Shown here: positions 1 through 64,000 of the stretch, one piece after another
Layout of the letters: each line of letters starts with the position of its first letter
How positions within the stretch are numbered: the first letter of the stretch is position 1
Origin: Tubiluchus corallicola
Taxonomy: Eukaryota; Animalia; Priapulida
Length of the DNA: 64,000 bases
Assembly: GCA_030141605.1 (NCBI GenBank)
Contig: JAQGDQ010000001.1
Span: forward strand, 620,001-684,000
Direction: 5' to 3'
Notes under the pieces: model-generated
Seen by the model: only the letters and a program-made list of their open reading frames with translations
What the model was told of the DNA's origin: nothing
Database searches by the model: none
Position numbers and translations under genes: made by a program

Positions 1-249
1 AAATATTGAAATGAACATTTTTTTGCCACTTTTCTTACCACAAAAATAGTCTTGCCTTGCACTATTGTTTTATGCATTAGCAAGACTGTTATTTTTGCAA
101 ATATTGCTGCATCATTATCAGTCGTCCAGTATTCACGGACAACTGTATAGTATATTTTCTCACATGTATGCATTATTATTTCAAAAACCTTTATCACCAT
201 ATGTATTAAATGATATAGAATAGACATCTAGTGTTACTCATTCTTTCAG

Positions 250-434
250 CAATGAAACGCAGAGTTAGTGGACAGATTGTGCCTATAACCATACCGCCTT
301 CACTTGAACTAATTGATGACAAGGATTCTAGCCCATCTGATATGCCAAACAACTCAACTAAAAATGTTGAAGAAGCGATGTCAAAAACTAGTTCCAGTGT
401 AACAGCGAAATCTGCAATTTGTAGCATACAGTAG
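250..434 (+). CDS. INPP5E: Terminal coding exon of a prenylated protein, probably inositol polyphosphate 5-phosphatase E (upstream exons outside the window)
   Basis: Acceptor tcattctttcag ends at 249. The exon reads (A)MKRRVSGQIVPITIPP...TAKSAICSIQ* and ends in a CaaX box (CSIQ). MKRRVS and SAICSIQ resemble the recalled human INPP5E tail GIKRRIS...STICSVS. The catalytic domain is not in the window, so the identity is tentative. Confidence 0.55.
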
Positions 435-1302
435 AAATAGTGGGTTAAACAATGCAAACAAATTTTTTGTCACCTAATAATGTGGAAGTCACAATTGTTT
501 TTCTCTAGTATACTGTTTTTACCTGTGCAACTTTGTATACTTTTTATCACTTTACATTTATCTAGTCATAATATAAGTATAATGTTGTAATTATGTACAG
601 ATTTTTATAGCACTATATGGATACCCGACATTTGAACTTGATGTTACTATCAATACTATGGTTATTCACACGAGAAATAATCAACATTCACAACACTGTG
701 TAATTTGAAAAGTTCTTGTTTGAATTGTATTACTGCCAAATAAACTACTTGCCTGCGATTGTATTCTATTCTTACTTATTTTCCACCTAGACATTACTTT
801 TCTAGGGCTTAATGTACAGTGTTCATAAATTTGCAAGTTTCACATCTTCTAGTCAACATTTCACGAAATTATACTATCTACCAGGTCTGCAACACTACAA
901 AGCTTGGCATTATAACTGCGCTGGTGGTATAATATGAGAAAAATTAATATCAATGATCTACCATGGAATCCTTTATATTGGGTGGACAGAAAATGTCCAA
1001 AAGTTTTGACTACATTAATATTAGAAGCAAATGCCCTACAAAATTGAAATTTTACAGCCTGATATTACAACACATTTCACTTTTGGCTGCAAAAGTCAAG
1101 TTTACAGTTTTAGTCGTTTTTAAGTCAAGTACGCTAAAAAAATCAAATGCCAGATCAATGTCAGCAAATTATCAGCGGAAACACAGCAACGTTGATAAAT
1201 AAAGCAGTTAATATGTGGCAGCAGAATGATAACCTCTCAACCAACTTACATCATGATCTTCACCACAGAAAATAAAACATTTATAAGACTTGTCAAGAAA
1301 AA

Positions 1303-1718
1303 ATGGATTTAATTTTCTGGGTTACAGTATGCAGAATTCCATTGAAGAGAAACAGCACAGAGCCGGTTGATACAGAGAAGCTAAAAGCAAAAATTCTTAG
1401 TGCTGGAATCAAATCTCCTTTGAAGAAGTGAAAAACTTTGTAAGCTTTTGGAAGGCACTCCTTCGTCCTGTTTGCAGTGAAAATGGTGGACACATTGAGC
1501 ACTTGCTATAAATTTTAACAATAGTAACAAAATTTTTCATGCATTTATTTTTTGACTTGTTTTTCGTATATTTGTTTTTTTTTCTAAGGGAGTAACCTAA
1601 AATTTTTGATGTTTGTATACACAATCGCCCGTAATAGCAGCGTGATAATTTTCAAGCGATTCCACTATTTTCTTATATTGTTATCAAAACTTTGCCATAT
1701 TTTTTGCACTACCCGATA
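1303..1718 (+). mobile_element. Degenerate Tc1/mariner-superfamily transposase C-terminus plus probable right TIR
   Basis: With one frameshift, 1303-1511 reads MDLIFW...EKLKAKILSA/WNQISFEEVKNFVSFWKALLRPVCSENGGHIEHLL*. GGHIEHLL* is a typical Tc1/mariner end. A TIR-like tttttgcactacccgata lies at ~1701-1718. Confidence 0.6.
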
Positions 1719-3790
1719 TCTTAGTTAATATCCTGATGATTTGCTCATAAAAGGCAGTAGTACAAAATTAATGCTTTCCACACAACAGAGTTAGTAAAAT
1801 GCTAGCTACATAAATTAATCATGGAATTATGTTTCTTTTGCAACTTAAGAGCTGTTTGTTTTTGTTTGAAGGTAACAATAATGGCTGTTGTTGCAAAACA
1901 GGATTTCATTGTACATCGAGTAGGTGACACTTTTGTGAATTTGTAGCAGTCTTGTAATGTCAAATGAACTTTTGTAAATGGATTTAAGCAAGGTTGTTAT
2001 TATTCCCTCTACGGTTAAGACATGGAAATCCAAAAAGCAAAATGGGACACTGTATTATAACGGGGAAGGTGATGACATTTGATCTCGATCACTCTAAATT
2101 TGGTAATACAACATCATTTGCACTTAGCTACATACATTGAAAACAGAGAAATATCTGGATTTTAATAATAACAATAATATAATATTTACATAATTATATT
2201 AATCTTTACGCAACTAGCAATTAGATCAGGTTCATAAAACAACATGATGCAGAACTGTGTAAGAGTATCAGATACATTAACATTTTCGCCATAGACATGT
2301 TAGATATGTACATATATATGTATCCATTATGAGCTAGGAATCCAATGGTTTCATCAATTTTGATAACATATAAACACCGAATGAAAGGTATTATCAGATC
2401 ATTGATGTGTGTTCTCGCTAATTTTTCAACTTCTCGTTTTGAAAGTTTTTGTAAAAAATTTATTTTACAGAACAAGAAGTAGCTTGGACTGCTGTAGTCC
2501 ATTTGGATGGTGTGCACAACGATAGTGATTTCAGTTAAATCCCAGTTACGAGTAATGTTTTTCAGAAATTTAACTAGTCATTAAAATTATTTTCTGGAGC
2601 TGTTTACATTGCAAGTAAAAGTGTGTTTGCACTGAAGACTTGCAAGCCCAAATGACAGGCTATTACTTTAAGAACCAGCAAGAGTTCCATGATGGAGGTT
2701 ATTGTACAGGGCTTGAAAAAACTGGAAATAATCATTACTGATAACATACAAACCATTGCCAGTAGTATACCTCTGGCCACTACAGAAAAATAAAAAGCCT
2801 GAAATGAAAAGTGGGTAGAAATTTACAAATAAGCAAATCTATATAACCTAGGAAAGCAATTCTGTTACCAAGTATGTTTACAGATATCACTTTTTTAGTT
2901 CCAGATTTTGTACTTCTAAATATGCCTAACTAAATGTTAGTTTTTCATCCAATGATATTATTTTATTGTACAATGTACATGACATTTATGTATAACACAG
3001 AAGCGCACATCTAACAACAATTACTTTTACAAAGCTGTCAGAAAAACATTTCAGTAGTAAAAAAGCATTATATGGCTATTTGAAATTGTTGTAAAATATT
3101 GACAACGTTAATCTTTAACAAACCAGTTCTTACCACTCTTCATATAAAAAAGTTGTTTCGCAAGTCTATTTGTAAGAAAACACAAATGATTTTATTCAGA
3201 AAACATGCTTTGCTTGCAGTCTTAAATGAACAAAAGCAGATACTAACGTTTAAGCTAAATTTGTGCGAATTTTGAAAAGTAAATTTTGTATACATTAAAC
3301 TATCTTTGATTATTTAGAAATAACAACAATAGTTTTCAATTGCATTGTCATTTACACACAAAAAAAATTTTCAGACTATATTATATTTAAAAAATGCATG
3401 GTTTTATCTTGAAAATTCGATTAGTTCAGCATAGATGAGAAAATGTCAACAAAGAGGCACTGCTTTCAGAAAAATATTTTCCTGAATGCACCATTCATAA
3501 TTAACAACATGCATCACAAAAAGTTAAATTATAACGCATAATTACATCACCATTAAACTAAGGTAAAAATAAATAAGTAAATAACTAATAGACAATGACT
3601 AAAAATTATAATCCTGATGTCTATCTACAACGTTGTTATGAAACCTAACAAATTTTCATCAAGACAAAAGTTACAACAATGACAAATGTGACTATCAATT
3701 TAATCACAATGCGTCTATAATTAAATAAATACTGACTACAGTACTAAGTAATATATTACAAAGTGCAGCAATTATACTGTATTACTTGTG

Positions 3791-6700
3791 TTACTCACGT
3801 TCTTTAAAGAATCCATCACAGGTAGTACATTCACGAACTGTTACAGTAACACAATTTGACGTGACATCTGTAATTAGGACATTGTCCATCAGGGGATTAG
3901 ATGGGTGCCACATTCTTGGTTCCCAGCCTATATCAATACTATCTGTGTCAAGATTTTCAGCATCGGAACCTGAATGATCTGTTGCTGTGTGCTCTACCAC
4001 AGGCAACTTTGGACTGAGACTGCTGAGTCGAAGCAGAGGGGGAGGGCTTGAGAAAAATGAGACACTGTCATCAGCAAGCTTGGAAAATTTGGATTCAGGT
4101 TGGGTATCAACCGGAGAATCAAGAGAACGAGAACGTTTCAAGCTGCAGGTACTGGTATCATTTGTGTCAACACTATTTGCATCTTGTGTGTCACTGGTAA
4201 GAGATAATCTTTCCAAATCATCTCTATCATCAATTGATGACAAATTTTCACCAGCACTGGAGTATATTTCCTTGTCATTACTCTGACTGCCATGGTAAGC
4301 ATCATTGGTTGCTAAAGTTTGAGGTTTCAGTTCAGTTTTCCTTTGAGGAGTATTATTTTCAACCTTCAAAATAACAAAGTCAAATAAATGTTACCCCAAG
4401 AGAAGTTTAACAAAATTGTAAATCTCATCATGTTCATGCTACACGTATATGTACATTGCACTTTTTGTGTACATCACTATACTACATAAAAAACACAAAC
4501 GTCATTTTTGGTGAATGGAATAGCTAAAGTGGCTACAAACATAGTTAGCACTTAGCAAATGAATGGATGACCGATGAGAAAACCGTTCTGGCAGTTTTAA
4601 TATTGCTTCTAGCAATATGTACATAGATCCGAATGTGGCTAAAACACCTCTGTCATCCAGTGTCCCATCTAAGAGTATTCTTTGATCCCACTACAACCAT
4701 TTGACATTAATGGTAGAAACAATCACTTTTACAATTAGCAGATGAACCCACCCACACAGAAACACATTCATTAACATGGTACACTGTATTTTGAAGACAG
4801 ACACATTTTCCCATATTCACAATTATGAAAACTTGCTCCCTAAATGACTTACTAAAGTAACTCAGATCTTAAAAAATAGATTTGAAAACTCTTAGTACTT
4901 ACATATCCTGTAAGTTGCAAGCATACATTACTTACAATATAGATAAACTGACATTAGCAGACTATATTGTGGTACTTTAACTAGATAGAAAATTTGTTGC
5001 ATTTAGCATTCAGTCCACCAAGATTTTGCATAACTGTACGCCTATGTTTTAATCAGAGCTATTGGAAACAGTGCCATAAATGTAAAAGTAACATGTTAAA
5101 AGTATGTTACATCACCTGTTGTAAATGTTTCTTTGGTTTTGGACCTCGTTTTAGACCTGTATATCCACGCACTTGTAAACTGCAAAGAGAAACAACCATA
5201 ACCCTAATTTTCAACAAAATAATAAATGTTAGCACAAGAAAAATATACATCCTATATAGTCGAGAAGTTATCACTCGAAAGTTGAAAAAACCTATTTAAA
5301 AAGTTTGATAAACCCTTATGACATGATAAAGCACGGTATAAAACCATTCCAAAGTTAATAACCAGAACATCGTGAAGCTTAAAACAAATAAAAATAACAA
5401 TAAAATTATTAAAACCTTTTCTCAAAAGCTTTAAGCAACCTGTCATCCAGTATGTTTTCTTCTGGTTCCCAAGTGTTGTATCTAGGAAAAGTTCAAGAAA
5501 TATACAGTGTTATTACAATACATTATGAAAATATGATACGAGTATTATATTTGATTAAAAAGAGTCAGGAATCACATACTGTTTAGTGAAACATAGTGCC
5601 ATAGTAGTGTCGCCGGCTTGAGATTAATAGTATATTGTCACACTTGTTATACTTTTGTGCTGCTTAATTTTGGTCACTAAGTGCACTTTTGACTTCTCAG
5701 CTATTCCTCTCCTTCAACAATCATCAACCAAAATGTAGAACAACCTTTTTATTTTAAGTTATTGGTAATATACATATTATATATGTGATGTTTGTGCTGC
5801 GTGCCCTTAGTGATCACATGTGGACAAAAATGCCAGTAAAATAACTGTTAATTCTAGAAGTAATACTCCAGAGAAGCAAATAAATGAAAAAAGTTAAAAT
5901 TAAGCAACTGTTCACAGTTGTATACACGCTTACTATCGTTTAAAGTGAGTATATAATTATGTATATATGTCTTACTTAGGACTCCAACCTTTCCATTTTA
6001 CCAGATATTCAACTCTCCCCTGAAACAAAAAAAATGCTGTACAGCCTTTACAAAAATTTTAAATAAAATTAAAGTAATAAATGTTAACAATTTAAAATAA
6101 AATTAAAGTAATAATTTTAGACTATAAAATTTAATCATCACAGTGGCCTAGCAGCAAGTCCCTGCAGTGTTGTCCCCTTCCACTTTGGAATTCCTTTTCG
6201 GGTAAATACAGTTTTCTGAAATTTGAGCAATATGTTGGTGCTGCTAGACTAATGCCACATGGCTAGGATTATTTCACCTCTTGCTAGAGGACCCACTTAA
6301 GTATAGTTGCGCCACCAAAACATTACGCATAGCAAAACATTCACAAGTAAATCAACCAGGTCTTTAGCTTTTGTCCACCTAAAATTAGCTATGAGGAGTA
6401 CAAAATTCTAAATGGCAGCATTAAAGTGTGCTTGCTTGATGGAGGGAAATACGGCTACTGGAATAGTAATAAAAAATAAAAAGAATGAAAAATTGATCAA
6501 AATAACTGATTTTGAACTACACGAAGTGGTCGTAACAAAAACGTTTTTGTTTTACAAGTAAAAAATACAAAGCAGCACGAAATGTAGCTGTACTTTTAGA
6601 ATCCCATATTTGTCTCAAATTTAGAATTTATTATTATTTTGATAGTTGGTACACTATTTACATAAAGTACAACATATCAAGCCAGAATGTATTTGCAGCA

Positions 6701-7985
6701 CTTAACAGTAGAGCATCAACTTCCAAAAAACATGCAAATTACTAAGCTGAGATTTTATAAAAAAGTCACAATTTAACATTTCTTCCAATATCCAGGCTTC
6801 AGTAAGCTGATTACACAAAATAATTTTAATTTAAAACATTAGTTTAAGTTTTAAAAAGATTAATTTCATTTTTTTTCTCACACTGAGTTTGTCATCTATA
6901 GATCACATTACAGGTGAACAAGTGATTAAGAAAAACTATTATATGCAAAAATAATTATACCACCAATAAGTATGCCATAGTTAAATTATTTATCTAGTCT
7001 TTTCGACAACCAAGTACAAGTTGCTCATAATATAAACAACTGTCTATTCTACGTACACTCATATCTCAGTTTACCGGACCTCACTTTTACGGAAATCGGA
7101 TGAAATCTGGACAGTTAAAAGTCCCGCATACTATGGCCACAGTCCGTTGTTTCACGAGCTCACCATTAGTTGGAGGCCATCACTTTGTTTACATCACTAC
7201 ATCAGTGAAACCAAACAGCATGTAACAACATGCGTGTAGCTTGTATGTCAGAAGTGGCCAGTACTACGTTTTTGAGGCAATTGATTCTACATTACCACAA
7301 GTCTAATACACAGGGCCTACTGTATTAGCTTACAATCGGTAAATACGATAATCGGCAAATTTGGACGAAGACTTCCCACTTTTATCCAGCAAACCAAGAT
7401 ATGAGTGTACAGTTTACACTTTATAGTTATCTATATGCACTGCATAAAATGTATATAGAAACAATTTGGTTATTCGTGGACTGTTTGCATTTCTTTGAAG
7501 TTCTGCTCTCCCATATTATTAGTCACTAATAAAAAACTTTTCCCAGTACCACATCTACTTCTACAGAAGAGTGAATAAATATTTAAATTGTATTAATTAT
7601 TAACTTGTTTAACTTCCCGAACTACAGTAAGTACACATATGTGTATATTATAACAGTTACAGTATTACAGTTACATTATCATAGTATCACAGTTTTAAGT
7701 AATCAATTAGTGAATGACTTTTGTTTTGGCAGCCTGCATGGTGCTAGCAGTACGCAAAACGTTGCAGATTTACATAGTTATTAAGGCCTACAATATATTT
7801 CATATATAATAAGATGCCGAAAAAATGTTGCTCATTTTGTTAAACATATTTTTCTAGCACATGCAAGCTCTCTCACAGCTTGTCGCTTACAGTATTGCGC
7901 GCTTTTCTTATCTTACTTTTCGAATGCGTTTTTTCTCTATGCGTTCAGCAGCAAACACTCGTTCACCAACTGAGGAGAGCTCCAT
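3791..7985 (-). CDS. CBX: Polycomb/chromobox protein (CBX6/7/8-like), 271 aa, 5 exons
   Basis: Exons 7917-7985, 5976-6019, 5416-5481, 5116-5179 and 3791-4363 are all GT-AG with consistent phases (816 nt). Chromodomain: MELSSVGERVFAAERIEKKRIRK/GRVEYLVKWKGWSPK/YNTWEPEENILDDRLL. AT-hook-like motif: KRGPKPK. C-terminal Pc box: NVLITDVTSNCVTVTVREC...FF. A second in-frame ATG lies at 7991. Confidence 0.95.
7056..7407. mobile_element. pogo/Tigger-like MITE in CBX intron 1
   Basis: TIRs CACTCATATCTcaGTTTaCcGGA and TCCaGcAAACcaAGATATGAGTG, flanked by TA on both sides (7054-55, 7408-09); no coding capacity. Confidence 0.75.
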
Positions 7986-8649
7986 TTTCATTTTAAAGGT
8001 TGTAATATAACGGCAAATATGAAATTAAAAAGTCGAATTGCAAATTTTCGTTAATTCGTGGCCGTCATGATTGTTTTGTTTTCACAGTTCACCGTCACAG
8101 GCACAGCGTAGAATGAGCGCACGATTCAGTGTTGTCAAAAAAACCCGTCGGTTTTATGCACTATGGTTCTGGGCCCTAGTCACCTGTCAGTAATCAGCAA
8201 CCCATGGCTCCCTGTTGAACTACTGTATTAGCGGACAATATACGGACAAGAAATGTGTTGTGTATGAATGAATAACTTTATTAATTCAGTGTTTAATACA
8301 GTTACACAATTTGGACCCAGCGAAAATGTGGGCATCTTATTATATGTAGCTGACATACTAAGAATCGTTATAATCGTGAACAATTAGAAATAAACAAAAT
8401 CTGACCTTTAACATCAAGAAGACTCAGTATATGATGATTAAAATGTCTAACAACCAAAACAAGAAGAAGAAATAAATATAAGACTAAGAAAATGACTAGT
8501 ACAGCAAACGAAAGAGTATAAATATTTAGGTGACAGGATAAATAAAAACCACAATAATAATTATAGTAATATGTTGCGTGAAAGAAAAACAAAATTATTA
8601 ATTTTGGTAATGAAGCTAAGGTATGTACTATTCCTACTAAATGTAAATA

Positions 8650-9404
8650 AAGATGCTTGAAACTATGATAATAATAGCTTTACTGTCAATGTGAAACATG
8701 GACCAATACCAATATTAGAGGATGGAAACTATTAGAGTTCATTATAAAGCACTAAACAAACTGTTAAAAGTAAAAAGAATATACCACATTGGTTGGGAAT
8801 TACTAGCCAAAATGATGTATAGCCAATGAAACAAAGAGTATTATTCAATATTCTCAAAGAATGTGCTAAAATCAGATGATGTCAGATTAGCAAAGCAAAA
8901 TTCAATAATAGAACAGAAAGAAAGAGAATGCTCTAACCGCTGGCATGCTGAAATCATTAAAAAAAGTCATAACTGAACACCTTGCAGAAGATTTGTTACA
9001 AATAACTAAATTACAATGGACTAAGAAGGTTATATTTATACTAATCGGGGATATAGAACAGGAGTTTGAACAGAAACAAAGTTAATGTCAAAAGTAAGAT
9101 TTCTGAAAAAAAGTTATTTAAAAAAAAATCATATGTATTAACTGGTAATGAAGCTCAAGTGAGAGACTTTATGTACATTAGACTAAACATGATAGAAGTT
9201 AAAGGAAATTACCAGAGTAGTAACAAAAGTAACCTCAATTGCCCTATATGTTGTAAGGAAAAAGTACAGAACATGTGTTGGGAATGTGAGGAGCTAAAGC
9301 ACTTAAAGGTGTGGCAAGTGGATGCCAACGACATATCAAGACCGACTGGGCAAACCTTGCAGCAGGCACATGAAACTATCGAAGGAATACTCAGTTACAA
9401 ATAG
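8650..9404 (+). mobile_element. Decayed non-LTR retrotransposon 3' end (post-RT region and Cys knuckle)
   Basis: ORF 9066-9404 contains IRLNMIEVKGNY...CPIC...CWEC, typical of the C-terminal zinc-knuckle region of LINE ORF2. Upstream sequence has broken frames with LE.IHYKAL-like and P.WG.LA-like motifs. Confidence 0.6.
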
Positions 9405-12169
9405 AAAATTCAATTCAGATTTCAACAAGTGTCAAATATTGTGAATTGGTCAATTGCAAAAGCGATTCAGTGCATTGTACCTTGTACTTACATTATTTGA
9501 GCGCTTGCAACTTGGTAGAGCGGGTATTGCCGAAGCACGGCTTTACAATTTCTGATAAGGTCTATGCTCTAGTCTATAGTCTAGATAGCAATGTACTGGT
9601 GAAGAACGTGATGAGCACCGATTAAGCATAATTAGTGTGAAGTAGTTAATATACTGTTAGTTGTTTTAAGGAAAATGCTAGCAGGGTGCTTATATTATCA
9701 GAATAAATAATTTTGATTGTATTCACAAGTTTATACCAAAAACTTAAGTTATTATGAACAGCAACTAGCTCGAGGTATGAGATTAGTTCAAGTTTATAAA
9801 GTAATGGAAAAAATCTTAAGTCATAGCATAAAGTCACTATTATTAAAAAATCCACTGTGAGGTAAGAAGACATTTTGTTACTTAGCTGATGTAGACCTAT
9901 ACGGTGTAACATAACATTTGCTAGTTATTACAAAAACAACGAGTAATGGTACAGAGCAATTTATTACATCTGTAGAAGCTTTATAGCTGGCTATATAGGT
10001 TGACTGAATTTGTAGACAGCTTGAAAGTAAATTTGTAATAGGCACTTTTAGACCGTTATATGAAGTTATATGACTGGTTCACTTTGGTGGTGGAAGCAAG
10101 AAGAGAATGGGAAAACTGCATTGAACTGTCAAAAACTTCATTTCCTATTTACACACATTACTATTATTTATAGGAAAGAAAGACACACATGGTAACAACC
10201 CAGCAATAGGAAGAAGCAAAAAAACCCAAGCTGGCCTTGACAGAATTGAAACCCCAGCAGGTGCAGGTGACTGACCAGCACAGACCAAGCCTGAATTAAA
10301 ATTGGGTCAAGTTATAATAATAAATAATTTTAAGTGTAATTGGTAGTATATGTTTAATTATCTACTAGGTAGTAATACTTTTGACTGCATAAACTGAAAA
10401 ATAAAAATGTGCGACATCAGTCTTGTTGAAACAAGAGAGAATCTACCATGTTGTCAATATTATTAAATTGTGGAAGCCTCGCACAGCCTGCATAAGCATA
10501 CGGGCCGATTTTTCCAGGAGGGAGGGCTGAGCCACTTTTGACCAAAAGAAAATACAGCGTCAACCCGAAAAAGTCCCGTTATCGGGCATTTCATTTGGCG
10601 GCATGAAGAAATTTCGAGATTTCCTTTTGCGCAAAATATTATACCTTTTTTTATCGTTTGGTGATAGTCCGAAAAATTTGGTGATAGCCCGAAAAATGTG
10701 TTTGTCCGAATCCGTGTTTGTCCTCTTCCACTACATCATTACCATGTAACTTATAAAACATCTAAAGCTTTTGCACGAAAAAAATAAGTATTTTCGTGTG
10801 ATTATGTAAAACTGGAAACAAGTATATACGTGTGTAATGTAATTCACTTTGCGCGTGTGTCTAAATCCACCGTTGCTGAAAACACAGTATTAACAAGCGT
10901 TTCGCAAGAAATACAGCAAAAATACTTACACAAGAAATGCAGAAAAAAATTATTCTTATAAATACTTACAATATCAATTGATATTGATAAGTAAACATCA
11001 CTTAATTGGCTTAGTTAATTATTTATCTAGCTAGTTATAAAGAGCCAGTTATACTGATTTACAGCTTTTGAAATAAAATGCTGACATATTTTGGTAAAAT
11101 ACAAGTGCAAGCTTGTGGTGTTTTCTGCTTCGTTCATTTTAAGAGCTACACGCAAAATACTGAATTAAGGTGAAGAACTAGAAGGTGCAAAGTCGACTGG
11201 TTTTAATTGTTATATTATATATTACTGCATAATTACGTTAAATTTAGTGAACACGGTATTTCTTTAAAAAAATATTGTGAGAGTTAGGAAATTTTACCGA
11301 GTCACTAAATAAATTTTAATAAACAAAAATAAAAAATTAGGTACAACATTAAATTTTATTGATGCCCAAAAGCCCCCAACCCAAGAGTCCCGTGTCTAAA
11401 TGTCTCGTGCTCAAATCAACAAGCTGCGATGTTAGGGCCGGCCCTTATTCCTCTTGTACATAAGTAACATTTATAATGTGTCTGAAAATTTCTAATATAG
11501 TGTTGTTGTAATATATATAATAAAATATAGGGAGGATGAAGTGCAAGACTTGTAGAGTTCTTCCCCTCTCAGATTAATTAAATGAGCACGATTGTTAAAA
11601 ATTGCTTTTATAATATATTTAAACTAGTTATAAAAAGGTGATGCGCATATTAAAAATGTGTTTTAAATAAATTAAAAGGTGCACAATTAACAGCTATTTA
11701 AAACATAATGTACATAAAATGACATCAACTATCTATATTTCTCTAAATTTTTTTCTTTTTGATCCGTTTTCTACTAAAACAATTTTTAAAAACCTTATCC
11801 CCGTGCATATATCAGTTAGATCACTGCAGTTAAACTACTGGTTGAAGATCTCAAATATATATATATGTAAGTGTGAAATATGATATAAAGGAATTATGCG
11901 AAATTATCAGTCAGATCACTGCAACTACTGGTTGAAGATCTCAGATTATTGTCAGCACAATGTTAGCAGTCACGTTCATAGACTTATTGCGTTAGCGAAA
12001 CGATATGAAATTAAATATAATTACTACGCATTATCAGTGTGACGAATTTCGCAATTTTAGAAATGATAAAGGTCTTAAAAGTCATAAACTTTTTCAGTGA
12101 TAATTGTATATAAATGACGATTGACACCGACTTCGCTCACTGAATGATGATTATGAGTGGAAGCAAGGT

Positions 12170-12500
12170 GTATGTCGAAACTTTATTCCTTATTTAGAAG
12201 TACTGCCGTGTTTGTATGATAATAGTGTACTAACGGAACATTATCGTATCGTATTTCCTCGCTTTCGTATGGGCAATCATCATGATATAGCTCGTTGGTC
12301 GAAAATTAGTAGTGTGAATAGAATTTGTCGGTCATCATGTTATGCGATACTATTGAAATGCAGACATTAAAAAAGCCGTGCAATTTTGTTTTACCCAGAA
12401 CTAAATATATTAATGATTTTTCAAATTTAAATTCATTTTCTTTCAATCCCGGGTATTGAGAAAGCTAAATATTTACTAAAACTTTATAGTTTATGTAGTG
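12170..12500 (+). mobile_element. CR1/L2-like LINE 3' fragment
   Basis: Reads HYRIVFPRFRMGNHHDIARWSKISSVNRICRSSC..ILLKC, matching the RFRxxNH...GRW...RxCxxC motif at the end of LINE ORF2. Confidence 0.6.
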
Positions 12501-12616
12501 GTCGAAAAGTGAACATTCTCACTGAACAGTCGACACGCCTTTCTCCATTATTGTGTCTAACTGTGGGCAGTTATTCCATGCCATGATGGAATTACTTACT
12601 GATGCACTTTTCTGTT

Positions 12617-12739
<123 letters not shown>

Positions 12740-13049
12740 GCAATTAATGACCATAGTATACGCGAGGATTTTGCTGAGTGATTGCTAAATGTTCCTGTTC
12801 TTACTTTGCAGATATATATTTGATGATCTGATATTGAATTTTATTTCATTCTCGTTTCTACCAACTTTTCTGTTTTAACAAGTATTTCAAAACTTGCCAA
12901 AACAGTTACTTTGAGAGAATTTATCTTATATGCCAGTGTTAACACGTACATAAGGATTAGCCGCATAAAATACTCCAATTCGTCTCCATACTCATTAGAA
13001 AATAATCTACTGTAATCATTTAAGTTGAATCTCATTTCTCTCTTTGTGT

Positions 13050-13600
13050 GCAATCAGCAAGAATTTACGATCACGTCCCAACACTAACTTTAAATGCACC
13101 AGGAAAATGCAACAGAACAGTGACCAACCGATTATTGCTTCTACAATGTGTCCAGACGTTATTAATTCATAGCGTGGCTTTTTAAATTTGAAAAGGGTTA
13201 TGAATATCGCCACAAATTAGGACAAAACTTCTGGAGTTAACGGCGAAGATCTTGTCCAGACAGTCGAACAGTGTTAAATGGATTATGTACACATTTTGCG
13301 ATAGGTTTATTGTAAGCCCACACCTTGCATTAACTACTGTAACATTCATCCACTTTTTAGGCAGGAAAGTTTGTCGGTATCGTTCTGTGGAAATGCTGAA
13401 CAAAGTATGCTAAATTTGATCTTAGTCGCCGCGTTGTAGACCAACTCTTGTTGACGAAAGTTAGGAGCCTTCCTAATATAAATCTTTGTCAAATGCACAT
13501 TAAGGTTAAATTTGTACAGAGTTAAAGTCTGCCAAGAACTAAATGAAAACTGAGATACTTGTTTCCAAGACCAGGTTTTTCCTTGACAAAGTATTTATTG
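13050..13600 (-). mobile_element. Possible highly decayed Kolobok/Harbinger-type transposase fragment
   Basis: Fragmentary minus-strand frames give FP....DE, GV...LSQ...HL and a degenerate Cys/His SWIM-like stretch, with many stops and frameshifts. Confidence 0.3.
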
Positions 13601-13754
13601 TTCTTGACGGTAATGAACCCTAATCCATGAATTTGGGCTCATGAAAACAGAACACTGGATGGAATCAAATTTCTGATGCACACATTCAAAAACAATCTTG
13701 TGTGCACATAATCCTGCCATTTTAGGAACAGCGTCGAACTAATGTCATAACCAG

Positions 13755-13798
13755 GTGTGTGTGTGCGTGAGCGTGTGCGTGCGTGCGTGCGTGCGTGC

Positions 13799-13839
<41 letters not shown>
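13755..13839. repeat. (GT)n/(GCGT)n compound microsatellite
   Basis: Directly visible in the sequence. Confidence 0.97.
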
Positions 13840-13841
<2 letters not shown>

Positions 13842-14679
13842 GTATGTATGTACTACACCATAAGCAAAGCACGTAGTGAGTTTGCATTTCTGACATTCTT
13901 ATACAGGATTGCGGTATACCACGTTTGCGTTTGAGTTATCAGAAAGTTTCACATTGCCACCACTGCAACCGGATAGTAGTGAACACGCCGTTTGGAATCC
14001 CGAGCTATCACTGATATATAGGCACTAAGTTTTTATAGTTATGGTGTATATGTATTACTAATAGATTTGTAATTTTTTTAATGATTCTGTTCATATAACC
14101 ATTAATGAGAAATGCTCTGTACCGGGGAGAGCACTTGTGTGTAACAAGGTAAATCAGCGAAAATTCTGGATAATTTTCGTGTAAATTCGAACTGGGTGAA
14201 TGTGTGAGTATTGATAATCCCAATATCGATTAGCAGCTCTACAGCTACAGCAATACGGCAAGTCGTACGTGCCAATACACTTAGCCGGATTCGTGGAAAC
14301 CTCGGTTGGAAAAACTAGTAAGTCCAGAGTGTGATTACAGCAGTGTCATCTTCAAACAACGCAGAGACGCCTGTGATGTTTTGAACCTGGATTTACATGC
14401 AGCGATATTATAAAGCTTCATGGAACGCCCTTGTTGGGGTTTTGTAAACGTGCATGGGCGTTAATTGTGATTTGCTCCTGATAGTTTCATCAGTCGCAGC
14501 AAGTGTGATTTAACTAAAGCTGCGCAGTTTCGCCGTGATTTGAGGAATTTTATTAACATGAGAGATTATTACCAATTCATAATGAAAAGTGGAAAATTTA
14601 AAAGATGACTAACTGACTTGATTGCTCTATTTTGTACAAGCTAATGTATTTTGCTTCTTGATGTTCATATTGGAAATCA

Positions 14680-17600
14680 ATGAATTCAGACGTAGGTAAG
14701 CCAGTGAAGTGTAATAGTTCCGGGAGTATGACTCTAAGTGTCAGCGTTTATTAAACTTACGCACTTAAATACATATTATGTTATACTGAAAAACATGACT
14801 TTAAGATTCTATGTATCTCAGAAAAGTAAAATAAATGATGAATAACAATACTTAAAACATTTCTGCGTAGGCTATGCATAACTTACGTGTTTCCATTGTG
14901 GTCATTGGCCAAAATTTACTTGGGCTTATAATTCTACGTAATTTTTCTTAATTAACTAATTGGTTTTTGTAAAGACTGTGCTGTCCTGGAGTTTTCCATT
15001 TACAATCGTGTGGAAGAGATGCGTCTGAAAACTCAAAAACTTCAGCTGAAGTTGTAGAAACTTTCGGTGACTAAATAGACAGCTGAAGATTATGAAAGCA
15101 AATGCTCTAAGCGCATTATTTGTTAAAACAGGGCAAATCCAGCTTGGCAAGTGTTGATACGGTGGACTTGATTCACTGTACGTTACTGCACCTGAGTTCT
15201 AGTTGAATTCTTTTTTATATCACATCTTTTTGCCAAATTGCAATACAGCAGTCTCAAGTAAAATTTGCAATTGTTCGTGTACACCAGTTTCATATTCTGA
15301 CTGAAACGAATTCTTCTAGACACTTATGAGCGTGTACAAGTGTCCCAAAAAAATCTGTGTATCATTACCATTATTGCCATAATTGTCACTATCATTAGCC
15401 TAGTTGTAGTTATTGTTAATTGTTTTCGCTGCTGTTACAGGCACTCATCCTGATCATGTCATATATTAATAAATTCTACTGCCAGCAATTACACTATGTT
15501 TATTCGTCACGTGTTCGAACATTTTATATTCTTTCTTAACGGGGTCATAGCCTACAGGGCATGGGAAAAGAACTGAGCAAATAAAGGCACTGTTGAACAA
15601 CGCAATCGGCTGTATTTTTGATAATTAAAAATTTTCCTCTAACATTAAATGATCAAGCAAGGACGTATCGGTGGCTTGCAAAATTATCCAAAAACTTGCG
15701 GCGACATGCGACGGCGAGGATGCGAGTAATAAAAAAACGTGGTTTCTCAACTCTTCGTTGGTAACAGCCTTCGAAAATAGTTTGTACAGATTATTGAGTT
15801 AAGTTCGAAAAGCATGGAATAGTTTTATTAAAAGCCTCGCTTGCGTGATTTATAGTCAATTTATGTAAACTCATGGTAATCATTGAATTATGTAAGCTAT
15901 GTGAAAGCATTAGCAAATTGAAAATGTCGTTCCTATGCAGCTGTTTATCGATTTTCCAGTTGTTATCTCATGCTTAAATTGACGATCGTAAATACATGAA
16001 TTAGAATAATGTTTTACATGGAATTTTATTTTCAATTCAACATGAAAAGCAGATGCTGTACATTATTTACAAAACTTAATGTTGCCATGAAAAGCTAGGG
16101 GTTTTTGACCTTTGAGCAGACGGCAGAATCTTATTAATGCGAACATTTCCAATGCATTAATGCTTCTTCCAGTCATGATTAATGCATGATTTGCCGGCTG
16201 ATCTGAAATCAACCAAGATTTTTAGCAAACTAGATTTTGCATAACGCATGTCACTTAACTAACTTTTTACAAAAGAAAATTTAAGACTAAGTCAGAATTG
16301 CATATGATGTCTTTGAAAAATGACCATTAAATTTGCTTTTTCATAAGCCGACGCCATTTTTATTCCGAGGCATTTATTGATTGGCTAAACTCAAGATCGT
16401 TGAGCATTTCATTCTAGTGATGTTACGTTAGCGTTAATAATATTTTTGTGTCTGTTCACCTGCTTTCGTCTGTAGTGAAATGAAATGAAATCAGATTTAT
16501 AAAAATATATAAAATATGATCGATAAGATATGGTGTTCTGTAGTGTGGTATGGTATGGTATGGTATGGTATGGTACGATATGGTATGGTATGATATGGTA
16601 TGGTATGGCATGTTATAGTATGGTAAGGTAAGGTAAGGTAAGATAAGATATAGTGTGACATGGTTAAAGGTATGGTATGATATAATGTGGTGTAGCGCGG
16701 TATATCATGGCATGGCATGATATAGTACTTGTAAAGTGGGGTAGGGTACGTAATATACGGTACAGACTAATATTAGTTATCATAGTTAGGTATAATGGGA
16801 CTTGATGTGATGTGTGATGACTGACAGGACGCGGCATGACATAACATGATATGGTAAGATATGAAATAAGACTACACAAAACAAAGTAACAGAAATAAAC
16901 TGATTTAAAAAGTGCATGGAATCTTGTACTATTTAAAATCACCTATTACTGATACCTTACAATAACTTTATTGAAATTACTTACCTTATTGCAACATATA
17001 ATAAGTAACAACATATCTCTTGCAGCGAGACTACCACTACTTTTTATAGAAATACAAGCCCAATAAACACCCTTTGTGCTAATGCATGCAAATGACTTAG
17101 AATGGATGGGAGTCGACATATCTTTTGTGACTGACTGGAATAATTAATGCAAAACGAAAATGACAGTCTAGTGCGATATAAGTGGTTTCCTGGCTTCAGA
17201 GCAAATTAATGATTGTTTAGTTTGCTGATCATATTTACTATATGCAAATATTATACGGGTAATTACATTCTAACTGATATGCGCATGTAAATTAATTACC
17301 AAACTTCTTGACATTATTCCTATTTTACAAAACCTTAATGCATTTTCAGGAATAAGTAATGGGCAGGCTAGATAAACTAAAAACAAAATCACACAACTTT
17401 GACTTTATATTTACGTAGCTGAGTTGTAGGCTTGTAGTGTTAGTGTAAAGTATATTTCAAGAACGTAAAAGTAAAGCCGCATAATTTTTACTTTATATGC
17501 GTTTATATGGGTTGTAGAGTTAATATAAAGCGTTCTTTCAGCTCCCATGCACTGCTCTTAGAAACGTACTTTATACTCTCTTTGACTTTATTAGAAGAAC

Positions 17601-20600
17601 GGAACTAAGTTACCTAAATCTAAATGATTCATTAATTGAATAGTCAAAACTGTCTCAGTTAGGCAAGTTTAGGTGTATTTTGTTCTGATTATTGCATGAG
17701 GATTTGTAAGTGATTAAGGGGTTTTCTGAGCTACCCAACACAATGCTAATTCTGGAGATTATTTAATGAGAAGAGTCATTATATTCATTTTGCAAGTAAT
17801 GCTTACATGCTCGTTGTGCTACACATATGAGGTAACGCCAAATAACCCAAAGAATGTTAATATAACTTTTTGCTCTTAAAATTGCATAACACAGATGCAT
17901 GTTAAGGTTAATAGTGTAGATGTGGTTCGTAGCAGAATATCAATTTTGTAATTTGCAATTTTGGCGTAATTACTCGGCGTAATATCGCTGAGTCTGCGTT
18001 TTGCATTTTCTTCAGTAGAACGGCAGTCTATAATGACACTAAAATAGACATGTTAGCCTGCGTGCGTAGTGCTATCTCCGGCATCACTGTAGAATAGCGA
18101 ATACACGTAAAAAAAACAATTTTCATATAGTGACGTTAAATTATTCATGCATGTACAGGGTTATATTCGGCTAAAATAGATTGTCAAGTCGTAAAATCGA
18201 TCGGCATAATTATTATCACTTAGCCATAGTGATAGTGAAGTGGGAGGAACCTAGCCTGTTATCCGTTGTTAAAGACGAGATTTCCATCTAGAGGATTTCA
18301 AGAGCATCAGGGAGCATATCCGATTCTAGTTTCTCGCGAAGGACGCGGCATCATCTGCAAAACAGAGGTTGGTGAAAAGGTAGTGATAGTATGTGCCACC
18401 ATGAGCACAACAAGTCAGTGGCTTGTTCATTCAACAGTCAACAACAACGTTGAAGAAGTCAGGTGCGGCTTTGACGGGCATCTGACGTTGTAGCAAAGGC
18501 CTGAGTGACCTTCGCGAACGTTGCAGGTGGGATCAGAGTACAGTGCTTTGAGAATGGAGATAAGCTTTGTAGTGCTTATCCAATTCTTATAGAAGAAGCC
18601 AGAGAGCGCTATGGTCTAAGAAAGCCGTTTTCGGATCAATTACTGGCTACGTATAGAGCTCTGCAGAACTCTTTCTTTGCAGGGCTAAGATCCTGAGGGC
18701 AAGAATGCAGTCAGTGGTGGAATGCCAAGAGATGACGGCAGCTTGCTGAGGCTGGCCTAGTGTAATGGGATGGTAACCGGATGTGGTAGGGGATATAAAA
18801 CGAGGAGATGTTTTTGTTTTTTGTAGCGGAGATGAGGCACTTTTTTAGTTAATGGGAACAGAATCAGAAGGTCAAATCAATGTGCAGAAGGCCAAATCAG
18901 TGCTTAATTGTTGTAAAAATGGAATACTGGAATATATCTTACAGTATCAGTACCAACCAATGTATTCAATTAAATCAGTTAAAAAACTGACCTTATTAAC
19001 TATCAAATATATGTTTTTACCTGTGGTTTAAGAGACGTGACTAATTTTTGGCCCCAGCAGGTTCTATCTTGAACTGATACATGTGTACATATCTCAAAAG
19101 TACCAATCCGGATTTTGGCCGAAATTTGTTGGAAGGTACCTGAATTTGTTGGAAGGTAACAGAAACTGAACAGAAAAATTCTATTGCAATTGGTTCTAAG
19201 CTACTTGTTATCAGTTAGCAGCTTGCAATCAACAATTAAATTTAAGAGGAGAATTTTATCAGTCATGATTTAAAATGACAACATAATTATGATCTTATGC
19301 TGAGTAGAGAAACAATTTTGTAACTCGGCACTATAATATTATAACTACCCGCAAAGGAATCGATTTTTCCTTAGTTATATCTCTGTAGGAGCATTATGTG
19401 TTGGCGGCTGAATTGGGCTCATTTCAATTTCTCAAGCGAAAGTTTACATCGAGCGCGGTTGGTGATATTTTGTGATTGTTTTTGCGATATTCCCTCAACA
19501 CTATTATTCTGTTACTCCTTCAACAGAATATTTCGTTCCTTTGCGTAGCTAAGTCATTTATTTCTCACACTGTTAGCAGATTTGTCGGACTCTGTGGTTA
19601 TGGTAATTTGTAATTTCCTTTCGTTTCTGTACCCTAAAGCTATATCCTAGTTTTTTAACACCCTCTAGGATTAATTTATTTGGTAATCTCCATCAACATA
19701 ATGTTTGTGTTAGCTTTACTAAAATCAAATAAATCATTATTAAAGTTCAGTACTATAGGTTCATGCAAGGCATCACAGCACTAAGTAGTGATATAGCACT
19801 GTTTCAGTATAATATTACTTACTTGTTTATTGATCATTAATTATTATTACATTGGGCTGTGTAATTGATGATCGCGCAGATCGTTTTGTTAATATGTACC
19901 AACTAGCTTTGCAAAAAATTCAAAGATTGACCAGTTGATGGTTCTGATCTAAGTATGTGAAAAGTATGGCTGTGTATAATAACGGAACAGTCCCGATTTT
20001 ATAGTATGGGTGCAAGTTTTGGGTTATTTACTGAGAATGATAAAGTTAATCTATTAATGGTGAGGAGTTTCGCGGAAATTGTTTCAGAATCATGATCACG
20101 ATGGACGATCACGAAATTGATTGCTAAAAAATGAACTTGTATGGTTGTGGCTATATTAAATTTCGTTAATACAATTGTCGCCATTTTGCATTGGGCATAT
20201 ATTTTTTCCACGAATTGTTAAAAAGAAGGGTTTCAATTAATTTTCATAGCGTCCCTGAAAACCCCTGAACTTAACAAATCGTTTTTAAGCAAAACTTTTT
20301 GTAACGAAAAGCATGAAAAGTTTTCACAAAAAACCCCTAGGTTTTTAGCACAGGGATTTAATGCAAGCTGCATCATCAAGCTGTTCCATACATTCCCACT
20401 ACAGTACACTACAATAATAGTAAGCTTGTTAGCTCATTAATTTACTTGTGTCATCAGCACCTTGCAATTAAGAATGCAAAATGACTAATGGCTAAAAACT
20501 AAATCACATGGTTCGAAGTCAGTTAAAATATTGTGTGTGATTCCACCCACGAATTGAATTACTACATTCCTTTTAACAGGTAGTTGTTCGTTTTTTAATC

Positions 20601-23600
20601 GTGACCAACAAATAACAACTTTATTAAATTTCAAAGACGAACAAGGAATACTGAGCTAACCACATTGAATTGATGAATCTACGAAAGATGTAAAAGCAGA
20701 AGATCTCATTGCTCGCGTTTGTGCGTCCAAACGTTTTTTTTATTTTCAAGCCAATCAAACTAGGCAAATGACTAGTAGTACGAAGGTCATTATGATACAC
20801 TTGTTGTATGTATTATACATGGTTGTGGATAATATATGTTTAACAGCGTACTGATTTTAATTTATTTTAATTACAGGAATTTCCTCAGCAATAATGACAA
20901 ATGAAACCACTGGGCCAATATTAAATGGTTCAAAAGTCGACCAAGAGGTGGCGCCATCTTGTCACGAATCTACTTATGATGAAACGTTAATCCACAAGGG
21001 AAGTTATATTTTGATGATTACGTTCATTTATTTATTCATTGGTTCGTTCAATCATTTATTTGCTTATTCGTTCACTCGTGTGCTTGTTTGTTATTATTCA
21101 TTCATTTTTCTTTTCCAATATTATCTCCGTATCATCCCCGCTGTTTTTCCTGTCCCACCTTCTTCTCTCTCTTTCTACTACCTCACCAACATGCATGCAC
21201 TATTACACTATGTACACAAATGTACGCTACACTAGTACATTTGCTTAAAAAATTATAGCTTACCTAAAATGCTAATAACTTTTTACTACAGATAAATGTT
21301 CTCCAGAATAATTAGTTGGTTGTCATGATTTCTATAGTTAGCTATTTTACTACGTTCAAGTGTTTTTTCCTACATCCTATTAGTATATGCAATTTAATGC
21401 GCATTGTTACATACTAAATTGTAAAAATTACCAAGTGTGTAAAAGCTCACTACTTTTGTAAAAAATGAAAAACTACTTTGTCAAAAATTACTGGCTTTTA
21501 TAAAAAAAACCTGGGTCGCTATTATTGTAAAAACGTTAGCCACTTTTCTAAAGCATGCCGTTTTTTACAAAAAATAGCCACTTTCGTAAAAATGTCACTA
21601 GTTTCGTAAAATCTCCAACCAATTTTTGTAGCGAGGTTACTATTTTTTAAAACATTTCCCACTTTTGTGTGAAAACAATCGTGTGGTTAATTTTGCAAAA
21701 GCGTTAACCACTTTTGTCAAAACAGTAGTTTTTGCCTTGTAGTTTGATAACTGACATGTATTGCCTTGGGCTGATGATATTTGACGTTGTTTTATAGTAT
21801 ATAATTAATTGGTAAGCAACTAATTGTAGAAATTATATTTTAAATTAAAATTTTCATTTCTGTAGGCAAGGGTGACATGACTTGTTTTACTTTTATAGAG
21901 TTCACAAAGATTAGAAGAAGTTTGGCTAGGTTAGGATGTACCTTTTAATTTAAGTCGCTGTCGTTGCTTAATGGCCGGCTAATGTGGCAGTTCGTTGTTT
22001 TCTATTAGTCAAGTTGCCATTCAGACTCAATGGCTCCCTGGTTTTCTATGCAGCGGCACTCGCTCGTCGCACAGTACCGTCTGGTCTTAAAAGAGAACAT
22101 TGTTACCGTACCTTTTTAGAAAGAATCGTTTTGAATCTTTAATTAGATCTTTTATTTGAATCAAAGGAGCCACTACATGCCCCATCTTCTGCTAAAAAGC
22201 CCACACTGTCCTATCACTTCATTGATTATTAAGGCGATTTTTGTTGTTGCTCATAGGTCCTCTGACTCTGTATAAATCTTATTCATGGTTTTTGGGCGTT
22301 TCACGGAACATTTACAAGAATTCTAGGCTTTAAATTGTGTCAACCCTGCCCTCTATGATTAATTACTTCCAAATTTTTGACATAAGCCGCCTTACTTACT
22401 AATTGCGGCCTAGTCTGGGCTTCCCAGTAGAAGACAGCTCTTACGTACCTTCTCAGGCTGCAGTGTTGGCTTCAATAAAAAGTGTTTATTTTTATATAAA
22501 CCTCCGTATTAATGGTCTAATGTTTCTCATTGACCAAATTCGATTTGGATTTTGTAAGTAATTTACCACTAGTGGTAAATTTTGTAAGTTTGAATTCGGG
22601 GATTTGAAATTGAATATTGAAAAATCTTATATCACATCACCAGATTCCTGCAACATTTATACTACTCTCTCTTGTGGGAATGCTTTATCGCAACGTGCAT
22701 GGTAAGAATGTAGTGAGAAAATATTGCGCAAAATTGTGCCACCATGATCATGCAATGCACGTGCTTCATGTATTTTTGTATCTGGTGTAAATTAATATGC
22801 AAAGAGACCATTCTTTATATTAGTGGCGAGTTTTACAAAAGTGGCTAACGCTTTTACAAAATTAGTGACCCAATTTTTTACAAAGCAGGATTGTTTTTTA
22901 CAAAAGCAATAGCCTCTGGTTTTTCAACGGTGGGCAAGATTCTTTTATAAAATTAGAGACATTTTTATTAAAGCTGTTATTTTTTACAAAAGTAGTGAGC
23001 TTTTATAAACTTGGCAATTTTTACAATTTTGATTACAACACGCGTTCCTCGCTGGATCTCCAAAGCTGGCACAATTGCAAAAGCTGTATAATTTGATTTC
23101 ATGTAATTTTATGAATTGCCTATTTCATTTTAGACGATTCTAGTTGGAGATAGCGGAGTCGGGAAAACTTCATTTCTTGTGCAATTCGATCAAGGAAAAT
23201 TCACCGCTGGTTCGTTTTCCGCTACCGTCGGTATAGGATTTACGGTGAATACATAATTCAATTTGCAATTTTTCAATTAAATTTTGTTTTTCATCTATTA
23301 GTACGTCGTATTACGTGAAGCAGCTCAGCAGCGCCGTGTATCATACGAATCTGACTAGTACTCACGGTACAAAATTTTCGCCTGATTTTATGTTGTTTGA
23401 ACAATTTTCTTTATTGACACAGTTTATTTTTGTGTTACTTGTGCCTATGCAATTGCGTAAACAACATAAATCGCGTGGGGGGGGGGGGATTGTCAACTAA
23501 TCACAGCGAATGATAGGAATCATCAGATTGGAATCATGTGAATAGGACAAACTTTTAGTAAATGTGCGATTATTTAGAGACAGAGCAGTGTAAATAAACA

Positions 23601-25631
23601 AACTATTCACTAGAAAGCAAGGTGGAAGCAAAGACAGCAAATCACTAATTAAAATATGAGGATGAACAATACTGTACATGCCTACATGTAGAACGATAGC
23701 GTGTCAGCAAAATGTGGTAGATATTGCATGACAGAAACATCAGATAGAGTCCATGGACTACGATTACGGCATTAATAAGTCAACAGCTCACTCTCAACAA
23801 CAATAGTACTAAATTCGACTAATTTATCTTCACTGAAACGTGACTAATTTATGTTAATAGATTATTACTGCCAGATATTTAATTAATACCTGCTACTCGA
23901 TTATGAACTAGAATATCAGAACAGCCTATGACATGGGGAGTTATATGGCAGTTATATTCTTATTGAATCGTACTAATTACTGTATTACTTCATTATCTTG
24001 TCACTACCATGTTGACTATGTAAGGTCCGTCAAGAACGCTGAAAAATGACTCAGCAACTAGATCTGCATCTAGATCGCTTCTTCCTATTTGGGTAGTCAC
24101 TAAATGAACATGACTGTGCTACAGGCAGCTGAAGTTTATATGCTGCGGTGTATGTGTGGTCTAATCAGCTGATATCTGTAACTTTTTAGTAGTCTGCGAG
24201 CACTATGTTAAGTTTATTATTTAATTTTGTTAAAGTTGTGCAATTAGGTATTGTGCATTTAGTTGAATGTATTTTGTTTAAAATAACATTTCTTGAGTTT
24301 GTCTGCTGTTCAACGTTCACAACCGACTGGCGAGAAATGGAATTTTGATTTCATGGTCAGGTTACCGAACCGCTTGCCGAATTTGTTAAGACTTATGTAA
24401 GCCTTATGTAACGTTATTTAAAATTAACATTCAATTTTAAACAGCATTTCAAAGTCAAACTTTGTGAATGTTAAGAAGCCTACTAACTATATACTTTAAT
24501 AAACACTATTTTGTTCTGCACAGTAGTGTCTGGCAACGTCCTGCTATGTACAGTGCTGAAGTCGATATATTATATTACCACGTTATAAAACAACGTCAAA
24601 TTTCAAATTTAAAAAAAAATAGAAACTTTTACTACTCCGGAAAATACAATATGTTTTTTAAGTTTTTAATGGGTTCAATTTTTCTTGAGGTCTTTAGCAT
24701 GTTTCATCCATCAGCAATATCTCTTTTTTGTCTAAGTGAAAATAATCTAATCATGTATGTACGCACTTTCGCAGTAATATTTGGTATGTTTAAATATATT
24801 CTGCATACGCGTTTACGGTAATTACATCGGTGGTTGTGGAATAGCCAGCCAGTTAAAGTGCCTGATTGGCCATTGTGAGGTGGAATCCTCTAGGTGATTG
24901 ACGTTTTGCGATCCCTTTATTCCACGTTGTCTGTGGCGGTTCGTCTAATACCGATGACGTCACGATCAAGGCGCGCACTTCAAAACCCATAGGATGAAAA
25001 GCAGTCTGTTTCGCGGCGAGAAATTTGAGTTCACTCACATCTTAAGGAAGCCATAAATTTAATGAAAAGGTATGCGCTTTTACTTTTACTGACTGTAAAA
25101 GCATTAATTTAAACATTACATTACAAAATGCTTCCATGTGCCTTGCAAGTGATAGCCTCTTATATGTGTAAGTTTTAACAATTGTATTGTGACCATCCGA
25201 TACTTACATCATTCCGCTACGGTTTACTGTTTTAACTGAGATCAAATCTTTTTGTTGGTAAAGGGATCACATTGAATACCATTGGGAATATTATACCGTA
25301 ATAGCACAGATTTAACAACTTTATTAACTGAAATCAAAAACGCTCTAGGCGTTCTGTAGAAAGGTAACGAATTGTCATGCAAATTTTGAAATTGTATGAT
25401 TTCTGCTTTTTCGGCAGTTTATAACTAGCCGTTGCAAACACACAGTAATCTCAAAGTAAAGCCTGTAAGATGGACAGTTCGGAACGCTGCATTATTGAAA
25501 CGTAGTGCCATCTATTGGGTGCATTGAGTTGTTGTTTGCCATCAATACATGTAGTATCCCACTCTCACAAATACTTCATTTGTGCTGCATGATCTCGATC
25601 CACAAACAATATACCCATAATATATATACTG

Positions 25632-25675
<44 letters not shown>

Positions 25676-28600
25676 TTATCAGAAATTATAGTTTAACGGA
25701 AGAATGTTAGGAGTACATGTACGTGGGCTAAATTTACAACTAGAAATCCAGGGAACTCTATTGCTGTAGCATTACAAATCAGGTTTTGCAATTATAATAT
25801 CAGTTACTGTTATCTAATTTTTCGTAGGCTTGGTAATTTTGAGTCATCGATGCAATATACGTGATTATATACCAACTATTAGGCCCAAAGTTGTAGTTTT
25901 ACGGAATAACCCTCGAAATTTTTGGCAAGCCCTTTGGGGCTTTCAATAATTTTGAGGGTCGCATATTGCATTTTTTTGTGTTTATCGCTAAAATATATCA
26001 AGCATTTGAATGATTATGAATGATTGGTGTCACTAGTGACTAATTAATTATATGTGAACTAATATGTAAGTTCAGTGTAACAACTAACAAGTCCAACTTG
26101 TCTAGCGAATTTTGTGTTTCAAGTTTTATTTAATTACTTTGATATTTGTCTAAAATTACACCTAAAATCACTGTCCTCATTTTGTGCAACTTCATTTCGC
26201 GTACGTTTCTTTCTGATAGAAATAACGATGTCCATTTTTGAAACAATTTGCAAAAAGCCAGCAAAATGAGCAAATGCGACATTTTCGTCGAATTTGACAG
26301 TTGCACGCGTATTGCTGGCTAAGAGAAAGGAAAACTTGCAAAAGAGCTCTTTACAAAACTGCTGGTAAAAGCTGCTTTGACTGAAATAACTGTATATGGC
26401 TTCGCACTGTCCCTAACCGATTCTCTTGGCGTGCGCATTAAACTACTGTTCCTCTTATGCGTGAACGTCTGTCAACGTTCGACTACAGGCATGCTCGCAT
26501 CCTGTGTCTGAGTGGTACACCTGTGATGGCTTAACTGCAATGATTATATTTAAAAGGTATGTCTACGCCTGTCACTCCGAATGGACATGTAAACAGAGTC
26601 GGGTCCCTTTCTCCTGTAAGCGAATACTATGACTTCGCATGTAAGGTAAGTGATTTTGGTATTACTATTATGGTTTAGGATTGCAAGTACTGTCATAGTG
26701 TTAGTGTTTTTTTAGAATAGTGATGAAATTAGAATTACAGTTTATCACACATTAGTACAATACAGTACAGTTAATACAAGCCTCAAAGCATAGCTGTGCA
26801 CAGAACGAAAAATTAATTTATACTGTAAATGGGCAGCACTGAACTCTATACCTGCGGATAATTCTACGCCCCACATATATAATCAGCAGATATGCACCAA
26901 TTCGTTTATACCAAAAAATACAATAGAATCATCGAATTTATGTTATACTGATCAACAAAAATTGAAATCACTTCAGTTTTGTTGTGAACTCTGACTGAAA
27001 GGGTATTATGGTCCCAGACTCGGTTTTTTTGAGCGAGCGAGGGGGTGTTTCGGGGAATTAGAACTAATTTTCGGCATTGTATACCCGCTTTTTGCCAAGG
27101 TTTATGCAATGTAGCACTTCGGCTAGGGCAATAATTTAACGAAAAAACAATTTTGTGACCTTCGGTTTGAGCCGTTAACTTTCGTGCAGAAAACAGTAAG
27201 AAACACGGTCTTGTGTGAAAAATATTACTGAATTCGACCAAGTAAAAACTAACTATTTTTGACACTGTCATAGGTAAAGGTCACGAAAAACGAAAGGCCA
27301 TTCTTCTAAATACGCTTACAAAAGCAAACTGTTGGTAACTTTGTATAACAGAGAGTCATCTAGCTCATGTTGTTGATTAATAGATGGTCTCAGAAGAAAG
27401 ACGCACACAGTAGCTTGCCAACTTAATTGCTTGATATCTGTTGCTTTGTGTAACACATTATTGCAAGAAAGGTTAAGGTGTAATTGCAGCAAAAATGATA
27501 TAAAATACTTCACCCTGAACAGCATATTCAAACTTAGCAGGCTAAGAACTATATTATTAACCATTTTTTGCAATCAGAATGTATCATACAGCCTTAGCCC
27601 AAGAAAATTTTACGCCCAATATCCGCACTGTTTGCAGTTGCTGAAGTAGGATAGCCTTTTGCAAACAGTCCAAATACTATTATACACACTACAGTTATGT
27701 GCCCATGAAAACTTGCTGTTGAAAGCACGCTTATATATAATGGCAGAATTGACCACAGCATTAGACAAAAATGATTTATAAACTTAAAAATACCATTATA
27801 TCAAAAAATAATAAAAAATGTAAACAATAATAAATAATGAAAAAATAAATAAACATTTCAAGATCAGATTATACAACGAATTTTGACGCTAAATCTCGTT
27901 ACTCGATCGAAAGGTTAATGTTCTGGCTTCCCTGTAAATGATTGTGGATTGGTAGTCAGTATGGGCTCTTGTGCCCGTTCACACTGATTGACATGAAAAT
28001 TGGAAGTAATTTGAAACATTTGAATCGATTACTGTAAGTGCTGTTGAAGTATTCGTAATGGCCTCAACCAAATGAGTGCTCTTGCAGAGTCACGGTATTT
28101 GTCACAGATCTTCAACCAAAACGTTCAAAAAATGTAAAACCGCAAAAACAGATCGAGTTTTAATAGAAAGTGTTTAAAATTGTAAAACATGATAGAAATC
28201 GTTTCGTATGTCAATATTAGTTTTTTCGGCTTGATGCTGAAGCAAAAATGTTATTAGTTTTATTTTTTGCATGCACAGTATCTAATGAACCATAGCTAAA
28301 ACAGCATGTGGCACCAAGAAATAACGCGTACAGACAGTTTGGACATATATAGGCTGGTTATTATTTCTTAATCTGAAATTTCTAGTTGTAACTTGCTGAC
28401 GCTTTCTTTTATACCTTTCATTTGGTAAGTACTCTTTAAAATTAATTTCAATTAGTATGTATTACGGCAAGCTTTGACCAAGGCATTTATTGAATCGGTA
28501 GGTGATGCTGATTGGAGATAGTGGCGTGGGTAAAACTTGCCTCCTAGTCAGATTCAAAGATGGTACATTCCTCGGCGGAAGCTTTATTTCTACCGTTGGC

Positions 28601-31600
28601 ATTGACTTTAGGGTAAGAACGTCAGAAATTTCTCATTATAATTCAGCCTGGTTAAAGATGCTAAAAGACATCTTTTCTATGCATGCATAAGCAAGTCTGG
28701 TTGTATTAAATTGTGGATAACTGCGACAGCTCTAGTTGCTGTTGTTGTTGGCCAGTCACCTGTCGCAACTTCTAACTTAGATGTTGTGTTTTATGGTACC
28801 TTTCCCGACTTAAGGTTGCTCTGTAATGTGTAATGTGTAATGCACGCCTTCTACCGCCTGGGTCTGCATTTTACATGAGTAAATGCGTTCTGGTATTGAT
28901 ATTTGAGTGAACATTATTTCGTAGCTTTGTTTCGATTTTATTCTTTTTTTTAAACCAATGTTATATACTTATATATCTCAGGCACTTTTTGCCTTTCGCG
29001 TATTTGTAATTTTTGGAATAAGAATTTGGGCAGTGTATGTTAATTTATAGGGCGCCCGGCCAGAAAAAACAATTCGTTATTGCCAAAATATGTATCCTGT
29101 TCTACCTTGTAAATGCAAATTGTGTGCGTAGTTCCGAGGGATTAAAATTATATTAGTTACGACTCTGTTAGCTGTTTTTTAGATACATTACCAGGTCTTT
29201 CATGATTAAGCATATACTTGGTAAGAGTTAATGTGTAGGTTATGCTAGATTAGGGTTACGGGATTGCGCAGATGATCCATGTTTTGAAACTCTTTTTGAC
29301 CACTGAATGATGACCGTAGAGACTCAAATGAGTAAGCTCACAATCTAGCAAAAGCCGCTTTGAATAAACGAAGACCCCTTTATTCCATGCATTTCATGTG
29401 GGATTCCACTCCGCATTTACTTGCTTTCAAACTAGATGAATTCGCACTATTTGTTATCATCCATTTAGATTATGACATACTGATATCAAATAAATTACGT
29501 TTTGCATTGCTATTAGTTACCGCTAAACAAGCCAGCCGACCAGCATGCGGCATGTGTCATACAGCAGACGGAACGCAATGAAGCCAGGCTCAAATTAATT
29601 ATTCCACGATGAATCTGAAAGGCGTAAAACTAATTGGTGACTGTGTCGTAAATAACCGACCATTTTAACGTTAATATTTGCCCATCTCTGTCGCTCTGGA
29701 TAATTAGTTCATTGCCTGAATAATTGTTCTGAATGTTATAATGGATTCATATTTGCCAAGCAGGTGGGTTGATATATGATATAGATAGATGTAGCATATT
29801 GGTCAGTAATACGCTTGCATTAGCTAGAGTACGGTCAAACACTTGGCTATTCAATGATACTTGTAGGCCCACTGTGTCATTGTGTAAATTTGGGGTATTT
29901 ACGACGATTATACGCCAGTGTAAATCAAAATGATTGGACATCTTAGCCGCACGATTGAAATCTACAAATTGCACAGGATATACCATAAGTCAGAACAGTA
30001 AAGAAGGTTACTTTCTCATTTTGTGTGTAAAAATGGAATTTACATACACCCAAGTACAGCAATTAGCTTATATATCTAACAGTTTTCGTACAGTTTATTC
30101 TAACCATACCTAACCATTTATTCGAGACCCTTGGCTTTCTTGCTTGATTAAAACAGGCCGCGTCAAGGGACCGCACTTCTGTCAAATTAATTTTACACGC
30201 GTTTGTCTTCTGTACAAATTCGCGTGCATCAATGTTTCGTCTCTGATCATACTGTTGATATAAAGTCATAAATAACCGGACATTTCTATTTACATTTGTA
30301 ACCTTGGGGATTGCAGGATAAATTGCAAGCAGGGCGAGCTCACAGTTTGTAAACAGCAGTATGTGCTAGTATTGTTACGCGGCTTACAATTTAACAACCG
30401 TAGAACATAAACACATTTAATACTGGAAATCAAGACAGCATAATATATGAGAAATAAAGAACATCTTTTTACAGTTCTCCAACATTGTCTGTTGCAATAT
30501 TACTCTCCTTGTCGTGGGAATTTTCCCAATGGGCATTTGATTAAAATTACCAATGTGTAGAAAGTGCATTTACTGTGCACGCGACGAAGTGTTAGTCCTT
30601 TATGCAGATTTGTTTTTAAAAATCTACGTTCAGTAGGTCTAAGACTACATTATTAACAAAAAGAAAGCAGTTTGACCACTTTTTAGTGTAAAAGATGAAA
30701 TTCAAAGAACGAGTTCTTCTATTTTCTGTGTTTACGTAGACTATAATTACACGTATTTCGACTACAATTTATGCATAAATTACTGTGGCGATACATTTAT
30801 AAAGGGATTACAATATTTATTATCAGTACTGACGACATACAGAACATACTTTTGATTTACGAATAATGTAGTGATTTGATCTCATTCGTAATAACTGCTA
30901 AAGTGAAAGCAACTATTGCACAGTTTTCAATCTGGGCTTTTGTTGTTTTTTTAATGCAAACTTACAACGTTTTTGTGAGCAAAAAGTTTATGTGAAGACA
31001 TGGAGAGGCAGCTTGATATAAAATGATTACTGTTTCGTTGAACAATATAATGAATAGATTTAGGGTAACTACATTTTTGAATCATGTATTCAACGTATAC
31101 GCTAGTGTTAAGACTTTAGTGATAGGACCATACAAAATATAGCACACGAATTTGCTATCCGAGCTGTATGTGTATAATCACCTGATCTAATCTGAAACAG
31201 GATAGCTAAGTTAGCGGAAATTACGCTTCCTAACAGTAGCAATCCCAGTAGTCATTTCCTGCTGTATAACTTGAGAGCCTCGTCAAACTGTATGTATCAG
31301 GGTTACGAATATGATTGACCATTATCTACCAGCCTAAGAACGTTGCAGGTCGTTTCGGCTTTTCCTAAAGTTTTTGAGTGAAACTGCTTTTTCACTTTGC
31401 TGAAGTTCGTTATCAAATTCAATATGTCCTAAACGTAATATCCTTCTTGTGTAAAATAGTCATTTATTTAGGGCAAAAAAAGATTTACTGAATGGTAAAT
31501 GATGCTATAACTGTAATAAAGTCATGAACGCTTTGGTCTGCGTCAAAGCTATGCAAACTTTGCGAGTGTTGTTCGTTAAAAATAAATTATCAAACTCTGT

Positions 31601-34600
31601 GCCTAGTCCATTGCATGATGTACTTTGGCATTTAATAGAATGCCAAAGCAGCTAAAGTAGGCCTTCAACAAAATTGGAGACAGTGTACATGTACTCAGTT
31701 TTCTCATTCATTACTTGGCTTTTACTGCACATGATTTACCTTCTTATTATGTCTTAATCAGTACATGGATGAAGCCTTAATATAAATCAGGCTAATTTTA
31801 TGTAAAGTTCTCTCTCAGCCATGCATATCAGTGTAATGCAAGTACAAATAGAAACCTGTGACGACCGGTGACTACAAAATAATGAAGTTAACAACATTTA
31901 TATTAAATTTATTTTGTCGCAATATTTATCGTACGGATTGCCGGTTTAATAACATAACATAATAATCTTGGGAATTTTACGTGGCCTCTTCTAAAGATGG
32001 CTGAGATTTGCTCAGCAATGTTTGTAATTTATTTGTAGACAAACAAACCCACGTTGTCAAAATAACGGACTTATGTCGATAACTTACAAGGAGCAAAGAC
32101 TTGTACTGAAATATGAAACGCAATTACTAGAACAAATTTTACGATAAGCACTGTTTGCCATAATTTGTACTTTTGATGATGCATTTAAAGCAATAATGAT
32201 AAATCTTTAATCTAGGTAGAAACACTATTTCTCTCGGCTTTCTTTTTGCATGCGTGATAAGTCCTTGACCTTAATCTTGTTTTTGGAAATTCTCCTGTGT
32301 GGAAGAAGTTGGTTTTTTTAAAGAAAACATTGCGCTGTGCAGTAATGATTGATTTTTCCTGTTTCATTTCACGATGCCTTTTCTCTCCCGGCTAGTGAAT
32401 TTGTAGTGATAGTGGGTTAGGACTGATGCTGCCTTTGGTGGGTGTTGGGCGGTACACGGCTATGTTGTGAGCGTTGGAACAATTGCTCTTGAGGAATTTC
32501 TTTAGCCGTTAAATCGCTCAATACTGACCTGTATTTCTGCACTTGTTTTGGAATTAAATATTTATTATTACTTATACAGCCTCATATTGCTCTTATGCAT
32601 TCATTTAAGTGTTATTGCGTCAGCTGTACCGATATTTTCTCTGTGCATATATTACTGTGTTTCAAAATCTTGTCCTAGTCCTAACCCAATATTAGCTATT
32701 GTTGCCTAAAATTGTCACAACACGCGTAACAGTTGTGTTCCATCAAGGCAAGCAAAAATTTTAGGTCATTCTTATTATTAGTATCCGCGTCGCTGTCAAC
32801 GACAACGACAATAAGACGCAACCGATTTTGTAGCATTTGTCTTCCATGAAACTATCGGTGTCAATATTATCATCATCATCAAGCACCTCCATTGCTACCA
32901 CTAAGGGTGCCACCATCACCCCTCCGTCGCTGCTGCTAGGCCCTGCTACGTTTATGCCAAAATTGTCACCATTTGGCATCATTCTCTGCATCAACACGAC
33001 CACCACCATAACTGCCACCGCAGCCATCGCCACCGCCATCGCCGCCACTACCACCACCACCACCACCACTATCCAACCATCATCATCTTCGTAATGTGCC
33101 TAAAGCTTGACAAACTTTTTGGAGACGACCAGTTTGGTCACACCTAAATGACTACATGCACATGTAAGAGAATATGGTAAATGACCTTAAACTCTATCCT
33201 GTTCTCCTAAATTCTAGCTTTTAACTCAAAGTTACATGATCGTTCCCAAAGTTGCGACTTCATGAATCATCTCTATATGTATGCTATACGTGCGCACTGT
33301 TACTATATATGTCCAGTTATTTATATTTAATGCAATAATTTATACATGCTTCATGTATTATGCGTATTAAACTTTGATGTGGCTATGATCAATTTTGCCG
33401 TGCCTTAATTTGGGTGTGTATGTTGATTGAGTGTGACAGAGCTGAACAATTAATAACTGCATTATATACCATAGACTGTGCCTTTTTCGATAAATAATTT
33501 ATGCGTGCCTGCAGTTCATTAGAAAAATAGTGAAACTTAATACGCCGGTGAAGCCATGCAGGAGATCTTTTTGGTAAAATCACATAAAATGCTTTTTAGG
33601 TTCTATTAGTCACCACTTCTGTGGTCGTAAGAGTGAGGGCTAGCATATATAGACCTTCTAAAACTGCAGATTTATTATCATTCCATGTCTGTTTTGATTC
33701 AAGCTTTGAGAAGTGAGCTTTTTTACTTCACTTTCAGCAGAATTTCATCCATATATGATACTATCAGTTGTATCATTTGGTACAGTTAGTGCCCGAAAAA
33801 CAACTCACAGAACCGTCTGTGTTAATGACGCATGAGAATTAAATATATTATAGAGCTGTAATGTGGACAATAACCAGGGGGGATTAAACCATTAGGCTAA
33901 TAAGGCATTAAGCCATAATTTTGGTAGACCCTCATAGTCGTCAGCCCGATGACCAATAAACTGAACATCCTGAAGACAAGTAGCTTATATTTTTTCCATT
34001 TTTGTGCATTTCCAGTAAGCACTTGAATGATTGAGCCTTATATTGTATTGTACACAAAATATTTCATTTTTCACTGTAGACCCATAAACTTCGCCACAAA
34101 ACATTTAGACACATGTAGTCTTGGCCACATAGGCCCGTGGGCTTCGTTTGTTTTGGACGCAAATCATTTTGATACATGGATTCACACAAGAATTTAACCC
34201 TTGTAAAGAGTAGGACCATCTAGACATGTGCAACATACTTCTCACTGTCCAACGCTCTAGAATCTTCATTAGAGGTAATAAGCAACTCAGTGATAAACAG
34301 CAACTCATCTTTTGGTTAACCAAGGCGAAAAGGCATGACAATTAAAGTCATTCTCGTTCATCACGACTAACGACAAAGGCTTTAGATAAGCCTATACAAA
34401 AACAAAAGAACAGCTCCATAACAATTAACATTTTTTAAAATTTCGGAGACGTTTGATGGCAATCTGACCTGCAAATAAATCCCTTGGTTTCTTGATAGCT
34501 TTAGGCCCGCGAAACCCTTACACCGCCCCTAATAATAGCTTATGAAAATACAATAGATTTAAGGGCGTTGGACGTTAAAAACCGATACCAATCTGTCTCT

Positions 34601-37600
34601 CGGTTTTGTATCTCTCAACCGAGATCAATAAATGAACACGCACAAAATTTCGTTAGACTTTGATGCCCCCAGTAAAAGTCTTTTATTGTTTTAGTCACTG
34701 GGTTGGTTCCATGCGACCTGATTGTGTTTTTACCAACATGGGCAATCAATTGCTGTTGCATTAATAATTCTAAATTATTTAAAGCCAGCGCACAAGTACT
34801 TGGATAAAATCATTATTTATGCTGAATCACGTCTGGATGCTTTGGTTTATAGTAATATGCTTCTCTGTATGTTCTTTTCAAGGTGAACTTTGTGTCTTCT
34901 GCTTGATTGCTCAGAGGATGCAACACTGAGTTGCGTCAATAAAGATGAAAATAGCACCGTTTTCTCAGTCTATCGTAACATCAGTACATCTGAGAATTAC
35001 TGATTGCAATTTAAACATTTAAACTTGTCTCATTTTAGCTGTTGCTACATTCAGTGATAAACACAGAGAAATGATATATTTTTTAATTTGGACAATTTGC
35101 TGCGACTGCACTTGTATGCGCAGAAATTCGGACATTTGCGCATGGTAATTTGGCAATTGCACGATTATTCTCAGCTGCAAAAAGTCCAGTTATGAAGGCT
35201 ATGTGAACTATCACTTATTAACTACCAAAGTTCCACGTTCAAAAATGTCATGGCCAAAGACACTATTTTTGATTATTCTCCACACGAAAGAAATTACTTC
35301 ACGAAGCGAACTGAGAACTGCGTAGTTTGAATTGTACAGGAGTTTATAAAATAAATCAGTTCCAAGGGTGTACTTTTGGGGAAGGTAAAGGACACTACTG
35401 ATGCAGATATGATTTCGTTGAATTGCCCTTAATTGCAAGAAATACTATTCAAGGATTAATGTAATTCTTTGTAATAGGATGAATACAGTGGGTATACTCA
35501 ACGTTATATTTTAACGAAGTCAACTTTTTTGGTCTTTTTGCGGTCTTGAGATACTGTCAAGAAAAAAAATGTTTCAATTAGCACGACTACCAATAACACA
35601 AAAACGCTCCATCTTTGTAAACCGATGTTCAGAAATGCCCAAGTTAGCGGCGCTAGCCAATTTTGAGTTCTGGGAAAGCTGTCACTGTGTTGCAGGCATC
35701 AGTAATCAGTAATCACTATAATCTTGTTTCAAACTTTTTTTTTCAGAATAAAGTTGTTAATGTTGATGGGACAAAAGTCAAATTGCAGGTTTGTAAAAAT
35801 TGTTCTTCAGTTTCTTGGTTCACGGTCATTAACAATTTAGTCTCATATAAATGCTATTTATATAAGTTTCATATAAGCAAATGAAGATTTATTGAATATG
35901 TGTGGCGCTTGGGAGCACATGCAGAGTATTAACATTATTTTGCGCAAATGACAGCAGCACCTGTTAATTAGTGATTTTATACGGAAAAATACCATTTACG
36001 CGTCCTAACATGGCTCTTATTCTGCACTAGATTTGGGATACAGCAGGACAAGAACGATTTAGAAGCGTTACACATGCGTACTACAGGGATGCACATGGTG
36101 AGTATGGGGTGTCCCCAATGTCAATTTAACCGATGGCCGCTTAGAAGAGGGTGTCACAATGTTTACGACCTTCGTTCGTCCAGAAAGGTCATAAATTTTG
36201 CTTCGTCAATAAATAAGTAAATAATAGATACAAGTAGAAGGAGGGCACTCAGTAGAGGTACAGAACTACGCTCTTACGTGTAATAACGATTGGGCAAAAT
36301 TTTAGTTTTTGTAACTTGACCTTTGACTTTTTCCACCAAAAAGCAGTGGGTTTCCAGATCTTGCTAAGACCTATCACTGTCGCCAAGTTTGATGATTATA
36401 ACTTCATCTGTTTTGATTTTATAGGTTTGTTTTGATATTGTCGCATTGACCTATGGCCCTTTGAATCCAAAATCAGTGAGTCTCAATTCCTACCCGGATT
36501 AATCCTACCCGTGGTGACAAAATAATGCATTTAAATTTATTTTTGGCTTGACACATGGCTTTCGACAGAAAACAAGCAAAAGTAAAAACATTGATAAGAC
36601 AAGCATTATTTTTTAGACCAAACTGCTTACATTCAGCTTTCCAAAGGTACCTTTGGTCCTGGTGATCCATGCACTCTAGCATTTGACTAAGCTTGAGTAA
36701 CCTAAACTTTCATCACCATGTGATGGAGTAATTGGTTTGTGTCATTTGACTCTGTCTGTTCAAGCGATGTGTCGCAATTTTCTTTTGTGAATTACTTTCG
36801 TGAGTTGGTTTTAAAAAGCACACTACTGTTTTCTGTGAAGGAAACGTTTTTTGTCAGTCGGAAAGCGATGGTTCGCGATTTAAGGCAATAAGTGTATTAT
36901 CTGGCTGCCGAAATACGTCGATATATTTATTGTAAATTAACATCTCTGTCCTCCATTGAACAGCAAGAAAGACTTAATATTTTTTCTTACTATTCTTTTT
37001 GTCATTCATATGGGTTCGGTTATCTGTTACAAAAAATGGTTCTTTTAATAAACAAAAGGTTGCAAACATTTAAAGGTTTTTTGCTATTTAATATTTTGAC
37101 TACTGACCAGTCGTTCACCAAACTGATTCAAGAATGGTTGCATCATGCAATTTTGAAGAGCGGGGTTCACAAACCAAAACGTCACAGGATCTGTGCCTGA
37201 ATGTAGACGAAAGCAGAATAATCTGCTGTTCACTGAACTTTTTGAATCCAGGTAATACGGGTTTATGAAAAAACTGCTTGTTTATTGGTGTAAGTTATTT
37301 CCTCTAAACACCAGTTTATTCTTTTTATTGAACTTGGGTGCTAATTTCGTCGTGCTGACAAATAGTGTCATCTTTGAGTGCCAATTAGTTGGTATAGTTG
37401 GCAAATAATAGCAAAAAAGTTGTCTGAAAAGAAAAGCCGTTTTCTTACAAAAGCTTGTTTATCTTGATCTTTTTATTTCATTTGAATAGCTGTTTTTATT
37501 TTAAATTATCAAAAATTGTCATTGTTTGAGTGTTAAAGCATTTTAATTCTGTCTGCGCGTTGCTGTTTTTCTTCTTCTGGGGATGGCTACGATAGTAATA

Positions 37601-40600
37601 ATCCTCTAGGCCTTTTGCTAACAGACTTGCTCGAAGTACTGTTAACGCTGGAAGTACTTCGCTCGAATAGATGGTTTAGTGCACTAAAAAGCCTATTAAA
37701 CCGAATTAATCCATCATTAATAATGATCATAAGCTGTAAAGGAAATCCTAGTTTTAAAAAATAGATCCATTTTAATCGCAAACATAATTTCACTTTTTCA
37801 CAGTTCTTTGTTAATATGGAATTATCCAGGGATGTTTAGTTATGTAGCCAAAGTTACTGTAGATGTTACCTCAAACAAACCACTGAATCACTTAAACTTG
37901 ACTTACTGACTCAAACTAAAGGCCTGAACATAAAATTTATGTTCCCTGAATTAAGATAACTCAGGAACATTAATGACCGTATAAAATTCTAAGCTAAGCT
38001 GTAATTATCTGTTTACTTCTACAACAATATGGTTTATTTACGATGTTTTATATGTCTTAGATCAATGTAAAACCGCTAGTAAGCTTCTGCAGTATTTATT
38101 ACGTGATTCTCACATCTTTCATGTGCGTCTAGAATTTTAAAATGCGAGTCCCAGCTGGCTTGAACCACGTAAATGCTTTTACCAGAACAAGCATTGAGCC
38201 GTATTAAAGCGAAATCTTGACACATCGTAGCAGTCGTATATCAACTGGTCTGAATGTATGAACTCTAATGACATGCGCGGTACTGCCTGATGGTAGCTAA
38301 AGCTACTGCATCAGAATTTGAAAAAAACTTGCAAAATACAAAATTGTGAAAAACTAAATTTTTTTGAAGTGTCAAAGACCATTATGATATCCTAATATAA
38401 ATAAATACGCTATTCACACTTTCATTATGTATTGTCAATGAAAACCATAACTAAAATGTCACATTTCTGCACAATATACATAAATAGAGGAACAGTTTAA
38501 TGCCAATATAAGATTTATTATAATTTCAACATTGCAATTAGCTAAATTTTCACAGCCAACATGCCCAAATGGATCACAACTGGGCTCAGTTACGACTGGC
38601 CATTCATTATGACCCTATTTCCGTTTTGTCCACCTACAAAGGGCCACATGTGGCCTACCTACTGAAGACAAGACATACACCCAGATGGTGTGCCTAATAA
38701 AAATCTAGGTACTACAGGGATCAACATGGGCTTATTTATCTGAAAGGTAGGTCCCATCTAGGATTCTTGGGCCCAAGTGAGCTTGCTCAGTTAAAATAAA
38801 GGTCTTATGCACGGTGTCTATGTGAGCTTATCTAGTTATAACATAGCTCCTATATGGAGTCAAAGTAGATTTACACAGTTAAACCTGAGCTTCTATGTGG
38901 GCCCATATATACTTAGGTGCATAATATGGTTAACCGTGAAAAATCGTGAAATACCGCACCAGTTTCATATAATCTACAGGGGCGCCATAACATCAAGCGC
39001 ATACAGGAAGAATAGACCGGACGTGTACAGTCTTGCACACAAGAAATTAAATTTGTACGTTTTTTACAAAGTGTCGACTGGTAACAAAAATTTACAGTTC
39101 TTCCTGCACAGGAGCATTGCAAAACTAAATTATTATTATTTGTTAAGATTTGGCCCATAATCCTCTTCACCGATTACTCTATTGTTTTTTCTCCAATGTC
39201 TCCTACGAAAATAACCTAAAATAACAACAAAACATCTTTGTTAAGCATTAACGAAATTAGGACTTTATTTTCGAAGTCATAAGCCAAAAGCCGCTTGCAG
39301 TCGTTTGTTTGATTCTGTCAAGAAATTCATACGAAATTTCATAACACTGCATTACGAAGACTTTGTTGAATTTAAACATTTGGTCATCAACAAAATGATT
39401 ATATGTGAACTGCACTGAACGTTTATGTCCAGTCTTGCTGACGGCTGCCCAGCAGTGGAACTTATGCAGTTTAAAGTAATTTCTTTACAAATTTTTCTGA
39501 GTTTCCAATTTTTAAATAAGGCCCTACACAAAATATTACTTTGAGTTTACTTTACTGTTATCACTTAAACTTTGCAAAGTATTGTCAAAAAGCCGTAAAG
39601 TTAATTTTTACTACAGTGGTGCAGAAATTTTCAGGCGCGGTGGTTGCCGCCGTTTACTTGAAAATTGAGACGTAACTGCCTAACTAGTGAACTTCATGAC
39701 ATTTCGGAAGAGCTCGTCGCTTAAACTAATTCAAACTTCTGCATCGTACCTAATGTTCGTGCAGAATATCGTAAAATTAGTTGTCTAGTTTTTTTGTAAA
39801 AACTTATAATGTTTTTGACGGAACTGACAGCGAGCTGTTTTTCTTCAACCGTTGAACGACGTCATTGGTGGAAGAATGGCCGTTCAAATGAGCGCGCCCA
39901 AGCGTGAAATCATCGGGACTTTAAAAGTGATTTTACTATTTATACAAGGTGCTTAATACAGTTTTATTACTAAATCTTCGTAACTTTTTTCGCGGCGTAA
40001 ATTTTCGTCGGCAGTGTGCCTGCAGCCTATCTAAGGATTACATATTAATATTATTATCTATGGTATTGACGGCCTCTTCGCGTACTCCAATGTTATGTTT
40101 TTCAATAAAATACCACTTGAGGGGTGGCGATTTACATTAATTATAAACTGCATTTTGAAAAACTGCATCTCATAGTGTTAGTTTGTTCAAATTACGTGTA
40201 TTTTTTATTTCAGCTTTATTATTATTATACGATGTTACGAGCAGACACAGTTTTGATAACATACGGGTAAGTATCATTCTTGTAATTATTACAATTTATT
40301 GATTACAAATTAATAATTGATTACAAATTACTTTTGCAACGAAAATGGGTCGCTATGTTATATTCTTTATTATGGTTATAGGAAAGCAAAAGTCAAAATG
40401 ACCTACGGATCTAAATTATCTTCACCATAAGTGTTGTTTTTAAACTTGATTTTTAGGAATAAGTTATTGTCTTAAGAACTTGATTTCTTTATAGTTTCCT
40501 TACTTGGGTAAAGTCGCCTGCTTCCTGTATGTGTATAGTAAGAGATGTATTGCAACAGCTGAGCTATGTATGATAGCTATTTTATAAGGTTTTCATGGCA

Positions 40601-43600
40601 ATTATGGTCAAACCTTCTGGAGTCACGCTTTAGCTACCCGATGACTAATTGTGCTCGAGGACCGTTAACTAAAGGACAAGAAATACGTTTATTTGCATTT
40701 ATAAAGATAAAAAATTCGTATTAAAATTTTGTATCACCTATATATTACCTTATTACGCACAGAACTGCATTAGCAGCAACGCTGTGTAGAACTTGAAAAT
40801 TTAAATTACCACTACGACTGCTAATTAGGCGCAGCCATATTGACCGTAGGTCGTTTGAAACAAATTTAGACAATATTGCATAAAGTCTGAAAAATAATCA
40901 CAGCATTCGTAGCGCACATTTCACTAACTAAGTAAAAGAATAAATTACTGTAGCTTGCCAGTAAAATTAAAAACATGTTTTTGGTGAGTCTGTGGTGGCG
41001 CACACTGAGAAGGTGAGTCAATGATATTTTACCAGTTGGCACGAACATTTTAAACTAAGAATTTTCTTTTCTAGTTACATAAGTTTTCAAGCAGATAAGC
41101 GTAATGCTGAGTTACATAACATTGTGTGGAAAGTTTTTTGGGAACATATTTTAAAATTTCCTTTTCTTGCCCTTTAAATGTCTAAGCAAAAAACTGAATA
41201 TGAAAAATTGTTAGGAAATTATAGGTAATCAATATACGTTTTGACTATTAATCAAAATGAGTTATGGTTTAGAAATGGTTTTGTTTTTCTTCAAACTGAA
41301 ATATATAGCTACTTTTAGAAGCTGCAATGCTCTTCTTGCACTTAGAATATGGTATTATTGTCTTTACTACAATTCTTGACACGTACCCCCTTCTCTCATG
41401 CAATAAATTAAAAAATTGCGATCTCTAGCCTATGTGATGGGAGATCTTTTAAATACCGTGCTGATGAATCAATAACATTCGATCCACTATACGTTTTCCG
41501 TAGTGCAAACATCTCCCCGATGAGAAAATGAAATTGGCTTCTAGCTTACTGTTTACTGAATCACGTTCTTTCATTACTTGAAATTTATTCCATTATTTAC
41601 TTGTTGCCTATTATCTGAATGCGAAAGTTACAGATGAAACTCGTACATATGACAGAAATTGATATTCATGAAAGTTGAAGGGATTATTGTTAACAGGCTT
41701 GGTTGTCAGAGATCAACGAATATGCACAGGAGGATGTTGTTATCATGTTAGTAGGCAATAAGTGTGACTTGTCGGAAAGAGCTATACGAACCGAGGACGG
41801 CGAAAAATTAGCAAAGGTAAGCCTTTAATGCCCAAACGTACCTTTGTGTGTATTTGGATTCTTGGTAAAAAGTTTGGATGTCTGTAATTAGCAGACTGAG
41901 CAGATAACGTTTAATATTTATCTCAGGTTTTTAGTGCAGCGCCGCCCAATGCAAAAGCCAAGAATTACAATTTTTCACTTAAATTTTCAACCTGTAGCTT
42001 TGATGCCGTCATTAGCAAATTGTTAATAGTGTGGATGCGCCCAGGTAAAATATTCCAAAAGAAAACCCAAATCCTGCATAACTTGATACGATAAACCTGA
42101 AGTGTAAAGTATAAAAGTGTTGTAAAGCAAAATGACAATAGAAAAAAAATTAATAGGTGAAAATAAGGACTAAGTGTAGCTTAAACAAAAATAAGTCCAA
42201 TGCCTAATCTGCGTTACAAAGATTAATTTACAGTATCACAAAATTAGTAGTTGTTGTGTAAATTTAGAGGAAAAGATGACAAAATTTAAATTAACAAAAC
42301 TTGCAATTTGGTGGCTAAAGTGGCATCCTGGAATGACAAAAAAACAGTAATTATTACTTTCACCAGCGTCAAAAACGGCGAACAGAAATCATACACGTGT
42401 AAGTTCTGAGCAGGTAAATCGGGTCAGATGTTAGAAACGGCGGTTTGTTTGTTTATTTTTGTAATTTATCTAATCGAAAAAGCGGTTTGCTAGACTTGAG
42501 CTTAAATTTTGCCCCACGTTCAAAAACCGAATGTTCGTCATAGACCCAAATAAACGTGAAATTATTAGTATTGGATTTTTCTACATGGTTGTATTGTTTA
42601 GCTAAAGAAAAACCAGGAACATATGATTAACATACATGCAAAATCATGAAACATAATGATAATTACATAATGGTATTTACTATGAAATGATTAAGTAGAT
42701 TTGTTACATTCGTTCCTCATCAGCTTTTGGCCTACTACATACTAAATAATGGCCGAGCTACGTTAAGGTAAAATTAATATAAATTAAACGTTTACAGGAC
42801 AACGTGATATAACAAGATATAACAATAGACCATACATAGTTACGCAGGCCTCATAGTATCTTCAACAAGGAGCCTCCGGGAAAGTTTGGTGACCTTTAAT
42901 GGGCTTCTGACAGCCGACTGGCTATAATGCAACTAATTTAAAAGGTTAAACTAAAAAGACTTAAAATGTTCACTAGGTGCCACTAGCATCTATGCCATTC
43001 GTTTATCATTTTATAAGTATATTCTGCATTCAACAGTGCACATTTGCAGTTTTGGCCTCAAAACGTCTAATCTATTAGATGCATTAATTGAAAAAAAGTA
43101 ATAACGAGGTGACAGCATGCGGAAGTTTTATAATGATGTCACTGGATTTCCCGCTGTGCTGCTTTATTATTGCAGCATAGTTAAATATGTTGATTTCCGA
43201 TCGTTCCTGCTTCCTGAATGTTTCACTGCCAAGTTGTTCAAAATAGCAAATATTTTTTGGTTTTCCAAAGGATAAAATTGTAAGACATTGTTTGATTCGT
43301 GGGTGTAACCGATGCGAAATGAACTGGGCAGGGCAGAAAGATTGAGTTTGTTCGTTATACTTTACGGATGACGTGCGAGGGTTTTGAGTCTGAAATGTAC
43401 ACTGCCTGATTGTGGAGCAGTAGTGTCGCGGCTTTGTCTTCAAAAGGCATAGGTGTATGGCATACGTAAACAAATTGTTATTAGCTACGACTATTGCTAT
43501 GTTTATTGGTCTGTAATAATTATTAAAATATGTTGTACAATATTCAGCCTATACAAGTGTGTACTCTGTAATGACCAGGAATAAAATAATTTGATTTAAA

Positions 43601-46600
43601 CTACATGTAATTTCTTGCCACGAAATTTTTTGTTGTGGGTTCGGTGGCCGAGTAATCTAGATTGCAGACTGTTTTAGAGTGCAGACTGCAACCATGCAGG
43701 CGTGGCTTCGAGACCAGCGACTGCGTCCTTACCGGTATTGCTGTGAGTGTTGTGTTGACTGAGCAAGCATACTAACAAATGTGCTGCCAGTAGTGTCACT
43801 AAGTTAACAAGTTTCATTTTGTCTGAACTGCAAAGAAGTAGTGCATTAAGTTAATGACAAATGTTCATGGTTATACTTAGTTAAGAATTATGTTGATCAA
43901 TATCGTTGGTTTATATCTTGCTAACAGTGTTGTGTTTATCCAAAAAGTGAGTCTGAGCAAGTTTCACTTCAAACCTGCGTTATATTACGTATTAGTAAAT
44001 GAGTACGTTTCATGCAGACATTAATTGTAATTTCATCAGAAGAAATAAACTTGTAACTTCTAAAATTACTTGCAGTTATTGCAAATACTACCACTGCTAT
44101 GAGGTCCGACCGGAAAAAACTTACGGCTGTTTCTTTGGCCCTGGAGTTGAATCAGAGAATCACTGGAAACAAAAACATTGCCTGTGTAGAAAAACCGTCA
44201 GTTGTACAACTCCTAACTAAAGCGCGCTTGAGAGGCTCAAATAAAGGCTTTGGCTTTATCTGAAATCATCATATTGTTGTACAGTAATATTTTATATATA
44301 TATATATATACATACATATATATATATATGCAAATAACTTGATAGCATATATAAAAACTTTTAAAATTTACACAGATGAAAATTATGTATACAGATGATA
44401 ATTTTGTTCATTTATTTAATAGACAACTTTACATCACTATTTAATCTGCCATGTTAACCAGTGCCCAAGTTAACCGAATCTTATTGCCAAACAAAGGGTA
44501 GCTGACTTGATGATTTTTTAATCAATTCATTACCCTATCTCGTTGACTTTATATTTACTTTATCAACACATTTATTACTCTATCTTTGTATATTTTTATT
44601 ACATGTATACGTTGCTGAAAGGTTATAGAGAAAAATAAACTTCATTTGACTTGATTCGAAATGTTTTTGTGAGTTACAATATAAATAACTAGAACAAGTA
44701 TTGTTATTGCAAAAACACTCTATTTTGCAGAAAAAAAATCTATAGTAACTCACTAGCTTCTAATAATATAGGTTAAACATAGTTTCCATGAAATTTAGTT
44801 AGAATGGTTAATACGTTAATGTTGTCTTTATTTACTGTACGTGCATTAATCCAGAAAGTTGTGGCTAGCAGCTAATTCAGCTATGATAATAAGAATTCAT
44901 CACACTTGTATCGTTCATAAAGGCCAATAACAGTCCATACAGGACTGGACTCGCAGTTTCTATATAGCTTCAGTTTAAAAAGATGATTCCCTCCTACAGT
45001 CCTACTTGATGTATTCAATGTTACTTTTGGGTGTCGCCTGTCTTTGATGTGTAGTTTGGTGTACTTTGTAAATTTAGTACGAGAAATCCTGGTGCAGTAG
45101 GATTTTTATTTGTGCTTTACTATTGAACGCGCTAGAGATACCAGTGATGCCACGTCAAGACTAATGCAGCTTATATTTGCCTGTACAAAGCTCTTCGTCA
45201 GTTTTCAACATGCTATGATTATAAACAATGTATAAACTGCATTTTGTCACACGCTCATTTTGCCTTTAGCGCTGTTTATTTAATATATAAGCTTATATAT
45301 AGTACACCATTATCAACGAATCTAAAATGTAAGTTGACAATTGACAACTTCAACTAATTCTGTAAAACTGTAAATAATTGTGGGGATGAGCACATTAAAC
45401 TACCGCTGTCAGAATAACAACATTCGTAGTGAAACCTTGGCTCTAGGAGTAAATTTAAAGTAGAGTTGTTTGAATGTTCGTTACTGAAATGAGTATTGGC
45501 AAAATACTCACTAGGGAAACGGAGAACACACTTAAAATACTGACATAACATTGTAAATTGCAAAATGCTTACTCAAAACGTGCAATGACAAAACGAAACT
45601 CGCATAAAATCAAATGCTTACGTACAAATGGTCTACATTAACTACTAAGGGCAGCATGTAATGGTAACGTTATTGTACTGGTAAAGTGTTAGTTTCAAAT
45701 ATTCAAATGGCGAAGTGTGCTCTAGTGAAATGTGTCACTGGCAAAATGAGATAAAGATTCCAAACAGCTTTTAAGTTTAGATTGTTGCGTTAATTTTATT
45801 AACCACCTCCGTTAATCCTTTTACAGGATCATGGTGTACCTTTTATGGAAACGAGTGCTAAAACGGGAACTAATGTTGATCTAGCATTTATGGCTGTTGC
45901 CAGGTAAATGACAATTACAATTTCAGGTGCACTTACTGAACAATAAATTAATAATCGCAAGTTAGTTGTGCCTTCGCAAATGCGTGCATACTAGATCCAA
46001 CGTTCTTAAATTTCGCCACATGGTAGAATGAATCACTTGTTGCAAAACATAGGAGAGGTTGCTCGAAAAAGCAGCTTGTTGCATATCACAAGCATCGCAT
46101 GTTGTCAAGCCTTTAAATTTATACCTGTTAGAATGTGTTTTTTTTTACCAAACTTCATAGTTTTGCGACGAGCGTGTGTATTGGAAGGATTTACTGAAAT
46201 AGGTCATAAAAACATTGGTCTTTGTGGGGCTCTTAGGGCTTTTTATTATGAACGCTTTATTTAATGAATAAACTTCTGTCGAAACTGTAAGTTGCTAATT
46301 TAATAGGCCTATTTATAAAATAGATTTGTAGTTAATTCTGAAGCATTTCGCAATGAAAACAATAGACGCACTAATTAATATTTTAGAAGTATGCACTCCC
46401 ACAGATTTAAGTTTTTCTTATTACATTGCTTAAAAAACGAAACAGGATATAGCGTTATATAAACAAAAACGTATGACCTATTATTAAACGGGCCAAAATG
46501 TTATTGAAGCAAGAACACTGTAAACTCAATATTAAAAAAATGAAGTTTAATTTTATATAGAATTGGACTTTTCGTCTCGCTAATTTTGGAACTACATGTA

Positions 46601-48660
46601 ATGCTATGGCAATAGGTAGCTAAAACTAATAGCATGAGCTGAGAAAATCCACAGAAAACATACATTCACCATTTAAATCTTTAATATGACTTAAGAAGTA
46701 TACAATGTACAAAGTTGATATCTTTATTTACATAATTTATACAGAAATTACACACCCATGCAACTTAAAGACTGCATGTAGAAGTTACATGCATGGTGAC
46801 TTGTGTTATTTGATTACATAGTGACCCTACATAGTGACTTGTTTTCCTAATCCAATATCGCACCACAGTCTAATTTTATACGTGATGACTTTAGGCATGT
46901 ACTCGTGCCACAAATTTATGAAAGTAATTGCAACAGGCGCAACATAAAACTCTGTTTCTCAATCATTTCCAGTTACAGGATCTGCTTCACAAATTGGAAG
47001 TAAATCCAATGTTTGACAGTTTACGTTATCCCATTGATAGTCTCTTCCCTTCCACATTTGAATGCAGAATTGGCGGCGCCCAGAATTCGGCTCACCTGGT
47101 GCCCAGTTGGTAAATGCAATGTCCTTTCCTGTAGCTGACCACACCCACTTGCCTTGTTCTGCATGGTATACTCCGCTAGTCCAAAAACCGTGATCATGGC
47201 CTATGGAATCTCCTAGTCCACGATTAATGATGGCCGCCAGAATGTGCTGGTTCTCTTCTCGCGTCTCGATGCTGATAAGGTCTCCACCAAGATTTTGGCA
47301 AAGACTTCTTGCTTTGAGCCAGTTTCGCTTGTCCGAATATCCAGAGAAGAATTTGTAGCAGAAGCCAGATATGTAATCAAATCCCTCTATGCAGTTGAGA
47401 CGGCTTTGTCGCTGTTGGTTTAGTGCAAGATCTTTCTGTGTCACCAACTGATGCTCTGCAAACTGAAAAGACAGCTCACTAATTTGTACTTGTACCTCCT
47501 CTTGTAGTTGTTGAACGGCACTGATGTTGCTTACTAACACGCCAAGTGAGGCGAGAATTCGTCTTTCCATCTTCTTCTGCTCATCATGGAATCTTTCAGA
47601 CGCTTTCTGGATCTCATATTTGATATGCTGGATGTCTGAAGCTTTGCATATGTCCACAACTATTGCATTGGTTTTAACTGTGTCCACTGGACAAACAGTT
47701 TTCAAAAACAAACACGCAAAAAGAGTAATCAATCCAAAACGAATGTATCCCATGACTGAAGTATCTTACTATAATTCATTATCACTAAATTGTACCGAAG
47801 AAGTGTTACGATATTTTTTCAATGATACTTTCTTAGCGGTAGAATATAGTTGAAAGAGAAACTGCGCATTCAGCAGCAACGGCTCGCTCTCTTACTAGAT
47901 TTTTGTTCCAGTAACTTTGTAGTACCAGCTTAACTTCCTGTCCACATAGGACGAGAACGGAAACCGCCGGGGTAAAAAACTTGTCCTTGAAACTGGCCAC
48001 TTAAATATTGGGCCATTGGGGCTGCGTTTCGCTAAACGTAAAGCTTACAAGTGGGTCACTAAATTGATGTCAGTTTATAAGTCTTAAGTATAATATTAAA
48101 TCTTACTGAATCGAGTTGGGTTATTCGGTATTACTTACAGGCATGCTAAAAATAGTAAGATACCTAAAATACGAACAATAACAGTTAATTAAGACTTTAA
48201 AATTTCCCCCATTTTTGTGTTAACAATATTAATGTGTTCATTTCTCAGTTCGTGTTCTGCGGTAACATCTGCAAATACAATTTCATTTGCGGACACTCGT
48301 CTGCTTATCCTTATTGAGAAGTAAAAAGTCTTTATTAATAAAGTAATAGTCACGCTTCAACGTTGATGTGAAGTTTCGAAAATATCGATGTGAATGTCTC
48401 GCCCACTTGACACGAAGGTATCCTCCTACTGAGCCCCAAATGGAGGATTGAATGCGAATAATAGTAAAAGAAAAAAGTAAAAAAACTTTTGCAAAATGAA
48501 AGTTTTTTATAATAGTGGAATAGTCAGCAAATTTTACACATGTTTCTTAATTTATAGAGACCTAAAAATGAGGAAAACGCGAACAGCTGACGAACCAAAA
48601 TTCAACGTGACTGAGTACATCAATGCAGAGAAACAACAGACTAGTGGATGCTGTTTGTAA
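14680..48660 (+). CDS. RAB37: Rab26/Rab37 small GTPase, isoform A (distal start, TILV-type P-loop exon), ~236 aa
   Basis: Specific exons: 14680-14695 (MNSDV+G; inferred from a strong AG|GTAAG donor and phase match), 20877-20998 (..[10 protein letters not shown] donor), 23134-23244 ([37 protein letters not shown]). Shared exons: 35747-35788, 36031-36097 ([10 protein letters not shown]), 40214-40266, 41697-41816 (GNKCD), 45827-45903 (ETSAK), 48558-48660 (..SGCCL*). If the first micro-exon is wrong, the start is ATG 20894. Confidence 0.75.
16522..16865. repeat. Degenerate pentanucleotide satellite (TGGTA/TAAGG/TAAGA)n
   Basis: Directly visible; source of the spurious YHTIP ORFs. Confidence 0.9.
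18250..18790 (-). mobile_element. RTE-clade LINE reverse transcriptase remnant
   Basis: Minus-strand frames give [12 protein letters not shown]...[31 protein letters not shown] and [11 protein letters not shown] (RT YADD motif), interrupted by stops and frameshifts; locally higher GC. Confidence 0.85.
21405..23040. mobile_element. Foldback/MITE with TGTT...AACA termini and repetitive long TIRs (Ginger2/TDD-like)
   Basis: Left arm aaattgtaaaaattaccaagtgtgtaaaagctcactacttttgtaaaaaa is the near-exact reverse complement of the right arm at ~22980-23030. Internal (ccactTTTGTAAAA)-type repeats occur in opposite orientations. Flanks cgcat/cgcgt fit a 5-bp TSD with one CpG decay. Confidence 0.75.
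23134..23244 (+). CDS. RAB37: Rab26/37 alternative P-loop/switch-I exon 2a
   Basis: tttcattttag|ACG...ACG|gtgaat; 111 nt, phase 0-0; contains GDSGVGKT; the RabF1 motif reads VGIGF. Confidence 0.9.
25635..25672. repeat. (AT)n microsatellite
   Basis: Directly visible in the sequence. Confidence 0.95.
26559..48660 (+). CDS. RAB26: Rab26/Rab37 small GTPase, isoform B (proximal start, canonical RAB26-type), 219 aa
   Basis: Exons 26559-26645 ([29 protein letters not shown]; in-frame TGA upstream at 26541), 28502-28612 ([37 protein letters not shown]), 35747-35788, 36031-36097, 40214-40266, 41697-41816, 45827-45903, 48558-48660. All GT-AG, 660 nt. G1-G5 motifs and a CC geranylgeranylation tail are present. 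Confidence 0.95.
28502..28612 (+). CDS. RAB26: Rab26/37 alternative P-loop/switch-I exon 2b
   Basis: tag|GTG...AGG|gtaaga; 111 nt, phase 0-0; canonical VGIDF; the acceptor lacks a clear pyrimidine tract. Confidence 0.95.
32780..33090. repeat. Low-complexity (CAC/CAT/CGC)n trinucleotide tract
   Basis: Runs of accaccacc, gccatcgcc and catcatcat. Confidence 0.85.
33875..34531. mobile_element. hAT-type non-autonomous element
   Basis: Termini CAGGGGGGATTAA and cttacaccgccccta. The 8-bp flanks acaataac/ataatagc (6/8 match) fit a hAT TSD. A possible decayed dimerisation-domain remnant lies near 34250-34390. Confidence 0.55.
36230..36500 (-). mobile_element. Partial Helentron-associated (HINE-like) element
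   Basis: Begins tagaaggagggcactcagtagag, the reverse complement of the kind of end seen at 61740-61767, and carries gaccttgac/gacctttgac and aagtttgatgat motifs common in these elements. Confidence 0.5.
38551..38790. mobile_element. Decayed MITE with GGGCCC-type subterminal repeats
   Basis: Starts cacagccaacatgccc and ends gtgagcttgctcag; repeated gggcc/ggccc motifs in both orientations. Confidence 0.4.
40673..41173. mobile_element. Kolobok-like MITE, copy 1
   Basis: TIRs AGGACAAGAAA and TTTCTTGCCCT with ctaa/ttaa flanks; about 320 bp of internal sequence is shared with 50689-50980. Confidence 0.7.
43637..43800 (+). mobile_element. tRNA-derived SINE, copy 1
   Basis: A-box-like GGTGGCCGAGTAA and B-box-like GCTTCGAGACC. 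The tail tgcgtccttac..gtattg.tgt.agtg is shared with the copy at 58275-58450. Confidence 0.65.
46959..47753 (-). CDS. Secreted C-type lectin (signal peptide, coiled coil, one long-form CTLD; perlucin-like), 264 aa, intronless CDS nested in the Rab last intron
   Basis: Hydrophobic N-terminus [17 protein letters not shown] and a Q/E/L-rich heptad neck. CTLD: C..GF....GFCY, W.KAR..C...GG.L.SI...[26 protein letters not shown]. Minus-strand AATAAA at 46723-46728. Confidence 0.93.
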   Translation of the reverse strand: MGYIRFGLITLFACLFLKTVCPVDTVKTNAIVVDICKASDIQHIKYEIQKASERFHDEQKKMERRILASLGVLVSNISAVQQLQEEVQVQISELSFQFAEHQLVTQKDLALNQQRQSRLNCIEGFDYISGFCYKFFSGYSDKRNWLKARSLCQNLGGDLISIETREENQHILAAIINRGLGDSIGHDHGFWTSGVYHAEQGKWVWSATGKDIAFTNWAPGEPNSGRRQFCIQMWKGRDYQWDNVNCQTLDLLPICEADPVTGND

Positions 48661-50539
48661 CTTGTCACAGAAAGAAACTCCGGCACTGGGATGTCAATGT
48701 CAGCTCAACTCGCCATTTTGTGCCCATTTACATTCCCTATTTTGTGTCCAATTATATCACTTTATACATGGAACCCAGGAATCTCTTGCAAGTAAAAAAT
48801 AGTCAGTTTTGAAAGCATTACCTAACAGTTGTGTTTGGAGTCATAGAAAAGTGGTCAGTGTTACTATATTTAAATGTTATATATAAAAAATAATTACTAA
48901 CATACGTTAGTCATCGTTAAATGTTCTATTGCTTGTTGACAGCAATGGCCTTAGGTACAGCAGTATTTTGTTGTTCGTTGAGTCTGCAGTGTTTAATTAG
49001 CTAATGACATTAGGCCTAATTGTATACTTACTAATAAGATTAATAACGTCTGACACTCTGTAATGCGTTTATTTTTCTCCGGTGTGTATACGAGTTATAA
49101 ATAAATTAATGAATGTTCATTGTTATACAACACTTAATTTTTGTTTGTAATGGCTTAAACTTTGAGAAAGCTAAGAGTCAGGATACCGTAACAGACGTTT
49201 CCAGATACATTTGCTCCGTATTTGAAGCAGTTAAAAAGGGGCCTCGGATGCTAAAACTACGTGGCGAATGCGGTGTTAAATTTGGAACGGTAAATTCCGC
49301 ATTCTCAGCTGCTATCAACTACACCACACACTCAACATTGACTGTCTCCGCCAGGAGAATTATCCTCACGCGGTATTGAATATACCTGTCCTAAAAATAT
49401 AGATGATGTAACAAAAGTTATCGAATTTGTTTCACATGTGCATTAAATTTTCAAAACAATATTTAATTGCTGCTGCTAATTAACTTGTTCTGACCACAAG
49501 TAAAAATTTGTTTTAATCAAAGGAAGAAAATAGCAAAAGTAAAAGCGTGTTATAGCTGACGTACACCAATGCTTTCCTGAACATGTCTGGAGGTTTCAGA
49601 AATCGTTTAATGCGTCAAACTACTTTTTCCGTGGATATGACAATGGAATTAGGACTGATGTGATCGCAAGCACGAAAAGTAGTGCGTAATATAAAAAATG
49701 GACATGGACATGTACTTTCTTGCTTTTGGGGGAAGAGTAGTCGTGTTAACAGTGACCTTTTACCTTTGTAACTGTTTAACTAACTACACTGAAACAAGAC
49801 TGAATGAATTCACCTCCAAATGCGCGAGGGTAACATCATTATCATGATTCTATCTGACTATACCCTGTCGAATGCTGTTGTAGCGTATTAACCCACAATG
49901 CCTAAAATGCCCTAAATTCTTAAGAAAAAATTGAATGTAACACGAAGGCCTAGGAGAAGTTGATTGACACTTAAAAAACTGATCTCAACGTCTTTGACCT
50001 TATGTTTGACTATAACCTTGTGCGTTTGCGAGTTAATAGGAATTAAAACTCGAAGGCATACTTTTTGCATTGCGGCTCCTATCTCGGGCCCTTCCAAGGC
50101 CCAAGAATACCAAGTTTTCTAATCATACGGTTGTCGGACCCCCTCCCTCCTTGCGCCAGGCATCTGCCATGTAGATTTCATGGCTCTAGTTAATGTAGCT
50201 TTAGAATTATTTAGTCATACAATCTGGCTCCTATTTGGGCCCTTAAGGAATCCTAGGTTTTTAAAATCCCAGGTGCACGCACTGTGAAACAAATTTAAAC
50301 TTAACTTAAAGCCTTAGAGGCCCGGGAATGACAATCGAAAATGGACTAATGTCTAGTTCCTTGATCCTTCGACCTAGGTCACCTTTAGCATACTATCTTC
50401 AAAGCCTTAGCCGATATGTCTGCCCATTAATTTCGTAACTATCTTGAAACGCTCTCTTTGTTTGCGCGTTAACGTGGATGCACTGATTTCCACATTCAGA
50501 CTCTTGCCTTTAGCCCTTAATCAAATACAACTTATTTAA

Positions 50540-50994
50540 AGCACATGAAAATCCTTCACTTACAAAAAGCTTAAAAAAATCGTCTTGAAATTTTATACCA
50601 CTTACTCACGGCGTTTTTGCATGCATAGCTTATGTCGGTTATAAAGCTGTATATAATATGTGAATTTAAACTCTCGCGAGGCGACCGTTAGGCGCAGCCA
50701 TATTGACGATAAGTCATTTGAGACATTGCGTAAAGCAATCAAGAGCATTCGTAGCGCACAGGTCACTAACTAAATAAAATTTAAAAGTACTGTATCTTGT
50801 CTATAAGATTAAAAATACGTTTTTGGTTAGTGAGTGGTGCATCCTGGAGGGTGAGCCAGCGACATTTTACCAATTGGCACGAACATTTTAAATTATTATT
50901 TCTAGTTACATAAGCCTTTCCAGCAGGTAAGCGAAATGCTAAGTATTACCGATTTGCATGGAAAGTTTTTTGGGACATAATTTCACATTGCCCT
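50540..50994. mobile_element. Kolobok-like MITE, copy 2
   Basis: Direct copy of 40673-41173 (taggcgcagccatattgac...cattcgtagcgcaca...ttggcacgaacatttt...ctagttacataag...ggaaagttttttggga); ttaa at the left flank. Confidence 0.7.
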
Positions 50995-51383
50995 TTCATC
51001 ACATTGCGAGGTAACATGAATGAAAAAGTGGAAAAATGGATGCCCAATATAATGATGAAAAATTAGATATGGGTTCTCTTAGATCCGTGACACTGGCGTT
51101 CAGGGTTAAAAAATTAGTGGTTTCTGCTTTCAGTATCTATCTATTGTGACTGTAAAAATGGCAAAAAACAGTGAACTTCGCAAAATAAGTTTACTTTGGT
51201 TTTTTTTAATAAATCAACAAAAACTTTCACTTACTGATACTGACTCAACAAATTTTCCCTAAACAAACGCCTCTAGTGATATTTAACTTTTAAAATGATC
51301 ACAGTAAAACGATTTCAGCCAGATTTGTGTATTGCTCAGTTACCATTTCTAAATGCTAATTATAAGATGCTTGCACACAAAAA

Positions 51384-54300
51384 TTAAGCCAGAATCCTAG
51401 CAAGTGACATTGGGAATGCATTTCTTAAACTCATACATCTTTCCTTATCGATAAACAAACTGTTTGCTTTGGCATCAACATCTAACTGCAGATTTTCTTT
51501 AGTTTCTAGTAGAATACTATGCGCGTTCTCAGCTTGTTTTAGTTTATCCTGTAGATCCAGCATTGTGTTGCGGAGGCCATGAATTTCAGAAACCAATCTA
51601 CAAGCAAAAAAGTGTTACTAAAAAAATCTATAGAATATAGGAAAGCATGACGTCATTATGAATTTGGCCATAAATTTAAAGTATACTAAATTACGAGTTG
51701 CATTGCGATAATTTCTCCGGCCATTAACTTCGGCTTGAATGGTTACAGCGACAGCGTGGCTACAAAGAAGTATAAGATAGAAATTTTCTTGACCTAACTA
51801 CTTTACCTGACCTGGTAAACAAAGACCATTTCTTTGTGACGTATCTTTCAATTTCTTACGCTAGATTACATTAACTTGAGAAACTTATTTTTCTTACTTC
51901 TGGTGAGCTTCGTCACGACATAGCTCCACATTGGGCCTATCAGCTCTAACCCTGATTCGCGTTTCGGCCACTTTCAATGGCGCTTCCAAGTCCTTCAAAG
52001 ATTTTCTCAACAAATCAATGTTCTTCTCACTGTCAAATATCTCAGTCAAAACCTGAACAAAGTAAAAAATAGTGATCACTTCCAAGCAGTTACTGACAGA
52101 AGGTATCACTTCGCCAGTGGTACGGTTCACCAGTGTGGTGATTTGCCAATGATACGGTTCGCCACTAATACAGTTCACGAGTGATGCGGTTCGCCAATGG
52201 TACAGTTCGCCACTAATATGCTTTGCCAGTGGTATGGATTGGGCAGTACACACTCGCTAGCAAAATTTCTCTACTATATTAATATATACTATCTCTATAT
52301 ATATTGTAATACCTTATGTATAATGGGCCTAGACCCGAATAGTCAGTGACTAAAGTTTCAAGCCATTTGGGGTATTGCTTAAGAAGTTATGCCTCTTTTT
52401 TAAGAAAACCTCTTTTCGCCACGTCCCAAAAAGTCTTTTTGGCGCTGAACATCAGTGTGGTGGAAAAGATCCCGATCCCTACCCAGAAATGCTACCTTTT
52501 TTCGGAAACCTTGCTACAGTCAGGTAAGATCAGATAAGTCTACATATAACTCTTATAGACAGTGTTTTGTGTTTTGTACAAAAAGATTCCTCCGGACATG
52601 ACTAGTTTTTTTTCAACTCATTTCAATGAAATTCAGTGTGGTAGAGGGCATCACTATGCACCAGCCGCGCAAAAATGGCTTGAATGGAACTCAAAATAAT
52701 GGAAATACGACGATTTAATCTTTTGTTGGAAACGTTATTCGCCTAGATTTTTTTGATAGGTATGCTATTTCGCCCTAATTTGAATTCTAATCATAACACC
52801 GTAACTACGTAGCCGGCTAAAAAGAAATTTTAAATTCTGAAACCGTGTTCGCCTAAATCTTTTTCAGTAAAAAAATCGCTACCTTAAACGGGTACGAATA
52901 AAAGCTAACCCTAGTTTGTAGCCAAAGTTACTATAAGCCTTGCTGTTAGATTCCATTTTTAAACCTCTTGTTTACAAATGTTTATCTTTATAGCATAACA
53001 TCGAAAAGAAATGACTGAGAAACTTGATTTTTGGCGTGAACCCTTAAAATGGACCACATTTTGATCTCTCTAAATATGGTTCATCTGTATTGAGTCTAAG
53101 TTGCCCTTTGGCCTTCAAACTTGATCAAAATTTGGGCTACTTTTTACTAAAAAAACATGCTAGTTTTGAAATTGATGTGCTACAAATCCGTGCAGGAGCG
53201 CCATGCGTCGACATGCTTAACAGACTATAATGAATGACCCATTCCCTATTGGGTCCCAAGTCATTAGCTCCTGGAAAACCAAGATTATGCGGCATCTTTG
53301 TTTAAGTTTACCATTAAGTTAATCTGTACTGAAGCGCCCATGTTTTTTCTGTAGATTGTTTGTGTCACACATCACTGGATTCTTCATGAAACGTGGAATT
53401 AGAACCGGGTCATCAAAATTGCCAGTCGTGTTTTGTTTGGCCAGAAAGTGCCAAAAAGTAGGGTGGTACAATACATACCCAAATGCATTCATTCAGAGTC
53501 TACTGTTCTTTCCATTGTATGATACTTAGTTTGCGAGATACAGTTTTTAAATAGTCCAAAAACTAGGAAGCCCAACCAGACCGTATTTGGCGTGCTTTAG
53601 TGGGGTGGAGGGCCACTCGACAGTATGATTCCAGGTCGTAATCCTGCGATCCGCTTGAGTTATGAGACAGAAAACGTCATTTTGATTAATTTAAAAGTTT
53701 GACTGTACTAGTGGCGAACTGTGCCATTGGCGAACTAACACATTTTGTTAATAAGGTCATAACACAGCACAGAACTGTTACTGGCGAACCGTACCACTGG
53801 TGAACTATACCACTGGCGAACCGAACCAATTGCGAACTTTGCCACGGCCGAACCATACTAGTGGCGAATCATACCACTGGCGAACTGTCAACTGACGAAA
53901 TGGGTGGATATCTTAACAGAATTACTGAAATTTATGCTATAGCAATACCGTAATGTAAAACCATTTTAGTTGTTTTTATTAACTTTACATTTTGCTGCAG
54001 TGCAATGCAGTAAAATTACAACTACCAAGGTTCACTCTTCACACATGTTACTGTGTGATGTGAAGTAGTGAATGTGAGTAGTGAGGGTAGTTCCATCCAT
54101 CTTACCCAGCAAAGAAATGTGTATTATCTAAAATGTTAGACAAAAAAAACAGTAGTGGTGATTATTCTTATATATTATAGATAGCACAAAGGTGTCAGGT
54201 TCTTGCATAGGTCGTAGCAAAATTACGTAGGCAACTAAAATTACGCAGGCTATTTTCGGCAACTTGCTACACAGAATTGAGTACTATTTGGCAAGCACAC

Positions 54301-57300
54301 TTCAACTGTGTGTATTGTAAGTGACTGTTAAATCACCAGATAAACCAGGCAACAGCAAATTGAAAAGGGCATAACTACTCTTTAATTGTTAAATTTTAAC
54401 TTTACCCTGGCAAGTTGTTCTTCCGCTCTTTGTTTCGCATCTTCGTATTCTTTCTTTCTTCTTGCGAACGCATAGTTAACATCATTAAATTGTTTCTGCA
54501 TTTCGTTGAAACATCGAGTCCACATTGCTTCTAGCTCTTTCCTCAGTTGTTCAGAGTTTTCTCTCTCGGCCTGCGCAGCGCGAATGTTTGAATGGCTGTG
54601 AAGAGCCCACGTTCTAGGCTCTGTGTTGCTGAAATCATATACCATTCTTAACAGTTTAAAGGTGATAGCATGCGGAGTTCTTTTTTCCTGCTTCCCCTTC
54701 TCTCTTTCTCCGTCCTCTTGCCCCCATCTCTCGCCTTTTTCTCTCTTTCTGTTTCCCTCTCATTCTTTCACACACTCTTTCCGTCTCTTTGTCACTATGT
54801 CCCTTTTTGCTCCATTTCTCTCTGCCTCTCATATCATGAGTGTGCTCACTCATTACCACACTTAAGCATCCAGGCATAATTACTCTTTCATGAGTCACTT
54901 ACTCACTCGTCTGCTTGCTCGCTTGCTCACTCACTCATTTACTCATTTTTCTTTCTTCTCTACAAACCATTACAATGTAATTACAGAATTGCGTTCTCTA
55001 TTCCTTCGTGGAAGTTTATTCCTTGAGATGTGTTACTCAATTGAAAGCTGGTTTCATCCAGTGATAAAGCTGACAGCTTATCAGTCGTGTCAAGTTCCAA
55101 GTTTTGCAGCATATCTCGATTTGCTCTGAAACAAAATCAAAAATTAAAATAGCTTCTTTCAAAAAAGGTAATTTGTCTCTACTGTTTCGTATTTTCCACT
55201 GTTTAAACACTATTAAGCTGATAAACTAATAAACGCAAACGTGCCCATGCTTACCTTTGTTGTACATCAATTCTGTACAAACCGTTCTTCATTTTATCCA
55301 TGCAGCTATTTGCCAAATTTACTTCCTGCAGCAAAATAACGCAGTTATCACTTACTGTGAAGCAGAATCTTAGGTGATTGTGAAAATTGTCATGTACAAA
55401 ATTATACATTAATGCGTAGATTAGGTGGTCAATTAAGACTTGCAAATGGGATCTTTCGCTATTTACGGCCTAAAAATATTTTCGATATAAAAATATCGCA
55501 CCATTCTATTGAAAAACCGCAAATCCCAAAGGTCTTCATTATTCTGTGATAGTCTAGAAAAGTGCAACCCTAAAGGAGTTTTTTAAAGTTGGCAACATAG
55601 ACAGTCTTATCAATTTGATTATACTGCATACGAAAAACGCTGTTGCCAGCTCAAGAAATTAGCGGAAAGGGGTTAACACTCAAAAAGAAAATGGCCGCCA
55701 AGTTTTTGCACAAACAACGTAAATTTAGAGGAATTTTTAGAAAATTAACATTAAGAAACCAATATGACATCTATTCCAGGTAGCTGAACCCGAGGAAAAT
55801 ATTTCTGTCATCTTCATTACAAAAATGACTATCGTTTTCAAAATGGCTGCCGCGCAACAGTGAAATAATGTCAATCATGCAGTTACATTAGCCGTTTCAT
55901 CATAAGATTCCTTATACAAACAAAAACAATCAACTGGATCTTCTTGAATCCAGAAAGCTGCTACTAGCCCCCAAAAAATGCAAAGCGATTCACTCATCCC
56001 AATAAGTAAAAAAAAAAAAAAATGGCCGCCGGTATCCTGACGGAATTCTCCAGCAGAATGGTGAAAAACCTGGTATTTTCGCCTAAGTTTCAAAACTTTG
56101 CACAATGTTAAAACCAATCAAGGTGATTAATTTTAGATATGAGGCCAATCGAGCATCATCCAACATGGCTGCCATTTTCAAAATGGTCGACAAGATCGAT
56201 GCCTGTAATTGCTAGTTTTGAAAGCCATTATCCTAATTGTTGGCGCAGTTAATATAACAACTTTGGTTTCAAAATATAGGTTAGGTTTTCAATTTCAAGA
56301 AATCAATTTCTGATGCCTAGAAACACCTATGACATCATCTAAGTTAGGATTTCAAGATGGCTGCCGAGATACTTGTAGCCGCTTGTGTAATAGTAATATA
56401 TTTATATTTTATTGGGTAATTACAGTTACAATTGCAATTCACATAATACACACACTGATTACAAAGATATAATTACATACATATATGACGCTGTAAAATC
56501 ATATACCAAGAACACAATATTATAAGTCAAATTCAATAATTTAAATTAAAGACAGAACATCAAACTTTGATGTATAAACCCAATGATAAAACATAGATGT
56601 ACATAAACACAAATTTAATGTAGTTGTGTACACATATAGTATTTAAGTTAGATAAGTGATGCTAGTTATATATATATATATAGTTCGTTTTCTTATTATA
56701 ATTACATCCTAGAACGGAAACATTTTAAAACAAAATTACAAGCAATTTGGAGAATTTCAGAATCGTTTGAGCCTAATAATAATTTAAGTTTGTCATCATC
56801 TGATAAGTAAGTAAAGTTTGGATGTAGAGAGCTAATTTCTGTATGAAGAGTGTTTCTTAGTCGCTCATATCTACTTACAGTGGAAGAGCAAATGTTTCGT
56901 CTTCTATTTCTTGTTCGTTTGGGTCGCATTGTGTACAGTATCTTTCACTGGCTAGGATGTTAATAGGTTTATGATGTCTACCGGTTTCTATTGCAAGTGT
57001 GTGGGAGCTAATACGTAGTTTCGTGAAAGCGATTTTAGCACTCCGAGTTATAGTATAATTTGTAAATAATTTTCTAATTCGTAGCGTTCTTTAACTTTAC
57101 AGTAGGTTCTTAATTTGTTTTCATCGTTGTTATTAGTGCTATGTGTTCTGTTCTGTTAATTTCTTCTTTCCACTTTTTAGATATATATTTTGGAGTTTCT
57201 GTTTAACGCTGTGTAGTAAGCTATATATATATATATATATTTGCTATATTGCCCGACATAAGATAAACAGGATGATGATAGTAGTATCTATATGTAGGCT

Positions 57301-60300
57301 GTAGAGGTCAAGGATTTAGGGCAGTACTAATATGATCAACTTTTTTAAAATGGTCCATAAGGTAGCTGTTACTAACTTATAAAAACCATATGTTACACCT
57401 TATGAAAATGCGAATGCCACTGATACTGAAAAAATCAGCTCTGTAAGCAATCTATGCCAGTAGTGTTTGCGACCAGACTTCAGTTTTTACAGAAAGAGAA
57501 AAAAGAAGGCTTTACCCACATAACAGAAGTCTTTGTGTCTTTAAGAAACACTACTAGAGCAGAACTATTGACTGAACTCATGCTTGTGCTGGAAGGTTTT
57601 GTTGCACTCCTGCATCAATGGTGGGACGTTGACGTCAATTTGTAAAGCATGTAAAGACTTGTTCATTAGAAAGGAAGTGTTTTTAGTGACAACTCCTCCA
57701 ACATATATCACACTGTTGGGGTACACCCGAGGAGGAATATATTAGGCAGGTTGGTCAAGGCATTGATCACTGCCTAACGCCTGATGTGGATTCCTTGACC
57801 TTGAAAAACTACATTTACACACCAAAATCATGATCTTATCTGCACTGACTACTATCGTGTCCCCTTAACTGATGTTAGCGGAAGAAATTTTATCGGCCAT
57901 CTTGAAAATGGTACCGTCATTGGACATTAATCTATAGCTTTTGCTTTTAAGTACTTATATCTAGATACTAAAATTATCATCCTATCTGCCTTAGAGCATA
58001 CAGTATAACTAATGTATTACACTAGCTGCCGCAGTCATCTTGGCAGTCACCTTGAAATTGACCTGGATCCCAAAATAATAGTTTCTTGTAGAACGGCAAA
58101 AAAACTTGTTCACTTCATCTAAAAGTTACAATACTTTGTACAAAGATAAAACCCAATGAAGTGATTAATTTTGAATATGAGGCCAAATGAAAATCACCCA
58201 ATATTACCGTCATTTCAAGGCTGTCACTAATGGCAAAGACAAGATTTATTTACTGCCGCTCATTTAATCGAAAACATTAGCACAACCGGCTATTTAACTA
58301 TTCTTACACTTACAACAATACAAGTAAGGACGCAACACACAAATAACGAATAACATTCAGGTTATATGCCCTGGCTTTTGCAGCCGCTAGTATCGAAGTC
58401 AAGACTGCGTGGTTGCAGTTCGAAATCTAAACCGCTCGGCCACACAACCCAGGACAAATACTGGAATTTTCAATTGCGCTAGTTTTTAAAGCGATATCGT
58501 AGCTGCTAAAGCACGTAAGTGTTTTTTAAGCATTAATTATGGGTTGCTTGGCCCTTAAATCTACATTTAGTCACCAAAATCAATATCTTATCTGTTCTAA
58601 TAGTTAAGATATAGCCTTTATATGTTAGCGAGTCATCTTATTGGTTATCCTGAAAATGGCGTCCATATTGCAGAATTTTTTTTATCCAAAATTAATCAAT
58701 TGGCGGGTTCTAGCATTGTGCTAATTTCATAACTTTTAGAGGAAATAAGCAATTTTTCACTATTCTGCTGGACTATACGTCGGGAACACAGCAGCCATAT
58801 TCTTTTTTGCTTATTTCTTATTATCGGTTACTAATCTACTGATTTACATTGTGTGGCGCCATTGTGTTTTTTGCGTTTTGAACGCCATTCCCCAAATTTT
58901 TCGAACTGGCAACAGAGCTTCCCGCATTCAGCACAGTCAAATTGATAAGATTTGCGATGCTGTCCACTTTTAAAAAAAATGCCCTTAGAAGTTTATAGAA
59001 GCACCTTTTCGTGATTTTATTCTAGTCTAGTGGCAGCCATTTTGATCACGGTCGTCATTTTTGATATAAAAGTTACAGAAATGGGTTCCACGAGTCCTGC
59101 TACCCTGGAATAGATGTCATAATGGCTTTTTAATTTTCTGGAAATTTCTTTTAATTTACGTTGGTTGTGCAAAAACTTGGTGGCCATTGTGTTTTTTTTT
59201 TGTATTTTTAACCCCTTTCTGTCAATTATTCGAGCTGGCAAAGGCTTTTTTCGAATTCAGTATAGGCAAATTAAAAAAACTAGCTATGTTGCCTACTTTA
59301 AAAAAAACGCCGCTAGAACTTTACAGAAGCACTTTTTCAGGATTTCGGTCTAGACTATTGACTCTTTTGACACTATATATATATATATAATGTCTCTTCT
59401 TTGACGAAAGAAGCTGAGTATTTGACTAGAAAGCTGATTAATACGGTTTAGCCTAGGTCTACCTGAATGAGTTCTTTCTCAACACAGTCATGCACGAGGT
59501 CGCAGTTCTGTCTTTGCTCCCGAATGCGGAGACATTCTTCTGCTATGTGAAGAGGCACTTGCATCTCTCTTAGAGACTTGCTCATTCTGTGTCCCAAATC
59601 CGAAAGTAATTGCATTTCTGAAAATAAGTGCTTTTCTAATATGATACGTTCTTTGCATATGTCATCAAGCTACAGTATTGGAGTGTGACAGGGTAGAGCG
59701 AGAAAGTCTGCAAGAGAAAGCCTGGTGGACACGGGTTATTTTAGAGATCTCAGATGGCCATTTCAGAGTTTGTAATATATTGAGACAGTATAAAATCAAA
59801 TATTTTTTGAAAAAATTCGTGGACGATTGACACAAAAGGTCGATTTTTTTATCTGGAACACTGGCTTGCCGTTGAGCCAGCCATTAACTTGAAAGTTTAT
59901 TCAACGGTAGGCGTTAATACATATTACATAGGTTTATAGCAATGATGATTTCATGAACTCCCACAATCATATTTATTATTTTCTGTAATTTGACCAAACA
60001 CCACATAATAATTTCGCAAACTTACACATACATAACCAAGCACCATACATATAAAACGTTGGTGTGTCATAGAGGAAAGAAGAAAAAGATGTGCAAGGTT
60101 TATTTTGAAAATCTCTCCACCGTGACTAATAACAAAGTTCCACTGTGGGAACTTTTATTTGAAAAACCATTATAAGACTTTCTCAGTAATTATCAAATAT
60201 ATTCTCCGTCTCATAGTTGCTTTCAGTACCTACGTGAGTACGGACTTAATATTATAACTGAGAGTAAAGAATAAGAAATAGAATAGTTCTTATATTATTG

Positions 60301-63300
60301 ATTGTAATAGTGTTTTTCATTTTGATTTTGATTAAGTACAAAAATGTTTTTGAGAAGCTGATCAACGTAATTATACAATTATTCTAACCTAATATAATGT
60401 TCATTATTTTCACAGCAAAAGTAAAAAACTTTTAGCTTCAGCGTCGCAAATTTCGAATAGAACGGAAATAACTTCCCTATGGTCAGTTTGTTGACTTTCT
60501 AACAGGCAGCAAATTTAACAGGTCTCGGCCCCCTAATATAGTTATTAAGTTGACCTTACTCAGCACTAAACCGGACACTGAAACGATGCTAACAGCTGGG
60601 AAACTTATTAGTAGTAGGTAGTACAAGATAAATTAAATTAAGTTATACCTGCAACCATCTTATCTGATTCATGTTCCAGTTCATATTTCCAATAGTTTAT
60701 ATCACCAATTCGCTGTCCGAGTTTTTGCCCAGCATCTGCTTGTTTGAGTCTTGTTTGATCCTCTGCGCCTCGAACCATCTGAGCTGCCTCCTTTCTGATT
60801 CTCTCTGATCCAGTTTTTATCTGTAGCATCATGTTCAAACATGAATTGCTTTTTTTTTAAATTTAAATTTTGCCTGTTTTAGCAGTACAGATATAATTGT
60901 GTGTTTTTGTATAGCTTGCTTAGCCCTCTAAAAATATTATATTTCGAAAATGAGAAAGTACGTACGTTAAAATAAATGAAGCAGTTCTATAGATGTACTT
61001 GTAAAATTATCTTATTCAATTACACAACAATCAGTTATATTTTTTATGTACTAAGTATGAAAATAAGTAAGGAATGTTTATTAATTCCTGTAAGAAAATT
61101 TCTTGCTTGCAAGACAACGTAAACAACCTGAGGGTCGGAAGGAATACCTGTGTGTTTATATGCGAAGCTAAGCAACTCCAACCTCGGTTAGTAAATGGAT
61201 GGCTGAAAACGCTTGGAAAACTTTAGAGTTGTCCTCATTGAATGTAGGTAAAAATGACACAGGAAAAAAGGGCACGGGAAAAATGACAAGGGAAAAATGG
61301 CACACATAGTAATATATAATAATTATAATAATATATGTGCTTAGAGTTAGGGTTACAGTGGAGTATAATTATTTCAGTTATTTTTACCTCTGCCAAGGAA
61401 GTTATGCTTTAACACAGTTTGTTTGTTTGTTTGTTTATCTAGTTGTTTTTTGTCTGTTAGGGCAGTAAGCCTACTCGCAAAAGTATCTAACAGACTTACA
61501 GGAAACTTTGTGAAGAAAGATGGGCAAAATGGGACACGTAGATAAACACTATGTGGAACATTCCTGCATTACTGATTATAAATACATTTAAAGAACATAT
61601 ATTTTGTTAGTCTTTTGCTAGTCTATGTAATACCAATACTTGTACATTTCAGTATATTTACCAGATTATCTTTGTGCTAAATTTTTTGAATCAAAAGAAC
61701 CAGATGAACAAGATTCGGATTGTTCGGTTTTGGCAGAGATCTGCTTCCTGCTGAGCTCATTCTAGTTTTATTATAGAAACCAATTGCATCAAATAACGTT
61801 TGTGCCATTTTTCCTACTTTTCCATTTGCGCCATTTTTTCCTGAGCTATTTTACCGTGCGACTTTTTCCTGTGCCATATTTACCTACTTTTCCAGTTGTG
61901 CTATTTTTTCCGGTATCATTCTTTCCTTTCATGTGCTATTTTACCATGCCATTTCTTACCGCTTACCGCCCTGTCTGCTTCCCTCATTAAGGCACAATGT
62001 ATCCGAACGTGAGTAAAACACCTCAGCTTGTTTAGAGTGTCGTCTCAGAGGATAAGCCCTGAGGTCGGGGTTTACTAGGCGGAGAATTGTACAAAAATTC
62101 TTACGCAAATACTTTACAAAAACACATATACTCATCACTAAAAACTTAAAACCGTGTATGAAACATAAGTAATATGATTGGATATACACATCCAAACATT
62201 AACAAAATACATATTGTGACGCTTTTGAGCAGGCTGAGATTTCAGAAGTTAAATATTGCCTGCTCGGGCTAATACCTTGTTAAATTAGCTGCAGAATAAT
62301 TTTTATACAATTCGGATGTTTGTATGACGCTCAAATGCGAGGTAAACAGCCAAGATCGGCATGGCAAATGCAACCAACAGCAGCAGGAATTGAAGCGGTT
62401 TACTCATCCAAAAACTGACCACCCTCAGCGTGAAAGCGTGTAATACTGCAATCACGCAGCCATGTACCCGGCTTCAAAAGTGAGTATCAATAGTGTAGAT
62501 CAAAATAAAAAGGTAAAATAAATCCAACAACCAAATCAGTGAGACTAGAAAAACATGGTACTGCACAGCCTACACAGATGATTTCAACGCAAAATAGTGG
62601 GATTTGGTGTTATTGTGTAGAAAAGTAGCGTTTGGTTACAACATAATTTACGAGAATGACTTTTCATTATAGGTTACATTGCAAAAAGTATTTATTTATT
62701 CCTGTAAATTCCTCTAATGGCAATAAAATCCTGTTGTGAATCTTTTAAATTTCCCGTTAAATACTAGAAAGGGCACCTATATTTTAGCACATGTAACTTT
62801 TTGTAGTGAAAGAGCTATTTTACGAATGACTATTTATATTACAACAGAAGAAAAAATGACGAGCAATCAAACGATCACTTGATAGACGTGCTAAAACTCC
62901 TAAACTAGCAAAACCTCAGTCCGTGAAAAACTAGCATGGTAAATGGGAAAATGTCGTTCTGCAGACCTCAGCAGCCAAAGTGGCAACATGAAATTTTAGT
63001 GGATCTCAAAACATCTAAAATAAGACTTTCTTTTCCTAGAAATGGTTTTGTACACCATACCTCACTAGCCATAAGCGCATTGTTGATACTGGTATTCCTC
63101 CAGTCGGTCGGGTTGGCTCTTGTCAGAATAACCTGTCGAGAATTGTCCAGCAGAGGCTCCAGTTTTAACTGTGAAGACATGGACAGCCTACCCACCGGAT
63201 CTGTCTTCAATCTCTGTGTTGACATAGAATGATAATAATTTCCAGCCGTCCTTGGACGAAAAGACACACCAGCACTTCTGTGTGTTCCTGTTGTCATAGG

Positions 63301-63402
63301 TCTATGGGCGCCAGAGTACATCAGACTTTGTGGTAAATAATCAGCGCTCCTGGCGTAAGCATCACTAATGCTACGCGTGTATTGAGAGTACAAACCTGCC
63401 AT
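51384..63402 (-). CDS. TEKT3: Tektin-3/5 family axonemal coiled-coil protein, 490 aa, 8 coding exons
   Basis: Exons 63061-63402, 60649-60820, 59463-59617, 55255-55325, 54985-55125, 54406-54628, 51898-52052, 51384-51597 are all GT-AG and total 1473 nt in frame. Tektin signature RPNVELCRD, plus DLVHD.VE..L, RI.DI.YWK and K.NSLFID..RC. An in-frame TAG lies two codons before the ATG; the acceptor at 63442 implies an upstream non-coding exon. Confidence 0.92.
52102..53912. mobile_element. Mutator-like foldback element with inverted ~16-bp minisatellite arms and unrelated internal sequence
   Basis: Left arm (ttcgccagtggtacgg)n at 52110-52240; right arm (accactggcgaaccgt)n at 53705-53900. Termini ggtatc/gatatc; 9-bp flanks ctgacagaa/ttaacagaa. 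Confidence 0.7.
54665..54960. repeat. TC-rich/(TCAC)n low-complexity tract in a tektin intron
   Basis: Directly visible; source of several overlapping spurious ORFs. Confidence 0.8.
56702..57200 (-). mobile_element. CR1/L2-like LINE 3' fragment inserted in the Academ element
   Basis: Minus-strand frames give KWKEEI, ENKLRTYCKVKERYELENYL, FTKLRISSHTLAIETGRH and YERLRNTL...LSDDDKLKLLL...IACNFVLKCF. Confidence 0.8.
58275..58450 (-). mobile_element. tRNA-derived SINE, copy 2
   Basis: Reverse complement reads gggttgtgtggccgagcggtttaga...actgcaaccacgcag...cttcgatactagcggctgc...tgcgtccttacttgtattgttgtaagtg; same family as 43637-43800. Confidence 0.65.
61247..61967. mobile_element. Foldback MITE with (GGAAAAAATGGCAC)-type inverted subterminal repeats
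   Basis: Left arm ggtaaaaatgacacaggaaaaaagggcac...; right arm (gtgccatttttcc)n ending ttaccgcttacc. Confidence 0.7.
61381..61767 (+). mobile_element. Helentron-associated non-autonomous element (HINE) nested in the foldback MITE
   Basis: Starts TTTTTACCTCTGCCAAGG, followed by a (GTTT)n microsatellite. The sub-terminal inverted copy TTGGCAGAGAT and a ...TTCTAGTT end complete it. Confidence 0.7.
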
Positions 63403-63463
63403 GACCTAAGTATCCAACTTGGAATCCTTTAAAATAGGACTCTGTAAAACACCAAAAATGCAC

Positions 63464-63552
63464 CAGATTAAAACCTTAAACTCAAAAGGCACGCAGATTA
63501 AAACCTTAAACTCAAAAGGCACGCAGATTAAAACCTTAAACGCAAAGACACG
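63464..63552. repeat. 30-bp tandem repeat, ~3 copies
   Basis: cagattaaaaccttaaactcaaaaggcacg, two perfect copies plus one diverged copy. Confidence 0.92.
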
Positions 63553-64000
63553 CAAGAACTTGCTTACACCTTGAATAAGTCAGTTTGCATCACTTTGAAA
63601 AATTGTTGTCCACACATACTGGACGTGTTTATCATTTATAACCACCTGCGATACTGCCAGTGGTCTTCGAGTTTTTAACATATTCTTATTTTGGTTAGGT
63701 GCAACAAAATGACTAAGCTATAAATTTTAGTATTCGTCAAATGTGGTAAGGCCAACAAATACGAAATTCTATAGGTATAATTATTTACCCTGATTAAAAT
63801 GCAATGGATAGCCGTGTAGCCGTAGACCCACATACCGAACAAACGTCTATAGGTGATATAGTCTAAACATCTAAACTTTATATAGCACATAAATTAATCT
63901 CTTGATATCACCTTTATCCAAGGTAATAGTCTTGCAACTCGTCCAGAATTTGTATACATATTCTGACGGTTAATCGTTACTTAAAAAAACTGCAGAGCTT

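What the first reader, a model, noticed from the sequence alone, without database searches (positions are those of the whole stretch)
20990..21010. Non-canonical GG-AG intron apparently required for Rab isoform A
Seen: exon 20877-20998 ends CAC AAG and is followed by GGAAGT, a perfect AAG|GTAAGT donor except for +2 T>G. Joining here to 23134 gives [16 protein letters not shown], matching the recalled alternative human RAB37 isoform ([16 protein letters not shown]) and the phase-0 position of the sister intron (FACK|VMLIGD). The other 20 donors I inferred in this window are GT. The only nearby in-frame GT alternative (A|GT at 21003 to the AG at 23142-43) gives HKGIGDSG, which deletes most of strand beta-1. 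Known: GG/GA donors are very rare outside a few lineages such as some copepods and larvaceans. Inference: either a real weak donor acting as a regulatory gate, a null allele of isoform A, or an assembly error.
Basis: partly seen in the sequence, partly recalled or inferred. Interest (0 to 1): 0.8.

Follow-up and report, generated by a model that had tools for sequence, protein, structure and literature searches.

The report
Ancient Rab37 intron starting with GG
In this invertebrate, likely a priapulid worm, an old intron of the Rab37 vesicle-traffic gene begins GG instead of the near-universal GT in two separately sequenced samples, and it is likely still spliced there, weakly, to make one of the gene's two ancient protein forms; no RNA from this species was available to show it.

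Summary
Exon 20877-20998 ends AAG and is followed by GGAAGT. G at 21000 is not an assembly error: a 180x contig and a contig from another study cover it without differences. A close relative's contig-derived protein, P0084 (77 of 83 residues identical), joins HK directly to TILV, so this is the junction used there; its donor is unseen. The orthologous intron in another animal starts GT (L001), so GG is derived. The site matches consensus at 6 of 6 other core positions (1 of 20 GT donors does) and precedes the window's most U-rich donor flank. Best reading (about 0.6): a functional, weak U2-type GG-AG intron. Rivals: recent null or leaky allele (0.2), GT bypass (0.1). No same-species RNA was found, so splicing is unshown and a regulatory gate is untested. 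GG donors (human, RyR2, copepod) and the twin Rab37 exons are published; the scan noted lone GG donors in other genes of other genomes. A new member of a known kind.

The parts
14680..14695 (+). Coding part of the likely first exon of isoform A (start codon, five codons, phase-1 GT donor at 14696)
   Evidence: Only ATG+4 codons+G+GTRAG candidate upstream of exon 2a; matches 3 of the first 5 residues and the phase of P0084. Inferred, no RNA.
20877..20998 (+). Exon 2a, ends with the conserved YDE..IHK codons
   Evidence: AG acceptor at 20875-76; 37 of 41 residues identical to P0084
20996..21004 (+). The GG donor: exon end AAG, intron start GGAAGT (intron base +1 = 20999, +2 = 21000)
   Evidence: 6 of 6 core consensus positions, matrix score 7.6
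21005..21098 (+). U-rich tract after the donor, a decayed simple repeat; candidate TIA-1-type enhancer
   Evidence: U fraction 0.55-0.56; 0 of 20 GT donors reach it over +7..+70 and +7..+100, 1 of 20 over +7..+40. Contigs from elsewhere match 21023-21068 with loose ends. Function inferred.
20999..23133 (+). The 2135-nt phase-0 GG-AG intron
   Evidence: same position and phase as the 605-nt GT-AG intron of L001
23134..23244 (+). Exon 3A (111 nt; strand beta-1, P-loop, switch I of isoform A)
   Evidence: 37 of 37 residues identical to P0084, 36 of 37 to Priapulus caudatus model P0102
20948..20949 (+). Weak GT inside exon 2a, in frame with 23134; use would drop the last 17 codons of exon 2a
   Evidence: Score -3.0
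21003..21004 (+). GT at +5/+6 of the GG donor; frameshift with 23134, in frame only with the second AG (23142-43)
   Evidence: Score -2.0
22699..22707 (+). ATG followed by a GT donor inside the intron, in frame with exon 3A; candidate bypass, in sequence that behaves as a genomic repeat
   Evidence: Score 4.2; divergent contigs from elsewhere lie on 22689-22841
26559..26645 (+). Coding part of exon 2b (isoform B), canonical GT donor at 26646
   Evidence: a related run X6 covers 26468-26622 with 13 differences in 155
28502..28612 (+). Exon 3B (111 nt), the twin of exon 3A
35747..48660 (+). Six shared exons: 35747-35788, 36031-36097, 40214-40266, 41697-41816, 45827-45903, 48558-48660
   Evidence: Open frame to the stop, all GT-AG; 87% identical to Priapulus caudatus P0102 over 134 residues

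Best explanation
The intron at 20999-23133 begins GG in the DNA and is likely a working but weak major-spliceosome (U2-type) GG-AG intron, cut after 20998 to make isoform A of this Rab26/37 gene. Shown: the GG, its presence in two samples, the open frame, the junction in a close relative, and GT at the same intron in another animal. Inferred: an ancestral GT (or GC) donor changed to GG in this lineage; U1 snRNA would still pair at -2, -1, +1 and +3 to +6, U6 with +4 to +6; the U-rich tract just downstream would recruit a TIA-1-type helper; no strong GT competes nearby. Failed or shifted cuts (after 20997, 20999 or 21002 to the natural acceptor, or retention) meet an early stop and would be degraded, so the likely effect is less isoform A, with isoform B untouched.
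For: G at 21000 in X1 and in X3 of another study. P0084 joins exons 1a, 2a and 3A at exactly this point and reads on into an intron start only 2 edits from the window's (0 of 500 random stretches at 2 or fewer, lowest 5), the pattern of a partly spliced RNA from a close relative. Exon 3A has 0 of 37 residue changes against 6 of 46 upstream (Fisher p 0.025); had it been dead along the whole branch since the split, about 3 changes would be expected in the last 47 residues, chance of none about 0.05. 6 of 6 core positions, met by 1 of 20 GT donors. Exon-final AG and +3 A are the marks of working GA/GG donors in Eurytemora (PMC5714493, whole text). In human-cell reporters a GG site with otherwise full U1 match spliced at +1, and was considerably active only with upstream SRSF7 plus downstream TIA1 sites and a very weak competitor (PMC6280755, sections 4, 5); here the flank is the most U-rich of 21 donors and all GTs from 20880 to 21129 score below zero. 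RyR2 intron 75 uses GG in rat, mouse and human (PMC9033130, passages).
Against: No spliced read from this species; P0084's own donor was not seen and may be GT. GG ranks near the bottom of non-canonical donors (GC > TT > AT > GA > GG > CT, PMC6280755), and FlyBase annotated 0 GG-AG introns (PMC4528330, Table 3). The one 6-of-6 GT donor in the window is the sister donor of exon 2b, so a strong context may simply be inherited. The two samples are very alike (4 other letters in the 8 listed X3 pieces, about 2.6 kb), so a recent null could be shared by both. The matrix rests on 20 donors modelled without RNA. The U-rich tract was noticed after the fact and looks like a common simple repeat.
Confidence: 0.62

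Rival explanations
1. A recent +2T>G mutation has killed or nearly killed isoform A; the exons are intact only because little time has passed.
For: +2 changes usually abolish splicing (PMC6280755, section 5: almost none without enhancers). Low diversity between samples allows a young allele to be shared. Isoform B supplies a complete Rab. No RNA shows isoform A here.
Against: Isoform A is kept from vertebrates to arthropods, molluscs and annelid-like contigs (conservation to Drosophila published, PMC8373072), so loss is unlikely to be free; no second lesion in exons 1a, 2a, 3A; perfect context and U-rich flank are not expected of a random null.
Confidence: 0.2
2. Isoform A is made through a canonical GT bypass: the weak GT at 20948 or 20936 in exon 2a, the ATG-GT site at 22699-22702, or 21003 to the second AG.
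For: All are in frame; the 22702 site scores 4.2, within the range of true donors (-2.4 to 7.7).
Against: The exon-2a sites score -3.0 and -4.6 and would drop the YDE..IHK segment, whose last 10 residues are unchanged against P0084. 21003 needs the second AG and replaces TILV, which aligns with the strand before the P-loop of Rab26 (PDB 2g6b). The 22702 site lies in repeat-like sequence and would leave exons 1a and 2a without purpose.
Confidence: 0.1
3. GG is one allele of a polymorphism; a GT allele segregates and was hidden because assembled contigs show one allele.
For: The tool states that contigs show presence, not absence; no raw reads were available.
Against: The window, X1, X2 and X3 (two samples) all show G; no contig with T was listed.
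Confidence: 0.06
4. G at 21000 is a sequencing or assembly error.
For: None found; X1 may be the window's own source.
Against: X3, from another study and carrying its own variants, matches 20553-21193 letter for letter.
Confidence: 0.02

Closest known systems
RyR2 intron 75 gg/ag donor of rat, mouse and human (PMC9033130, passages and Figure 6 legend read)
   Same: A lone GG donor in an otherwise GT-AG gene, tied to one of two protein isoforms.
   Different: RyR2's is proven by mRNA, conserved in three mammals and follows a skippable cassette exon; here it follows a 5' exon of an alternative N-terminal pair, conservation of GG is unknown and use is unshown.
Human U2-like GG-AG introns (Parada et al. 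2014, PMC4176328, passages and supplement file 3 searched; 32 of 222,263 introns as quoted in PMC5714493)
   Same: GG with U2-type consensus around it and an AG acceptor.
   Different: Most are minor alternative sites; RAB37 and RAB26 are not in the main text or supplement files 2 and 3 (file 1 could not be searched).
GA/GG donors of the copepod Eurytemora affinis (Robertson 2017, PMC5714493, whole text)
   Same: Exon-final AG, +3 A, apparently obligatory for a full-length protein, no helper GT.
   Different: There 10-12% of introns, all recent gains; here 1 of 21 donors, on an ancient intron that is GT in another animal.
Trema orientalis SYMRK intron 12 GA donor (PMC10668435, abstract read)
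   Same: An old intron whose donor changed to a purine at +2 in one lineage or population; there it proved functional.
   Different: Plant, GA, derived from GC, tested by experiment.
RAB37 tandem-exon-duplication isoforms (Martinez Gomez et al. 2021, PMC8373072, passages read)
   Same: Twin 111-nt exons for beta-1, P-loop and switch I; reported conserved between human and Drosophila.
   Different: The passages read say nothing on a non-canonical donor.

Membership tests
U2-type GG-AG intron | GG at intron +1/+2 in genomic DNA, not an error | tested here: met
   (X1, X3 clean across the site)
U2-type GG-AG intron | U2 donor consensus at the other positions (exon-final AG, +3 A, +5 G) | tested here: met
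   6 of 6 core positions; score 7.6 against -2.4 to 7.7 for 20 GT donors
U2-type GG-AG intron | AG acceptor giving the conserved frame | tested here: met
   AG at 23132-33, no other AG within 50 nt upstream; open frame
U2-type GG-AG intron | Spliced RNA across the junction in the same species | not testable with these tools
   No RNA holder listed; X6 is a diverged relative and did not cover exons 2a or 3A; only the relative's P0084 shows the junction
U2-type GG-AG intron | Not a polymorphism with a GT allele | tested here: inconclusive
   Two samples show G, but only as contigs
Eurytemora-type genome-wide GA/GG donors | About 10-12% of introns have GA/GG donors | tested here: inconclusive
   1 of 21 here; at 12% the chance of at most 1 in 21 is about 0.26 (hand calculation), so not excluded
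Eurytemora-type genome-wide GA/GG donors | Introns are recent lineage-specific gains | tested here: not met
   Same position and phase in L001 with GT; many database ORFs read intron-end residues before TILV, showing an acceptor there
FGFR-type GA donor dependent on a canonical site | Canonical GT 6 nt upstream (as described in PMC4176328) | tested here: not met
   Nearest upstream GT is at 20986, 13 nt before the cut and weak
U12-type (minor) intron | Donor consensus with TATCCT at +2 to +7 (recalled, not from a call) | tested here: not met
   Intron starts GGAAGTT
RyR2-type regulated GG donor | Tissue-dependent use of the GG site, and GG conserved across species | not testable with these tools
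   No RNA and no sister-species DNA over exon 2a

The most novel reading that the evidence does not exclude
In priapulid-like worms the ancient Rab37 isoform-A donor has been fixed as GG and kept by selection, with a simple-repeat U-tract co-opted as its enhancer, so that a TIA-1-type factor gates production of one of two effector-binding surfaces of a secretory Rab; possibly exon 1a chooses between the 2a/3A and 2b/3B pairs and the weak donor sets the ratio.
Probability: 0.15. Interest if true: 0.65.

Novelty: new member of a known kind. Interest (0 to 1): 0.36.

Why it matters
If spliced, it is a natural case of an old, conserved intron surviving a +2T>G change, the class of change that clinical and annotation pipelines treat as a knockout, and it comes with a sister donor in the same gene as a built-in control. 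It would also mean that GT/GC-only gene models of this genome lose isoform A's N-terminus. It does not reveal a new splicing mechanism: lone GG donors and the twin Rab37 exons are published.

Tried and rejected
No whole genome is held, so donors could not be counted genome-wide. No RNA holder listed for 19500-26000; this is no evidence either way. X5 and X6 share the species label but differ by roughly 8-10% and left exons 2a and 3A uncovered: no verdict. Three searches with exon 2a, meant to catch read-through ORFs that would reveal relatives' donors, returned only P0084 or P0084 plus an unrelated repeat ORF, P0124. The Priapulus caudatus model P0102 lacks HK before TILV, but it is also broken further on, so I drew nothing from it. 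Register shifts at the three Gs were checked: only the cut after 20998 keeps frame with 23134; the cut after 20999 (GA) keeps frame only with the second AG and loses TIL. U12-type and FGFR-type readings were rejected on sequence. Paper searches with no hit: RAB37 + GG-AG, priapulid + non-canonical splice, Rab37/Rab26/alternative/isoform/exon/invertebrate; RAB37 + non-canonical splice gave one retinitis pigmentosa review, listing only. The library lacks most subscription papers. Folding the alternative junction products was not done.

Full report
Observation. The sequence at 20996-21004 is AAG|GGAAGT. The gene is a Rab26/37 with two alternative 5' exon sets: 1a (14680-14695), 2a (20877-20998) and 3A (23134-23244) for isoform A, 2b (coding 26559-26645) and 3B (28502-28612) for isoform B, then six shared exons to 48660. 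Both models are open, 236 and 219 residues. All models rest on homology, not RNA. The other 20 donors I could model in the window (Rab, a chromobox gene, a tektin gene) are GT.

Is the G real? Four runs were laid on 20400-29000. X1 (depth 179.6) and X3 (depth 22.3, another sample and study, with its own variants at 21870, 24265, 26143 and 28017) cross the site with no difference and no gap. X2 has no substitution there, though 7 of its 10 gaps were not displayed; X4's listed pieces do not reach it. X1 may be the window's source. An error is therefore excluded, but these are assembled contigs and could hide a second allele.

Is this the junction? Among the 120 listed of 584 hits to exon 3A, 74 have HK directly before the T/I-I/V-L strand, from mammals to hagfish, oyster, centipede and flies; most others show intron-end residues or unrelated model starts. 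P0084, from an unnamed 1257-nt Logan contig, is 77 of 83 residues identical to isoform A's start, joins exons 1a, 2a and 3A, and runs on into sequence that fits the window's intron after 3A with 2 edits (0 of 500 random controls). I read it as a partly spliced RNA of a close relative; a DNA copy that lost both introns is the less likely alternative (two 36-kb contigs from another lineage do seem to lack this intron). Its donor is not visible. In metagenome locus L001, another animal, the same intron starts GT, so the intron is old and GG is likely derived. The nearest named protein is Priapulus caudatus (87% over 134 shared residues, next 74%, among 87 mostly vertebrate proteins), which agrees with earlier unchecked notes that this genome is priapulid-like.

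Alternatives. The strongest GTs in the intron are 21812, 21930 and 22702 (3.1, 3.3, 4.2); read-through of exon 2a stops at 21233, before any of them, and only 22702 has an in-frame ATG. It sits in repeat-like DNA.

Signs of use. Exon 3A shows 0 of 37 residue changes against the relative, the upstream exons 6 of 46 (p 0.025), which argues against long disuse but not against recent loss. The site has 6 of 6 core consensus bases, as does 1 of 20 GT donors, namely its sister at exon 2b. The flank +7 to +70 is 56% U, above all 20 GT donors and in the top 0.3% of the window, though it resembles a dispersed simple repeat and I noticed it after the fact. In reporter assays GG sites were weak, cut at +1, and needed both upstream SRSF7 and downstream TIA1 sites and a very weak competitor (PMC6280755, abstract and sections 4-6 read). 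The anatomy here fits those needs on the downstream side; I did not test for exonic enhancers.

Mechanism. Most likely (0.62) the major spliceosome still cuts after 20998, with U1 and U6 pairing around a +2 mismatch and help from the U-rich tract; mis-cuts and retention hit early stops, so isoform A would be lowered rather than altered. A recent null or leaky allele (0.2), a GT bypass (0.1) and a hidden T allele (0.06) remain. Whether the weakness is used for regulation is untested.

Known context. GG donors: 32 of 222,263 human introns (as quoted in PMC5714493, whole text), RyR2 intron 75 in three mammals (PMC9033130, passages), 0 annotated in Drosophila (PMC4528330, passages), common with GA in Eurytemora, and GA in Oikopleura (PMC7072748, passages). 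A derived GA donor in Trema SYMRK is functional (PMC10668435, abstract). The twin RAB37 exons are published as conserved to Drosophila, with differing residues forming a surface patch (PMC8373072, passages), and human N-terminal isoforms differ by tissue (PMC9714508, passages). Human RAB37 is absent from Parada's text and supplement files 2-3; file 1 could not be searched. My searches found no report of a GG donor in Rab37 or of non-canonical splicing in priapulids. The scan has noted lone GG or GA donors in other genes of other genomes, none in this gene.

Verdict. Real DNA feature, probably a functional rare donor, a new member of a known kind; one RNA experiment decides it. Interest 0.36.

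Noticed in passing
window 26530-26558: An AG at 26555-56 with a branch-like word about 25 nt upstream precedes exon 2b's ATG and is in frame with exon 1a, so 1a might splice to either exon pair; but X6's contig runs unbroken over 26468-26622, which fits a first exon.
   Followed up: partly
window 23134-23244 and 28502-28612; proteins P0001-P0085: 76 of the 120 listed hits join exon 3A directly to 3B, giving two P-loop segments in tandem, in vertebrates and arthropods (the search favours such forms). The join is in frame here too, and the 3B acceptor has the weakest pyrimidine tract of five checked. Real isoform or annotation habit is unknown.
   Followed up: partly
P0111, P0112, P0121, P0122: Proteins called on contigs up to 36 kb read from the start codon through HK-TILV into the next intron, suggesting a lineage that has lost this very intron.
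   Followed up: no
L001:2620-2635, L002:658-673, L003:2419-2433: The exon-3A acceptors of three metagenome loci share a GTTGAY-TG-YAG ending with no pyrimidine tract, a branch-like word very close to the AG.
   Followed up: no
window 3799-7980, minus strand: Five-exon chromobox (Polycomb-like) gene with chromodomain and C-terminal box; name from recalled motifs, four GT donors.
   Followed up: partly
window 51384-63402, minus strand: Tektin-like gene (name recalled from motifs), at least eight exons, seven GT donors modelled; one internal exon may be unlocated.
   Followed up: partly
window 47000-47755, minus strand: An apparently intronless C-type-lectin-like reading frame nested antisense in the last Rab intron, seen by eye; not translated or tested.
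   Followed up: no
window 16531-16680: A pentamer repeat in intron 1a creates a run of donor-like sites, three scoring 7.3-7.4, between exons 1a and 2a.
   Followed up: no
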